This document shows positions 1 through 57,495 of a stretch of DNA of 57,495 nucleotides, piece by piece; position 1 is the stretch's first letter; the number at the start of each line of letters is the position of its first letter. The notes under the pieces are model-generated. The model was not told the origin of the DNA and did not search any database. It was given only the letters and a program-made list of their open reading frames with translations. A program made the position numbers and the translations under genes. This DNA comes from a virus. Lineage: Duplodnaviria; Caudoviricetes. The DNA is taken from positions 1 through 57,495 of the IMG/VR virus record IMGVR_UViG_3300044742_000040, one strand, 5' to 3'.

Positions 1-200
1 GCCGCGCAGCACAACCAATAAACCAATCATGTACGGAAAGGAATACAGATGGCCGATGCGAGAATCACGGTAAACTTCACTCCCGCAGAGTTTGATCTGA
101 TCCGAGAGTCTTTGGAGTGGGCACGTAGCAACCACGAACGGACTTCCAGGGATAACGAGAACGAGCGCATTTTGCGCGACCAGGCACGGAAGGACGCTTT
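1..200. repeat. Terminal direct repeat / circular assembly overlap, left copy
   Basis: 1-200 matches 57296-57495 except G128 vs A57423. Confidence 0.95.
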
Positions 201-234
201 CCTCCTCGGAGAGATTCTAGGCAAGCTCAAGTAG
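49..234 (+). CDS. Hypothetical protein, 61 aa
   Basis: ORF preceded by AAAGGA RBS. Confidence 0.7.
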   Translation: MADARITVNFTPAEFDLIRESLEWARSNHERTSRDNENERILRDQARKDAFLLGEILGKLK

Positions 235-238
235 GGAC

Positions 239-267
239 TTGACAAATCCTGGTAAGTGTGGTACAAT
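239..267 (+). promoter_or_regulatory. SigA-type promoter with extended -10
   Basis: TTGACA(239-244)-17 nt-TACAAT(262-267), TG at 259-260. Confidence 0.85.
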
Positions 268-273
268 GACTTT

Positions 274-392
274 AGTGCAGTCATGTCGGCTGCACTGAGC
301 TACGGTGACCGAATACATACGAAGTGCCTCGGGTGGACAAGCCCGGTTAGTAGGAATCGTAGCTCAGTGGAGTCGGCAACAAGGGTGTCGGC
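274..392 (+). ncRNA. Structured 5' leader with long stem and alternative hairpins
   Basis: 284-304 pairs with 358-378 (21 positions, one mismatch, GU pairs); competing hairpins at 274-296 and 372-392. Confidence 0.55.
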
Positions 393-415
393 CCAGACAA
401 GGGAGGTAAGACGGT

Positions 416-1423
416 ATGAGCCAGGAGACAATGGAGTGGCTCAACCTGAACACTCTGATTGGGTTTAGTGAAAAGCGTGGAAACGCTTGGCACTATCGTC
501 AGGAGCTTCAGGGGATCGAGTCAAACCATTATGTCGGCCCGGTTCCGGTTGACGACGTTTTGCGTCGTCTGTTCAACTTTGAAGTCGTGGATTCTCCCAT
601 GTACATTCGCAAGCCTACGGGCGAGTACGTGGAGATTCCAGGCCGCAAGGCTGTCGTCCGAGACGATAACGGTATTGTTCTCGGAGTCTTCAAGGATGGC
701 TACCGGGGTCATCAGTATCAGGAGTGGCTGCTTGAGAACGTTGCAACCATTCTGGACGATGATCTTGGTATCGGTTCGGCGGGTCTTCTCAGGTACGGTG
801 GACAGGCATGGGTTTCTGTCGAGGTTCCTGAGAATATCACTACACCTGAAGGTGTAGAGTTTCGTCCTAACCTTCTCGCTGCCACGTCTTTCGATGGTAC
901 TCTCGCAACCACGTTCAAGCGTGTTCGCACGGACGTAGTTTGTGACAATACCCGTGACATGGCACTCGGTGAGGAGGGTCAGCAGTTCAAGGTTAAGCAT
1001 ACAAAGTATTCAGGCTATCGTATCAATGACGCACGTGAGGCTTTGCAGATCGTGCATCAGATGGCCGATGAATTCGCAGAGGAGGTTGCTAACCTTACTG
1101 CATGGAAGGTGTCTGACGAGCAGTTTCTTAAGCACCTTCAGATCATGATTCCCGTGAACGATGAACTGTCCAAGGTTGCAATGACCAAGGCAGAGCATAA
1201 GCGAGCGGACATTGTGAATCTGTACAACAATGACTTGCGTGTGGCACCGTGGAGAGGTACAGCGTTCGGAGTTTCCGCAGCGTACAATACGTGGAGACTT
1301 CATCTTGGTACGATCCGCAAGGGTGTGCCTAGGCAGGTTCGCAACATGGAGAACCTGATCAATGGAAAGAACGGGCTTGAGGATACGCACGTTCTTGAGG
1401 TTCTCGCGGAAGTGACCGCGTAG
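416..1423 (+). CDS. DUF932 / phage-plasmid-like (TIGR03299-type) protein
   Basis: AWH, SAGLLRYGGQAW, TSFDGT, VVCDNT, KHT and GTAFG motifs; RBS CAAGGGAGG. Confidence 0.85.
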   Translation: MSQETMEWLNLNTLIGFSEKRGNAWHYRQELQGIESNHYVGPVPVDDVLRRLFNFEVVDSPMYIRKPTGEYVEIPGRKAVVRDDNGIVLGVFKDGYRGHQYQEWLLENVATILDDDLGIGSAGLLRYGGQAWVSVEVPENITTPEGVEFRPNLLAATSFDGTLATTFKRVRTDVVCDNTRDMALGEEGQQFKVKHTKYSGYRINDAREALQIVHQMADEFAEEVANLTAWKVSDEQFLKHLQIMIPVNDELSKVAMTKAEHKRADIVNLYNNDLRVAPWRGTAFGVSAAYNTWRLHLGTIRKGVPRQVRNMENLINGKNGLEDTHVLEVLAEVTA

Positions 1424-1434
1424 CGGTCACGAAA

Positions 1435-1548
1435 ATGCGGAGAGTGTACGTCAGGTCGAATACGTCGTCGTGCGGGATTGAAGCCCCGCGTCCCATGACT
1501 GAAAACAGGGATCAGCCTGGTATCCACCGATCCGTACACTCTCCGTAT
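1435..1548 (+). ncRNA. Long-stem-enclosed structured RNA element
   Basis: ATGCGGAGAGTGTACG (1435-1450) pairs with CGTACACTCTCCGTAT (1533-1548); internal hairpins. Confidence 0.55.
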
Positions 1549-1582
1549 AAATCTTCAGGAGAGAGAATCGGAACAATGAGAA

Positions 1583-2119
1583 TTGAAACTCAAAGCCGTT
1601 ATGATACTACTGTGTACAGTGGTAATTGTGGGTTCTCTCGCAGAAAGCAATCCTCGCCAATCAGTAGTTGAAAGACACAGCGAGATACTTGAGACAGAGT
1701 TGGTAGTTTCACAACTTCCCCCACTTGCTCAGGTAAAGCTGTTAACACAGTCTCTAGTCACCCTAGCAACATTCAAGGCAAACAAGTATTGGGGTGGCAC
1801 TCGTTGTACAAGTATCAAGTACAACTACCATTTGCTACCGGATAGTCAGATAGCAGCAGCACGATGGTATTCGTACAAGCGAAGTTCTGCTAAGTATTTC
1901 CAGTGTTCAGTTACGTTCAACACCAATCCTCAGAAGGTAGAGATATCCTTCTACCATTACTGCGGTGCTCTGATCCATGAGTTTGGTCACCTTGAGGGCT
2001 ACCATCAGATAGGTGGACTGGACGATGGATCGCATGCGCGTAACAAGCGGAACATCATGTATCCTGTGCTGTCGGATGCCAATATCCCCGAAACGTGCAA
2101 GGCACGAATATTTCCGTAA
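1583..2119 (+). CDS. Exported metzincin (matrixin-like) zinc metalloprotease
   Basis: Hydrophobic N-terminus; HEFGHLEGYH zinc motif; downstream NIMYP Met-turn. Confidence 0.75.
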   Translation: MKLKAVMILLCTVVIVGSLAESNPRQSVVERHSEILETELVVSQLPPLAQVKLLTQSLVTLATFKANKYWGGTRCTSIKYNYHLLPDSQIAAARWYSYKRSSAKYFQCSVTFNTNPQKVEISFYHYCGALIHEFGHLEGYHQIGGLDDGSHARNKRNIMYPVLSDANIPETCKARIFP

Positions 2120-2135
2120 CCAAGGGAGATACAAA

Positions 2136-2369
2136 ATGAGCGACACAATTCGTATGGAGATTGAGCTTGAAGACCAGTCAGATAAGCCGCCGACAATCCT
2201 GCTAGGTTTTGAGATTGGATCGGCAACGCTAGATGATGGTCGCAAGCTCAGCATTACAGGATCAGGTAGAAAGCTTCGGTTTGAAGTCTTCAACACCGAG
2301 AGTCGCAAGATGATCAAGCAGTATGATCTTGACCTGACTCCGATTGCATCGGAGGTTGCACACCGATGA
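2136..2369 (+). CDS. Hypothetical protein
   Basis: ATG 2136 after ACCAAGGGAG RBS. Confidence 0.7.
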   Translation: MSDTIRMEIELEDQSDKPPTILLGFEIGSATLDDGRKLSITGSGRKLRFEVFNTESRKMIKQYDLDLTPIASEVAHR

Positions 2370-2569
2370 GATACTCATGGACACAGCCGTGTTGCATGTC
2401 CTGTTGGGATGAAAGAAATCCGAATCGTCCAGCAATTCAAATGCGTGCGCCTACCCGCGTACTTGAAACTTGCGTGTATTGCGGTAGCGATACTAACGAT
2501 GGTATCTACGTTCGTCTTGATCCATCAACCGCACCGCATCCTACGTTGACCAAGGATGAAAGTATATGA
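2366..2569 (+). CDS. Small Cys-rich (zinc-finger-like) protein
   Basis: CxxC...CxxC; ATGA coupling. Confidence 0.65.
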   Translation: MRYSWTQPCCMSCWDERNPNRPAIQMRAPTRVLETCVYCGSDTNDGIYVRLDPSTAPHPTLTKDESI

Positions 2570-2874
2570 TCGACCAAGCTACATGCAGGCTATACGTGGG
2601 CGGCACAGTCGAGGTAGAATTAGAGGATCGTGTCTATCCTGACCGCACGTGTGGACAGTACGAGGCAGGATGGTGGGTCTACGATGTTGACGTTGCACCC
2701 GACAAGCATCCGATTGAATACTTCATGAGCGAGTCGGGAATTCTGTATGACTTTGACATTGTATCCGGCAGCTTCACACACCCCTGTGGGATTTGGCCGA
2801 AGCAGGCTCGCCGCATACGTGAGCAAGAAGCAAAGGACGAGCTAATCGAACGGAGCTTCGATGCCTACCGTTAG
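2566..2874 (+). CDS. Hypothetical protein
   Basis: ATGA overlap, fits operon. Confidence 0.6.
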   Translation: MIDQATCRLYVGGTVEVELEDRVYPDRTCGQYEAGWWVYDVDVAPDKHPIEYFMSESGILYDFDIVSGSFTHPCGIWPKQARRIREQEAKDELIERSFDAYR

Positions 2875-3037
2875 TAGCGATATTGTGGATGCCATTCAAG
2901 ATTTCGGTATCGCAATCCTGATCTTTTACGTGATTCTGATTCACAACAAAATGTTGGATATGCAAGATGATATCGAGCGTATCCTAGAATCCAAATGGTT
3001 TCCAGAACCAAGGGAGGTAAGTGAAGATGAAGTATAA
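2861..3037 (+). CDS. Small membrane protein, 58 aa (not in ORF track)
   Basis: MPTVSSDIVDAIQDFGIAILIFYVILIH...; GGAG RBS; one TM segment. Confidence 0.55.
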   Translation: MPTVSSDIVDAIQDFGIAILIFYVILIHNKMLDMQDDIERILESKWFPEPREVSEDEV

Positions 3038-3419
3038 GGAAGCACAGGAGCTTGCGGCAGGTCTGCGTGAGCTTGCAGATTTCGTGGATGCTCATGGAGT
3101 TGAGCTTCCCACGTTTACGCTTAATTCAACGTACAATTTTTTGTACGATGACTACAACGGTCGTACTGCGAAAGAGAAGGCACGTATCTGTGCCAAGACT
3201 CTCGCTAAGGGTGGCCGCGCCGATAAGAACTTTGAAGGTAACTATCTTGAGTTGTCTCGGAACTTCGGCCCGATCAAGGTTGAGTTCAATGTCGCACGTG
3301 AGCAAGTCTGCAACAAGCGTGTTGTGGAAGTTATTGAGCATCCCAAGCGCGTGATTAAAGCATGGAAAGAGGAAGTTGTCGAATGGGATTGCATCGATCC
3401 CCTGTTGAAAGCGAGCTAA
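3027..3419 (+). CDS. Hypothetical protein
   Basis: RBS ACCAAGGGAGGT; start GTG 3021 or ATG 3027. Confidence 0.75.
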   Translation: MKYKEAQELAAGLRELADFVDAHGVELPTFTLNSTYNFLYDDYNGRTAKEKARICAKTLAKGGRADKNFEGNYLELSRNFGPIKVEFNVAREQVCNKRVVEVIEHPKRVIKAWKEEVVEWDCIDPLLKAS

Positions 3420-3421
3420 AT

Positions 3422-3751
3422 ATGAAAGAACTAGCTAAGAGTCATTGGTCGCCACCTGATACAGTTTCAAGTAGAGAGGCTGACGTGTTCGACCATAAGC
3501 ATAGGGATCGTGTGGATTTCCTAAATCCTATCGCTATGTCACAACTTCAGACAGCGGTGAAAGCAAAGAAGAAAACGGTAATCCTCAACGGTGAGAAGTT
3601 CGACATTACCTATGGGATTATCTATCACTCCAAAGTCACAGAGGATTACGAGCAGATCAAGCTTAAGCGATCCGATGGAAGCTATGCGCCTATGGCTTAT
3701 GTGAGACTAAGCAAGATTCTCGCGTATGACTTTGAGGAGGATAAGCGGTGA
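3422..3751 (+). CDS. Hypothetical protein
   Basis: ATG just after upstream stop. Confidence 0.6.
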   Translation: MKELAKSHWSPPDTVSSREADVFDHKHRDRVDFLNPIAMSQLQTAVKAKKKTVILNGEKFDITYGIIYHSKVTEDYEQIKLKRSDGSYAPMAYVRLSKILAYDFEEDKR

Positions 3752-4041
3752 GCGAGGCTGAGCCGCTGTTTGAAGTAATCAGCGGAGACGAGTTTCGCAA
3801 GGAATCAATCTCGCGTACAAGACGTGAGGTTGTCACGGAGCCAAGACTTCAGACGATATGGTTTGCACTACCGACAGAACCAGGGTGGTGTACTGTCCGT
3901 ATTCATAAAGAAATACAAAGTTTGCTATCCCCGGAGAAACGTGTGATACGTGATCAATACCCGGTGAGACATGTCTTTGAGATTAGTCCTGGCTTGTTCG
4001 TATGCCGAGATTGCTTTATGGCCGAGGCTGACAAGGAATGA
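3748..4041 (+). CDS. Hypothetical protein with N-terminal LFEVIS motif and C-terminal CxxC
   Basis: GAGGAGG RBS, GTGA overlap. Confidence 0.7.
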   Translation: MSEAEPLFEVISGDEFRKESISRTRREVVTEPRLQTIWFALPTEPGWCTVRIHKEIQSLLSPEKRVIRDQYPVRHVFEISPGLFVCRDCFMAEADKE

Positions 4042-4499
4042 AAGTCATTGTTTTTGAAAAGGAAAACAGTCTGCGTGTTTTAGTGGATGATGAAGATTAT
4101 CCACTCCTGTCTCGGCACAAGTGGTATCCGATGCGTGTGCGTCAGAGTGATAAAGTGTATGCACAGCGTAGAGTCACGTCATTTTGCACAGAACTAATGC
4201 ATCGCTTAATACTTGGTATGCCTCCATCCGGCATGGTTATCGATCATATCAATAACAATGGTTTAGATAACCAGAAAGAGAATCTGCGCTTTCTACTAAA
4301 TGCCGAAAATATCCGACGACGCTACGAAGATAACCCTGATACGGGTATCAAGCTCAAGGTGGATAAAATCGAGAATCCGTGGCAAGCGCAGGTTTCTCTA
4401 GGTGGTAAAACTCGTCACGTGGGCTACTTTCCAACTAAGGAAATTGCTATAGCCGCACGTGATAAAGCTATTGAGGACTATCTTCGGGAGAACCAATGA
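4038..4499 (+). CDS. HNH endonuclease with AP2 DNA-binding domain
   Basis: MHRLI...IDHINNNGLDNQKENLR; C-terminal WQAQV...HVGYF...AIAARD. Confidence 0.9.
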   Translation: MKVIVFEKENSLRVLVDDEDYPLLSRHKWYPMRVRQSDKVYAQRRVTSFCTELMHRLILGMPPSGMVIDHINNNGLDNQKENLRFLLNAENIRRRYEDNPDTGIKLKVDKIENPWQAQVSLGGKTRHVGYFPTKEIAIAARDKAIEDYLRENQ

Positions 4500-4948
4500 A
4501 CGAGACTCCCACCATCTTCTATCATATGACTCGCATGTACGACGAACTTGAGTCACGTGCAGCACTTGACAGCGATGGTAAACTAAAGTTTGAGGGATCG
4601 AAAGTTGAAGCCTTCCGCGCTCTGAACGTGAGCCAGGGCTATTACACAGAGATATTCGACTCCCTCACAGAGATGGGTTGTATTGAGCAAGTGAGGCGTG
4701 GAGCAGGGCATCAGGGTACCGTGATCTTCCTGCACCACAAACCCACGATGGATCAATTTACACAAATCTATCGGGGTGTCTTGACAAAAGCCTCCCCGCT
4801 TGATACGATCCGTCAACAGATAAACGACGTGAACAGGAGGTTGCCTGACATAGACCTTAAGAGTTTCATTTTGAGTCTTGATCAGAGGCTAGGAGCAATC
4901 GAGGCGCGACTAGACCAGATCGAGCGCAAGGCTAAAGGGAGGAAATAG
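4496..4948 (+). CDS. Hypothetical protein, possible winged helix plus coiled coil
   Basis: Helix/wing-like pattern LTEMGCIEQVRRG; heptad C-terminus. Confidence 0.6.
   Translation: MNETPTIFYHMTRMYDELESRAALDSDGKLKFEGSKVEAFRALNVSQGYYTEIFDSLTEMGCIEQVRRGAGHQGTVIFLHHKPTMDQFTQIYRGVLTKASPLDTIRQQINDVNRRLPDIDLKSFILSLDQRLGAIEARLDQIERKAKGRK
4781..4809 (+). promoter_or_regulatory. Internal SigA-type promoter upstream of the 5005 gene
   Basis: TTGACA-17 nt-TACGAT with extended TG. Confidence 0.6.
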
Positions 4949-5004
4949 ATTTGCCTCGTAGACGTAGTACACAATCCACAAGCACTACAAACGAAGGAGA
5001 GACA

Positions 5005-5343
5005 ATGAGCGATACGGCAGTCGAGAATCTCTTTGAGGAGATTTCGGCAGACGAGTGGCGCGAGGAGGGTGGCGGCGGCTCTGCGGAGCGTGGCCTCTAC
5101 ACGAAGGTTCTCGTTCAGTTCCACACTGGCGGTAAGCGGTATGCACGGATTCCGATGAATCGTGGCGTGTTCAATGGAAAGAAGTCTTCCTCGGTTGCTA
5201 CGGCACTGAAGAATGCGAAGGATTCCAAGAACGCACCTGACGGACTCGACACGATCAAGGTGTCTTCGCGTGGCGCGAATGACGAGAAGGGTATCGTCGG
5301 AATGGTGTTCCTTGAGAACACCGCTGTTTCGGACGAGAGCTAA
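5005..5343 (+). CDS. Putative small DNA-binding protein with LFEEIS N-terminal motif
   Basis: AAGGAGA RBS; basic alpha/beta core; function inferred. Confidence 0.65.
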   Translation: MSDTAVENLFEEISADEWREEGGGGSAERGLYTKVLVQFHTGGKRYARIPMNRGVFNGKKSSSVATALKNAKDSKNAPDGLDTIKVSSRGANDEKGIVGMVFLENTAVSDES

Positions 5344-5357
5344 TCTCACTTAGTTGA

Positions 5358-5606
5358 ATGAAGGGTGTCATGCAAAATTACGAGGCAAGTAGCGTGACAC
5401 CCTTTGTTGAAATAACGGAGATTAACATGTGGCAACTCAATTATCATAACCGTCCTGACTTTCTCGATTATTTCGAGGACGAGCAGGACTACGTGGATGC
5501 CATGTTCATTCTCATTGTCTACCAGAACTTCGGCATCCTGCTTCGGCAGGATATGCTGATGCAAGATTGGGAGCCGACGGGCGACCATAGGGGTGTGGCT
5601 GAATAA
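5358..5606 (+). CDS. Hypothetical acidic protein
   Basis: ORF track; start could be 5370. Confidence 0.5.
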   Translation: MKGVMQNYEASSVTPFVEITEINMWQLNYHNRPDFLDYFEDEQDYVDAMFILIVYQNFGILLRQDMLMQDWEPTGDHRGVAE

Positions 5607-5615
5607 CGTCAGCAC

Positions 5616-5742
5616 GATGGCGTAAAGCACTACCGGCTCAGACATGAGTTCTCCGAATGGGGGAAACGGTAGGTTTCGGGGTTATTGATTATCTAATGGT
5701 AATCGTGCCCCCGGTTGTGGGTAAATCCATAATCCCACCATC
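5616..5742 (+). ncRNA. Multi-branched structured RNA candidate
   Basis: GATGG/CCATC closing stem; CTACCG/CGGTAG three-way junction; CGGGG/CCCCG and GTTGTGG/CCATAAT stems; intergenic. Confidence 0.5.
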
Positions 5743-5757
5743 CCACTAATTTCTAAG

Positions 5758-5839
5758 TTCGGGGGTAATGACGAGTACGGAGTTATGGCGACTAGCTCAG
5801 CGGCCAAGTCCATGACCGAGGAAAGGCTTTGCCCCCGAA
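5758..5839 (+). ncRNA. Long-stem-enclosed structured RNA element
   Basis: TTCGGGGGTAA pairs with TTGCCCCCGAA; inner GTTATGG/CCATGAC stem. Confidence 0.5.
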
Positions 5840-5865
5840 GTTTGTGAGCGACCAAGGGAGGTTAC

Positions 5866-6126
5866 ATGCTCACGTGGGACGAGACAAAAGCGGCTGTGCA
5901 TGAGGCACAGACAACTAGCAAAGAGGATTTTGAGCGGCATCTTGCAGACTATATCGTGCAGGATGCAGTCGGAAAGCTCATCGATGATTACGTGAAGATC
6001 ACCTTTGCGCGGTACGGTGGAGTCAATGAGGAAACTGCCGAAATCGTAGCTCACGAAGCTGCAATATTTATGACCGGAGTGCAGGTTGGCTGGTACATGG
6101 CCGAGCATGCATTCAAACGATCATGA
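5866..6126 (+). CDS. Hypothetical protein
   Basis: RBS ACCAAGGGAGGT. Confidence 0.75.
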   Translation: MLTWDETKAAVHEAQTTSKEDFERHLADYIVQDAVGKLIDDYVKITFARYGGVNEETAEIVAHEAAIFMTGVQVGWYMAEHAFKRS

Positions 6127-7079
6127 GTAGGCATGATCAGGGCTGGCAGTGTGCGCTAGATACACAGATGGATCAGTTGAAGTGGCAGAAGCAACCTTTT
6201 GCCGAGAGACTGACCCGTAACTTCTTTGAAACTGTACTAGAGAAGACGAACGCACCTGCCGGTGCGATAGTTAACGATGTTAACACACTGACCAGAAATA
6301 TCAGTGAAGTCCTGTGGCGTGGTGATACGATGTACGTCACACAGGACATGCAGCACCTAATGATACAAGCTGCACACGATCTGCCTGAAGACTACCGATG
6401 GGATATGCACACTCTACTGTGCCCCTTCGGATTCTGCATGCTAGAGGAAACAATCTATGGCGAAGACGTACACGGTGAGACACTTGGTATGTCTGCAATG
6501 TCATGGAGCCTCTTGCGTCACAGCGATGATCAGCAAGTGCTAGCAATATACTTCTGGACTTCGACCAGTGACGTAGTAGATGCAGTCAATACCAAATTGA
6601 TACCGAAGATGCGCGCAGATGGGTTAGCCATAGGCCCACTCATGCTGAGTCACTACTATCTACTAGGTGACGGAGAAAGCGTGACCCCTGGTAAGGATGA
6701 CAACAACCCACAGGGGAGCGACCTTGTAGATGCAACTCTAGGATTGTTTGCGGCCATGAACATCTTGGCTCACCAGACAATCGGTGAACCTATCAAGCTG
6801 CCGCCCAATCGTGCAAGTCGAAAGCGTTATGCACGTGACTTCACGAATGCGCCAGAGCGTATGATTACACTGATTACGCTACGTCGCAAAACCGCACAGA
6901 AGCAAGACCCGGATGCCCCACCTGTGCCGTGGTCGAGGCGATGGGTCGTCCGTGGTCACTGGCGCAAGCAGCCTGACAAAGCCGGATGGCACTGGACGTA
7001 CATCTACGAATATATCAAAGGCCCGGAAGACAAACCGCTAATCGTCACAGAGCGCAGAGTATTCAACTTCAGGAGATAG
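6123..7079 (+). CDS. Phage protein with C-terminal VRGHWR motif
   Basis: WVVRGHWRKQP...YIKGPEDKP. Confidence 0.8.
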   Translation: MSRHDQGWQCALDTQMDQLKWQKQPFAERLTRNFFETVLEKTNAPAGAIVNDVNTLTRNISEVLWRGDTMYVTQDMQHLMIQAAHDLPEDYRWDMHTLLCPFGFCMLEETIYGEDVHGETLGMSAMSWSLLRHSDDQQVLAIYFWTSTSDVVDAVNTKLIPKMRADGLAIGPLMLSHYYLLGDGESVTPGKDDNNPQGSDLVDATLGLFAAMNILAHQTIGEPIKLPPNRASRKRYARDFTNAPERMITLITLRRKTAQKQDPDAPPVPWSRRWVVRGHWRKQPDKAGWHWTYIYEYIKGPEDKPLIVTERRVFNFRR

Positions 7080-7080
7080 C

Positions 7081-7224
7081 ATGGATGCGCTAGATAAATT
7101 ACGGGAAGCAGCATTGGAAGCTGCTAAGGCAGGTTTCTACGGTGACTATATCGTCGCTGTAGTCCACACGGTACTGATCAAGAACAACGTAACCATGAAC
7201 CCAGGAGAGGACTCGCAGAAGTAG
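7081..7224 (+). CDS. Small hypothetical protein, 47 aa
   Basis: AGGAG RBS; fills the operon gap. Confidence 0.55.
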   Translation: MDALDKLREAALEAAKAGFYGDYIVAVVHTVLIKNNVTMNPGEDSQK

Positions 7225-7225
7225 T

Positions 7226-7453
7226 ATGGATATTACGGTACCTGATAGTGTTTCATTCTACACAGAGGAATATAGGAACGGCATGTGGAAATGGGGTAAC
7301 TACTGCTTCGCGCATGCTGTGCTTCGCGCTCTTGAAAGCGAGCAGATCAAGACGAAACTTGTGGAATCCTATCTTAGTCCTCCGTGCGATGATTGTACGA
7401 ACTTCGGTGACCCACAGTCGCACGAACTCTCGTCTCTCAGGAGGGAGCAGTAG
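7226..7453 (+). CDS. Hypothetical protein
   Basis: ORF track; tight gene packing. Confidence 0.55.
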   Translation: MDITVPDSVSFYTEEYRNGMWKWGNYCFAHAVLRALESEQIKTKLVESYLSPPCDDCTNFGDPQSHELSSLRREQ

Positions 7454-7454
7454 T

Positions 7455-8018
7455 ATGGATATCGAAAAGAAACGCGCCGAGTACATGACGTGGGACAGGG
7501 AACGTCTCGCTGATTACATCATCAATCGGACTCTCAACAATTTCGTAGCTCGCTACGCAGATTATGGGGATGACGAGGATGGTGTTGTCCGTGATCATGA
7601 CAAGCGTATTCCCTATATCGGATGGTTCTGGCGGGACGTAGACTTTGCAAGTAGAGAGCCGTACATTCCGATTGGTAATTGTGGAGAATTCATCGGCTTC
7701 ATGGAGAACAACAAATGGGATTACCCGCAGCGTCGGCTTACTCCCGATGAAGTCAAGCAAGTTGTGGATATCGTGTGTGAGGCTCACCGTCTAAATAGAG
7801 AAGGTGGCTTGCTCTCTGATATCGAGAAGAACACAATTGCCAAGCTTGAGGAATTGTGGCCGGTAATGCAGACGTTCAAGATTGGGACTACGGGCTACTG
7901 GATTTACGGCCCACAGGGACAGGTCGGCCATGCTGACGACGCCGATGCTGCAAACACAATGATCGTAATGCTCCAAGAGGCGGCACCCGGACTGCGCTAC
8001 TGGAAGGAACCAGTGTAA
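7455..8018 (+). CDS. Hypothetical protein
   Basis: GGAGGGAG RBS before ATG 7455. Confidence 0.7.
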   Translation: MDIEKKRAEYMTWDRERLADYIINRTLNNFVARYADYGDDEDGVVRDHDKRIPYIGWFWRDVDFASREPYIPIGNCGEFIGFMENNKWDYPQRRLTPDEVKQVVDIVCEAHRLNREGGLLSDIEKNTIAKLEELWPVMQTFKIGTTGYWIYGPQGQVGHADDADAANTMIVMLQEAAPGLRYWKEPV

Positions 8019-8082
8019 TCGTTTTCCGTTCTGGCAACGCAGATTTCCGCGCGCATTTTTTCTAGGATTTAGGAGGGTAGGT

Positions 8083-8256
8083 ATGGCTAAGCGAACTAAG
8101 ATCATAAAGGTCAAGGGTCACTACCGTTCGATCCCTGACGAATCGACTGGACATTTCTATACCGATAGACTCGGACACGAAGTCTACATCGTCAAGATGA
8201 AGAAGATATACGTAAAGGGATACGACAAGATTGTGGTATACGACGATGGTACTTGA
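8083..8256 (+). CDS. Small basic protein with VKGHYR motif, 57 aa (not in ORF track)
   Basis: AGGAGG RBS; MAKRTKIIKVKGHYRSIP... Confidence 0.7.
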   Translation: MAKRTKIIKVKGHYRSIPDESTGHFYTDRLGHEVYIVKMKKIYVKGYDKIVVYDDGT

Positions 8257-8278
8257 TAATTCAACTCAGGATGGCGGC

Positions 8279-8620
8279 ATGGAAGCTGACGAATTTTATG
8301 GGATGGCGAAGGAACCAGGCTTTCCTGATGAAATGATCTTTCAGATTCACGCAGCGAATCCAAAGAATGAAGGTACGTTCTCCCGTGAGGGTATAACTGA
8401 CACAGTTGAACTCATGGACGCCTTCATCATGGCGCGTGTCTTTGCGACTTGGAAGAAAACAGGGAACCCACCGAAGCATATGAAGATGCATGTCAAGATC
8501 GAATGGGAACCTGAAACTAACATTGCTTTGCAGATCGGTGATATTCCCTGGTTCGATGGCGACCTAGCTGGCAACGGCTTGACACAGGTAGATGGGGAGA
8601 ATAGAATCCCTCGCGCATGA
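8279..8620 (+). CDS. Hypothetical protein
   Basis: ORF track; start uncertain. Confidence 0.6.
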   Translation: MEADEFYGMAKEPGFPDEMIFQIHAANPKNEGTFSREGITDTVELMDAFIMARVFATWKKTGNPPKHMKMHVKIEWEPETNIALQIGDIPWFDGDLAGNGLTQVDGENRIPRA

Positions 8621-8736
8621 TCCGCAATCGAAAATGGCTATGGCTTGTGCCCGCCATATTCGTACTAGATTGGATAATTGGCCTGATCCTCATAGCTTGG
8701 GAAATCAATCTACTTAGAAAGATGCTTGACAACTAG
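8617..8736 (+). CDS. Small membrane protein, 39 aa
   Basis: ATGA coupling; MIRNRKWLWLVPAIFVLDWIIGLILIAW. Confidence 0.5.
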   Translation: MIRNRKWLWLVPAIFVLDWIIGLILIAWEINLLRKMLDN

Positions 8737-8754
8737 GTAGCTTCATGCTAACGT
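8726..8754 (+). promoter_or_regulatory. SigA-type promoter for the candidate sRNA
   Basis: TTGACA(8726-8731)-17 nt-TAACGT(8749-8754), extended TG. Confidence 0.75.
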
Positions 8755-8759
8755 GCGGT

Positions 8760-8825
8760 GTGTACCTCCCTTGGTACACGCTCAGGAGAGAGTCAGGGGT
8801 ATTCCTGGCTCTCTCCTTCGTTTTA
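8760..8825 (+). ncRNA. Candidate anti-RBS small RNA, ~65 nt
   Basis: Own promoter; hairpin GTGTACC-TCCCTT-GGTACAC; terminator; complementary to the recurrent CCAAGGGAG RBS motif. Confidence 0.7.
8784..8825 (+). terminator. Intrinsic terminator of the sRNA
   Basis: AGGAGAGAGTCAGG/CCTGGCTCTCTCCT stem followed by TCGTTTTA. Confidence 0.7.
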
Positions 8826-8947
8826 TGCAGATTTACAAATCCACGGGGCATCGATAAAAGGGTGGACACTCTCCCCCCTCCCCTCCGCGTACCCCCATGC
8901 GCGGAACCCCTGGAAGGGTGTCTACCCTAGCCCCGTGAGGTCATGCA
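8826..8947 (+). ncRNA. C-rich rod-shaped structured RNA / Rpf leader
   Basis: CACGGGGC/GCCCCGTG, AGGGTGGACACTCT/AGGGTGTCTACCCT and CCGCGT/GCGCGG stems with C-run loops. Confidence 0.55.
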
Positions 8948-8968
8948 ATCTAACAGGAGGTAGCAGTC

Positions 8969-9562
8969 CTGCTAGCTTTCGCTGCCATACTAGTCGTACT
9001 ACTGCTTACCAGTAGTGGCGACGGCCAACAGCAAGCGTCACAGGAAAAGGTCAGGGTAATCGCTAACGGTACTAACGTAAGTAGCGTTAGGCAGGAATGC
9101 AAGTCGGCTGAAAAAGCCATAATTTACTACCGTGGTAAGACATGGAGTTACCAAAGGAAACTAGGTGAGACTCCGCTATCGACAAATCATCCCGAACGTA
9201 AAAAGAACGCTTGTGCATATAAGCGTTTCGTTGTCGGGAATTGGCGCAGACTTGCCAAAGCATACAGACAAGAGTACGCAAAATGGGAGTATAACTACGC
9301 ATGGTGGAAATGGCTCCCCTCCAAATGGCAAAGGATAGCTCACTGTGAAACTAGTAAAGGACACTACGTACCCGGAGACTGGCGACACAACAGTGGTACC
9401 TATCAAGGGGCATTCGGTTTCTACTACGGCACCTGGGACGCATACAAGCCAGCCGGTGCGCCTTCCGAAGCCTATCTCGCCACTCCACGGCAACAGTACC
9501 AAGCTGCCCTTAACGTCTATTCTGACCACGGCTACGGTGCGTGGGGATGCGGCGGGGCGTAG
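8969..9562 (+). CDS. Secreted resuscitation-promoting factor (Rpf)-like lytic transglycosylase, ~197 aa, non-canonical start (not in ORF track)
   Basis: AGGAGG 8955-8960 then CTG; hydrophobic N-terminus; WQRIAHCET...YQGAFGF...TWDAY...ATPRQQ...GYGAWGC. Confidence 0.85.
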   Translation: MLAFAAILVVLLLTSSGDGQQQASQEKVRVIANGTNVSSVRQECKSAEKAIIYYRGKTWSYQRKLGETPLSTNHPERKKNACAYKRFVVGNWRRLAKAYRQEYAKWEYNYAWWKWLPSKWQRIAHCETSKGHYVPGDWRHNSGTYQGAFGFYYGTWDAYKPAGAPSEAYLATPRQQYQAALNVYSDHGYGAWGCGGA

Positions 9563-9622
9563 GTGGCGAAGATTTCTGCAACGTATAGGATACTACAATA
9601 AAGTAGATCGCAAGCCCTGGTA

Positions 9623-10087
9623 GTGTCTGCGGTACCCGACCTAGAGGAGTTTTGTACCTCCTGTGGTGGTTGGGTATCGTATCTTCATTTCAACTACGAT
9701 ACAGGCTGGTGTATAGATTGTTCAGGTTCGATAGATCACCGAGCAAAGTGCATTCACTGTGGCAATGTACTAATCGGAAGCGACCTGTACCGCACTACGT
9801 GTCATACTTGTCGGCAAGAGCTTTGGTTAGAGAAACATGGCGACACGATAGAATTACTCATGATTGTCAGAGGCTACAGTTTTGCACAAGCAAGAGAAAC
9901 CGTAACAGAGCAAGCCCGTCCGATATGCCAAGCCTGTAATAAACCTATCAAGGGTGCCAAGGACGGGGCGCTGTTCCACAAAAGAAATGAGAACAACACT
10001 GCCTGCCATGCAGCGTATCTCAAATTCAAAGTGTTAACGAAGTCGGGCTTGACAATCACGGAAGCTCTTGCTATCATCCGTGGTTAA
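9623..10087 (+). CDS. Multi-CxxC zinc-binding protein
   Basis: Five CxxC motifs. Confidence 0.7.
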   Translation: MSAVPDLEEFCTSCGGWVSYLHFNYDTGWCIDCSGSIDHRAKCIHCGNVLIGSDLYRTTCHTCRQELWLEKHGDTIELLMIVRGYSFAQARETVTEQARPICQACNKPIKGAKDGALFHKRNENNTACHAAYLKFKVLTKSGLTITEALAIIRG

Positions 10088-10105
10088 CCGTACCAAGGGA
10101 GAAAG

Positions 10106-11614
10106 ATGACAGAGCTATTGTTTGAGGATTTGATATCTGACGACCAGTATGAAAAACGAGATTGGCAAGAGAAGGACTTGCGTTACCTCTCGCCGATGCC
10201 ATACTCGGCCAACTGGTCACAGATGGGTTGTTTCAAAACCAGCACAGGATTGTGGCTGCTGGAAAAGAAACGAGTAAAGAACGCTCTTATCATTACGTCC
10301 AAGATGGGCAAGGGTGCGTACTTCTCGGACTTCTATAAGTGTCTGCCGGAATCATGGGAACTGTACAACCTCGGTATCCATGATGCCACGCTACGTATAG
10401 AGGACTTTGAGAAGGATACCACTATCAATGAACTGCTGTACACGATCAAGAGTGGACGGCACAACTACCCAATGGTGGTACTCGCACACTATGACGTGTT
10501 TACTACTGCTGCCAATACCAACTCTGCAAAGAAATCGAAAGATGGTATTGGCATCTTCGACAAGCTGAAGACAATCAAGTGGGATATGATTCTACCTGAT
10601 GAAGCTCACAGGTTGAAGAATCCTAAGACACAATGGACTAGGAATATCAAGAAACTCAAGGCTGAGAATAAGCATATCATGACCGGGACAGGCTTTGTCA
10701 ATAATCCTGCCGAAATGTGGTCACTGCTGAACTTCTTGAACCCTAACGAATTCTCTAGCTATTGGGCATTCCGTAACTACTTCTGCGATCAGTGGATGGA
10801 CGCACGTGGATTCAGATTCATACGTGGTATCCTCCCGCATAGACTTGAGGAGTTTCGTGCCCTACGTAAGAGACTTGGCCCTCGGCATACGATGGCTAAG
10901 GTTCACAGAGGTATTGCGAAGCCAATCGAGAGTGTTCACCCGGTTGAACTCAACGCAACACAGCGCCGTATGTACAATGAAATCAAGACGGTGCTGCGGA
11001 CGATGGATCAGAAGGGTGCCGATCTAACGTCACCGAACGTCTTGAGTCAGCTTAATCGACTGAGGCAGATTTCGGTAGCGACACCGAATGTACTCGGCCG
11101 TGAATTTAGTCAAAAGCAGAACCGTATGGTTACGGATATCGAACTGGTCGAGCCGTCGTCCAAGCTAGATGATGTAATGAAGATTCTTGAGGAGCTAGAC
11201 GAGCCTGAGCAGAAGGTGGTTGTGTTCAGTAACTTCAAAGACCCGCTCAAGCTACTCAAGGTCAGGTTGGATAAAGCCGATATCGGCTACCTACACTTGG
11301 AGCAGCATCATAGTGAATCAGAACGATACCGAATCTGGCACGACCTATTTCGTAAACCCGAATACCAAGTGTTTCTGTCTACCCTCGCATTGGGTGGCGA
11401 GTCTATTAACCTATCCTGCGCTCAGTATCTCATATTCCTCGACAGGTCTTGGTCGCCAAAGGATATGATGCAGGCAATAGGTAGAGTCTACCGACCAGGC
11501 CAACAGCATGCTTGTGAGGTTATCTACATTAACGCGGATCGCACGGTAGATTCCTACGTCAAGACCAAGCTCGATACCAAAGGAAGATGGTTCAATGAAA
11601 TCTTCGGAGACTAA
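10106..11614 (+). CDS. SNF2-like SF2 helicase/ATPase
   Basis: DEAH, TGT, KVVVFS, GESINL and QAIGRVYRPGQ motifs. Confidence 0.9.
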   Translation: MTELLFEDLISDDQYEKRDWQEKDLRYLSPMPYSANWSQMGCFKTSTGLWLLEKKRVKNALIITSKMGKGAYFSDFYKCLPESWELYNLGIHDATLRIEDFEKDTTINELLYTIKSGRHNYPMVVLAHYDVFTTAANTNSAKKSKDGIGIFDKLKTIKWDMILPDEAHRLKNPKTQWTRNIKKLKAENKHIMTGTGFVNNPAEMWSLLNFLNPNEFSSYWAFRNYFCDQWMDARGFRFIRGILPHRLEEFRALRKRLGPRHTMAKVHRGIAKPIESVHPVELNATQRRMYNEIKTVLRTMDQKGADLTSPNVLSQLNRLRQISVATPNVLGREFSQKQNRMVTDIELVEPSSKLDDVMKILEELDEPEQKVVVFSNFKDPLKLLKVRLDKADIGYLHLEQHHSESERYRIWHDLFRKPEYQVFLSTLALGGESINLSCAQYLIFLDRSWSPKDMMQAIGRVYRPGQQHACEVIYINADRTVDSYVKTKLDTKGRWFNEIFGD

Positions 11615-11618
11615 TAAC

Positions 11619-12011
11619 GTGGACTCTTTACCACATATCAGCCAGGACGGTGCGGCTTTCGACTTGGCAAACGTCGAGCAAGGGCTACGGGGTTGCGATG
11701 CCATCTATCCATACGACCAGGATCAGGCTTACCACGGCCTTCACGAATGGGCAGAGCTACTGATCGCGGATCGCAAGCGTCTCCTAGAGCAGTACGAGAA
11801 CGCGGAGACTTCCACCTGTCGTCACTGCGGCCTTGCAGGTTCTAGCACCTGCTGGTGTGGACGGTACGACGACAGAGAGGTAGGAAAGAATCCTACTTCT
11901 GATCCAGCCTCGGAACCCGCTCCCTGGACAACGCTCCATGATGGCGTTCTCGACCACATCGACCGCAAGCGAGCCGAGGGTTCTTCTCCAGCTTCGAGGC
12001 AGGACACATGA
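11619..12011 (+). CDS. Hypothetical protein
   Basis: GGAGA RBS before GTG; CxxC...CxC. Confidence 0.5.
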   Translation: MDSLPHISQDGAAFDLANVEQGLRGCDAIYPYDQDQAYHGLHEWAELLIADRKRLLEQYENAETSTCRHCGLAGSSTCWCGRYDDREVGKNPTSDPASEPAPWTTLHDGVLDHIDRKRAEGSSPASRQDT

Positions 12012-12065
12012 CCAGGTTGTCATTGTAGGATTCCAAGTTAGATGCGAAAATCTATGGGAGGAAGA

Positions 12066-12467
12066 ATGAAAAAGCTACTGATCGGTCTAGCGATTGCAGC
12101 TAGTCTGATTTTCACAGTCGGCGCGAGTGGTGGAGGTTCCGCCACTTACAACATCGTGCTTACGTCGATTGATCCACAGCCTGATCTACAACACTATGGG
12201 ATTGCTCACTTTAATGTAAGCTTCTCAGATGGAAGATTCCATCAGTGCTGTGATTTCGTTCAAGTTGTAACGACATGCGACAATGGCTATACCGAAGGTG
12301 GTGGCCCTGCCAAAACTCTATGGTATACGGCACTCACTCCGATGATCGGTGTATTCTACAAGTACAACATGGTACCAACTACGTGCCATTCGTGGGTCGA
12401 GCGAATCACTGACCATAACAAGCGGCAGGGTGTGACTTCACCTATTGTCACTTACGCTACCGGCTAG
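12066..12467 (+). CDS. Secreted protein
   Basis: Signal peptide MKKLLIGLAIAASLIFTVGA; GGGAGG RBS. Confidence 0.75.
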   Translation: MKKLLIGLAIAASLIFTVGASGGGSATYNIVLTSIDPQPDLQHYGIAHFNVSFSDGRFHQCCDFVQVVTTCDNGYTEGGGPAKTLWYTALTPMIGVFYKYNMVPTTCHSWVERITDHNKRQGVTSPIVTYATG

Positions 12468-12591
12468 TCATGGAAACTCAGAACGAATACAATAGCAACA
12501 TGAAGGCAGGAATCATCATTGCACTGTGTATTGCAGCATCGCTATTTGTCATCGGATTCCTATTTGGTATGGTTGTGGGCGTGTTGCTAGG

Positions 12592-12783
12592 ATGAACCAT
12601 CCAATCTGTCCACGTTGCCAGGAACCAGTTACACGTGATCCGCATGAATTGCAGATGGTTCTCGTTAATGCTCATGAGTCGGCTCCCGAGGATGCAACTA
12701 AACTTCACGCGACATTTCATGCCGCCTGTGCTGGTTTAGTATGGAATGGAACCCGTCGATACTGGTACGGAGAGGATAGGTAA
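12592..12783 (+). CDS. Small Cys/His protein
   Basis: CPRC...HAAC; TAATG coupling to next gene. Confidence 0.5.
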   Translation: MNHPICPRCQEPVTRDPHELQMVLVNAHESAPEDATKLHATFHAACAGLVWNGTRRYWYGEDR

Positions 12784-13751
12784 TGAAAGGCGTTGGCATC
12801 TTCTTTAATATGCTGGAAGACCTAGAGAGATTTGAGGGTCTAACCAAACCTACCGCTACTGCTCCAAATGGTTACATCGATTGGGTAGCACCTATCATGG
12901 CACCCGACCAATCGTCTGTGCAACACAATAGGCCGTTGTGGGCAGAATGGAAAAAGCGTCTAGCGCCAGTCAAGTTTCTCCCGTGGCTATGGTGCGATGA
13001 TCCTGTTGTGGACATTCAAGCGGCAGGATGGATCGCAGATAACTATGAGATTGACGGGATGCTATTCAACTGCGAGAAGCCCTATGAGAGTGCTGGCCGG
13101 TGGAAAGCTTCCGTACTCGTTACTGGTATCATGCAGAATCCAAAGCTTGCAGCTAAGCCAAAGATTCTTTCATATGCAGGCATCGCTGAGATTCAGGATA
13201 TGGACTGGCGAACGTTTGAACGTGGCGGATTTACGTTCGCTCCACAAGCTTACTGGCTTGATCCGCAGAATGCGGCTAATGCCGATGCATACAAACCGTT
13301 CCCATTGTACAAGTCAGCTAACCTACCGAATCAGCTACATGTCGGATGGGACTATCGTATTCAGGTACAGGGAATCGTGGAGAAACATTGGTCGCGCATT
13401 GTTTCCTGGGATGGTGGTATCAATACAGTCGTCAAGGATATCCGTGCTAACAAGCTATATCGTATGCAGGTGGTTCCGCAGCAGGAGGGTGCGTATCACT
13501 ACTTTACTATCGCAGCCAATCGTGCTCTCTTGGACTACAAGACAGGTAAAGTGATAGTTGGTAAGATGCTTGGATTCCAGTCAGTTGACAAGATATTTCC
13601 AACAGTAGGTTACTATCCTGCCTGTCAACCTACACCCACGCAGGTTTCTGATGAACTTGATAGAATCAAGAATCTCAAGGGTGCGAGTCTGTATCTCGGT
13701 GAGACTTCACAATCGGAACACGTGAAGGCAATATGGTCAGCGATTCAGTAG
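12783..13751 (+). CDS. Putative glycoside hydrolase-like (TIM barrel) protein
   Basis: PWLW, DGMLFNCEKPYE, FAPQAYW, PTVGYY and GASLY strand motifs; family uncertain. Confidence 0.5.
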   Translation: MKGVGIFFNMLEDLERFEGLTKPTATAPNGYIDWVAPIMAPDQSSVQHNRPLWAEWKKRLAPVKFLPWLWCDDPVVDIQAAGWIADNYEIDGMLFNCEKPYESAGRWKASVLVTGIMQNPKLAAKPKILSYAGIAEIQDMDWRTFERGGFTFAPQAYWLDPQNAANADAYKPFPLYKSANLPNQLHVGWDYRIQVQGIVEKHWSRIVSWDGGINTVVKDIRANKLYRMQVVPQQEGAYHYFTIAANRALLDYKTGKVIVGKMLGFQSVDKIFPTVGYYPACQPTPTQVSDELDRIKNLKGASLYLGETSQSEHVKAIWSAIQ

Positions 13752-13882
13752 ATTGGCTGAAGCACCTTACTGCCAGGAATGCCCTCAAATGGGGAGGGGT
13801 GATATTCGTTTACTTTATGGCAATCCTATGTATGATCGTGGCAGTACGTATTGTCGTCAGTATCTTCTAGAGAGGATAGAGT

Positions 13883-14473
13883 ATGAAAAGAATCGCCTTA
13901 GCAGTAATGGTCTGTGTCATGGGGGTATTGGGATTGGCTGTAGCTGTCGCCCTAGCTGATCCTCCCCCCGGAGGCCCACCCGGACAGGGTGAGTGTGAAC
14001 ACGGCAATTCTCAGAAGCCGTGCAAGGATGACCCACAACCCAACCACGGACAGGATTGTGACGAACATGGCCCGAATAACGGCGGGGTCAATGAAGATCA
14101 TTGTAAGAATGAAACTACAACGACCGACACTACTACAACTACTGAAACTACGACTACTACGGAAACAACTACAGGAGAATCCACAACTACAGATACAACT
14201 ACAGACGGTACAACGACCACGCAAACGACGACGAACGAGCCGCCTGTAACCACCACGTTCAATGATTCGACAACTATCTCAACTACGACCAATCAGGAAA
14301 CGACCACTAATTCTGAGCCTGTTGTGGCACCGAAGCCTAAGCCGAAGCCGCACCATAAGCCGGTTCACCACTCGCCGGATATTTCTACAAATACCGCTAA
14401 GCAGAAGATGCCACCTGTGTGCCCTGTCGGTAAGCCGACCACGGGTAGCTGCGCTGTACAAGGAAGCGGGTAA
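13883..14473 (+). CDS. Secreted Thr/Pro-rich low-complexity protein
   Basis: Signal peptide; Cys/His head; poly-Thr linker; PKPKPKP. Confidence 0.8.
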   Translation: MKRIALAVMVCVMGVLGLAVAVALADPPPGGPPGQGECEHGNSQKPCKDDPQPNHGQDCDEHGPNNGGVNEDHCKNETTTTDTTTTTETTTTTETTTGESTTTDTTTDGTTTTQTTTNEPPVTTTFNDSTTISTTTNQETTTNSEPVVAPKPKPKPHHKPVHHSPDISTNTAKQKMPPVCPVGKPTTGSCAVQGSG

Positions 14474-14486
14474 GTCAACCAAGCCC

Positions 14487-14515
14487 TTGACTTCGCACCC
14501 TGTCCCTGATAGGGT
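14487..14515 (+). promoter_or_regulatory. Promoter embedded in an inverted repeat
   Basis: TTGACT-17 nt-TAGGGT with extended TG; ACTTCGCACCCT/AGGGTGCGAAGT inverted repeat. Confidence 0.55.
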
Positions 14516-14551
14516 GCGAAGTTCCAAGGGAGAGCAATACCTGAACGGAGG

Positions 14552-15826
14552 GTGATGGCACCCGAAACTGAAATCATTACAAGTACCCCGGACGTTCCGT
14601 CGAAGTGGGATATTATCCCTATCCACGGATCGGACGTTGCAAGTTACAAACGATGCAGACGGTATTGGGATTGGACTAGTCCTAGCCGGAACAACCTACG
14701 CAGGAAAGTGGAGATTCACGGTGTCAACCTACCTCTGTGGTTTGGCACGGGAGTCCACTTCGCACTAGAGCAATACTACGATCCCATCCTACGTCACGAT
14801 CCCGTCGAGTCTTTCAAGACGTGGTTTGAATACCAGTGGGAAGGCGGGATGGTCACAGAGGATTGGCTTGAGCGTACCTATGACGTGAACCCTCGTTATG
14901 GTGGCGACTGGATTGGCGATCCCGGTGACGTAGACACGCTTCACAAGACGTGGCATATTCGCGGTCTAAAGGAAATGCTGCCAAACGTTGAACTTGTCCA
15001 AGAGGATTTCGCTGCACACAAAGAACTCGGCATCGGGATGCTTACCTACTATAAGGAGTATGCCGAGAAGAATGACGAGTTTATTGTGGTCGCCGCTGAG
15101 TCATCGTATTCCATCCCCCTCGGGTTTGAAGCGGTGGACATACGTGAGGACAGCCCCAACTATGGACACAAGAGTGAGGTACACGCACGTGGTAAGCGTG
15201 ACGCTATCATATTCTTCCCCGAACAGAATAAGTATGGCATCATCGACCATAAAACTGCTGTAAGAATTGACGAGGACTACCATAAGAAACTAGAGAAGGA
15301 TGAACAGGTAAGCAACTATCTGTGGGCCACGATGCAGGAAGCAAAGCTGCATGACTATCCGTGGTCAGGGTATCTGGTAGATCGCGTGATCTACAATGCG
15401 CTCAAAAAGAACTTCCCGCATGAACCTACCGTACTCAAGAATGGTATGTTGTCAGTCGATAGACAGAACGAAGGCACTACGGCTGAGCTATTCCAAGCAG
15501 CGATCATTGGCAACGAAGACCGGGAATACTGGTTCCGTCACAATGAGAAGGCTCAGTCGTACTACTCGTACTTGTGTGAAATGGCCGATAGTCTGTTTAT
15601 CGAACGGACACCTGTAACGCGCAATAAGTATGAGGTTCAGGCGACAGGCGACCATCTGGTTATGATCGCTAAGGAAATGATTAGCGAGCCGACGATCTAC
15701 CCAAATCCCACAGGGGAGTTTCGCTGTATACAGTGTGCATTTCGCGCACCATGCATTGCATCCGACGACGGTAGCGATTGGCAAGGTATGCTCGCTGACG
15801 GTTACGAGGTTAACCGTGATCGCTAA
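14552..15826 (+). CDS. PD-(D/E)XK Cas4/RecB-like exonuclease
   Basis: YKRCRRY, FGTGVH, GKRDA, IIDHKT and CIQCAFRAPC motifs. Confidence 0.85.
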   Translation: MMAPETEIITSTPDVPSKWDIIPIHGSDVASYKRCRRYWDWTSPSRNNLRRKVEIHGVNLPLWFGTGVHFALEQYYDPILRHDPVESFKTWFEYQWEGGMVTEDWLERTYDVNPRYGGDWIGDPGDVDTLHKTWHIRGLKEMLPNVELVQEDFAAHKELGIGMLTYYKEYAEKNDEFIVVAAESSYSIPLGFEAVDIREDSPNYGHKSEVHARGKRDAIIFFPEQNKYGIIDHKTAVRIDEDYHKKLEKDEQVSNYLWATMQEAKLHDYPWSGYLVDRVIYNALKKNFPHEPTVLKNGMLSVDRQNEGTTAELFQAAIIGNEDREYWFRHNEKAQSYYSYLCEMADSLFIERTPVTRNKYEVQATGDHLVMIAKEMISEPTIYPNPTGEFRCIQCAFRAPCIASDDGSDWQGMLADGYEVNRDR

Positions 15827-16088
15827 GCTGATCATCTTTGTCATTGCGGGAGTCTTGATAGGATCGACTGCTACAGCATCCGGGTTTGTTTACTGGAAAC
15901 GTGGTGGAGCTACCTATATGTGCGAAGGTACCGGCGTGAGTGTCTTCTGCAAAGAAACGAACTGGAAGCCTGCATATGAAATCGCGTTCATCCCCGGTGC
16001 AGTTGACGTGTCCTATGGTGGACGCCTGATCTTCAACTGCAACCGCAAACAGTCTCCGAATTACAACTGCTCGTACTACGGGAAATAA
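15816..16088 (+). CDS. Small secreted Cys-containing protein
   Basis: GAGG RBS, GTG start, signal peptide, 4 Cys. Confidence 0.6.
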   Translation: MIAKLIIFVIAGVLIGSTATASGFVYWKRGGATYMCEGTGVSVFCKETNWKPAYEIAFIPGAVDVSYGGRLIFNCNRKQSPNYNCSYYGK

Positions 16089-16098
16089 AGGAGAGAAC

Positions 16099-16437
16099 AT
16101 GGTACGACCGTCTATTTACGACGACAATGCTGCACTCGCTAAAGCACATAGCGAGAAGATCGCCAAGGGTGAATACGAAGTTGTCTCTGAGCTAGAACCA
16201 GAAGATATCGAGGAGTACGAGAATATTATCGCCGCAGGCTATGCTCATGATCGTGCAATAGATAGAGCTTTTAGAGCCTACTCCAATCATATGGCAAGCA
16301 ACTATAGGGACTTGACTGATTTTTACCAGAGGGTTTCAAAGTTGAGCAGATATGATCTTACCTATGCAGGTATGTTTATCACACGGCATGCAGGTAAGGT
16401 CGTTCTCGCACGTGATACCGAAAACAATGACGACTGA
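16099..16437 (+). CDS. Hypothetical protein
   Basis: AAGGAGA RBS. Confidence 0.7.
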   Translation: MVRPSIYDDNAALAKAHSEKIAKGEYEVVSELEPEDIEEYENIIAAGYAHDRAIDRAFRAYSNHMASNYRDLTDFYQRVSKLSRYDLTYAGMFITRHAGKVVLARDTENNDD

Positions 16438-16624
16438 CCTATTTGAAGAAATCAGCGAGGAGGAATTCGCTGCTGAGCAAGCTGTGGGGGTAGACGTGTT
16501 TGATAACACGGTGGATACCGGGAGGCCCACTTCATCTACCCCCACTGATCTTGTCTATTGTAACTTTTGCAAGGGCTACTACAACGAGTACCACTTTGGA
16601 GATATCGATGAGCCAAGTAGGTGA
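16427..16624 (+). CDS. Small protein with LFEEIS motif and CxxC...H
   Basis: MTTDLFEEISEEEF...CNFCKGYYNEYH. Confidence 0.65.
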   Translation: MTTDLFEEISEEEFAAEQAVGVDVFDNTVDTGRPTSSTPTDLVYCNFCKGYYNEYHFGDIDEPSR

Positions 16625-16721
16625 CCCAAGAAAGAAGATTTATGTTGAGCCGGTCGAGAATCCGGTTCCGTCGAAGGAACCTATCTCTGTGCCTGAGCCT
16701 GTAAAGGAACCCGCTAAGTAG
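16608..16721 (+). CDS. Pro/Glu-rich peptide, 37 aa
   Basis: GGAGA RBS; MSQVGDPRKKIYVEPVENPVP... Confidence 0.7.
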   Translation: MSQVGDPRKKIYVEPVENPVPSKEPISVPEPVKEPAK

Positions 16722-16722
16722 C

Positions 16723-17718
16723 ATGGCGAAAGGTCTTAGCTTCCCTGGGCCAACCACTCAGGAATTGGCTCAAGTTCTTGCTGAGCTACAGGCAGGCTTG
16801 TGGGCTGTACGAAAGTGGGATAGAGGCTATTCTGCTGGCAATCCCTATGACGAGTACAGATTTGAAGTATTCGAGACACCGGCCAAATTTACAAGTTCGC
16901 AACCCGAAGATGAATTGAACCGAATGCTCTCTATTGCACTTGAGCAACTAAACGGAATTCATACCAATCCCACTCATGTCGGAATCACTTACTGGAACCT
17001 CGCGCAATCCTATACGCATATCAGGAACATGGGCAGCAGCAAGAATATAAATCTGAAAGCTGGTCGAGAACTTCAGGTCGAATTCCTTGTTGTCAACAAT
17101 GCGATGCAGACCTTCAATCAGGCTGCTAAGAATCTTAGTCACAGTTTTGCAACTATCGGACAAGCAATGCAAGGACTGTCAATGAATGTCATCCCGATGC
17201 CTCATGAGAAGTTGAAAGACCTCGGTGTAGGTATCGAGCCTATCGTCGGGTATCGTGACTTCTACGTGACTCTTGTTAATGGTGCGATGGTTCTCACGTC
17301 ACGTAACGGTGCAGTCTGGAATCCGATTGAGAAGCATCGCGCATTGTGTACTCCGCAGGGACAGACTGCACAACTACTCGATCTTCGTCATGACTCGCCA
17401 AATGAGTTTTGCAATTGTGGTATTTACGCATTCGATGCGCCCGACCATCATGACATGAAGATGAGCAATGCGGTGTGGGGCGAAGTAAATTTGTGGGGAA
17501 ACGTGCTGATCTGTGACTCCGGTTATAGAGCGCAGTTTGCCTACCCGAAGACTCTGTTTGTTGTCAACAACGGTACTGAAACGATCCATTGGGTTGTTGA
17601 GAAACTAACGGAGCTATATATGATTCCCGTATATCTTGTCGATAAGCGAGAGGGACAACTGCCCTCGGATATCATCGGCGGATTGATCGGTGACTTTATG
17701 AAAGGGGGTGATATCTAA
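16723..17718 (+). CDS. Hypothetical protein with C-terminal HxxPxxxCxCGxYA domain
   Basis: VGYR, HDSPNEFCNCGIYAF, GEVNLWG and GYRAQFA motifs. Confidence 0.75.
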   Translation: MAKGLSFPGPTTQELAQVLAELQAGLWAVRKWDRGYSAGNPYDEYRFEVFETPAKFTSSQPEDELNRMLSIALEQLNGIHTNPTHVGITYWNLAQSYTHIRNMGSSKNINLKAGRELQVEFLVVNNAMQTFNQAAKNLSHSFATIGQAMQGLSMNVIPMPHEKLKDLGVGIEPIVGYRDFYVTLVNGAMVLTSRNGAVWNPIEKHRALCTPQGQTAQLLDLRHDSPNEFCNCGIYAFDAPDHHDMKMSNAVWGEVNLWGNVLICDSGYRAQFAYPKTLFVVNNGTETIHWVVEKLTELYMIPVYLVDKREGQLPSDIIGGLIGDFMKGGDI

Positions 17719-18488
17719 TAGCTGCTACTGCGGAATTGAAGGAACGGCTAGGGGCACTCCCTCCCGCTGAATCAATCACGTGGCTCAACATGATGAACTA
17801 TGGTGAGCCAGGAGTAGGAAAGACGCATTTCCTGGGAACCGCACAGGATCATAAGGCCACGTCACCACTGTGCATTATCGATATCGATGGTGGCATCGCT
17901 ACCTTGCGCCATCGTAAGGATATTGACGTGATTCAGGTTCGATCAGTGAAGCAACTGGTATCAGCGTATCGTGAACTGTACAATGCTATCCCTTCCGACG
18001 GTAAGAAATTCCCGTATGGTACTGTCGGTATCGATACGCTCAGTGAGCTTCAGGCACTTGACCTTGTTGAAGTCATGAAGGAATTTAGCAAGGTCAATGA
18101 CAAGATCGATCCAGACGTGCCGGATCAGCGAGGGTATGGGAAGTCAAGTACGCATATGCGACAGCTAGTACGTGCGTTTCGTGACCTACCGTGTAATACC
18201 ATCTTCAACTGTCATGCAGGCTCCGACAGAGATAACAACATGAAGATGATTGTGTTCCCGAAGCTGGTCGGGAAGCTCCGCATTGACATTCCGGGGTTTC
18301 TTGATATTGTTGGCTACTACAGAGCGGAGAGTAATGGCGATGGAGTAACCAGATACATGCAGTTTCAGAAGACCGAGACTGCAATTGCGAAGGATAGAAC
18401 AGGAGCATTCGATCCTGTTGAGGTTGACCCAAGTATTCCTAGCTTGTGGGATAAGCTTCAGACTTCAAATGAAGGAGAGTCCAAGTGA
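17718..18488 (+). CDS. AAA_24 / Sak4-like P-loop ATPase
   Basis: YGEPGVGKT, IDIDGG, IDTLSE, AKDRTG; start ATA 17718 or TTG 17736. Confidence 0.85.
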   Translation: MAATAELKERLGALPPAESITWLNMMNYGEPGVGKTHFLGTAQDHKATSPLCIIDIDGGIATLRHRKDIDVIQVRSVKQLVSAYRELYNAIPSDGKKFPYGTVGIDTLSELQALDLVEVMKEFSKVNDKIDPDVPDQRGYGKSSTHMRQLVRAFRDLPCNTIFNCHAGSDRDNNMKMIVFPKLVGKLRIDIPGFLDIVGYYRAESNGDGVTRYMQFQKTETAIAKDRTGAFDPVEVDPSIPSLWDKLQTSNEGESK

Positions 18489-18997
18489 GTGACTTGTTTG
18501 ACGGTACACTTGATCTAACCGGCTCCGATCCGGATGCAATCGGCTTTCCAGCGATTCCTTCGGGACGCTACGAGGCACACGTGGCGAAAGCAGAGTGGAA
18601 GTCAACGGACAACGTTGACGGCTCTAAGGCACTGCCTCACGCGACACCGTACCTTTCTCTAGGCATTCAGGTGAATGACGACGAGGAGGAGCGCGACGGA
18701 CAGAAGGTCGCCAACATGTACGCGGGATGGATCAATCTGTTCGTTCCGCCTGCGGACTACGATGCGACCAAGGCACAGTCCATGAAGAATCGTATGGCTA
18801 ACTTCCTTGCTGCAATCGGTGAGGATTGGCAGAAAAAGGGTTACAAGATGCCCTCGACCGATGATCTGGTCGGACGTGAGCTTACGGTTATCGTTCGCAA
18901 GAAGTTCGACAAGGTGAACGATAAGTACACTAACGATATCGAAGGCTTCAAGCCTGCTGGTTCGGCTGCAACTTCCGATAGCGGCCTGCTGGTCTGA
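18485..18997 (+). CDS. ssDNA-binding protein (DUF669-like)
   Basis: IPSGRYEA...DLVGRELTVIV...NDIEGF; follows the Sak4-like ATPase. Confidence 0.7.
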   Translation: MSDLFDGTLDLTGSDPDAIGFPAIPSGRYEAHVAKAEWKSTDNVDGSKALPHATPYLSLGIQVNDDEEERDGQKVANMYAGWINLFVPPADYDATKAQSMKNRMANFLAAIGEDWQKKGYKMPSTDDLVGRELTVIVRKKFDKVNDKYTNDIEGFKPAGSAATSDSGLLV

Positions 18998-19008
18998 CAT
19001 AACGCACT

Positions 19009-19039
19009 AAGGGGCACCCCTTTAAGGGGGTGCCCTTTT
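19009..19039 (+). terminator. Intrinsic terminator
   Basis: AAGGGGCACCCC/GGGGTGCCCTTT hairpin with T tail. Confidence 0.8.
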
Positions 19040-19053
19040 GTGTCTTTACAATC

Positions 19054-21276
19054 ATGCATGCCGCCATCGACGCGGAGAAGCGCGTTAGCTTGCTCGATTT
19101 CTTTGAGTACCTATTCAGGTACGACGAAGGCTACCTCGTCCTCGCAACAACAAGACCGCCAGCAAGACGGGATACGTTCAATGAGAAGTTCTTTGCATGG
19201 CCGTCAGAGAAAGAGGAAGCTGTAGAGTTTATCGACAGCGTGACTATGACGCACAACGTGTACTTTTGCGTCAACATCATGTCTGCAAAGAAACGTGTAA
19301 AGGCTAACGCTATTCCGCAGAATCTAGTATGGGCCGATCTGGATGCTTGTCGTCCGGATCAGCTTGAGCATCCCCCGCAATGCGTCATAGAATCATCGCC
19401 CAATAGGTATCAAGCGATCTGGCGCTTAGATCACAAGATCGATCCGCAACTTGCAGAGAACTATGCAAAGAGACTTGCCTACTACTATGCTGACCTTGGT
19501 GTAGATAAGTCGGGTTGGGATAACACTCAGCTTCTCCGCGTTCCTGACACGTACAATTATAAGTATCAGATGGACGAAGCTCCGTCTGTGAGGCTTTTGG
19601 CAAAAGTGGAGCTAGCCATTCCTAGCTCTACGTTCGATCTACTGCCACAGCCGGACGGCAATTCCGCTGTACCTGATGTAGACATGCCGAAGGTGGAGAA
19701 TCTACCTTCCGCCGACATGATCATCTATCGGTATCAGGAGCAGCTTCGGCATAAAGAGCTAGCGTCCATCTTTGTACGGTACTACTCAGAGGAACCTATC
19801 AGCGATTGGTCAGGCGCTCTGTGGCGACTACTATTGCTGTGCTTTGAACTCGGTATGACTGCCGATGAAGTTTTCGTAATTGCCAAGTCTGCAAAGTGCA
19901 ATAAGTATGAGCGTGACGGAAGGCCCGATTCTCACCTATGGCGCGAGGTTGTCAAGGCTGAGCTAGAACAGAAGTCTCTAGAGGTTCTACTCACCGATCA
20001 CAGAAGCCTCGTTATGCCTGCACTCCTCTCGCAGAAAGAGGAGGAAAAGCTTAAGCCTACAATCATTGACGATTACATGGAGTGGGCCGTCGATGTAACT
20101 GATGCCGTTCCGGACTTCCATGAGATTTCATGCGCCATCATCATGTCCGCACTCATGGCGACCACAGTGCGTCTACCGCGCTCACGTGGTCAATCCGTTG
20201 TGCCGAACCTATGGGCACTGATCATTGGCGAGACTTCGCTGACACGTAAGACTACAGCTATGGACATGGCGATGGACTTCATCATGGACGTAGACAGAGA
20301 TTTGATCCTCGCATCCGATGCAACCGCTGAAGGTCTTATGGCATCGCTCGCGCTACGTCCGAAGATGGTATCGATATTCTATCGTGACGAGGTAACAGGA
20401 TTCTTTGACGCTATCAATCGAAAGGAATATCTCGCATCGTTGCCGGAAATGATGACGAAGATGTACGACGTACCGAAGTACATGCTCCGGAAGCTACGGA
20501 AAGAATCGTTCGTAGTGAGCGAGCCTATCTTCATCTTTTTTGGCGGCGGTGTACCAGACAAGATGTACTCACTGATCGAGGAATCGTACTTTGCATCGGG
20601 ATTCATACCTCGCTTCCTTATCATGCGAGGCCATCAGGATACTAGTAAGCTACGCTTCGGGATCGATCCACCCGCCACAGAGAAGACGGACAAGCGTATC
20701 GACTTGCTATCTACGTTCCGCACGTACTACAACATGTACACGGATCAGCAAGTAACGGTAGAGCTTCACGATGGGCAGAAGATGATTACGACGCCCGACA
20801 TAGACGTGACGTTTCCGCCAGCCTACTACGAACGTGCTGCCAAGATAGAGCAACAGCTTACAGAGGCCGCAGAGGACTCGCCAGAGGCACACAAGGCGCT
20901 CCCTATGTTCACGCGAATGTTCACGTCCATGATTAAGCTCAGCATGCTATTCGCCGCATCCCGGCAGGAACCAAACGATTACAAGATAGAGGGCACACTG
21001 GACGATCTTCTCAATGCTGCCTACTACACTCAGAAGTGGGGTAAGCATGCTGTCGATCTGATTCAAAATTCTGGTATCACAAGTGACGAGTCGAAGATGA
21101 TGTCGATATTCAGAACGATTGAAAAGCATCCGGGTGTTCTACGCGGTGACATTATGCGGCGTCACCGTGTGAACGCCCGGATCATGGACGTGATAGAAGA
21201 TACGCTGATCCAACGTAACATGATGGAGTCGCGCCGGAAAGGAAAAGCGAAAACGTACTGGCCGTTGGGGGTTTAG
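19054..21276 (+). CDS. RepB-like primase fused to DUF3987-type helicase
   Basis: WADLD, ESSPNRYQAIW and LLRVPDTYNYK; C-terminal GETSLTRKTT, DE, SGFIPRF. Confidence 0.85.
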   Translation: MHAAIDAEKRVSLLDFFEYLFRYDEGYLVLATTRPPARRDTFNEKFFAWPSEKEEAVEFIDSVTMTHNVYFCVNIMSAKKRVKANAIPQNLVWADLDACRPDQLEHPPQCVIESSPNRYQAIWRLDHKIDPQLAENYAKRLAYYYADLGVDKSGWDNTQLLRVPDTYNYKYQMDEAPSVRLLAKVELAIPSSTFDLLPQPDGNSAVPDVDMPKVENLPSADMIIYRYQEQLRHKELASIFVRYYSEEPISDWSGALWRLLLLCFELGMTADEVFVIAKSAKCNKYERDGRPDSHLWREVVKAELEQKSLEVLLTDHRSLVMPALLSQKEEEKLKPTIIDDYMEWAVDVTDAVPDFHEISCAIIMSALMATTVRLPRSRGQSVVPNLWALIIGETSLTRKTTAMDMAMDFIMDVDRDLILASDATAEGLMASLALRPKMVSIFYRDEVTGFFDAINRKEYLASLPEMMTKMYDVPKYMLRKLRKESFVVSEPIFIFFGGGVPDKMYSLIEESYFASGFIPRFLIMRGHQDTSKLRFGIDPPATEKTDKRIDLLSTFRTYYNMYTDQQVTVELHDGQKMITTPDIDVTFPPAYYERAAKIEQQLTEAAEDSPEAHKALPMFTRMFTSMIKLSMLFAASRQEPNDYKIEGTLDDLLNAAYYTQKWGKHAVDLIQNSGITSDESKMMSIFRTIEKHPGVLRGDIMRRHRVNARIMDVIEDTLIQRNMMESRRKGKAKTYWPLGV

Positions 21277-21938
21277 TGCAACCTACACAGAAGCAGATAG
21301 AGAACGGTACGTTCAAGTTGGTCGATGGCAAATGGCACAAGCGATGTACAGGGCCAGCCCATGAAGAACCAGAGTTTCTACCGGCCACGGATAAGTATTT
21401 TCATAAGCACTTGTCAGGATCAAAGAAGGGTCAGTATCTAACCCGATGCAGGCTGTGTATCAATTGGACAAAACTCAAGACTCGCGGCTCGCATCATGGT
21501 CTAGTGGAAGTCGAGAAGGTGTATCCGTTGTACGCCGAGGCAGTCAACCGTATCGGTATACGCGAGCTAGCCAAACGTGCGGGGGTATCCGAGGGACATA
21601 TCGAGCATGTCATACGCAACGAAACCAAGCATGTTCAGAAACGTCCTGTGCGCGCTGTGCTGTTGGAGCTTACGTCTCTCAAGCGCAAGAACGAGATATC
21701 ACGATCTGCGTCCCTACGGTGGCGCAACGACTCTCGCAATAACAATGGGATGGACACCTGTGCAGGGTGTGGTACTCCAAAGAGCAACATAACAAGGGGG
21801 TGTGAGAACTGTTGGAATAGATACTATGACATGTATCGTAGCAAGAAGATCACGAAGAAAGAATGGGAAAGAATCAAGCGTGAGAACTTCGTGGTCGATG
21901 GCAACGAGAAGGTGCATCTAGGAATCAAAGTAAAGTGA
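21276..21938 (+). CDS. Cys-rich HTH-containing protein
   Basis: GIRELAKRAGVSEGHIEHVIR HTH; CxxC motifs. Confidence 0.65.
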   Translation: MQPTQKQIENGTFKLVDGKWHKRCTGPAHEEPEFLPATDKYFHKHLSGSKKGQYLTRCRLCINWTKLKTRGSHHGLVEVEKVYPLYAEAVNRIGIRELAKRAGVSEGHIEHVIRNETKHVQKRPVRAVLLELTSLKRKNEISRSASLRWRNDSRNNNGMDTCAGCGTPKSNITRGCENCWNRYYDMYRSKKITKKEWERIKRENFVVDGNEKVHLGIKVK

Positions 21939-21946
21939 GGAGAGAC

Positions 21947-22171
21947 ATGTCGGACGTTTACATTCCAGTCGGTATTGCCCTACTTCAGAAGGCTCATAAG
22001 CCTAAGCGTTGGCCGGGTGACGAGGGTGAGCCGTACTATTTCTTTAGCCTGATCGCTTACAACCATGAACCTATCTGTCAGTCCGAGCAGTATACGCAGA
22101 AGCACAATGCGACAGAAATCATCAACAAGTATTTTCACGAATTTGAGCTAAGCGACGAAACTGGTGAGTGA
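21947..22171 (+). CDS. DUF1508/YegP-like protein
   Basis: YYFFSLIAYNHEPICQSEQYTQKHNA. Confidence 0.6.
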   Translation: MSDVYIPVGIALLQKAHKPKRWPGDEGEPYYFFSLIAYNHEPICQSEQYTQKHNATEIINKYFHEFELSDETGE

Positions 22172-22261
22172 GCAACCCTTCCATGCTACTTGTTGTTGGT
22201 TAGCCCTAGCTAGCGTTGCCTTTGAAATTGTTGTAGTCTACATAGTCTGGAAGATGATCGA

Positions 22262-22489
22262 ATGGTTGACCTAGAAGGATACCCACGTACTGTATGGAAT
22301 GAGGACAATCCCGAGCTTCACTATGTTGTCAGCGGTCTATGCAAGAAGTGTGCCCGTATCGACCGGGGCAATTGGGATCGTCACTGGATATACAACATCT
22401 TTACCACTAAGATGCACTTCACAGGAGAAGATGAGTACACCCTGTGCGGTGTATCGGCAACGGAACCGCAATGGCTGTGGCAACTGTAG
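22262..22489 (+). CDS. Hypothetical protein
   Basis: ORF track; overlaps the pol start. Confidence 0.5.
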   Translation: MVDLEGYPRTVWNEDNPELHYVVSGLCKKCARIDRGNWDRHWIYNIFTTKMHFTGEDEYTLCGVSATEPQWLWQL

Positions 22490-24933
22490 CGCCTAAAGCA
22501 CCGGGCGCTCTATGCCATGAGTGTCCACTTGCAGACGCGCAATGCGTGAAGACAAAGAAGCCCACTCTGCATCCTGTGCGCGGTGCAATCGTTTCACGCT
22601 CACCCGGTAGACCCGAAGTTATCGCGGGAGAACCATTTGCAAGTCAGTACGGCAGTGGCAAGATTCTTGATTACCTACTAGGAATGAATGGGGTGAAGCG
22701 TGAGCAAGTCCTCCTCACCAACGTGGTACTCTGTGTTGCCCCGGAAGGCAAGATTCCTCCGGAAGCGATACGAGCATGCGCTCCTCGTCTTAGCGCCGAA
22801 CTCGCAGATATCGATACAGTTGTCGCGGCAGGAGATGAAGCAGTTAAGCTCCTTATTGGACGAGGCTCTATCGGACGATATAGGGGATATCGTCATGAAA
22901 TTAACGGACGGACGGTGGTGGCAACTAACAACCCTGCAATCGTCCTCCATGACGACTCCAAATTTCCCGACCTCAAGAGAGACTTCCAAAGAGCGTTCAA
23001 TCCGCTCCCTCCCCCCACCCTGCCACGAATAGAGGTAATCGAAGATGCCAGAGAAGCCGACGATATCCTCCGACAGCTATCAGACTCCGAATACATTGCT
23101 TGCGATATTGAGTCACGTGGAGGACTTACTCACAAAGCGACCCTTATATCCCTTCAGCTTGCAGATAGAGGAGATACTGCCTTTGTCATCGGAGAACGGG
23201 GAGGTATTTGGGACGATACCCGTTTCATTCAAGATCGACTACGGCCGTACCTTACCAATCCTGATAGAAAATACATCTGGCATGGAGGAAAGTTCGATAC
23301 CAAAATCCTCCGACATACATACGGAATCCAAGCAAGGGTAGATCATGACACTATGTTACTGTCATACGCGCTGGACGAACGATCCGGAACAGATGAAAGA
23401 GTGGGAGTACATGGGCTTGATTATCTCCTCATGGACACTTTCGGATGGCCGCACTACTCTAGCCCTGCTGTGGAACGTGCCAAGAAAACAGGAATCGTAG
23501 AAGACTATGACGAATTCTACGAGTATGCCGGTAGGGATGCCGGTGGTACTTTCCAGTTGTTCCAAGAACAGTATCCAAGGGCTGAGTCCGATGACGTTCT
23601 TAAACCATACAACCATCTATTGCTACGTGGTAACGCTTTCTGTACTGATGTAGAGCTAGACGGCATGATCTACGATGCCGACCGCGCTGGCGACATACAT
23701 GAGTTTGAGGTACTACCTGAGCTAGAGGAAATTCAGAAGCAGCTACAGCAGCATGCAGGCAATCCGTTGCTCAATGTCGCATCGCCTAAGCAAATGTCGC
23801 ATCTATACTATGACGTGTGGGGAATCAAGCATGCCATGCAGAAGCGTAAGCCCCTCAAGAATATGCCCAACCCAGAAAGGTCGATAGATGACTCAGCGCG
23901 TAAAGAGATTCTTGAAGGGCGGTTTAAGTTTCGTGGTGATACCGTCACGGAGAGAAGCGGAAATATCGTTAGACAGGTATCTGCGCTTGATGCGGACGAA
24001 AGAAGGACGTTCTATATTGGGTTTACGGAACTCTACGACCGATATCAAAAACTTGTCAAGCAAGACGGAACCTACCTCGTCGGACTTATCGCAAGAGCAG
24101 AGCTAGATGAAGATTCTAGGATTTACACTCAACTCAATCTACATGGCACAAACTCTGGACGGCTATCCTCATCGAAACCAAACCTTCAGAATATCACGCG
24201 GACAAAGAATGATCTCCCTGATATTCGTAAGCTATTCAGAGCCAGCCCAGGACGCCAGATTGTACAAGCCGACTTCTCTCAAGCGGAACTACGCTGTATC
24301 GCTCAATTTTCGGGGGACAAAGAGCTTACACGCATTTATCGTGACGACCTCTCGCTTCATCGGGAGACTGCAACCAGATTTTTCGGAGCAGATTACAAAC
24401 CCGAGGAGTACCAAACCTGCAAGAATGTAAATTTCGGGGTATTCTACGGTCAGAGTGCCGAGACATTCCAAGAGAAGCATGGAATCCCGAAGCGGCTAGC
24501 TGAGCCATACATAGCATGGGTATGGAAAACGTTTAAAGGCGTAGAAGAATGGGAGAATGAGGTAAGACGTGAAGTCAAAACCAAGCATGTACTCGTTTCA
24601 CCTTTCGGGAGAAAAAAGCGGTTCCATCTACTTACACGTGAAAACCTCCAAGCCGCTTTCAGGGAAGGAATTAACTTCTATCCGCAAAGCACTGCGTCCG
24701 ACCTCACCCTCTGTTCTGGCATTCGGCTTGCTGATGAAATCGATCGATCCAGAGCTTCAATTGGTATTCTGGTTCACGACTCAATCGTTGCAGACGTTGA
24801 GGAAGCGTACATCGAAGAATATTCCACCATCTGCGAACAAATAATGTCCTCTGTAGCCCTTGACGAACTAGGCTGGACACTTCCATTCAAGGCAGAATTC
24901 GGTGTCGGCCCAACATGGGGTGAAGCTAAGTGA
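22471..24933 (+). CDS. Family A DNA polymerase with N-terminal UDG-like and 3'-5' exonuclease domains
   Basis: CHECPL/TNVVLC UDG4-like; CDIE and KFD exonuclease; GRLSSSKPNLQNI, DFSQAELR, KNVNFGVFYG, VHDS. Confidence 0.92.
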   Translation: MAVATVAPKAPGALCHECPLADAQCVKTKKPTLHPVRGAIVSRSPGRPEVIAGEPFASQYGSGKILDYLLGMNGVKREQVLLTNVVLCVAPEGKIPPEAIRACAPRLSAELADIDTVVAAGDEAVKLLIGRGSIGRYRGYRHEINGRTVVATNNPAIVLHDDSKFPDLKRDFQRAFNPLPPPTLPRIEVIEDAREADDILRQLSDSEYIACDIESRGGLTHKATLISLQLADRGDTAFVIGERGGIWDDTRFIQDRLRPYLTNPDRKYIWHGGKFDTKILRHTYGIQARVDHDTMLLSYALDERSGTDERVGVHGLDYLLMDTFGWPHYSSPAVERAKKTGIVEDYDEFYEYAGRDAGGTFQLFQEQYPRAESDDVLKPYNHLLLRGNAFCTDVELDGMIYDADRAGDIHEFEVLPELEEIQKQLQQHAGNPLLNVASPKQMSHLYYDVWGIKHAMQKRKPLKNMPNPERSIDDSARKEILEGRFKFRGDTVTERSGNIVRQVSALDADERRTFYIGFTELYDRYQKLVKQDGTYLVGLIARAELDEDSRIYTQLNLHGTNSGRLSSSKPNLQNITRTKNDLPDIRKLFRASPGRQIVQADFSQAELRCIAQFSGDKELTRIYRDDLSLHRETATRFFGADYKPEEYQTCKNVNFGVFYGQSAETFQEKHGIPKRLAEPYIAWVWKTFKGVEEWENEVRREVKTKHVLVSPFGRKKRFHLLTRENLQAAFREGINFYPQSTASDLTLCSGIRLADEIDRSRASIGILVHDSIVADVEEAYIEEYSTICEQIMSSVALDELGWTLPFKAEFGVGPTWGEAK

Positions 24934-25087
24934 GCAGGCCATACCTACTATCTATAGGTATGGGACTTCCTGTATTCGGCGTATGGATGCACCGATATAT
25001 CCCTGTTAACAGGAAGTATCCTGTACGTTCCTTTAGCAAGTTGGGAATTCACATCGTTTGGACTAGTTACAAAAGAATTGAGAAACT

Positions 25088-25420
25088 ATGACCAAGCTAC
25101 CTGAAGGAACGAAGAACGATCAGGACAAGATTCCGATTGATCTTCTCTCCCCTGACTTCATAATAGGGATATCGAAGATTCTTCAGTTTGGCGCAGTTAA
25201 GTATGAGCCGTACAATTGGGCAAAGGGTATCAAGTATTCCCGTGTGTTCGCGGCGCTACAACGGCACCTGTGGGCATTTTGGGCAGGAGAGGAACTAGAT
25301 GATGAAACAGGTATGCCTCACCTGTGGCATGCAGGCTGTTGTCTCATGTTCCTGATACACTACGAAGCGCACCCTGAGCAATATGTAGAATTTAACGATA
25401 TACCGGGAGAAGCCAAGTGA
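25088..25420 (+). CDS. dATP/dGTP diphosphohydrolase domain protein (DUF5664)
   Basis: GAVKYEPYNWAKG...RHL...DETGMPHLWHA. Confidence 0.88.
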   Translation: MTKLPEGTKNDQDKIPIDLLSPDFIIGISKILQFGAVKYEPYNWAKGIKYSRVFAALQRHLWAFWAGEELDDETGMPHLWHAGCCLMFLIHYEAHPEQYVEFNDIPGEAK

Positions 25421-25629
25421 ATAAAATCGTTCGCGTAACAGAGTATGACAAACTCCAACTGGAAGAACTAACCGAGGTATGGGAAGTAGTTAGAGTGCTG
25501 AACAGGGACGAGGCCGGATATATGTACGTGTTGTTGGAGCGTAATGAAGAACAAAGCGCCGAGAGACAAAAAGCCCATGACGAATATCTGGATATTGTTA
25601 GTCGTATCGACTTTAGGAGAAGTCAATGA
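25417..25629 (+). CDS. Hypothetical protein
   Basis: GTGA overlap, GGGAG RBS. Confidence 0.6.
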   Translation: MNKIVRVTEYDKLQLEELTEVWEVVRVLNRDEAGYMYVLLERNEEQSAERQKAHDEYLDIVSRIDFRRSQ

Positions 25630-25871
25630 AAGATCAGCGCGATGCGACTGCACTTTACTACGAAATACTAGAAATGAAAACTGCGTGGAATTGCACGATC
25701 ATCGAGGCGGCGGACAGGGTTGAGAAGGCGCGGCAGGCCGGTCGCGGTGCCTGGTCTACAGTTGTCTCAGCCCCTCCGATCGGTTTCGCGGACGGCAGGC
25801 CGCAGCGCGGGGAAGCCCGTCAGAAGGGCGCACAGGAGAGCAATGGCCGACCCGAAGCGGAGGCGATTTAG
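25626..25871 (+). CDS. Hypothetical protein
   Basis: AGGAG RBS, ATGA overlap. Confidence 0.55.
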   Translation: MKDQRDATALYYEILEMKTAWNCTIIEAADRVEKARQAGRGAWSTVVSAPPIGFADGRPQRGEARQKGAQESNGRPEAEAI

Positions 25872-25874
25872 CTC

Positions 25875-26384
25875 ATGGAAAGCATAATTGCACTAGACCC
25901 AGGAACCACTACAGGCGTATGTTTTGGGGTAAAGCGAAATGAGGAGGAAGTCCTATATGTAGCGCCGTATGAGCAAGCGTACTCACTTCAGGAATTGTAC
26001 CTTTTGCTACAGGACTTTCTCGGAATCCACTCAGCCGACCATGCGAATATCATCTATGAGGACTTCCAGTATCGCAATTATGCAAGAGCAGGACTAGACC
26101 TCACGCCTGTGAAAATGATAGGAATAATTGAATTGTTCATAGAACGGCATGAACCGATTATACTTGCAACCAAGCAATCACCCTCTACGGGCAAGTCATT
26201 CTACAAGGATGATGAGCTAAAGAGGATCGGCTGCTACAAAGTTGGTATGCAGCACGGGCGTGACGCTACCCGGCATCTATTGCAATGGGCCAACTTCGGA
26301 GCCGGTGGTCAATACTTCGATCATGCCAATCTACAGTATCAGATGTTGGAAGTCGATGCTATCTATAAGAAGATGCAATGGTAG
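25875..26384 (+). CDS. RuvC-like Holliday junction resolvase
   Basis: IIALDPGTTTG, IYEDF and HGRDATRH motifs. Confidence 0.75.
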   Translation: MESIIALDPGTTTGVCFGVKRNEEEVLYVAPYEQAYSLQELYLLLQDFLGIHSADHANIIYEDFQYRNYARAGLDLTPVKMIGIIELFIERHEPIILATKQSPSTGKSFYKDDELKRIGCYKVGMQHGRDATRHLLQWANFGAGGQYFDHANLQYQMLEVDAIYKKMQW

Positions 26385-26427
26385 GGGGTGATTACTATAG
26401 ACGATTGGCCGACGCCTAGCGAATTAT

Positions 26428-26464
26428 AAGGGGGCACTCGCAGGAGAGAAACGAGTGCCCCCTT
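26428..26464. terminator. Hairpin at the convergence of the two arms (likely terminator)
   Basis: AAGGGGGCACTCG/CGAGTGCCCCCTT 13-bp stem. Confidence 0.75.
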
Positions 26465-26474
26465 GCTCCCACCC

Positions 26475-26601
26475 GAAACGCTAGAGCAGCACGTCTCAGA
26501 TGAATCAAGGTTGCAGCACCGAGCCGACCGCTACTTGGTCGTTTGCCCTCTATGGCCTTGATCCCATGAGTCTCCGGAGTTGCGGCTCATTGGAGACTCA
26601 C
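26475..26601 (-). ncRNA. Structured RNA candidate at the end of the late operon
   Basis: Three stems plus a possible GAGCCG/CGGCTC pseudoknot. Confidence 0.45.
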
Positions 26602-26603
26602 GC

Positions 26604-26690
26604 TTAGACAAACCATCCTTGCCAGATGCAGAGTTCTACAAGAAAAATCAGCAACAGCAAGATATTAGTGGCATTGATATCGACTTTCAT
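26604..26690 (-). CDS. 28-aa membrane peptide (not in ORF track)
   Basis: MKVDINATNILLLLIFLVELCIWQGWFV; ATGA coupling. Confidence 0.6.
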   Translation of the reverse strand: MKVDINATNILLLLIFLVELCIWQGWFV

Positions 26691-26767
26691 GCACCGTCAC
26701 CACCATCATCGGGTGCAGGCTCAGGCTCAGGAGCAGGCTCAGGAGCGGGTTCGTCTTCCCAACGCAT
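26687..26767 (-). CDS. 26-aa acidic Pro-rich peptide (not in ORF track)
   Basis: AAAGGAGG RBS; MRWEDEPAPEPAPEPEPAPDDGGDGA. Confidence 0.6.
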   Translation of the reverse strand: MRWEDEPAPEPAPEPEPAPDDGGDGA

Positions 26768-26781
26768 GTTAACCTCCTTTC

Positions 26782-27033
26782 CTAGCTAGTAGGGGGTGGC
26801 TCGATAACCGGCTGTCCGATTAGCGAGCCTGTATCATCGGCACCAGTATTCTGACCGATGACAACTTTCAAAACTGAGATAGCCGTCGCGGTGAGGACAA
26901 ACGTACCGAACACCTGCCAGGTGAAATCAGTACCATTTGTCAAGAACACCACAGCGGCACCGGCCGCAGCTTGAATGGCCGTCCAACCACAACGGTCAAG
27001 CAAGTCGAGCCACTTATTAACAACAGGATTCAT
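26782..27033 (-). CDS. Holin (r1t-like)
   Basis: LDRCGWTAIQA motif, two TM segments, follows the endolysin. Confidence 0.75.
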   Translation of the reverse strand: MNPVVNKWLDLLDRCGWTAIQAAAGAAVVFLTNGTDFTWQVFGTFVLTATAISVLKVVIGQNTGADDTGSLIGQPVIEPPPTS

Positions 27034-27854
27034 ACAGCCTCCTTAACGAGCGGTGGACGAACAACGAACATGAATTCATCGGGGAATCTATTGTACGAAC
27101 GAAGTTTGACAAGTTCGGGCGCTCCTTCCCAACCGTTTGACCCCCACTCTGCGGTATCGATATTACCCTCCTTAATGCATTGGATGACATGCCGTTCTGA
27201 GTGGAAATGAGCAAGATCACCAATGCGATATGGACTGCCAATTTTGGGCCAGTCGTCCTCAAACTGATCAGTATTGCCAAAGCCTGAGAAGTTCTGCTTT
27301 GCGGGATCAATAACCTCTACGCCAGCTTTGTTACCCGCGTAGCGAACTGCGATCACAGGTGTAGCAGAACAATCAGCGAAGACGCTCTTGGCTTTCGGAT
27401 CAACGTCAACTTTGAATGCGCGAGCCTGTGAGTAGTGCCATGCAGGTTCATTCGCCATTGCCTTGAGCCAGAAGTCACGGATATGAAACTGCACAAGTGC
27501 CATATCATCGCTATCGCTGGTAACCTTGGCTTCGTCCTGAACGATCTTTCGTGCATAGAAGTCGAAGCAATACTCACCGGCATTAGGTCTACCGGCAGGC
27601 ACTTTCTGCGCTCGCATCTTGGCCCATACAAGCTTGCCATATGAAGGATCGCTAGGTAGTCCATGCTTGGACTTGTACTTCCGCATCGCATCGCCAACGA
27701 TGATATTCCAATGTCTATCATAGTCGTTCCATTCGATATAACCTAGCCGACCAAAGAATCTCTTGCATGCTTCGGCAGTCGGGCCTTTCGATCTGTATGG
27801 GCCAATAGGCAAACCATAGTTCTCAGTCCACGGAAACTGTCGTTCGGTAAGCAT
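27030..27854 (-). CDS. Endolysin: peptidoglycan-binding domain plus NlpC/P60-like peptidase
   Basis: YKSKHGLPSDPSYGKLVW PG-binding; ADCS...GDL...HV catalytic pattern. Confidence 0.75.
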   Translation of the reverse strand: MLTERQFPWTENYGLPIGPYRSKGPTAEACKRFFGRLGYIEWNDYDRHWNIIVGDAMRKYKSKHGLPSDPSYGKLVWAKMRAQKVPAGRPNAGEYCFDFYARKIVQDEAKVTSDSDDMALVQFHIRDFWLKAMANEPAWHYSQARAFKVDVDPKAKSVFADCSATPVIAVRYAGNKAGVEVIDPAKQNFSGFGNTDQFEDDWPKIGSPYRIGDLAHFHSERHVIQCIKEGNIDTAEWGSNGWEGAPELVKLRSYNRFPDEFMFVVRPPLVKEAV

Positions 27855-27925
27855 CAGCGTAGGTGGTTAACGATCCAAACAACAGCGACGATAATCAGTA
27901 GAACTATGAGAATTGTCCAGAGCAT
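27854..27925 (-). CDS. 23-aa membrane peptide (not in ORF track)
   Basis: AGGAGGG RBS; MLWTILIVLLIIVAVVWIVNHLR; TGATG coupling. Confidence 0.6.
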   Translation of the reverse strand: MLWTILIVLLIIVAVVWIVNHLR

Positions 27926-27937
27926 ATTTCCCTCCTG

Positions 27938-28579
27938 TTATGGCTTGCATGGTGGCTTAGGTTTCTTAGGCGGCGGCTTTGGACAAGGCGGTGTAGTCGG
28001 TGGTGGAATAACAGGCGGTGGTTGTCCAGGTGGATTACCAGGTGGGCCGGGTGGTTGTCCTGGGGGATTATTACCATTCTCACCTGGGTCACCTTTTGGC
28101 CCTTGTGGGCCTGCTGGCCCTTGACACACAGAAGGATTGTCACGGCAGAAACTACGAATTGCTGCAATCAATTGATCCTGTGTTAAAGTCTGACCATTTG
28201 CACCTTGTGATCCGGTTGCACCTTTACCTCCCGTATTGCCTTTCGCACCTTTCGCACCTTTATCACCTTTGGCACCCTTCGGGCCTTGTATGCCTTGTAT
28301 ACCCTGTATACCCTGCGCCCCTTGTGGGCCTCTTACGCCGACTTCACCTGGTTTACCCTTCTGTGCCTGTAATCGTCGGGTTAGAGCAACTAGACATTCT
28401 CTACTTTCAAGCTCTGCACAGACGCCCTTCTTGATAACTTGTTGTACTATCTTAACGTCTTTCTCAGTTTGAAATTGACGATATGCGGCCACGCCTTGTG
28501 CGGTTGCGACAAGTAGGAATAGTCCGATGACCACAACCGTCAATACGGTTGTGATACGTGGGTTAACCGAGTTGTTCAT
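27938..28579 (-). CDS. Membrane-anchored collagen-repeat protein
   Basis: N-terminal TM, GXY repeats, Pro-rich tail. Confidence 0.85.
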
Positions 28580-28751
28580 TGGCGATATGAGTCTCCAACA
28601 CTTCTATGCGTTTCTGTGCAAGCTCAACATCGGCTTGTGCTTTCGTCAATGTCGAATTGACAAGGTTGTGAATCACTTGTAGTTGTCGATTGCCGATATA
28701 TCCCATTATGATGATAGTGGCGAGGGTGACTACGTTGAGTAGATAGTTCAT
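28563..28751 (-). CDS. Small membrane protein
   Basis: TM plus coiled coil in the lysis region. Confidence 0.65.
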
Positions 28752-28990
28752 GAGTTTGACCTCCTTTCTCTATCCGCACTATCGATACGTTCTGCATTTT
28801 CTAGCGCACGTTGTGCTATATCGGCATTCTTGTAAACTAGCATCATCGCACGATCCCTTTCCTCAATCACTCGCATATGCGCTGCTCCTGATACAACCCA
28901 TCCACGCAGAAATGCCAGCACCGCTGCTGCCAAGATGCCAAGTGATCCAGCATTCGATAGCCATTGCAGTAGAGGATCAGTATTTTGCAT
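28748..28990 (-). CDS. Small membrane protein
   Basis: TM segment then LRGWVV; lysis region. Confidence 0.65.
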   Translation of the reverse strand: MQNTDPLLQWLSNAGSLGILAAAVLAFLRGWVVSGAAHMRVIEERDRAMMLVYKNADIAQRALENAERIDSADRERRSNS

Positions 28991-29014
28991 AAATTTGCGA
29001 TGAACTTGGCCTAC

Positions 29015-29824
29015 TCACGCTTGATGTTGGATCGTACCCGCTGCTGCACCATAATCGTACTCATACAGTAGATGAATCTCTGTCATGCAATCTAGAAAAC
29101 CAATGGTACCACCGGAGTTATTGGCGAATGTCCATCGGAGATTTTTTGGCATTGGAGAAGTTGCAAGATCAGAGTTACCGCCTCCGCTATCATTATACCA
29201 TATCGGAGGAAAACTCTGGATAAATGACCAGGCCCACATTCCTGAGCTATTGTCGCCAGCACGTTCCGATGCCGTAAACTGATGGAACGGTGCCGGATAG
29301 AATTCAGAAGTCGCGCCCTCCAATGCTACACCGAAGTTACCTGTAAACGGACTTGGATTTGAGAAATCAAACATGATACTAAAAGAGTAGAGTCCGTGTA
29401 CCTTGAGATTGATACGGTTGAAGAAGTCGGGAGTACCAGCCTGCCAACCATCGGAGTCAATCTTCGATGAATCACTCGTCTGATAGCGGTCGAACTGAAT
29501 ATATATGTCTTGTGTGTTTGGGTTCGACTGAGTGGCAGCATTCCAACGGTATGCGCGGAAAAATGGAATGGTCAGTCCACCGGCTTTTCGCCACTGGCCG
29601 TTTGAGTACCACATATGCTGTTCATCAGCAGGATCAACAGCACGTTGACCCTCATAGGGATTCAGATAGGTGACTGGATCGACTCTTGATATAGGTGCAG
29701 GCGAGTCGAAGTTTGCGATCTGTCGTTCTAGATCGGTTATATGGGATTCAAGCGCAGCTTGACGACGTAGCAATTCACCGATAACATCGGGGTCTGCGTT
29801 ATTAAACCATTTACTGTTAGTCAT
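29015..29824 (-). CDS. Minor tail / receptor-binding-like protein
   Basis: Coiled coil then beta-rich C-terminus; position in tail module. Confidence 0.6.
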   Translation of the reverse strand: MTNSKWFNNADPDVIGELLRRQAALESHITDLERQIANFDSPAPISRVDPVTYLNPYEGQRAVDPADEQHMWYSNGQWRKAGGLTIPFFRAYRWNAATQSNPNTQDIYIQFDRYQTSDSSKIDSDGWQAGTPDFFNRINLKVHGLYSFSIMFDFSNPSPFTGNFGVALEGATSEFYPAPFHQFTASERAGDNSSGMWAWSFIQSFPPIWYNDSGGGNSDLATSPMPKNLRWTFANNSGGTIGFLDCMTEIHLLYEYDYGAAAGTIQHQA

Positions 29825-31016
29825 AGATTTGCTGCAATCCTAGAGTCAATTTCCACTCCTCGCCTTCACTGTTATACGTCTGCTCATTGATCCAGAAGTA
29901 GGCGTTGACTTCATGGTAAGGTGGAAAATCCCATACTAGACGTACAACATCTCCGATATGATTCTTGAATCCAGTGCTAAGGAGTGAAGGTAGCACTACA
30001 ATCTTCAAGTCTTTCTGTGGATGAAGATAGTCCAGACCGTCGAGAGCATGGAGCATATCCTGTCCTCGCCAGTATTGATCACCGAGAGTTTCGATACGCA
30101 GCCATTCTCTGTAACGGTTTATGCTGTCCTGGTCAATCTTATGCCACCATGCACCAGGGCTACCGTTCGATACGCCAACCAAGTGCGCTGCCAGAGGCCC
30201 GTTGTTAGTCCAATCTATTTCCATTAGTGGATTCTCAGCTAGCCCACCAATGATCTGATCCTTTGTGATAGTCCAGATTGGATTTGGCGCATGCTTGACT
30301 TCTTTGCGTGGGCCGAAGAACTCCATTTGCTTATTCGGATTCATCGTCCAATCGAATCCGTAGGGTTCATCGAATGCAGCGATGTTATTGATATGCTGAA
30401 GGATTGTAGTCTGATCTTGGAACTGAATGATTAGTGAACTCTTTGTAAAGTTAGCACTGCCTGCCGTACCTGTAAAGACAGGAGTGATCGGAACATAGTT
30501 TCCAGGCGTAAGAGTCCAACGACCGTCAGGCTGAGTATTATTGATTAGCTGTCGAATAATATTGCTCTGAAGTACAGGAGGATAGAATGCGACGGCTGCT
30601 ACAGTCTCAGTAATACCCGGTGGGTATGCACGATTCTCGTCAATAATATCTTGTAGATTAGTGTCGTCGAGATAGTCATACAGATAGTATTCAAACCAGT
30701 ATGGTTGTTCAAGCCAGTGTGACCAATCCTTGCCAGCAACATTGATAGCATCCTCGTCGTTCTTTAGATTGACTGGAACATGGATGCCACCCATGATGTT
30801 CTCGTATGCACCACCAGCGGGGTTTGCATACTGAAGCATGAAGTCAGTAAAGTAGGGTGCGAAAGCATCGCGGGTAATACCGCCAATGCTATTCGCTAGC
30901 TGATAGGAAATGTCGCCAGGTGCGCCTGCACGAAAAGTGTAGCTAAGTGATCCTCCGACCATCTGATGCTCGGCAACAAGACCCCCGGCGTGGTTCAGGT
31001 GGCGGATACGGAACAT
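29817..31016 (-). CDS. Minor tail (hub-like) protein
   Basis: Position after the distal tail protein; GFDW...IGDVVRL motifs. Confidence 0.65.
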   Translation of the reverse strand: MFRIRHLNHAGGLVAEHQMVGGSLSYTFRAGAPGDISYQLANSIGGITRDAFAPYFTDFMLQYANPAGGAYENIMGGIHVPVNLKNDEDAINVAGKDWSHWLEQPYWFEYYLYDYLDDTNLQDIIDENRAYPPGITETVAAVAFYPPVLQSNIIRQLINNTQPDGRWTLTPGNYVPITPVFTGTAGSANFTKSSLIIQFQDQTTILQHINNIAAFDEPYGFDWTMNPNKQMEFFGPRKEVKHAPNPIWTITKDQIIGGLAENPLMEIDWTNNGPLAAHLVGVSNGSPGAWWHKIDQDSINRYREWLRIETLGDQYWRGQDMLHALDGLDYLHPQKDLKIVVLPSLLSTGFKNHIGDVVRLVWDFPPYHEVNAYFWINEQTYNSEGEEWKLTLGLQQIYD

Positions 31017-31505
31017 CTAGCTGCAAATCGTGAAGCCGTTAGAGTTTGTGATCGTAATGTTCGTTCCGTTCGGAATGACATACGCACCCTGATACAGCAA
31101 GTCATGGGCGGTAACAGGAATGATGTTCGCGTCCGTACCTGATGTAGTATCACTGTCATAGCAAACGAGAAGCTTTGCCCAGGTATCTCCCGCACCAATG
31201 GTAGCAAACGTAATCGGCGTGGGGAGGAAAAGCTGAGTACGATCATTAGCATCATCGACCGTATAAGCTGTTAGATCAGCGTCAGTCCATGTCTTACGTG
31301 CATAGCTAGAGTTGGTAGCTTCATCGTTGGCGGCAGCTAGGATCGCAGATAGAGTGTCATAGTCCTTCAAAATGCTATCAGATTCAATATTCGCAGCCCT
31401 AACGACAACCCCGATTAGAGCAGCGTTAGCAGGATCGTTACCATCGACTCTCTGATAGTATTCTACTTCTCGTCCGAGAGATACGTTAAATGTAAAGTCA
31501 GCCAT
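31017..31505 (-). CDS. Virion structural protein
   Basis: Tail module; Asp/Thr-rich. Confidence 0.6.
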   Translation of the reverse strand: MADFTFNVSLGREVEYYQRVDGNDPANAALIGVVVRAANIESDSILKDYDTLSAILAAANDEATNSSYARKTWTDADLTAYTVDDANDRTQLFLPTPITFATIGAGDTWAKLLVCYDSDTTSGTDANIIPVTAHDLLYQGAYVIPNGTNITITNSNGFTICS

Positions 31506-31506
31506 T

Positions 31507-31674
31507 TCAGTCTACCGGAAGCCGTTGTGCGGGATTGATATTAATGGGAATATAGTTCGTGCCCATAAATACCGTTAGCTGCTGAGCCTGCGAGACTGCC
31601 TCGGTTGCACGAATATCGATGGTCTGCGGTGACGGCATAGATACCGTTAGCTGTTGTGCTACTGATTGCGCCAT
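31507..31674 (-). CDS. 55-aa protein with repeated AQQLTV (not in ORF track)
   Basis: AGGAGG RBS; fills the gap. Confidence 0.65.
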   Translation of the reverse strand: MAQSVAQQLTVSMPSPQTIDIRATEAVSQAQQLTVFMGTNYIPININPAQRLPVD

Positions 31675-31682
31675 TATTCCTC

Positions 31683-32162
31683 CTAGATGAAGGCGACTGC
31701 ATTGTTGGACAGTTTACGCCAGTATCCAAAAACATTTTCCCACTGGAACTGGAAGGGAGATACTGAGTACCCATCTGTGGACATAGGTTCCTCATGCTCC
31801 TTCAAAATTACATAAGAGTAGTACGTTTCGGAGTCGCCATCGATCTTAATATCTAGTCGGTGGTGATATCTGTATAGATGTAGATAGGCAGGATTAGGAA
31901 TGACTACTGCAAGTAGCTCTTTTCGATTTACCCAATAGTCAGTCGTACTATTACCGAGGATATGGCCTTCCATGTTGATAGACATAACTTCAACATCGCT
32001 AAAGCGAGGATGCTGACCCGGTTCCTCCATCTTCGGAAGTGCGTCACCCTTTGTCGGTTGCGTCCACGTGAACCCCTGCACAGGAAAGCGCACAGGATTG
32101 TTCTCGTTAAGCAGACACGACGAGGTAAGGGGTGCATTGAATATCTTGACCATCGAGAGCAT
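31683..32162 (-). CDS. Distal tail protein-like
   Basis: Immediately downstream of the tape measure gene. Confidence 0.6.
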   Translation of the reverse strand: MLSMVKIFNAPLTSSCLLNENNPVRFPVQGFTWTQPTKGDALPKMEEPGQHPRFSDVEVMSINMEGHILGNSTTDYWVNRKELLAVVIPNPAYLHLYRYHHRLDIKIDGDSETYYSYVILKEHEEPMSTDGYSVSPFQFQWENVFGYWRKLSNNAVAFI

Positions 32163-35100
32163 TACTTGGCCGTTGTACCTTTCTTGTGCTTATGCTTCTT
32201 TGCAAAGGCAAGCTTTTGAATTGCCCTGTTGACTGCGGCGGGAGTTGCTCCATCTGCATGAATAGTCACAGTGTCGCCACCGTAAGTAATCGTATATGCA
32301 GCATTCGGCTTGTGTGTACCTGCTGCACCCTGTGAGCGTAGTTGCCCCATGATCGACTTTCTTTCACGCGCTAGTGCCGCTCGCTGGCGTCTATAGCGGT
32401 TCTGCAAATTGATCTGCTGCTGTTGAAGTTTCAAGATGGCTCGATCTTCCGGCCCTGTGATTGTTGAACCGCCAGGACTACGAGGATCGACGGCCCATTG
32501 ACCCATTACTCTGATAGCAGCCATTCTAGAACTAAGTGCGGTTCCTGTTGTACGAAGTTGCGATGGAGTAATAAAGCTCGTTCCGCGTCTACCATGTCTG
32601 CCGCCTCTGCCGCCTGTACCGCCCGTACCGGGTGTCATAGGTGGAATAGGCGTAGGTGCCATAGTAGCTGCGGCTTTCATATCGGCCAAGCCCTTAGCGA
32701 TAGCGGCTTGCACGTCCTTGTTGTACTGATCCTTCAGAATAGCGCCATACGTGTTCTTTACGTATTCGCGGTACATCTTCTGAATCTTGAAAGTTTGTGG
32801 TCTATCGACAACACCCATGATAGTCGCCCATGCAGCATTCTTACCAAAGGTGTTCCAATAGGTAAGCTGGCGAGCCATGTCCTGCTTGGTTGCATTGTCG
32901 AGAAGTGTCTGTCCTTCCTTCCACTTCGCAATGATACCGCGCCATGCAGACTTAGGTGCTTGCAACAATCCTTGCAAAATTGGCCCACCCTTCTCTGGCC
33001 CCATAGCCTGAAGTTGTTGTATCATCTCAAAAGGCGCACCGCGTCTGAGTGCCCGTGTAATATCTGTGCGCCACTTCTTGAAGTACAGCACAGATTGATC
33101 GAGGTCTTGCTTTAGGATATTGAAAGGCACAGGAATCTGCACACCGAACTGCCGTAGGGTATCATTGATATTGCTGAAGACGTTGCCGAGAATACCCGAC
33201 ATGGTTGGCCCTTGGAATAGACTGCCGAGTGCCTGTTCATTGGCTTGTCGCATAGTCTGATATTGTCGGACGAGATTATCCGTAGCCGTCTTGACCGTGG
33301 CCGTCATGTTCTTCATAGCTTCTTGCATGGCGTTGGTATGGAGCTTCGCAAGGTCTGCGGCTTTCTGCGTATTATCGCCAATGTTGTTAGCCCAATCATC
33401 CCACGCCTTGCGCTGATCCTCGGTAAGCAGTCCCGCTGTTAGCTTTCCGACACGCTTCATGAAGTCGAGGCCAAACAAGTCCTTGTTCTTTTTCTTTCGG
33501 TCGTTTGCATACTTCGTCATGAGATTATTGTACTTCTTGCCCCATTGCTCAACGAAGTCAGTGCTCTGAAGCATTTTATTGCCTGCCGCTTCAATTCCAC
33601 TAGCAGCAGCATGTAGCGGGTTAACAAACTTCATGAACTTGCCGATAACGGGAATTCTTTTCTCAAGCTGATAGAATGGATCAACCATCATGGCAAGACC
33701 CTTGAGAGAGATACCCGCAAGATATTTCATAGTTTCTGACCAACTTGCTACAATAGTCTGCCCAAGAGAGATAAAGAATGCGCGAACCTTATCCCAATGA
33801 TTCATGACGTACAAGGCTGCTAGACCGGCAGCAACTACGAGCGCACCCCATCCTGTAGAAACGAGGGCAGCATCGAAAGCTTCACCAATAGTGGCCGCAC
33901 CTGCTACAGACGCCGCTACTACAAATGCAATCGACTGGAGAGCTTTCACTTTCCAGAGCAGCCATACAGTTGTCATAGCGACTACAGCATCCCGTAGTCC
34001 GAAAACTTGTTCGATCAGTATGAATAGACCAACACCCGCTATACCACCGATTACAGTTCGCAGTCTAATGAAGCTTGCGGTAGCTGCGTTTCCTGCTTCG
34101 GCGGCGAGTATTGCACGTGTCCGCATCGCTGCAAGATTGGCCGCAACTTGCGTCATTGATCCCGCGAGGCTCAAACCCACGCCAGCAAGCAAAGTGAACA
34201 CAGAGGCCAATGCTGCTATGTGGATGATTGATCCCCGCGTCCCACTATTCATACGGTGGAGCCACTGGACGAAACCACTGATAACCTCGCCCATTCTCAA
34301 AAATACAGGCAGGGCTTCCTGACCAATAATCAGTACAAGTGCCTTCAATCTGTTCTTCATGATTTCCCACTGCACACCGGGGTCAGCCATTCGCGCTCTA
34401 AATGCGTTCTCAAGCTCATTTCTGTTACGGGCGACTTCTCCCGCAACTTCGTTGTAAGTCACCATATGCGTTACAAGCTGCTCAAATGCGCGACGTGCCT
34501 GAATGGTACCCTGAATACCTGCCTTAGTCTTACCACTTGCCTTGGAAACCTGAATGAAGAACTGCAAGGCGGAAGTTTGACCCGACACAAGGTCAGGACG
34601 CCTCTTGGCAATATCATTCATGATCTGATTCAATGGGCGAAGCTGTCCATTGGCTTTCTCCACATCGACACCCATTTTTGCGAAACCCTCTTTGAACACA
34701 GGATTTCGGAAAATCTCGATCAATCGGCCAAGACCCGCCGCTGCTCTATCTGGTTGCATAAAGAGTGTGAGTGAAGCAAAGGCTCCACCAACATCTTTGA
34801 GTGTCAAACCTGAAGACTTAGCAACTGCGGAGAATGACGTAAAGGCCCGAGATAGATCATCTACGCGCAACTTACCATAACGAACAATGTTCATCATGGT
34901 ATCCATCGTGCCTGTAACGTCCCTCAAGTTTGGATCAAAGGTGTTCAGAGCAACGATCATGGCATTGGTTGCTTCGGCCAGATCGACCTGTCCTGCTACG
35001 GCGATCTTGTTAGCGACACCGAGAAGCTTCAAGCCTCCCTGTACGTTCATGACACCGTTATGCATTAGGTTCATGGACGAGTAGATATCGTATGCCGCCT

Positions 35101-36112
35101 TAGTCATATCGTCGGCAGAGGAAGGAAACTGCATCGACATGTCGATAATTGCAGCGCGCAGTTCCTTCGACCGATTGACGGCTTGCTGCATTGGCGCACC
35201 TAGATCGCGCATCTGCGTTCCGGCAGTTGCAGCACTCGCGGAGAACCTGGCAAACGAGTTAGCAGATAGTGCAAAGATACCTGTGCTGATTCCACCGACA
35301 AGCTGCATGGTACGACCAATGCCCGAAAGAGCCGCACCCAGGTCATGAAGACGCTGAGTTGGCATCCTCCTTAGAGCATTGTTGTACGCAATCTGCGCCT
35401 GTTCAGCCTTGCCGAGATTATGGTACGCACTCTCTAATTCTCGGTTTGCCTTCATAGTTGCACTATTAAAGGCATACTGGCTTGTTGCAGCACTACGTAG
35501 CCAGCCTGGTAACTTGGATACCGCCTGTCCGTATCTAGCAACCCTGTTGGTAGCAGAAGAATAGGCAGACCCCAATCCCTTTACTCGTCGTTCAAGGTCT
35601 TGGATCATCTGCCCTCTAGCCAAGGTACCTTTCGCAGCTTCGTTCAGTGCTTTGGTACCGGCTCTGATTCGTGCCTCTGCTCCTGCGATACCCGCCGCTC
35701 TCTGTGCAGGGCTTACAAGTTTGCGCGACGCAACCTCTCTGATCTTCCGGAAGGTCTGAAGCTCCTGCATGCCCATAGCAATTTCCTGCCGTGCTGCTTG
35801 CATGCCAATAGCACGGGCACCACGTGCCTTTGTCAGTGCAGTCTGTGCATCTGCAAGCTTACGGAATGTAGCGGCCTGCTGATCCAGCGCCCCTCTATAT
35901 GCTTGCACACTGCGAAGCGCCTGCATATTTGCTTCGGCGCTTGCAACAGCGGACTTGGCTAGTCGCATTTGGTTAGCTACTGCGTTCCCGCGAGAGGCCA
36001 TAGCCTGTGCGCGGGACATGCCAGCTAGCTCACCGCTGACTCTATGGAGGGTGCGCGAGGCAAAGTCCTGTGCGCGAACCACAACCATCAGTTCACCCAC
36101 ACGAACTGCCAC
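32162..36112 (-). CDS. Tape measure protein, 1316 aa
   Basis: Long Ala-rich helical protein; TP901-like core; TM segments. Confidence 0.92.
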   Translation of the reverse strand: MAVRVGELMVVVRAQDFASRTLHRVSGELAGMSRAQAMASRGNAVANQMRLAKSAVASAEANMQALRSVQAYRGALDQQAATFRKLADAQTALTKARGARAIGMQAARQEIAMGMQELQTFRKIREVASRKLVSPAQRAAGIAGAEARIRAGTKALNEAAKGTLARGQMIQDLERRVKGLGSAYSSATNRVARYGQAVSKLPGWLRSAATSQYAFNSATMKANRELESAYHNLGKAEQAQIAYNNALRRMPTQRLHDLGAALSGIGRTMQLVGGISTGIFALSANSFARFSASAATAGTQMRDLGAPMQQAVNRSKELRAAIIDMSMQFPSSADDMTKAAYDIYSSMNLMHNGVMNVQGGLKLLGVANKIAVAGQVDLAEATNAMIVALNTFDPNLRDVTGTMDTMMNIVRYGKLRVDDLSRAFTSFSAVAKSSGLTLKDVGGAFASLTLFMQPDRAAAGLGRLIEIFRNPVFKEGFAKMGVDVEKANGQLRPLNQIMNDIAKRRPDLVSGQTSALQFFIQVSKASGKTKAGIQGTIQARRAFEQLVTHMVTYNEVAGEVARNRNELENAFRARMADPGVQWEIMKNRLKALVLIIGQEALPVFLRMGEVISGFVQWLHRMNSGTRGSIIHIAALASVFTLLAGVGLSLAGSMTQVAANLAAMRTRAILAAEAGNAATASFIRLRTVIGGIAGVGLFILIEQVFGLRDAVVAMTTVWLLWKVKALQSIAFVVAASVAGAATIGEAFDAALVSTGWGALVVAAGLAALYVMNHWDKVRAFFISLGQTIVASWSETMKYLAGISLKGLAMMVDPFYQLEKRIPVIGKFMKFVNPLHAAASGIEAAGNKMLQSTDFVEQWGKKYNNLMTKYANDRKKKNKDLFGLDFMKRVGKLTAGLLTEDQRKAWDDWANNIGDNTQKAADLAKLHTNAMQEAMKNMTATVKTATDNLVRQYQTMRQANEQALGSLFQGPTMSGILGNVFSNINDTLRQFGVQIPVPFNILKQDLDQSVLYFKKWRTDITRALRRGAPFEMIQQLQAMGPEKGGPILQGLLQAPKSAWRGIIAKWKEGQTLLDNATKQDMARQLTYWNTFGKNAAWATIMGVVDRPQTFKIQKMYREYVKNTYGAILKDQYNKDVQAAIAKGLADMKAAATMAPTPIPPMTPGTGGTGGRGGRHGRRGTSFITPSQLRTTGTALSSRMAAIRVMGQWAVDPRSPGGSTITGPEDRAILKLQQQQINLQNRYRRQRAALARERKSIMGQLRSQGAAGTHKPNAAYTITYGGDTVTIHADGATPAAVNRAIQKLAFAKKHKHKKGTTAK

Positions 36113-36390
36113 TACGCACCCCCTTTCTGCTTCATCCTATTACGCGCTGAGTCTCGTCTACCCTCTAGTTCTTCAACATTGTTAAAAGCTTCCATGATCG
36201 CACTGAGGTACATCATTTCATTCCCAGGTTGATCTAGTACACCGCCTGCGCGGGGAAGCACGTGTAAGACCTTACACAGAGTGCCAATTTTGATCCACTT
36301 GTAGGCTTCTCTTACGGTGAGAGAATCGTACTGTCTGTCGGCTTTGTCTCCCCATCCTGCAAGGATGAGGTAAGCTGCTTCTCCAAAGGG
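36112..36390 (-). CDS. -1 frameshift extension of the tail assembly chaperone (gpGT-like)
   Basis: Slippery C CCT TTG (36390-36384); -1 frame open to TAG at 36112; LPRAGGVLDQP. Confidence 0.75.
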   Translation of the reverse strand, partial: PFGEAAYLILAGWGDKADRQYDSLTVREAYKWIKIGTLCKVLHVLPRAGGVLDQPGNEMMYLSAIMEAFNNVEELEGRRDSARNRMKQKGGA

Positions 36391-36767
36391 ACTACAGAGG
36401 TTTCATCCTCCTGATTCATCTGCTCGATGTAGCGATCAATCTCCGATCCGATCTTCGGATTGAGAATCGAAAGCGACATGGGATTGGAGAAGTCAAGCAG
36501 ATTACCGTCATCATCTTCAAGGTTGTGATCGACAATGCACGTCTTGAATTCAAACTCCATGATCGCAACATTGACAACTTCCATGTACTGCCGGATCGTT
36601 TCTTGCGTGACATTCTGCCTGGTCGAAACATCTGCATACATACGAGAAGCGATATCACGTCGCTTCATCATTTCAGCCCAAGAAAGCTGGCGAAGCTCAA
36701 CAAACCCGCCAGGGCATGACTTGAGTTCGTGGCGCTCGTTCTCGGTGCTAACAGTTGCCTTTGGCAT
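36312..36767 (-). CDS. Tail assembly chaperone (gpG-like)
   Basis: AAAGGAGA RBS before ATG 36767; lies between tail tube and TMP. Confidence 0.8.
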   Translation of the reverse strand: MPKATVSTENERHELKSCPGGFVELRQLSWAEMMKRRDIASRMYADVSTRQNVTQETIRQYMEVVNVAIMEFEFKTCIVDHNLEDDDGNLLDFSNPMSLSILNPKIGSEIDRYIEQMNQEDETSVVPLEKQLTSSLQDGETKPTDSTILSP

Positions 36768-36789
36768 AACTCTCTCCTTTGTGAGTGTC

Positions 36790-36811
36790 GGGGCTAGCAT
36801 AATGCTAGCCC
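36790..36811 (-). terminator. Hairpin after the tail tube gene
   Basis: GGGCTAGCAT/ATGCTAGCCC inverted repeat. Confidence 0.5.
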
Positions 36812-36819
36812 CCACTCGT

Positions 36820-37809
36820 TTACGTAATAGTCGCCGGTGATTTCACCACGATCTGATATGCGTTACCGGCTGTGATACCAACTGCACGTCCAGTAAAGCC
36901 TGCCATGATTAGATCACCCATACCGGAAAGACCGATATCGTAGGTGTCATAGCTGACTCTGTTGCCCTGAATCTGGATACCGCTTGATGCGGCTGCGAAC
37001 GTAGCGCCACCATTGACGCTTTCCAGCTTGATAGCTCTCTGCGTGTTTGCCACGAAGTTGTCGTAGTCGGTTCTATTGAGGAAATCAAGCTCCGACTCAA
37101 ACTCAGCCTCAGTGATACCGAAGCTGATATAGCTTGCAGAACGAACAGCAACGATTCTATTCTGTGCCTCTGCATTGTGATTAGCACGGAACGTGAATCC
37201 GTTGAAGCCCGTATCGACTGCACCGAACGTAGGTGTAGCCGCCGAAGCTGCAAGATACACGTTGTGCGCGGTTGCACCGAGAAGATCGGGGGCAGACCAC
37301 GTGGGAGAAGGTGCAGACTGAACAGCCTCGGCAATACCGAGAACCGTCATCGTACAACGAAGAACGGCATCCGTAATCGTGTACTCAAAGTTGCCGACCA
37401 CACACCCTGTATAACCAAAAACAATACCGTTACGAACAACAGTGATTGAAAGCGTCTTTGGAGTCGTAGCCCCTGCTGCGGTAGATGCAGAACCCGCACT
37501 TGAAGGGATAAACGTATAAATAGCCGGTGGCCCTGTAACTTTGCTCGGCGTATGTCGTGAAGCATACAACCAGTACGGATGGTTAGTCGGATCGACTTCC
37601 ATTTCGATATCGCCCTCGACGTGGTAGTAACCCGACTTAACGTCGGAAACCATCGTCTGCTGACGAATCTGCTCTGAGTAGTATTTCTCCTCGCGGTAGA
37701 CAAGGCTTTCACTCAGAATAGGAACGAAGATCGAGGGAGCCACGTAGGTTCCCATAGTAGTTTCAAAGGCGATACCTACCTTACCGCCACCACCTAGACC
37801 CGCTGGCAT
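36820..37809 (-). CDS. Major tail (tube) protein
   Basis: VGIAFETTMGT N-terminus, VEGDIEME, YTGCVV; position. Confidence 0.85.
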   Translation of the reverse strand: MPAGLGGGGKVGIAFETTMGTYVAPSIFVPILSESLVYREEKYYSEQIRQQTMVSDVKSGYYHVEGDIEMEVDPTNHPYWLYASRHTPSKVTGPPAIYTFIPSSAGSASTAAGATTPKTLSITVVRNGIVFGYTGCVVGNFEYTITDAVLRCTMTVLGIAEAVQSAPSPTWSAPDLLGATAHNVYLAASAATPTFGAVDTGFNGFTFRANHNAEAQNRIVAVRSASYISFGITEAEFESELDFLNRTDYDNFVANTQRAIKLESVNGGATFAAASSGIQIQGNRVSYDTYDIGLSGMGDLIMAGFTGRAVGITAGNAYQIVVKSPATIT

Positions 37810-38030
37810 TAACTGTCACCCCCTTTGCTACCAGTCAACTTGATATATTCAGGAACGTCCTTATGACCGAATACCTGCTTGACGGTTAGTCCGCCAGAAC
37901 GCGCAAAAATGGCACCTTCATCTTCTTCTGTAAGAGTAGTTGAACCACCATTCTTTACGAGAACACCGTCACAATCGAATTCCCAATCCTTTGGGAAATC
38001 CGGATGATTTACCTCTAGCTTATATGCCAT
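37809..38030 (-). CDS. Hypothetical virion-module protein
   Basis: AGGAGG RBS. Confidence 0.65.
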   Translation of the reverse strand: MAYKLEVNHPDFPKDWEFDCDGVLVKNGGSTTLTEEDEGAIFARSGGLTVKQVFGHKDVPEYIKLTGSKGGDS

Positions 38031-38038
38031 TGATCCTC

Positions 38039-38494
38039 CTACCCGGCCTCATAGGGAACACGATTCTCGCCCATCCATGTTAGACGAGTTGTCACAACAG
38101 TTGCCACAGCACCGCTTACAAGTCTGTTTGTGATTCCTGGGAATTCTCCATCTATAAAGCCGAAGATGATATGACCGTCCAGTGTGTACTGGCTATGAAC
38201 TAGTTTTCGCACGGCCGTTGCTAGCTCGATATCCTTGCGGGAACGTGCCGCTTGACCGATAGACATATCAGCATGGAAAATCCAGAAGTCGAGATGGAAG
38301 ACCTTTCGGAATAACCCTGTAGCATGTTGTGTTGTAACCGTTCTGTCTGTCTGTATCAGTATTGCAGGATACTGTGGGATCAGGTCTTCTTCATGTTGAG
38401 CAATATAGCGTAGGCCCAGGGTCGCCTTGTTATCGTTAAACAAGTCGAATAGGAAATCATGCGGCTGAAGGATATCGTAGTAGTCTTGAGCCAC
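38039..38494 (-). CDS. Tail terminator-like protein
   Basis: YPAILI motif; synteny. Confidence 0.6.
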   Translation of the reverse strand: MAQDYYDILQPHDFLFDLFNDNKATLGLRYIAQHEEDLIPQYPAILIQTDRTVTTQHATGLFRKVFHLDFWIFHADMSIGQAARSRKDIELATAVRKLVHSQYTLDGHIIFGFIDGEFPGITNRLVSGAVATVVTTRLTWMGENRVPYEAG

Positions 38495-38497
38495 AAT

Positions 38498-39064
38498 TTA
38501 TAGACCTGCCGCTGATCGTGGTAGAAAGAAACCTCCACCGCCGACTGCCCTAAATGAATGTCGAGTCTTTACACCACCGGGAGTAGGATACAAGCGAATG
38601 ATATCATCGAACCATTCCCCAAATAGGCCATAGATGGTAGCAGCGGATTCATCCGAAAGCCCAAGAAATGCACGTTGGGGGAGAGAGTTCTTTCTATCCA
38701 TAAGTCCTGATTCATGAGCTAGACCGTAGTGTGGAAGATTCCCTGTCTCATAGAAAACTGTATCATTAGTAATCAGTGTTGCACTTGTAGAAATGGCTGC
38801 ACGAAACAGATCACCTGACTGCTTTAGAATACCCTCATTCGGATATGCCATCGCCGTAGGAGTATACGACTGTGACCAGTCCTCCCACTTCTTGCCCTGG
38901 GGATCAGTTTCAGTTTCAAACCTTCGCTGAATATCCGCACGTACAACCGAACCTGCCGCTGCTATAGGAACTACAGTATTCTCAAGCAGCGATGCTTGCA
39001 TCATAAACGTGTTAGCATAGATAGTGGGATCAGGTTCCCACGTGAAGGTAATTGCAGCAGTCAA
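38498..39064 (-). CDS. Phage virion morphogenesis (Mu gpG-like) protein
   Basis: DPQGKKW, LKQSGDL, YGLAHESG and LPQRAFLGLS motifs. Confidence 0.85.
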   Translation of the reverse strand: MTAAITFTWEPDPTIYANTFMMQASLLENTVVPIAAAGSVVRADIQRRFETETDPQGKKWEDWSQSYTPTAMAYPNEGILKQSGDLFRAAISTSATLITNDTVFYETGNLPHYGLAHESGLMDRKNSLPQRAFLGLSDESAATIYGLFGEWFDDIIRLYPTPGGVKTRHSFRAVGGGGFFLPRSAAGL

Positions 39065-39492
39065 TATCTACTATCCATTGCGAACTTAGGTTCGCCAGTT
39101 GAATCATTAGGGAAGAAGTATGTATTGTCAAACTGAACGGTAATTACACCAGTAACAATAATACTTCCATCGACAATCCCTTGCAGCATTGCCAATCCTT
39201 CGTTGTACTTGTTCTGTGCAAACTGTGGATCATCTAGGGACTGCTCCGAATATCGTGTACGATAAATAAGAGCAGCACAGAGGCGACCAGCAGCCGCACG
39301 GATTACTTCCGGTACATCGTCAGGATCGATCCACAGTGCCATATCCGCTGTCGGAATGACACCCGCGAGGTAGCCCCTGACGATCCGCTCCGTGTCTAAC
39401 TTGCACTTTGCTAGATCGTCAGGGATTTCCTCGATCTTTAGCTTGTCAACGGGCAGATGAACTTGAACATCATCATCGCTGACAATAGCCAT
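39061..39492 (-). CDS. Head-tail adaptor (Mu gp36-like)
   Basis: VRGYLA...VPEVIR...LAMLQGIVDG; synteny. Confidence 0.65.
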   Translation of the reverse strand: MAIVSDDDVQVHLPVDKLKIEEIPDDLAKCKLDTERIVRGYLAGVIPTADMALWIDPDDVPEVIRAAAGRLCAALIYRTRYSEQSLDDPQFAQNKYNEGLAMLQGIVDGSIIVTGVITVQFDNTYFFPNDSTGEPKFAMDSRY

Positions 39493-39494
39493 TA

Positions 39495-39875
39495 TTACTT
39501 AACTCCAACCGGCTTGGTTAGTTCTGCTTCCTCGTCGGCAGGTGGATTGATCGGTGCAGGCTGTTGCAATGCAAGCTCAAGCAGCATGTCCTGATTAATC
39601 TCGCCACCCTGTGATAGCCGTGAGAGAACAGCCTGAGTAGGAGAAGTAACGTCATCAGCCTCCTCGGGCATTGGATAGGGACGAATAGACCCACCTTCGA
39701 TATATCTGTCCCATTCCTCATCCGAACACTTGAGCTTAGCCTTTGTAACCTTTTCACCAGCAGGAGTGATATTCCTGCTAACTACAACAGTCTTCTTCAC
39801 ACCTTGCAGGGCCGTGTCAATTTCCTTGACTTCGCCCCCGTTATAGATAGGACTCCAAACATAGAAATCCGGCAT
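39495..39875 (-). CDS. Hypothetical head-module protein
   Basis: GGAGAGGA RBS; follows the capsid gene. Confidence 0.65.
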   Translation of the reverse strand: MPDFYVWSPIYNGGEVKEIDTALQGVKKTVVVSRNITPAGEKVTKAKLKCSDEEWDRYIEGGSIRPYPMPEEADDVTSPTQAVLSRLSQGGEINQDMLLELALQQPAPINPPADEEAELTKPVGVK

Positions 39876-39890
39876 CTGTATCCTCTCCTA

Positions 39891-40895
39891 TTACCAAGCG
39901 GTAGAACTGAAGGCGTCCTTGATCAGATAGCCTGCAACGGACGACGTAACCTTCAGATCGTATTTCCACGAAGTACGAACCAGATCGGACTTGCGATCTT
40001 CCTCGCGCCAACGGTCAGTCGGCCGAGTCGAGCCATCCGGATAGAGTTGTGCGAACGTCTTACCGAATGAAAGATCGTTAAGCTCCATGTCGGGATTGAC
40101 ATACGCAAGGATAACGTCCTTGCCCCATGCAAACAACGCATTCTCAGTTGCTTCCTGAATATCGTTGTCGTTATACCTATCGTCACCGACAATAACCATT
40201 TCACCATCGAAGCCGGTGAGGATTCTCCACGCTTCGGGATCAGCAAGGCTGATAGACGCGAAACGTGCAACAACGTCAGGATGCTCTGCAAGCCAACCGA
40301 CGCCCATAGAACCGACCAGCATACGGTTAGGTGCAACACCGATGAGACTTTGAATCTTCCTAACCGCAGACTGAATGATCGTGAGCGGATTGGAAGTTGC
40401 ACCTGCATAGTTATCCCATTGATCTGCTGCTGCAAGCGTAATCGTGTTGCCCACGGGATACGTTGCAGTGTTCTTGAGCAACGATGCAACTGCAAGTTCA
40501 TGCTCAAGAAGGAGTGAATTAAGAACAAGCTCGGTAGCATCCTGCTCAGGGTTAAGCTGCAACGCGCCACCGAAAGTTGGATTGGCGAGTCCGCCCTGAG
40601 AATTAAGCTCCTGCCTTTCCTCGTCCGCAACTGCGGCCTGAAGTGAATGCTCCACAGTCTTGAACGTATCTTCACTCCAACGGCCTCCGCGCACTTCATT
40701 GGCGACCGTACCAGGCTCACGCCTTGAGAAGAAACGAACACGCTTGCTTCTATCGAAAACGCGATACCTACCAGACTGCGTATTAACCGCCGCCTGTGGC
40801 ATCATGCGAAGCCCTACAAAAGTAGGACTTGCGTACCCGACCGAGAAATCCGTAAGGATGGGGTCGGAGTACAGAGTACCAGGATCATACATCAT
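39891..40895 (-). CDS. Major capsid protein (HK97 fold)
   Basis: DPILTDFSVGY, PNRMLV, SFGKTF and AGYLIKDA motifs. Confidence 0.9.
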   Translation of the reverse strand: MMYDPGTLYSDPILTDFSVGYASPTFVGLRMMPQAAVNTQSGRYRVFDRSKRVRFFSRREPGTVANEVRGGRWSEDTFKTVEHSLQAAVADEERQELNSQGGLANPTFGGALQLNPEQDATELVLNSLLLEHELAVASLLKNTATYPVGNTITLAAADQWDNYAGATSNPLTIIQSAVRKIQSLIGVAPNRMLVGSMGVGWLAEHPDVVARFASISLADPEAWRILTGFDGEMVIVGDDRYNDNDIQEATENALFAWGKDVILAYVNPDMELNDLSFGKTFAQLYPDGSTRPTDRWREEDRKSDLVRTSWKYDLKVTSSVAGYLIKDAFSSTAW

Positions 40896-40915
40896 GACTC
40901 TAAATCACCCCTTCC

Positions 40916-41314
40916 TTACGCAGTTCCAGCAACATCGCCATCGAGCGAAAGATGCACACGGCAGAATTCTCCTGCACCGGATGCAGCCTCGACACAATGA
41001 CCAATGATGCGGTTACCAGTTGTCCGAGTAAGTGCGCGACCATCAGCGGCGAGACAAACCTGAACGCCAATGGCAATTGCACCTGCGGCTTCCATGATCG
41101 TATCGCCTTCGACAGCAATAGATGCGCCCTTGCCCTTGAGAATCTCGCCGGACGTAACATCATGCTGAACGACGCCAGCAACAGTATCAGTGATAGCAGT
41201 TACAGGCGTAACAGTTTCAGCGGCAGAGAACTTCACTGCACGGAATTTCGTCAGTGCTGCGGCAGCGTTATATCCCTTATGCTGAATGTAGTTCGCAGTT
41301 ACACTAGCAGGCAT
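40916..41314 (-). CDS. Capsid cement/decoration protein (DUF2190-like)
   Basis: EAAGAIAIG...DGRA...EAASGAGE. Confidence 0.8.
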   Translation of the reverse strand: MPASVTANYIQHKGYNAAAALTKFRAVKFSAAETVTPVTAITDTVAGVVQHDVTSGEILKGKGASIAVEGDTIMEAAGAIAIGVQVCLAADGRALTRTTGNRIIGHCVEAASGAGEFCRVHLSLDGDVAGTA

Positions 41315-41328
41315 TTATTTCCTCCTCT

Positions 41329-43068
41329 CTACTTTCCGACGTGACCGTAAAGGTACGACTGTGCCAGATCAGGATTTTGCTGAGAAACGTGAGCGATTGC
41401 AGCATCCTGGCTGAGATTGTCCTCAGTCATTGCAGTTCTGACAAGATCAGCAAACCGCTTGCGATCTTCGACAAAGTTGCGCGTAGGTGCAACATTCTCG
41501 GTCTGCTCGCTGTCACCCTCACGCGATGAACCTTCCTCGCCCCACTCCACAACGGCTTCCTTGGAAGACGTAAGGGTAAGAAGTTCTTTCAGATCATCCT
41601 GCGTGAACTGGCGAAGTGCAACACTCTTGTGTGCTTCCTCGATCTTCCCACGAACGAGAGTAGAGTAACCCTTCTTCTCACCCTCAAATCGTGCGAAGCC
41701 CTCCGCAAACGTGTGAGCAGCAGAATTGCGATCCTTCGTAGTAAGCTCCGCGAGAAGCGCAGCCTGCTCCGGATACTTGTCTGCAAACTCACGCTGCTTC
41801 ACGGCGTCGGCCGTCGCGGTATTGAGCGGGACGATGATTTCATCGACGCGAGTTGCAATCAAACCTGCAAGATCATCGTCGCTAACATCTTCGCTAAACG
41901 CAATACCGAGGACGGTCGCCCTAGCTTCCATCCATTCTCTATTCACTGCAAATTCCTCCGTTTCCTGTACTTCATAGGCAATTGGTGGCGGATCACGCCT
42001 CCATCCTCCTTCGATGGCTTTGTCGTCTTTGCTCGGAGACTCACGTGGAGTAGGTTCGCCTCCAAGCCCTGTGCCTGGTTCCGAGTGTTCCTTCGATGCT
42101 TCATATTGCAGACGACCAGGGACACCCCAACCGTCAGGCCAATTAGTGTTATCACTCGTTGTCGTAACAGTTAGTGGACTAGTGATAGTTCCACTAATCA
42201 TCGGAACCACTAGGCTAGTCTGATATCCTGATCCACCACCCCCTACTGTAGTTGGTAGAGACATACTCTCAAGAACTTCATCGAAGGTTGCAATACCGTC
42301 AACCATGCCAGCTTCAAGAGCTTGGTCAGGACTGACAATGCCACCCTCACCGAAGTTTTCACGGACATACGCATCATCCACACCCCGACCACGCGCAACT
42401 GCGCTAACGAACTTATCGTTCGTCTGGTCAACGAGACTTTGTAGATGACCTTCAGATTCAGGCGTAAGTGGCTCAAATGGAATAGCCTTAAAACGACCAG
42501 CCTTGATAATCGTTTGCTTTACGCCTGCCTGCTCACGTGCCTGACTTTCATCGGTATGCACCATAAACGTACCGATAGAGCCAATCTGACCTGATGGAGT
42601 CACGTACATCTTACTAGCCTGAGAAGCCAGGTAGTACGCAGCGGAGTTAGCGGCAGTATTGGCAACTGAGATAACTGGCTTGATTTCATTAGCCGCATGA
42701 ATCTCGCTCGCCATCTCGTCAACCATATCGCTGAGTCCACCAGGCGAATCGATATCAAGAAGAATGGACTTGACCGCATCATCATGTAGAAGTCCATTGA
42801 ACTCGTTACGAAACTGCTGAAGCGATGTAGCTCCACTCATTTCCGTCATCATGTTGGCCTTTGGGAAGATCGGCCCACTCAAGGACAAAACCCCCACAGA
42901 GCCTACACGCATTGCGAGTGGAGCATTGGCATTGTCAGGTGCATCAAATACCATTTGCTTGCCTGACATATGCTGATCCAGAATATCGAGGATCATACGC
43001 AACGCCGTGGGTGTTATCATCCACGGAGTAGACGTAACCTTGGTAACGATCTGTGAATAATCTTTCAT
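41329..43068 (-). CDS. S49 prohead protease fused to a scaffold region
   Basis: DIDSPGG, SAAYYLAS, GSIG and GRFK motifs; acidic helical C-terminus. Confidence 0.9.
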   Translation of the reverse strand: MKDYSQIVTKVTSTPWMITPTALRMILDILDQHMSGKQMVFDAPDNANAPLAMRVGSVGVLSLSGPIFPKANMMTEMSGATSLQQFRNEFNGLLHDDAVKSILLDIDSPGGLSDMVDEMASEIHAANEIKPVISVANTAANSAAYYLASQASKMYVTPSGQIGSIGTFMVHTDESQAREQAGVKQTIIKAGRFKAIPFEPLTPESEGHLQSLVDQTNDKFVSAVARGRGVDDAYVRENFGEGGIVSPDQALEAGMVDGIATFDEVLESMSLPTTVGGGGSGYQTSLVVPMISGTITSPLTVTTTSDNTNWPDGWGVPGRLQYEASKEHSEPGTGLGGEPTPRESPSKDDKAIEGGWRRDPPPIAYEVQETEEFAVNREWMEARATVLGIAFSEDVSDDDLAGLIATRVDEIIVPLNTATADAVKQREFADKYPEQAALLAELTTKDRNSAAHTFAEGFARFEGEKKGYSTLVRGKIEEAHKSVALRQFTQDDLKELLTLTSSKEAVVEWGEEGSSREGDSEQTENVAPTRNFVEDRKRFADLVRTAMTEDNLSQDAAIAHVSQQNPDLAQSYLYGHVGK

Positions 43069-43075
43069 AGCACTC

Positions 43076-44557
43076 CTACGGGTTAGTTTGATCGGCCGGG
43101 AGGTTGCTATTACCGTTGTTCTGTGAAGTCACGTCACCTTTCGTGGCAGGGTTATCTACGGGAGGCACACCCGGTGTGAGAGGAGCATCGATAATTTCGC
43201 GTACCCACTCCTCTGTTTCCGGTGTCCAATTGACAAGACCCTGTGCTTTCAGGTTTGCCATTGCAGACGCCCACTGTTGCAAGTCCTTCGTTTCGCCTAG
43301 ATTCCTCGCACGAAGTTTCGGAAACTTGTCCGTAGTGAAATTGTAACCCACAAGGTAGGGGATGCAGTAGAGGTTGATCGCATCGCAGATTTGGTTCGCC
43401 ACATAACGCAGTGACTTGTTGAACATGTCTTGCTGGCTTCCAGAAGTAGCACGTCCACCCCCTGCCCCGGAGATTCCGAGTAGCAAGAATTGTGTCATTG
43501 TATTGAGCATGATCTGGCCGTTGTGATGCTCAATCGATTCCATCACGTTCACAGGCTGACCCGGCAACTCAAGAAAGCGCAGAACCCACTTAGGCGGAAT
43601 AACTGCGCCACCATGTTCGTTAGTGCGAATATTACGAACAAGCTCGGTGGCTGCAAGTACATCTGCATCCTTGTAACCTGGCGGAAGCTCAACAACCGGG
43701 AAGCCCATACCATGACGTTCCTTCTGAATACCGTCAATATTGTATAGGTTAGCCTTGAAGTACCAACTCCTGTACGCAGTTCTCAGGAGGGACTTCCCTT
43801 CCAGATTTCCACCCTTCCGATTATGCGTGAAGATGACAAGCTTTTCGATTGGAATTGTCTTCTCGACAGGCTTACCATCGGCCTGTACAGCATTCTGAAT
43901 AACCTGCACTGGCCCACCGTTATTGTCATACTCAATCTCCTTGACTGTGGCGGTAGGACGAGGAGATAGCTTTCGCAGCATCGTGTAGACGCGCCTATTA
44001 GCCCCGGTTGCTTTGGGCGACCATTCGCGCTCCTCGTATACCTTCTCCATTACCGAGAACCCGAATTCATACATTCTGAGGATATCCTCAAGAACGTTCA
44101 GGAATGGGGAATTGGAACCTTCAAGAAGATTGTACTCTACGAACTCTGCAATAATCTGAGCTTCCTCAGATTCATCGAAAGCCTCTACGAAGTAGTTGGC
44201 TCCCATAACCGGCATCTTTGCAGCCCGGAGAGAAACGTCAACGGCAGCATCGCCGTTTGCCATTTCGTCATAGGTTAGGAACGCCTGTGATCGGTTAGCT
44301 AGAGCCGGAACTACGTCGCGTATAAGTCCACCACGCGACGAACCTAGCTCAACCCCCACAGCTTGCGCCTGGATTGACCCTTTGGCATTGTATGACGTGC
44401 CGCTGACGACTCTCCGAGGATCAGTAGTCGCAGTTGCCTGACGACCATTAATCCTATCCCACAGGGACGGCTTGCTTGGCGGCGTAAGAATCAAACCCGC
44501 GTACTGCGGATTCTCTAGTACATACTCAACTAGTTCGGTATCTGTGATCGTACTCAA
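43076..44557 (-). CDS. Portal protein (DUF935/Mu gp29-like)
   Basis: FGFSVMEKVY, GKSLLR and ERHGMGFP motifs. Confidence 0.9.
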   Translation of the reverse strand: MSTITDTELVEYVLENPQYAGLILTPPSKPSLWDRINGRQATATTDPRRVVSGTSYNAKGSIQAQAVGVELGSSRGGLIRDVVPALANRSQAFLTYDEMANGDAAVDVSLRAAKMPVMGANYFVEAFDESEEAQIIAEFVEYNLLEGSNSPFLNVLEDILRMYEFGFSVMEKVYEEREWSPKATGANRRVYTMLRKLSPRPTATVKEIEYDNNGGPVQVIQNAVQADGKPVEKTIPIEKLVIFTHNRKGGNLEGKSLLRTAYRSWYFKANLYNIDGIQKERHGMGFPVVELPPGYKDADVLAATELVRNIRTNEHGGAVIPPKWVLRFLELPGQPVNVMESIEHHNGQIMLNTMTQFLLLGISGAGGGRATSGSQQDMFNKSLRYVANQICDAINLYCIPYLVGYNFTTDKFPKLRARNLGETKDLQQWASAMANLKAQGLVNWTPETEEWVREIIDAPLTPGVPPVDNPATKGDVTSQNNGNSNLPADQTNP

Positions 44558-45951
44558 AATCTCGCGTTCCTTGCCATAGGTGCATTATTTTGAAAAAACG
44601 TAAATGCCTCTGTCGGCTTGCCAGCACCGTAGATATCGCTCAGGGACGATCCGGCACCTGACTCGAAATACTGACCGACCAAGTAACGAAGTGCGTCAGG
44701 CCCGTGATCGTCATGCTTATGTTGACCTTCAGGGGCATTCTTGCCTTCCTTCGGGTCAGGAGCATGCAACTGATCCATCTGCCGAATCAAGTTTGTACAC
44801 GACGGATCGATTGTCAACTTAGGCAGACCATTCGGTTGTACCTTCAGCAGACGCTTTACATGTTCGACACCGAGAGTCCACGACTCATGGGCGTTACCTT
44901 CTCCGATATCGCTACTGTATATCTGCACACCCGTGAGGATGGAGACAGTATTAGCCTGATCTGGCCCTCGGGGATCGCCTCCTCCCCAATCGACGTGATA
45001 ATCGGGGGGATTGTCGGCACGTTGCAGGAGCAGATTTGCATGCTCAAAAGTGGTCTTCTCGGACACCTGATACTCGCGCCATACATGGAAGTTATCCTCC
45101 TGATCAATCATAACGTCGAGGCAGACGAACTGGTTTGTCCAACCATAGTCAAGTGCCCACACGTTAGTATTGAGCGGGTTGTACTCGATATGACGGACGT
45201 GGATACGCTGGTCGAATTCATCGTAAATCTTGCCAGCGTATGCAGTAAACTCAGCCGCAATCTCCTGTGCGAACCACTGCGGAGACTGACGAGCTTCCAT
45301 TTCAATAATCTCGGAGTCCTCACGGCCGTCAGGATAAACGATAGGATTCTCCCATGCAGGCAAGCGCCATGATTCGTAGTTGGGATACGTCTCTCGATCC
45401 TGACCTAGCATCCACAAGCCCTGATACCAGTTGTATCCGCGAGGGGTAGATGCGAAAATTGCCCAACCACGTTTGTCTGCCAGCGCGGGACGTACATACT
45501 GTTCCCATGTTTCAGAGGTATGCCGTGCGGCTTCTGCCATTACAACGCCTGATAGCCCTTCACCCAAAAGGGTATCTTGACGTTCGGCTGATTTGACCTC
45601 AAGGATCGAACCCCACGGCATTTCGATCACCATGTCGCCCTGCTTGATATTGTACGATTTCTTGATTTTGTTGCCGAGTTTCAGTTTTCGTACAATGTTG
45701 GCAAAGACGACACGGAACTCTTTTTCACCTAGTGTGTACTTCGGGCCGACGATCCAATACCAGCCGGGATCGTCGTAGTCCATGAGAGCCGCAGTTAATT
45801 CATTACCGCCGAACGTGGTCTTTCCATAACGACGGCCACAGGCGAGGATTTTGAACCGTGCATCGGACTCATGGATCGCGGCCTGCTTAGGTGAGTGGGG
45901 CGTATAGCCCAACTGATCGAAGACATACGCTTTACGTTCTGGATCAATCAT
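44554..45951 (-). CDS. terL: Terminase large subunit
   Basis: GRRYGKT, STPRG, LDYG and DHGPDALRY motifs. Confidence 0.92.
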   Translation of the reverse strand: MIDPERKAYVFDQLGYTPHSPKQAAIHESDARFKILACGRRYGKTTFGGNELTAALMDYDDPGWYWIVGPKYTLGEKEFRVVFANIVRKLKLGNKIKKSYNIKQGDMVIEMPWGSILEVKSAERQDTLLGEGLSGVVMAEAARHTSETWEQYVRPALADKRGWAIFASTPRGYNWYQGLWMLGQDRETYPNYESWRLPAWENPIVYPDGREDSEIIEMEARQSPQWFAQEIAAEFTAYAGKIYDEFDQRIHVRHIEYNPLNTNVWALDYGWTNQFVCLDVMIDQEDNFHVWREYQVSEKTTFEHANLLLQRADNPPDYHVDWGGGDPRGPDQANTVSILTGVQIYSSDIGEGNAHESWTLGVEHVKRLLKVQPNGLPKLTIDPSCTNLIRQMDQLHAPDPKEGKNAPEGQHKHDDHGPDALRYLVGQYFESGAGSSLSDIYGAGKPTEAFTFFQNNAPMARNARF

Positions 45952-46148
45952 GTAATCAAGTTCATGACGAACGTTTCGTCATATCCTTTTTCTTTGCAAT
46001 CCTTCATGACCTTGTTCGCATAGCGATAGTCAATGGGGAGCTTGGCGAGAATGGTGGCATTGCGCTTAGTGAATCCACCATGACGAAGCCACTCGACGCG
46101 CCACGTAATTTCGTCGGTTGGCTTATCTATATCGACGGCAGCTTTCAT
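45948..46148 (-). CDS. Hypothetical protein
   Basis: Translationally coupled to terL. Confidence 0.65.
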   Translation of the reverse strand: MKAAVDIDKPTDEITWRVEWLRHGGFTKRNATILAKLPIDYRYANKVMKDCKEKGYDETFVMNLIT

Positions 46149-46459
46149 CAGTCGTCCTCCACCCTAAAGAAGATTGGCCCGAGGATAGGAGCTTCAGTAC
46201 CAGACGTATACTTGAGATACAGCTTGTATTCTTCAGCCGGATCATACGCCGAGAGAGTAGTAGTGATCTTGCAAACTGCCGTCATTGGATAGTCCGTATC
46301 CAATAGCGCAACGATGTTGGTTTCACAAGCAGCGTTATCTGACTTCTTCTTGGTATCGAACGTCAGATTGCTCACGGCAGTAAGCGTGGTGACATTGTTG
46401 AGTCTATCGCCAAGGGCGACTAGAAGTGACTCGACCGATCCTTTCTTTATAACCTCCAT
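46148..46459 (-). CDS. Hypothetical virion-like protein
   Basis: AGGAGG RBS. Confidence 0.65.
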   Translation of the reverse strand: MEVIKKGSVESLLVALGDRLNNVTTLTAVSNLTFDTKKKSDNAACETNIVALLDTDYPMTAVCKITTTLSAYDPAEEYKLYLKYTSGTEAPILGPIFFRVEDD

Positions 46460-46659
46460 AGCATCCTCCTAGTCTCCATTACGACCCAACGTGCTGCATG
46501 CACGATAACTTGCCAACGACTAGTAACTCCAATAACATGCCATCGCGTCTGTGGTTGTGCAATTGTCCATCTACGTGTGTAGCCAACAATCTCAAGCTCC
46601 ATCTGAGGAATCTCAGCAGCTTGGGTAGACCTCGGATGCCAGAGAAGTAGAAGGGGCAT
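46447..46659 (-). CDS. Hypothetical protein with RW repeats
   Basis: Four xRWx repeats; fills the gap. Confidence 0.55.
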   Translation of the reverse strand: MPLLLLWHPRSTQAAEIPQMELEIVGYTRRWTIAQPQTRWHVIGVTSRWQVIVHAARWVVMETRRMLWRL

Positions 46660-48435
46660 TTAACCTTGTGTGGGATAGTAACCTGCACCGACATAGGGGA
46701 ACGGATCTTCTGTAGCACCACCGCCTCCACCTGCTTCGGTAAGTGTCTGCGAGAATTGCAACCATGAATCACCAGCAGCCGATGAGGATGGGCCATCTAG
46801 AGAGATTGCGCCATAGTTTGTGCCAGTCTGTAGTGATCCCTGAATATCATCTGAACAATAGTAAACGCGCAATCGGATTCGCTGATTGGCTGTAATGCTT
46901 CGATCATCGCCAGCAAACCACATCGTATAAGCGGTATCCGTAGTCGTTCCTGACATTCGCCCTAGTGCCGATGAGTTCAATTTCGCATTGGCCCAAACTA
47001 CTGCACTAGTTCCATCATCATTGCAAACAGCGAGTTCAGCCCAGATTGAAAAGATATTGCTTGAGCCAGTGCCTTGACGTGCGCGAATGTTCATTTTAAC
47101 CAGACCGGACAAAGTTTGTGCAGCGAGTGCAGGTGTATACCAATCGACAGGATAGCCATAGGTCACTACAAGGGACATGTCCTTGGCGGAATCCGTAGTC
47201 CATGAACCACCGCTGTTATTCGACGTGGCATAGATGCCATCAGCGTATGTACCCGTGGAAAATCCGTTTGGAGTAATGTCGAATACTCCTGCCGTATCGT
47301 TTTTCAGAACACCCCAATACTGCGTACCCTTAACGAGAGTTTCGTGATTAGCAAACCTACAAAAGTTGTTAGGCCCGTAGCCAGTAAACGTACTAGCAGC
47401 AATCGATGAGCCTGGTTGTCCTGAACTATCCGCATGAACGTCCATCAGTGGGCCATCGTCAGGGCCAATAATATTGATGCTCATATGCATCTGACGAATA
47501 TCGGGATCGCCCCAACCCGTAGGAATCTGGAAGCCCTGAGCGTTTCGACGTGCAGTAGTCGTATTGGAATCCATTGCGATAACACCACTACCACCGGCAG
47601 CGACATAAGCATGCTCACTACGAAAAGGAATGACACTTTGGTAAAGATCATTGTCGTTGTCAGCACCCGCTGTACCAGTACCCGCTGACCAGGCGGCAAG
47701 ACTCTCTACGGAAGTCGAACCGCGAGTAGTTAGCAGCTTTCTTGCGCTTCTTTTCGTCACGACCGGCGTATCTGCGTCAGTACGAAGGTAGTAAGTTGAG
47801 CCTGACGGTGTAGTTGTCAAAAATGTAACTGTTTCATTGATCTGAACCCAACTATCACCATCGGCACCGCCAGTACCACCATCGATACCAATGTTGCAGC
47901 TACCACCAGCACCCATTGTGCCTGCATCATCAATCCATATGATAGCCATAATACGATCGCCCTTATTAAACGCCGTAGAAGTAGGCGTTGCAGTCCAAGT
48001 ATAGAGCGCCCTTGTCGTAACGGCTACCTCGGTAACATTTGCCGAAACCTTCACTACCGTGACAGTATCACTATCAGCGGAAAACTTGTAAAGATCACAC
48101 TGAAGCGAAATGTTGTCGGCCATGTTATTCTCAGCGGCCCAGAAGTTGAACGTTAGTGTTCCTGAGAGCGTAAAGTCGGCGCTCACAGGCTCGCTAATCC
48201 AACATGCGGGAACCGTTCCTGAGCCGTAGGTCGTTCCTCCACCAAATTCAAGTCCGGCAGTTGGGCCAGCTACCGATGCCCTGGTAAAAGAAGTAGCTGC
48301 ACCACCAGCAGTTGTAGACAATGCCAAATTTACATACGGCCCACTGCCGATCTTCTTCGGCCACTGTACGTTGGTAATTCCAGGCTTGCGTGTACTACTT
48401 GCTAGAGCATTGCGGAAAAATAGCTTGGTAGCCAT
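46660..48435 (-). CDS. Putative virion fibre/appendage protein, 591 aa
   Basis: Gly/Thr/Ser-rich; duplicated domain ending GDSW. Confidence 0.7.
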   Translation of the reverse strand: MATKLFFRNALASSTRKPGITNVQWPKKIGSGPYVNLALSTTAGGAATSFTRASVAGPTAGLEFGGGTTYGSGTVPACWISEPVSADFTLSGTLTFNFWAAENNMADNISLQCDLYKFSADSDTVTVVKVSANVTEVAVTTRALYTWTATPTSTAFNKGDRIMAIIWIDDAGTMGAGGSCNIGIDGGTGGADGDSWVQINETVTFLTTTPSGSTYYLRTDADTPVVTKRSARKLLTTRGSTSVESLAAWSAGTGTAGADNDNDLYQSVIPFRSEHAYVAAGGSGVIAMDSNTTTARRNAQGFQIPTGWGDPDIRQMHMSINIIGPDDGPLMDVHADSSGQPGSSIAASTFTGYGPNNFCRFANHETLVKGTQYWGVLKNDTAGVFDITPNGFSTGTYADGIYATSNNSGGSWTTDSAKDMSLVVTYGYPVDWYTPALAAQTLSGLVKMNIRARQGTGSSNIFSIWAELAVCNDDGTSAVVWANAKLNSSALGRMSGTTTDTAYTMWFAGDDRSITANQRIRLRVYYCSDDIQGSLQTGTNYGAISLDGPSSSAAGDSWLQFSQTLTEAGGGGGATEDPFPYVGAGYYPTQG

Positions 48436-48641
48436 CAGCTAGTCCACCATCGTCGCCAGGGTCGCCACTCTGGTTTCTCCGCATTCAAGTTCTTCTGACC
48501 GGGCCAGCCGTCTATGCGAAAGAGTACGCGCTTCCATAACGGTGTTTGTAGAGTTAGCATTCGCTTCTCTAGATCGCGTATTATTCGCCATTGTTCAGTT
48601 TGATTTACCTGTAGATTCTCAATTTCTGGATCAGAACTCAT
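48435..48641 (-). CDS. Hypothetical protein
   Basis: Coupled to neighbouring genes. Confidence 0.6.
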   Translation of the reverse strand: MSSDPEIENLQVNQTEQWRIIRDLEKRMLTLQTPLWKRVLFRIDGWPGQKNLNAEKPEWRPWRRWWTS

Positions 48642-49485
48642 ATCCCCACACGTTTACTGTGAGTGGGTTAATCGCAGCCGATGTAGTCAAGTGGATTTCC
48701 TCGTCGGGGATGCCATGCCAAAAACCTTGTGCTGACCAACCCGGCTTGAGCGTTGCTGATGATGCGAATTCACCGTCGAAGATTGCACGATCAGTACCAC
48801 GTGTGTAAGTGGTATCAGCGGTAAGTCCAAACCAAAGCTGCACAGCGCCAGCAACCGTTCCACCAGCTTGTATCTGAACGCTGGTTACACCGATGCGCTT
48901 ACCCGATGCAGGCGACCAAACATCTGATCCTGTCTGCGTCGTCGTGGTCTGCACAACCTTGTTAATGATCGCATACGGAATCTCATGTGGAGCAGGTTGT
49001 GCAGCCGGATATCCAAAGTGAGCAGTCGTCTTGATTGCAGTAGTTGCACCAAGCGTCGTAACAGTACGAACACGATGCTGTCGCCAACCACTAGTCTTGA
49101 CTCGATAGACTTTGCCCGAGGTCGGTGTTGGGTTAGTTCCGGTCAAACCAATACCAACTGGTTCCTCTATGAATTCTGCACCGACCCAGTTTGTATCGTC
49201 CGCCGTAACTTCAAAGGTAAGTGTACCCGACGTAGATGTACCAACATAGTATGAAACAACGTCGGCACCATCGACGTTGCGGGTAATCGCAGAGTTTACA
49301 GCAGTACCGAGGTTAGACGGATCGGCCTTGATATCGAATCCAGGGCCGATACCAAAGATCGGTACTGTTGGCGCAGTCGTCGTATTGGGAGCAGTAGCCA
49401 TAGCAGCAATGCTTGTAACAGGCTGCCACGCCGATCCATCCCATACGTAACCTTGTGATTGTGGACTTGGCCTAACGTCCGCCAT
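48631..49485 (-). CDS. Putative virion protein (MADVR start)
   Basis: Thr/Gly-rich, WDGSAW motif. Confidence 0.7.
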   Translation of the reverse strand: MADVRPSPQSQGYVWDGSAWQPVTSIAAMATAPNTTTAPTVPIFGIGPGFDIKADPSNLGTAVNSAITRNVDGADVVSYYVGTSTSGTLTFEVTADDTNWVGAEFIEEPVGIGLTGTNPTPTSGKVYRVKTSGWRQHRVRTVTTLGATTAIKTTAHFGYPAAQPAPHEIPYAIINKVVQTTTTQTGSDVWSPASGKRIGVTSVQIQAGGTVAGAVQLWFGLTADTTYTRGTDRAIFDGEFASSATLKPGWSAQGFWHGIPDEEIHLTTSAAINPLTVNVWGYEF

Positions 49486-49542
49486 ATCTCTCCATTATGT
49501 AAGGGGGTGGAGTTTCCCCCACCCCCTATGTTGTTAGCTGGA

Positions 49543-51162
49543 TTAGCCTGCGTGCATAACTGCCGAATAAACGTCAGCAGCTTCAGAAGCATCGAGGTTT
49601 GTACGAATCAATCTGAAACCATCGAGTCCTGCGGTTGCAGAAAACGTGTGCTTCCAGAAATCAGGATGCTCAGGCTTGAAAGTCTGAGTCTGTCCTGCGG
49701 CAGTGAAGAACACTGCGAGAGTCGTACCAACGGAGTTATCGACGTACTGAAGCTCACCCTTCATCGGCACCGAAGCACCCATGATAACGGAGTAGACGGA
49801 CTTCGTTGCGGCACCGAAATCAGCCGAGTCATGGTTGGACGTTGAGCCTGCCGCAAGAGAAGCGGCAGTGTTGTAGTTGGGGGTCGGAGAAGTAGGTGGA
49901 GAAGCAGCGCCGCCACCCGTGATTACATCGACCTGCAAGCGGCCGGTGTTTGCGGTACGAACACGATCCCACGTCGTTCCATTGAATCCCATCAGGAAGA
50001 CTTGGTTCTGTGCAAGCCCCGCACCGGGGTTAGCGAGTGCGTCAGCAAGAGTAGCTGCACTCTTGGCCCTGATCCAGTTAGTCGAACCATCCCACAACAT
50101 TCCGGCTGCACCAATCATGGAAGTAGTGGGGTTACCAGTCGTATCCGACAAAGCTGCGGCGGCAGGCAACTCAGTGTCAACCGTCACAGTTGCAGAAGAT
50201 GCGGTAAGGTTAACGCTCAGTCGGCCGGATGCGTCAACTGCACTTCTCTGACCGCGAGTGGTCGCATCCTCAATGACCATAACCTGCGCTCGCTTGGAAT
50301 CGATACGTGCTGCGGCTGTATCGTTCTCGGTGAGTCCAGTACCAGCGGTTTCATCGAAGATGAATCCTGCAACCCCCACAGAGGAGGTACCGTCTGTGAA
50401 GGCAGCATTGTCAACCAACACGTTTGCAGGAGTACCGCCACCGCCTGTAATCACGTCAACTTGCAGACGCCCTGTGTTAGCTGTGCGGACGCGATCCCAC
50501 GTAGTGCCGTTGAAGCCCATGAGGAAGACCTGACCCTGTGCAAGTCCAGTACCAGGGTTAGCAAGCGCATCGGCCAGCGTTGCTGCACCTTTTGCACGAT
50601 CCCATGTAGTTCCATTGAATACATGACTGAACACACCGACACTTGTAGTCGTCGGGTTAGCAGTTGCATCGGCAAGTGCAGCAGTAGCAGGAAGTTCCGA
50701 GTCAACCGTGACCGTACCCGTAACCGTGGTTGACGTGAGAGAAACAGGAACAACCGTACCGGATGCAACACCTTCAATCAGTAGTGCGCGACGAGTAGAC
50801 AGACGAAGGTTCGCAAACTGGTTTTCTGTAACCGTCGTCGTACCAGTATCGTCAAGCTGTGCCTGAATACCGACTGCCTGAATTCCTGTACCAGTGGAAT
50901 CCTGGGCAGTAGCGGCGGACTTTGCACGATCCCACGTTGTACCGTTCCACGTGAGATTCGCTGCACCGACCATACCGGCGGTCGGGTTTCCTGCACCGTC
51001 TGCCAAAGCAGCAGCAGTTGAAAGCTCTGTATCTACTGTGACAGTTGCAGATGACGCTGTTAGATTGACGGAGAGACGACCGGACGCATCGACTGCAACT
51101 TGCTGCGATGGAGTAGTTGCATCCGAAATCTTCACGTCGGGGAGTACGCGAACGTCAGCCAT
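49543..51162 (-). CDS. Repeat-containing virion fibre-like protein (MADVR start)
   Basis: Repeated NGTTWDR and VDASGRLSVNL modules. Confidence 0.8.
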   Translation of the reverse strand: MADVRVLPDVKISDATTPSQQVAVDASGRLSVNLTASSATVTVDTELSTAAALADGAGNPTAGMVGAANLTWNGTTWDRAKSAATAQDSTGTGIQAVGIQAQLDDTGTTTVTENQFANLRLSTRRALLIEGVASGTVVPVSLTSTTVTGTVTVDSELPATAALADATANPTTTSVGVFSHVFNGTTWDRAKGAATLADALANPGTGLAQGQVFLMGFNGTTWDRVRTANTGRLQVDVITGGGGTPANVLVDNAAFTDGTSSVGVAGFIFDETAGTGLTENDTAAARIDSKRAQVMVIEDATTRGQRSAVDASGRLSVNLTASSATVTVDTELPAAAALSDTTGNPTTSMIGAAGMLWDGSTNWIRAKSAATLADALANPGAGLAQNQVFLMGFNGTTWDRVRTANTGRLQVDVITGGGAASPPTSPTPNYNTAASLAAGSTSNHDSADFGAATKSVYSVIMGASVPMKGELQYVDNSVGTTLAVFFTAAGQTQTFKPEHPDFWKHTFSATAGLDGFRLIRTNLDASEAADVYSAVMHAG

Positions 51163-51389
51163 TAGCCTTCCTCACCCCCTTCGGGTGGATTGTCGAGTGC
51201 TTCCAAGTTGCTCTCCTGTTTCTGAATCTCAAGCTTCGATGCCTCGATATTTTCCTTGTTTCGTTCGATCTTCTCGTAAGTTTCCATTATCTCAAGCTCT
51301 TGTGATTCGATCATGAACTCAAGGCGCTTGATTTCAGCGGAAATCCGCTTACGAATCAAATCCTGTGGGCCTGGGCCTTTATCAGCCAT
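51162..51389 (-). CDS. Small coiled-coil protein
   Basis: Heptad Glu/Lys-rich sequence. Confidence 0.65.
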   Translation of the reverse strand: MADKGPGPQDLIRKRISAEIKRLEFMIESQELEIMETYEKIERNKENIEASKLEIQKQESNLEALDNPPEGGEEG

Positions 51390-51580
51390 CAGTCATCGTC
51401 TACAGGAACACCGAACTTGTCCTGCGCTTCTTGTAAATGAACCGGGTGCGCCAGTTCATTGAGTGAAGTAGCTGCAACGACAATCGAATCCCGCTTTGAT
51501 CTTTTCTCGACTGTGGCTTTGGCGGCGTCGGGAGAAGCCGCTGAAACCTCAAAAAGTTCATACACGACCATTTTGGGCAT
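51389..51580 (-). CDS. Hypothetical protein
   Basis: GGAGGA RBS. Confidence 0.6.
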   Translation of the reverse strand: MPKMVVYELFEVSAASPDAAKATVEKRSKRDSIVVAATSLNELAHPVHLQEAQDKFGVPVDDD

Positions 51581-51857
51581 CGGGTTCCTCCCTCTCGGTT
51601 ATGATGCCTGTCTCGATATTCAGATCGAACCTCTGTGGTAGACCATACTCCTCGATCAGTGCATTCTGGAAGACCTCTACATAGTTGCTCGCAGCGTGGT
51701 ATTCCATATTCTTTGAAAGCAGGAGCCTATGTCGATTCTCATACTCTAGTCTTTCGTCCTCAGTCAGAGTATGCAAGACCTTAGGCTTTCTCTTTCTCTT
51801 AACAGGGGCTTTGGTCGGCGCGACCTTCCCTGATTTATCTCTCCTAACGTCAGCCAT
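51558..51857 (-). CDS. Hypothetical protein (MADVR start)
   Basis: TAATG coupling. Confidence 0.65.
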   Translation of the reverse strand: MADVRRDKSGKVAPTKAPVKRKRKPKVLHTLTEDERLEYENRHRLLLSKNMEYHAASNYVEVFQNALIEEYGLPQRFDLNIETGIITEREEPDAQNGRV

Positions 51858-52321
51858 TACGGTGTGACCTCATCCCAAAATAGTGTTGTACGAACATCGG
51901 CTGCTTGGTTAACATCAAGGTTCGTGATTGATACTCCAAACGCTTTACCAGCGCCCCCTGCTAGTTCAATCCATTTCCCTCCTATCGGAACGCGCCAGGG
52001 GAACGTTTCACCTGGGCCTGTATAAATTGAAGTCCGTGTAGTTCGTGCGCCATTGACTACTTGGATATCACATCGAATCGGCACAGAGCAACCAATGTCA
52101 GCACCTAGTAATCTACCGACCCTACCAGTAGCAATATCCGCTGCTGTCAAATCAACATTGCCTCCTGCTGATAGGTTTGTCGATACAAGGATTTGATCAT
52201 GAGGAGACTGTACAGCAAAGCCGATAAGCTGTATCTGACCAAATGCACCAGCATCATCGGTTGCAACCTTGACAGCAACATCGCCTGCGCCGGTAAGTGG
52301 TAGGTTAACGCCATCAGCCAT
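51857..52321 (-). CDS. Putative virion protein
   Basis: C-terminal ITNLDVNQAADVRTTL resembles the end of the 539-aa protein. Confidence 0.65.
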   Translation of the reverse strand: MADGVNLPLTGAGDVAVKVATDDAGAFGQIQLIGFAVQSPHDQILVSTNLSAGGNVDLTAADIATGRVGRLLGADIGCSVPIRCDIQVVNGARTTRTSIYTGPGETFPWRVPIGGKWIELAGGAGKAFGVSITNLDVNQAADVRTTLFWDEVTP

Positions 52322-52409
52322 TATTCAATGCCCTTCAGTCGCTCGATCAGTGACAAGAATTCGTCGGCTGGCGATAACAACGAATGTAAAAAGTCCTCAT
52401 AGCTCTGTT

Positions 52410-52751
52410 CTATCGACTTCCCTGTGAATCCTTCTGCTTTTGCTCTTGAAACCTTTGATACTGTAGGAAACGGTACTTCGTGGCATCTAGTGAAGGGATT
52501 GTAAGCAACTCTAGCTCCCACGCGGCGATTATTAGTTCCAGTTTGCTGCTTACCCTCTTTTGAGCCTTGAGTTTCACTTTCGTTCTCAAGTGCTTCAAAT
52601 GACTCTTGACTGTCTCGGTACTGATAAATAGTACCTTTCCTATCTCCGGGTTTGTCAGTCCTAATGCTGCAAAGTGCAGTACCTCTAGTTCCCTAGAGGT
52701 AGGTACGTCTCGTCCAGCATAATCAATATCGTCTGGAAACCTGGAAGTCAC
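52410..52751 (-). CDS. LuxR/GerE-type HTH protein
   Basis: PTSRELEVL...GLTNPEIGKVLFISTETVKSHL. Confidence 0.85.
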   Translation of the reverse strand: MTSRFPDDIDYAGRDVPTSRELEVLHFAALGLTNPEIGKVLFISTETVKSHLKHLRTKVKLKAQKRVSSKLELIIAAWELELLTIPSLDATKYRFLQYQRFQEQKQKDSQGSR

Positions 52752-52771
52752 TAGCTGACGGCACGGCTAGC

Positions 52772-53419
52772 CTAGGAGGTAAAGACACGAACATCGACAG
52801 ATGCAGAGTTTGTACCATCGGTAGCAGTGACCCGATATGTACCTTCCTCAGTCGGCGTCCAATCCAACGGCTTTGCAAGCGCAGCCGCACCACCAGTCAG
52901 AGTACCGGCACCGAATGCGTTGGTTGTCAGTGTCTCAGTGCTAACAATACTATTACCGACAGTTCCAGGCTGACGTGCATAAAACACAATCGTGGTAGCC
53001 GTCTTTGGCCCTGCGAAAACGTCGTTATTCTTGGGCGTACCAAGTCCGTAAGTAACACCCTCACCCGCACCGTTGTTGACTGCGGCCTTGATATTGTCGA
53101 GTGTATCGGTCGCGGCAGCACCAATACGAATCTCGTTAGGCAGAAGCGTATTCGTTCCTGACCTAAGCGTATAAACCTGTGTACCAAGTGTGAGTGTCTC
53201 ACTCGTCGAGGGCTGTCCCGTCGAGGTAAGCGTCACAGTGGCATGATCTGCTAGTCCTGCACTACTAAATGCCCCTGCCGCTGACGATGTAATTTCAGAC
53301 TTCACACCTGGCCCAACAACCTCAACTACGCATTCTGTCGAGTTAGCAAATCCCTCACCCAAAATTGCAATAGGCTTACCTACGATGCCCGGATTGGGTG
53401 TTGCAGTAAGTGATGCCAT
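52772..53419 (-). CDS. Putative virion structural protein
   Basis: NEIRIGAAATDTLDNIKAAVN; Ig-like ends. Confidence 0.7.
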   Translation of the reverse strand: MASLTATPNPGIVGKPIAILGEGFANSTECVVEVVGPGVKSEITSSAAGAFSSAGLADHATVTLTSTGQPSTSETLTLGTQVYTLRSGTNTLLPNEIRIGAAATDTLDNIKAAVNNGAGEGVTYGLGTPKNNDVFAGPKTATTIVFYARQPGTVGNSIVSTETLTTNAFGAGTLTGGAAALAKPLDWTPTEEGTYRVTATDGTNSASVDVRVFTS

Positions 53420-53434
53420 AAATACCCCTTTCGC

Positions 53435-53764
53435 CTAGTCCTTTTGTTTGACGGTTGCCCGTGCGCCTTCCATACCTTCGATCAGTTCGCGGATCGGATC
53501 GACAGACGCCTTACCCTGATCAAGCAACTTGTCGTATCCCCACATTGCAACTTTGGCTTTGAGCGCGTCAGACTGGCTGTGTCGCACAGTATGACGTAGG
53601 GCTTGCAGAAAGTCAGACTTCAGGTCTTCGATATCACTAAGTGCAGACTTGCTGGTAGAGCCTTCTGCTTCGTTATCAAGGAATTCGCTTTCAAGTGCAT
53701 CCTTCAGTTCCTTGAGGCGATCGGACTCGTCTGCATTAAGTCCAAGATCGTCGTTAATCGACAT
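53435..53764 (-). CDS. Possible terminase small subunit
   Basis: First gene of the late arm; helical; assignment mainly positional. Confidence 0.35.
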   Translation of the reverse strand: MSINDDLGLNADESDRLKELKDALESEFLDNEAEGSTSKSALSDIEDLKSDFLQALRHTVRHSQSDALKAKVAMWGYDKLLDQGKASVDPIRELIEGMEGARATVKQKD

Positions 53765-54126
53765 TATCTACCACCACCCTCTCGACATACGCGACGGCGA
53801 TAATTGGAAGTGCATATCGCCAGGGAACGCGGTTCATTGCACACGACGATACACGTGGCCCAGGGCTTGTATCAATTGTCACATGCAAGTTTACACCCCC
53901 ATGTAGTTTAAGAACAACGGTAGTGGACTATTTGGCTCTGCGACGAAAGAATGCTTCTTAAATCCAAGACTTTCGGCCAGGCTTGACGGATGGTCGTGTT
54001 GCCAATCCTGCAAATATGCAATTACCCTGCAAATGACCACTATGCAAGTAATAGTTTTGCTCAACCATGCATAAATGCAATGATTCGTCTGTGGCACAGA
54101 ACGCAACCACAACCGAGGGAGGCTCC

Positions 54127-54516
54127 ATGCAGACGCTACGGCGCTTGCAAGTTCGCTCCTTGCATGCTCACGGCCGCAAGAGGGTCAACGCTGATAGTTG
54201 GCTCACGGCGCTTGAATCGCGCTATGCGGAGAACATGCAGGCAACCGGGCAGATTGTCCGGGCAATGGCTCACGAATCGGACAATGACGGACGCGGGACG
54301 GTTGCGGACTCCGCGCTAGGGGTCAACGCAACCGAGGTTAGGCACAGTGAGCGATGGCTAGGCAAGCGGGACGAAAGCAAGGATTACGGTTGCTATTCGA
54401 TCCGGCCGGATGGCACTAGGGTGCCATTCGAGCCAAGCTCCGACGACAAGCCTAGGCAAGCTCCGAAACCAGCACCAGCCAAGCCGTACACCAGACTCCG
54501 GAAAACCTACCTTTAG
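54127..54516 (+). CDS. Hypothetical protein
   Basis: GAGGGAGG RBS; followed by a terminator. Confidence 0.6.
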   Translation: MQTLRRLQVRSLHAHGRKRVNADSWLTALESRYAENMQATGQIVRAMAHESDNDGRGTVADSALGVNATEVRHSERWLGKRDESKDYGCYSIRPDGTRVPFEPSSDDKPRQAPKPAPAKPYTRLRKTYL

Positions 54517-54525
54517 CAACCAGCC

Positions 54526-54560
54526 AAGCTAGGCAGGGATCACACCCTGCCTAGCTTTTA
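54526..54560 (+). terminator. Intrinsic terminator
   Basis: AAGCTAGGCAGGG/CCCTGCCTAGCTT stem with T tail. Confidence 0.8.
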
Positions 54561-54642
54561 CCCTATCCCTACAACCAAGGAGGCACGGCGCTACATACGC
54601 GCAAAAGCGACCGTAAATTTCGTGCCAAGGGAGGAACACAAA

Positions 54643-54867
54643 ATGCGTGGTAATAGCACCATGAAATCTAAGCGTGTTCATGGTCAGTCTGCGAATACGA
54701 TCATGAATTTGCAGATTGCGATGGAACACTGTAAAGAGCCGGGATGCAAGAATCCCGTAATTGCAACACGTAACCCGAACGGGGTTACGAAAATCCGGGC
54801 ATGCATCGAACACGTCTGCACAGGTGTGAATCCGCGTAGGAAAGTCGAGCTTCCCTACTACCACTAG
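54643..54867 (+). CDS. Small Cys-rich protein
   Basis: CCAAGGGAGG RBS; CKEPGC...CIEH. Confidence 0.6.
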   Translation: MRGNSTMKSKRVHGQSANTIMNLQIAMEHCKEPGCKNPVIATRNPNGVTKIRACIEHVCTGVNPRRKVELPYYH

Positions 54868-55542
54868 AACAGACGTTCGATCCTTTACAAATCCATCATA
54901 TGATGTGAGTATGCGTATACTCACATTTGCCTGAAAACCCCTGCAAAACAGGGGTTTGTACAGCGAATATATGAAGTTTGCAATCTTCGCTAAAAGGTCT
55001 GATGGAAACTGGTAAAGAGTGACCACTATCCTTTGGAAAGGGGTGATTTGCAGGCTGTTTACCAGTAGTTACTAGTTCATACGTAAGGTATACGGGTGCT
55101 TATCCTGAAATCGAGGATGAAATTTACGTTATTTTGCAAGTCGGAAACCCCTAAATAGGAGAACAATCATGAAAGTCCTGTACGGTTTCGTAGGATTGCG
55201 TATCCTACTCTACTACTCGCTCTTGCGAGGCAACACAGCCGATCCGCATACGTGGAATTTGCCTAGCGTTACAAGGTAAACTCGTACCCTTGACAGCCAT
55301 GCTACAATGAAATTAGGAGGGCAAACACGAAAGGACACCATGCCACGTAGCGTATGGATACAGATTCAGAAAGTCATTCAGGATCGTATCGAACAGTATC
55401 CGACAAGCGAGAGTTACCGCGAAGGATGCGGATATATAAAGGGTCATGGATCGTAAGCTTCGCAAGCTACACCGTAAGGTGTAGCATGCAAATCCTACGA
55501 ACTTGACAGCGTAGGTACAATAGAAATAGGGAGGAGGTTAAC

Positions 55543-55734
55543 ATGCCTAGCAAGCTCATTCTTGATATGGCACCCGTCAAGCAGACTGACAACACTGTTG
55601 TGTTTTCAGAGAAGCTGGACGAGTCAAATCCGCTGAGCTTCCGCCGCGTTTCTGGACTCTACATTCAGAAGCGTGACCTGAAGGATATGGGTTGGACGGG
55701 AGACAGCTTCAAGCTGACCATCGAGGCCAGCTAA
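55543..55734 (+). CDS. Hypothetical protein
   Basis: GGAGGAGG RBS. Confidence 0.75.
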   Translation: MPSKLILDMAPVKQTDNTVVFSEKLDESNPLSFRRVSGLYIQKRDLKDMGWTGDSFKLTIEAS

Positions 55735-55790
55735 GCAAGTCACAGGGGTAACACTGAACTTGAGCATCCTGAAATAACTTAGGGGGTACG

Positions 55791-56009
55791 ATGATCACCA
55801 TAGAGGAAGCCAAACAACTTCAGCACCGTGATAGATTGATTGACTCACGGGATGGCGCACGTTGGTATGTAAACGGTAGAATACAAACATGGAAGCGTGA
55901 CGCTAGTAGAATCCGCGTTCCACTAAAGCATGGACTCTACCAGTACGGTGCGCTGCATGATTCTGACTTCACGAATGGAGTCTGTGCGTACATGACCAAG
56001 GAAGGGTGA
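55791..56009 (+). CDS. Hypothetical phage protein
   Basis: WYVNG...TWKRD...PLKHGLY. Confidence 0.7.
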   Translation: MITIEEAKQLQHRDRLIDSRDGARWYVNGRIQTWKRDASRIRVPLKHGLYQYGALHDSDFTNGVCAYMTKEG

Positions 56010-56010
56010 A

Positions 56011-56247
56011 ATGTTTACGAGTCAGCACTACAACGCGGTTGCGAAAGTCTTGCATGACTCGCGCAATGCCGCGATAGAATCGGAGAATTCGACACAGGCT
56101 GTACCGTACAAGTTTTGGTATGACCACGTGTATACGCCTATCGTGAAACTCTTTGAGGAAGACAATCCTCGCTTCTCCACTGTGAGCTTTTGCTATGCGG
56201 TGGCGACCGGCGAATACGTGTCGAGGCGAATGGACAAGAAATCATGA
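56011..56247 (+). CDS. Hypothetical phage protein
   Basis: HYNAVA...DNPRF. Confidence 0.7.
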   Translation: MFTSQHYNAVAKVLHDSRNAAIESENSTQAVPYKFWYDHVYTPIVKLFEEDNPRFSTVSFCYAVATGEYVSRRMDKKS

Positions 56248-56477
56248 CCGAGCAACAGCGTAAGAGACTTGCCGAGTACCTCGATGATGAGAATATCGAG
56301 ATACGTACCATCGAGTATCCATCGGGACTTTCCAAGGATGGAAGGGCATTACTGGATGCTGTCAAAGTGTACTATCACATGACAATTCCTGAACGTGGAG
56401 AGAAGCGTGGGTACATCGATTGGTATGGCCCTGATGGATGGCATGTCAACACAGAATACAAGGGGGTCATTGCATGA
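56244..56477 (+). CDS. Hypothetical protein
   Basis: ATGA coupling. Confidence 0.6.
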   Translation: MTEQQRKRLAEYLDDENIEIRTIEYPSGLSKDGRALLDAVKVYYHMTIPERGEKRGYIDWYGPDGWHVNTEYKGVIA

Positions 56478-56806
56478 AGATCGTGGAAGATCATATCATG
56501 GAGGAATCCGAGGAGAAGCGTTACCGTATGTGTGAACCTCTGGTACAGGATATCGATACAACTATCTTCGATCCGGAATCACCTACGCTTGTCGGAGATA
56601 TCTTCCGATATTCGCAAAAGGAATTCGGCCGATGCGTAAGCAAAGTCTACCAAGATACCAAGGATGGCGTGAAAGCTGTCGGATGGGTATTTCAGAAGCG
56701 TGAGCGTTATGAAGATTCACGTGAGACATTCATCCATGAAACGTGGGTAAGTCTTTATGATGAATGGCAACCGACAATCATAAAGAAACCACACTTCATT
56801 GCGTAG
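56474..56806 (+). CDS. Hypothetical phage protein
   Basis: EFGRCVSKVY...GWVFQKR...ETWV. Confidence 0.7.
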   Translation: MKIVEDHIMEESEEKRYRMCEPLVQDIDTTIFDPESPTLVGDIFRYSQKEFGRCVSKVYQDTKDGVKAVGWVFQKRERYEDSRETFIHETWVSLYDEWQPTIIKKPHFIA

Positions 56807-56937
56807 ATTGAACGGAGAGTAGCGGCATACGCCCGGTACAGGTATTAGGATGAGGCTTAGTCCAAGACTCCGAATCCTTCAATCCGACGGGATTGGCTTA
56901 GGGCCGGAAACGCCCCGCTACTCTCCGTAGAATCTAC
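56803..56937 (+). ncRNA. Long-stem-enclosed structured RNA element
   Basis: GTAGATT-GA-ACGGAGAGTAGCGG pairs with CCGCTACTCTCCGT-AG-AATCTAC. Confidence 0.6.
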
Positions 56938-56950
56938 CAAGGGAGGCAAC

Positions 56951-57187
56951 ATGTCATTTACTCAGGGTACATTCGCTGAGCGTCCTTTGCTTGGTTGGCC
57001 CGGTATTACTATGCGTATGACTTTGATGCATGGTAAGTTCGTTGTCACATGTACCAACGACAACACAGGGCAGGCTAAGTTTCTCTACGAGGGCACAGAG
57101 TTCGGTAGCGCAGCTACCTGCTATAAGCATCCGTTCGTGACTTCGTTCGATGAAGTCAGTGAGATTACTGATCTGGTCACAGCCTAA
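56951..57187 (+). CDS. Hypothetical protein
   Basis: TACCAAGGGAGG RBS. Confidence 0.7.
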   Translation: MSFTQGTFAERPLLGWPGITMRMTLMHGKFVVTCTNDNTGQAKFLYEGTEFGSAATCYKHPFVTSFDEVSEITDLVTA

Positions 57188-57295
57188 TGGATATCGCAAT
57201 TGCTATAGCAATCGTGATACTTCTAGCAGGATTACTGGCAATTAGCAGGGGGCAGTAGCTTTATCCTACCAGGCAATAAGGGACTGCTTTACACG

Positions 57296-57495
57296 GCCGC
57301 GCAGCACAACCAATAAACCAATCATGTACGGAAAGGAATACAGATGGCCGATGCGAGAATCACGGTAAACTTCACTCCCGCAGAGTTTGATCTGATCCGA
57401 GAGTCTTTGGAGTGGGCACGTAACAACCACGAACGGACTTCCAGGGATAACGAGAACGAGCGCATTTTGCGCGACCAGGCACGGAAGGACGCTTT
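57296..57495. repeat. Terminal direct repeat / circular assembly overlap, right copy
   Basis: Matches 1-200 with one mismatch. Confidence 0.95.

Follow-up and report, generated by a model that had tools for sequence, protein, structure and literature searches.

Loop and tag covariation points to a single phage RNA controlling translation of a set of viral genes

Three described systems come closest to the phage locus presented here, namely the C4 RNA of phages P1 and P7, the 6C small RNA (sRNA) of Actinobacteria and the start-associated sequences (SAS) of Cluster K mycobacteriophages. The C4 RNA (immI) displays in its loops the complement of the ribosome-binding region of a phage mRNA and blocks translation of that mRNA (PMC12197685). 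It has a single target region, on the ant mRNA, within a temperate-phage immunity circuit, and the match between RNA and target sequence sets its specificity, the basis of P1/P7 heteroimmunity (PMC12197685, section on C4). The OOP and aQ RNAs of lambda and the sar RNA of P22 are small phage RNAs that lower phage gene expression via base pairing (PMC12197685). The phage sRNAs described so far, among them those listed in that review (VpdS, PreS, 24B_1, sar, OOP, aQ, IsrK, AgvB, AsxR and C4; PMC12197685), mostly act on host genes or on one phage gene.

The 6C sRNA carries C-rich loops which pair with G-rich sites at or near the ribosome-binding sites (RBSs) of many mRNAs, without Hfq or ProQ (PMC6486639). 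The SAS of the Cluster K phages is a conserved 13-bp sequence with a Shine-Dalgarno (SD) core, located 3-9 bp ahead of the starts of 11-19 non-structural genes. Its conservation exceeds what 16S rRNA can pair with, and its role was still termed ill-defined in 2024-2025.

The predicted sRNA unit and its tags

The window, i.e. the whole stretch of DNA that was analysed, comprises the 57,495 nucleotides of the IMG/VR virus record IMGVR_UViG_3300044742_000040, which derives from an uncultured phage from soil. No close DNA relative was found among 50,697 deposited phage records and the best DNA polymerase matches had <31 % identity, so that this route led to neither a cultured relative nor a host. 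The nearest bacterial relatives of a neighbouring Rpf-like protein are from Actinomycetota, and the host probably belongs to this group. A tRNA scan of the phage found none. The first-pass annotation had described the phage as having no recognisable integrase or CI repressor; this holds for the 40 distinct proteins of a scan that was not exhaustive, among which no integrase, repressor, antirepressor or other lysogeny gene was found.

The predicted sRNA unit (8726-8827, + strand) could be read in the sequence as that annotation had described it, with promoter, hairpin and terminator. The -35 hexamer TTGACA (8726-8731) is separated by 17 nt from TAACGT (8749-8754), which together with TG at 8746-8747 forms the extended -10 element TGcTAACGT (8746-8754). 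TAACGT agrees with TATAAT at only 3/6 positions, a poor fit to the E. coli consensus, and for this reason the promoter is absent from the list produced by a consensus scanner. A non-coding RNA of ~64-68 nt (8760-8827) is placed between promoter and terminator. Its first hairpin (8758-8781), GTGTACC (8760-8766)-TCCCTT (8767-8772)-GGTACAC (8773-8779), has a stem of 7 pairs that is extendable to 9 and displays the loop UCCCUU, which is unpaired in both the MFE and the centroid structure of the predicted fold. The seed CCUCCCUUGG (8765-8774) lies within this hairpin. The intrinsic terminator (8784-8827) consists of a 15-pair stem, including one G.U pair, with a 4-nt loop (8784-8817), followed by the U-rich tail TCGTTTTATG, and has the highest pair count among 16 terminator-like sites in positions 1-20000. 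The 71-nt RNA has a predicted fold of -42 kcal/mol (z -8.27), and 0 of 200 shuffles folded as well. According to sequence prediction, a short transcript is bounded by its own promoter and an intrinsic terminator, as is expected of an sRNA.

The unit had also been claimed to contain no plausible ORF, and none is conserved, since stops occur in all three frames in several relatives; a conserved peptide is absent across the lineages, as would be expected of non-coding RNA. With Rfam 15 at gathering thresholds, the unit remained unmatched and the only match in the whole window was a manA RNA at 5568-5748. At E values up to 10, only three noise matches to microRNA models (13-17 bits) were obtained in the region 8600-9000. 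The sRNA did not match the covariance model of the 6C family.

The sRNA core CCUCCCUUGG is the reverse complement of a tag, CCAAGGGAGG, which is found 4-8 nt 5' of the start codon of seven early genes on the + strand and once more in a leader. The complementarity to dispersed RBSs noted at first pass was recovered at all eight of these sites, as 9-13 contiguous nt. The tag CAAGGGAGGTA (398-408, 11 nt complementary) precedes a DUF932 gene (416-1423, identified by Pfam), and ACCAAGGGAG (2119-2128, 10 nt) precedes a gene for 77 amino acids (2136-2369), the first of a gene block with overlapping stop and start codons. With 13 complementary nt, ACCAAGGGAGGTA (3007-3019) is located ahead of a gene for 130 or 132 amino acids (3021 or 3027 to 3419) which heads the coupled block 3383-4948. 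The gene for 86 amino acids (5866-6126) preceded by ACCAAGGGAGGT (5851-5862, 12 nt) has a gap of 259 nt upstream, and the genes after it are coupled up to 8018. The tag of the SNF2 helicase gene (10106-11614, identified by Pfam), GTACCAAGGGAG (10090-10101, 12 nt), lies directly downstream of a promoter at 10049-10077. Towards the end of the window, a gene for 74 amino acids (54643-54867) has the tag CCAAGGGAGG (54625-54634; 10 nt, or 13 from 54622 with one G.U pair) and a gene for 78 amino acids (56951-57187) has TACCAAGGGAGG (56935-56946, 12 nt). The remaining tag, CCAAGGGAG (14524-14532, 9 nt), is in the leader of the PD-(D/E)XK exonuclease gene (14555-15826, identified by Pfam and PHROG), 19 nt ahead of the start, and is not the SD of this gene. 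Most tagged genes have an intergenic gap upstream and are the first in a run of genes whose stop and start codons overlap.

A 16-mer search allowing ≤3 mismatches gave 7 matches in the window against 0.37 expected. The 9-mer CCAAGGGAG was matched exactly 8 times against 0.40 expected, a number equalled in 0 of 100 shuffles. Seven of these matches are on the + strand, all of them in the early arm, close before starts or in a leader, and the one on the - strand is the hairpin itself. The sequence AAGGGAGG alone is also a good SD; a partner besides 16S rRNA has to be assumed only for the CC next to it and for the variable A/-/T position.

Conservation and covariation in relatives

The promoter, a hairpin with a CU loop and a strong second hairpin were found in 11/11 lineages with a contig covering the region upstream of the helicase. 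In all 11 the -35 is TTGAC(A/G) at a kept position and the -10 is conserved as TAnnnT, with a spacer that varies in sequence; TGCTA is kept in 8 of the 11, the window included, and reads TGTTA in lineage L008. The stem of hairpin 1 had a covariation score of 0.545 vs 0.203 in shuffles (8 sequences, 0 of 500 shuffles as high), with two of five measures not significant (167 and 123 of 500 shuffles), and two of its pairs take 3-4 standard pair types while all sequences are still paired there. The loop is invariant in the seven clade-A lineages. All 8 aligned sequences share CCUCCCU and the closing GG and differ in the stem, as expected of a conserved single-stranded seed.

An exact 20-mer of the hairpin had 0 matches in IMG/VR. 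A promoter-pattern search returned seven stretches, six of which were relatives already known; L020, which has a promoter-like pattern without the hairpin, was dropped as a relative. Of 25 stretches from a metagenome scan, only four (L028, L030, L034 and L051) belong to this phage group. Ten of the other 21 were searched for complementary sites; as none had a start-proximal tag, they were regarded as sharing the promoter type with this phage group without being related to it. The other 11 were inspected by eye only. A search for further clade-C genomes with the L034 helicase returned clade-A records only.

Three states of loop and tag occur, in which UU of the loop goes together with AA of the tag, U with A, and UA with TA. 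The core idea of the first-pass annotation, one small RNA matched to a shared RBS tag on early genes, is borne out by the presence of the unit in 11/11 lineages and by this covariation, for which a comparison of loop and RBS motif in related phages had been suggested. The opposite case, relatives that retain the tags and have lost the hairpin, was looked for and not found. Four clade-A genomes, with the sRNA core CCUCCCUUGG, carry CCAAGGGAG 7, 8, 5 and 2 times on the gene strand, on which B-type (CCAGGGAG) and C-type (CCTAGGGAG) tags occur 0 times; two more clade-A genomes carry CCAAGGGAGG 4 and 3 times on the gene strand. Clade B, effectively one lineage represented by three near-identical contigs, has the sRNA sequence CCUCCCUGG with six start-proximal (C)CAGGGAGG tags and 0 A-type tags. 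Clade C, represented by a single tag in a contig of 2961 bp, has the sRNA sequence CCUCCCUAGG and CCTAGGGAGG ahead of the helicase. The number of independent observations is thus limited.

The tag type switches along with the loop in orthologous genes. The DUF932 orthologue carries a tag in six clade-A genomes and a tag of the B form in G003, and the site of the helicase orthologue is of type A, B or C, following the sRNA loop. The leader tag at 14524 is conserved in G001, at 15273, and the eight complementary sites of the window (9-13 nt) are of a kind kept in evolution. Flanking positions covary as well, the stem arm CCUUACC of L053 matching the tag flank GGTAAGG (16 nt in all) and the stem arm GGUGAG of L056 matching CTCACC (14 nt). 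When the RNAs were shuffled among the genomes, 0 of 20000 permutations reached the real value of the summed complementarity between each sRNA and its own genome. In L008 (loop CUCUCCCUGG) and L055 (loop UCCCC), where the loop has diverged, own complementarity near the helicase is 6 and 8 nt and there are no clear tags; G008, a distant relative, has no tags and carries a similar unit at another location. Sequence and comparison establish the predicted unit and its hairpin, together with their conservation, complementarity and covariation.

Proposed action and alternative readings

The joint change of loop and tags in relatives points to a single RNA that would control translation of a viral gene set. 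We consider it fairly probable that the unit encodes a trans-acting, chaperone-independent sRNA occluding the RBSs of genes that head translationally coupled early blocks. Host RNA polymerase would start at the promoter (8726-8754) and produce a non-coding RNA of ~65 nt ending at the terminator (8784-8827), which is probably made as a discrete RNA species. The loop UCCCUU of its 5' hairpin would nucleate pairing with the extended SD tag CCAAGGGAGG on phage mRNAs, in a manner resembling that of C-rich-loop sRNAs of Hfq-less Gram-positive bacteria; RsaE/RoxS of Firmicutes are sRNAs with a UCCC motif. Pairing would extend into the stem arms, to 9-13 bp in this phage and ≤16 bp in relatives, and the duplex would mask the RBS, so that the 30S subunit would not be loaded and the tagged genes would be repressed. 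As the tagged genes head coupled runs, blocking eight entry sites would be expected to lower most translation in the early arm, from ~54.1 kb across the end-to-start junction of the record to 15.8 kb; the replication genes (16-26 kb), which are untagged, and the opposite-strand structural genes would be spared. The purpose, for which the first-pass annotation had suggested an early shut-off timer or RNA-based immunity, may be a delayed shut-off of early functions.

Net cofold gains were computed for three assumed 5' ends of the sRNA. The mean gain for the eight tagged start regions was -6.6 to -10.2 kcal/mol, varying with the assumed 5' end, vs -2.2 to -2.9 kcal/mol for 42 other + strand starts, the starts being taken from a heuristic gene list (110 calls, some false) to which three tagged genes were added by hand. 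At five tagged starts (416, 2136, 3021, 10106 and 14555), the seed-tag duplexes had energies of -19 to -26 kcal/mol, with the 5' end set at 8762, which shortens the stem, and an anti-SD oligo had -9 to -13 kcal/mol. With the longest stem, the net gain was only -4.2 kcal/mol at the helicase and -2.9 kcal/mol at the exonuclease site. Hairpin 1 alone gained -1.3 kcal/mol with the helicase site, and the unpaired part of the seed is only 6 nt long.

The same two hairpins could act in cis, as a leader or attenuator at the 5' end of the secreted transglycosylase gene (8969-9562) or as the 3' end of an upstream operon; the anti-SD-like loop would then sequester the downstream SD or modulate termination, with the tagged mRNAs possibly serving as a trans signal. 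No separate promoter for the downstream gene block was recognised within 8828-8968, so that the block may rely on read-through, and when 130 nt of L009, L034 and L053 are folded, the loop region is paired with the AAGGAG-type SD of the downstream gene. Directly upstream of the unit the scanner listed a stronger promoter (8579-8607), and a 39-aa ORF ends at 8736, so that the hairpins could belong to the 3' end of that transcript. The downstream SD, however, is canonical (AGGAGG or AAGGAG) in all lineages and, unlike the dispersed tags, ignores the change of the loop between UU, U and UA. The presence of a 15-pair terminator just 4 nt past the hairpin argues for a discrete short RNA, and a cis-acting element would leave eight conserved tags, up to 11 kb off on either side, unaccounted for. 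A function in cis is considered unlikely.

The sRNA might pair with its tags in trans and not repress, the effect being protection from nucleases, silent storage of the mRNA until displacement, or mainly competition between co-infecting relatives. The covariation of loop and tags fits this equally, three loop/tag classes occur among close relatives, and the tag at 14524, which is not an SD and lies at the 5' end of the leader, would suit a role in stability. A duplex of 9-13 bp over an SD is nevertheless expected to exclude the 30S subunit, as is generally known of SD-occluding sRNAs, and in a comparison of free-energy differences no inhibitory structure that pairing could open was seen near the tags; pairing of this kind seems quite unlikely to us.

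At the DNA level, CCAAGGGAGG could be the site of a phage or host DNA-binding protein, recognised in either orientation. The hairpin copy (8765-8774) would then serve as an operator, and loop and tags would covary through a change in the specificity of the protein. The position of the inverted copy, at about +5 to +15 of the promoter, is typical of an operator, and several tags lie just past promoters, e.g. that at 10049-10077 in the window and those of the helicase in L052, L053 and L056. Seven of the eight sense copies, on the other hand, are at a fixed 4-8 nt from a start codon and contain GGAGG, which indicates a signal at the mRNA level, and every sense copy is on the coding strand. The inverted copy is inside a stem with compensatory substitutions in its arms, and it pairs with individual tags past the 10-mer, which is not required of a protein site. 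A protein site is very unlikely in our view. That the tags are simply the favoured strong SD of this group and the hairpin does no more than stabilise or terminate a transcript agrees with the mild enrichment of AAGGGAG alone (11 copies vs 5.2 expected, equalled in 2 of 100 shuffles) and with L008, L055 and G008 having the hairpin without tags, but such a chance match is already disfavoured, and most improbable, given the three-state covariation of loop and tag and that of the flanks, the CC prefix on 7 of 10 + strand AAGGGAG copies, and the sole antisense copy falling exactly in a hairpin loop that has a conserved promoter on one side and a terminator on the other.

If the favoured reading, RBS occlusion by a trans-acting sRNA, is true, one RNA and a uniform tag on ~8 of the phage's own genes would provide compact translational timing of infection that needs neither chaperone nor protein regulator, the setting probably being Hfq-less Actinomycetota. 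UU, U and UA, as naturally occurring specificity variants, permit a clean compensatory-mutation experiment, and would be a source of orthogonal sRNA/RBS pairs for synthetic biology. A bolder version, which we regard as doubtful, takes tag and loop to be a private, evolvable address code by which one RNA silences a translational regulon; the A, B and C classes would be specificity types deciding the cross-silencing of co-infecting relatives, a lytic-phage counterpart of heteroimmunity based on RNA alone, and the same logic, with one antisense copy of the start tag exposed in a hairpin loop, would explain the Cluster K SAS.

Comparison with known systems

Literature searches found no equivalent system, and to this extent the statement of the first-pass annotation that none has been described stands; it is narrowed by the P1/P7 C4 RNA and the 6C sRNA, which work similarly, and by the Cluster K SAS, which are analogous. 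The SAS and the phage tag are alike in architecture and different in sequence: the 13-bp SAS, GGGATAGGAGCCC, had one match in the window at 2 mismatches vs 0.96 expected. In Anaya, the intergenic gap of 385 bp between gp96 and gp97 contains a predicted hairpin whose apical loop, 10 nt long, holds an inverted SAS copy; the fold is no better than that of shuffles (z -1.26). In Ekdilam the homologous loop has diverged and 16 SAS copies are retained, and the parallel is for this reason a lead and not a finding. The Cluster K literature examined does not assign the inverted copy an RNA partner. For start-site motifs of actinobacteriophages in general, a testable idea is that a single inverted copy may be transcribed in a hairpin loop.

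OOP, aQ and sar are encoded on the opposite strand of a single target and are fully complementary to it, whereas the phage sRNA has a locus apart from its targets, with which it shares the coding strand, and would use a short seed. The likeness to C4 is closer, both RNAs being phage-encoded with a loop complementary to a phage RBS region. C4 is cut out of an operon transcript that also carries its target. The phage sRNA, in contrast, is predicted to have a promoter and a terminator to itself, and its targets, at least 8 in number and marked by one common tag, are dispersed at 1.3-11 kb on both sides, an arrangement other than the immunity circuit of C4, and no lysogeny genes were seen among the 40 proteins of the non-exhaustive scan. 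The 6C sRNA is encoded by the host and acts on host genes, the sites of which are not shaped into one tag, whereas in this case a phage genome carries the RNA as well as a uniform 10-nt tag, and the two co-evolve.

The predicted sRNA unit and its complementary tags

On reading of the sequence, all parts of the promoter, hairpin and terminator unit described in the first-pass annotation were present on the + strand: a -35 box TTGACA (8726-8731), a 17-nt spacer, a -10 box TAACGT with TG ahead (8749-8754), hairpin 1, GTGTACC-TCCCTT-GGTACAC (8760-8779), which can be extended to 9 pairs, and, beginning four bases past the hairpin, a terminator stem of 15 pairs (8784-8817) with a U-rich tail. The fold of the 71-nt RNA had an energy of -42 kcal/mol (z -8.27), and the unit matched none of the Rfam families. 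Its -10 box is weak compared with the E. coli consensus and is absent from the list of the promoter scanner. The scanner's better promoter (8579-8607) is near-consensus (TTGACA-17-TAGAAT, 11/12) and lies within the 3' end of the upstream ORF (8231-8620). A 39-aa ORF (8617-8736, +), hydrophobic by eye, shares an ATGA overlap with that ORF and terminates within the -35 box of the sRNA, and upstream transcripts would therefore also enter both hairpins. Past the sRNA terminator and ahead of the transglycosylase gene, a second, strongly structured element (8839-8941, +; -59.1 kcal/mol, z -4.79) folds as a hairpin of three tiers whose internal loops are C-rich (CCCCCCUCCCCU); it may belong to a 5' UTR or be another RNA. 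Akin C-rich structures follow the unit in the related genomes G001 and G002 and in clade B, a group of relatives with a shorter loop, and not in the relative G005.

The sequence CCAAGGGAG occurs eight times in the window (0.40 expected; 0 of 100 shuffles had as many). The only copy on the - strand is hairpin 1, and the seven sense copies are exact matches on the + strand at 2120, 3008, 5852, 10093, 14524, 54625 and 56937; a shorter tag, CAAGGGAGG, is matched exactly at 398 (+). A start codon is found 4-8 nt downstream of seven of the eight sense tags, and the tag at 14524 is close to the 5' end of a leader that has a separate Shine-Dalgarno (SD) sequence of its own further downstream. Contiguous complementarity between tags and hairpin is 9-13 nt. 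Four further matches of 9-10 nt, consisting of stem-arm sequence only and with no ORF behind them, were counted as chance. AAGGGAGG alone is a good SD sequence; the CC prefix of the tag, present on 7 of the 10 + strand copies of AAGGGAG, is presumably not explained by the 3' end of the 16S rRNA. A match to the manA RNA motif of Rfam (5568-5748, +; 59.3 bits, gathering score 55.2, full model covered) sits in the gap of 259 nt that precedes the tagged gene at 5866.

The record (57,495 bp, CheckV completeness 100 %) has + strand genes from about 54.0 kb across its end-to-start junction to about 26.4 kb, with - strand genes between. The + arm has numerous small genes, and protein domain scans identified in it a DUF932 protein and replication and recombination genes encoding an SNF2 helicase, a PD-(D/E)XK exonuclease, an AAA_24 ATPase, a DUF669 protein, a primase and a family A DNA polymerase, the best matches of the latter being below 31 % identity. 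Of the 40 distinct proteins covered by the scans, which are part of the proteome, none was an integrase or a repressor, and the DNA-level comparison gave no close deposited phage. The gene next after the sRNA unit (8969-9562, +) encodes a secreted protein with an Rpf-like transglycosylase domain (PF06737), the closest bacterial clusters of which are Actinomycetota; these clusters, together with the TAnnnT-type -10 boxes, make an actinobacterial host likely. The gene has no ATG, GTG or TTG suitably spaced from its AGGAGG and seemingly starts with CTG at 8969, the orthologues starting with CTG in G001, TTG in G002 and ATG in G005. The 213-aa product of a - strand gene (27938-28579), probably a tail fibre component, carries collagen triple-helix repeats (PF01391, E 8.8e-11).

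Conservation and covariation among relatives

The helicase as query retrieved 8 loci at first and 15 in a later search (47-90 % amino acid identity), to which metagenome contigs were added through pattern scans. After removal of duplicates, 11 lineages covered the region upstream of the helicase (the loci L004 and L057 end short of it), and all 11 contained the unit. In each, TTGAC(A/G) and a TAnnnT -10 box, mostly with TG ahead, are separated by a spacer of variable sequence and followed by a hairpin whose loop is CU-rich and by a strong second hairpin, with an apical part of between 4 and about 40 nt; no conserved reading frame was found in the unit among the relatives compared.

In an ungapped alignment of hairpin 1 (n = 8), the loop and closing C-G pairs were invariant and the stem variable, one pair occurring as GC, AU, UA or CG and another as UA, AU or UG, both paired in all eight sequences. 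The stem covariation score was 0.545 (0.203 in shuffles) and the share of paired cells 79.7 % (62.1 % in shuffles), neither being reached in 500 shuffles, and shifting the partner over one to three columns abolished the signal. Of the five measures, two fell short of significance: the pair count (167 of 500 shuffles) and the count of pair types (123 of 500). Judged from this alignment, hairpin 1 is genuine.

The central result of the sequence comparison is that loop and tags vary in concert. In clade A (the window, G001, G002, G005, L052, L053/G007 and L056/G006) the loop region is CCUCCCUUGG. Four of its genomes have 7, 8, 5 and 2 copies of CCAAGGGAG on the gene strand, where CCAGGGAG and CCTAGGGAG do not occur, and two more have 4 and 3 copies of CCAAGGGAGG; L052 has one B-like site, CCAGGGAGG, at 1580. 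In clade B (the near-identical G003, G004 and L028) the loop is short of one U (CCUCCCUGG), all six start-proximal tags are short of one A (CCAGGGAGG or CAGGGAGG), and no A-type tag was found. Clade C is a single contig of 2961 bp (L034) with the loop CCUCCCUAGG and CCTAGGGAGG ahead of the helicase. The type of helicase site (A, B or C) parallels the loop type; the DUF932 orthologue is of the A form in six genomes of clade A and of the B form in G003. The flanks also agree: in L053 the helicase tag is extended by GGTAAGG, matching the 5' stem arm CCUUACC (16 nt in total), and in L056 CTCACC ahead of the tag matches the 3' arm GGUGAG (14 nt in total). When every sRNA was scored against every 500-nt region upstream of a helicase, the true sRNA-genome pairs summed to 123, which none of 20000 random reassignments reached. 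Since the lineages are related, they do not represent 11 independent events; by our count the sequences point to at least four separate co-changes (loss of U, U to A and the two flanks). In L053 (2713-2745) the spacer of the sRNA promoter carries a tag-like CAAGGGAGG, which would be transcribed only by read-through from upstream and with which the loop could pair in cis.

Three relatives depart from this pattern. In L008 (loop CUCUCCCUGG) the complementarity of the sRNA to the 500 nt ahead of its own helicase is limited to 6 nt, and the promoter-proximal gene of L008 has a canonical AGGAGG; L055 (loop UCCCC) has 8 nt, the level of an ordinary SD. In the distant relative G008 (L064; helicase at 47 % identity), a TTGACA-17-TATGCT promoter, a hairpin of the CCUCCC type (loop UCCUCCCGAGG) and a U-tailed terminator lie elsewhere in the genome (14069-14190), and complementary start-site tags were not found. 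The sRNA can thus occur without a uniform tag. The first-pass annotation had named covariation of loop and RBS motif in related phages as a test of its proposal, and such covariation was found; the converse case that would have told against it, tags kept with the hairpin absent, was not seen among the relatives examined.

In five metagenome contigs (L032, L033, L038, L044 and L045) a promoter of the type seen in the sRNA unit (TTGACA ... TGCTAACGT) precedes a short hairpin that displays the loop UCCCCUCCCU and may belong to an unrelated RNA with a C-rich loop; L032 was read by eye, and a search of the other four (up to 14 kb) gave no start-site tags complementary to this loop.

Pairing energetics and probable mode of action

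Seed-tag duplexes at five tagged starts (416, 2136, 3021, 10106 and 14555) were calculated at -19 to -26 kcal/mol, and those with an anti-SD oligo at -9 to -13 kcal/mol. With the cost of opening both partners deducted, the mean net gain for the eight tagged starts was -6.6, -8.9 and -10.2 kcal/mol with the RNA 5' end at 8758, 8760 and 8762, respectively; a further 42 + strand starts averaged -2.2 to -2.9 kcal/mol. Among 110 heuristically listed start regions scored for pairing, the nine top-scoring all belonged to the + strand early arm, and no plausible structural-gene start was better than -3.9 kcal/mol. The weakest tagged sites, with the longest stem, were the helicase (-4.2 kcal/mol; -1.3 kcal/mol for its leader against hairpin 1 alone) and the exonuclease leader (-2.9 kcal/mol), so that pairing would have to begin at the 6-nt loop and then spread into the stem. 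Pairing proceeds likewise in other loop-initiated antisense systems.

The unit is probably a trans-acting sRNA which, while accumulating, would lower translation of the early arm. Most tagged genes are preceded by an intergenic gap of 16 to 259 nt, and the replication genes at 16-26 kb have no tags. Because several tagged genes lead runs with 1- or 4-nt stop/start overlaps, covering the entry site would be expected to lower whole gene blocks through translational coupling. The main rival, that the unit is a cis-acting leader or 3' end, would suit the downstream gene block, which has no obvious promoter, and a loop able to pair with the downstream SD in three lineages; we regard it as unlikely, since the downstream SD, a canonical one, shows no covariation with the loop, and the distant tags would be left unexplained. 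That the sRNA pairs without repressing appears improbable for the tags as a whole, and less so for the non-SD site at 14524. A DNA-binding site as the function of the tag is very improbable, fitting neither the constant spacing to start codons nor the compensatory stem.

Comparison with known systems

The tag resembles the start-associated sequences (SAS) of the Cluster K mycobacteriophages, which a 2011 description presents as conserved beyond the SD, restricted to non-structural genes and accompanied by a single inverted copy, and the role of which was still termed unknown in 2024-2025. In the right genome half of Mycobacterium phage Anaya, 15 SAS copies were found in sense orientation and one inverted. 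The inverted copy (L067 29871-29883, record 59870-59882) lies within a 10-nt apical loop, that of a long hairpin predicted for the 385 bp separating gp96 from gp97. This loop is kept in five of the seven Cluster K phages aligned (shared with Angelica, Validus, Niklas and Amelie) and has diverged in Ekdilam and Keshu. The parallel may be taken as a lead only, as the Anaya fold does not stand out from shuffles (z -1.26), the phages are closely akin, and Ekdilam retains 16 sense SAS copies with its diverged loop.

In the literature searched, with passages of PMC12197685 and of Cluster K papers among the texts covered, no description was found of a phage sRNA whose own genome holds a tagged regulon of several genes. 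The comparative evidence is unusually direct here, and the natural loop and tag variants make a decisive experiment simple. The P1/P7 antisense RNA C4 (PMC12197685) and the actinobacterial sRNA 6C (PMC6486639) have the same working principle as the sRNA of the window, which belongs to neither, since it matches no model and has its own promoter and many targets.
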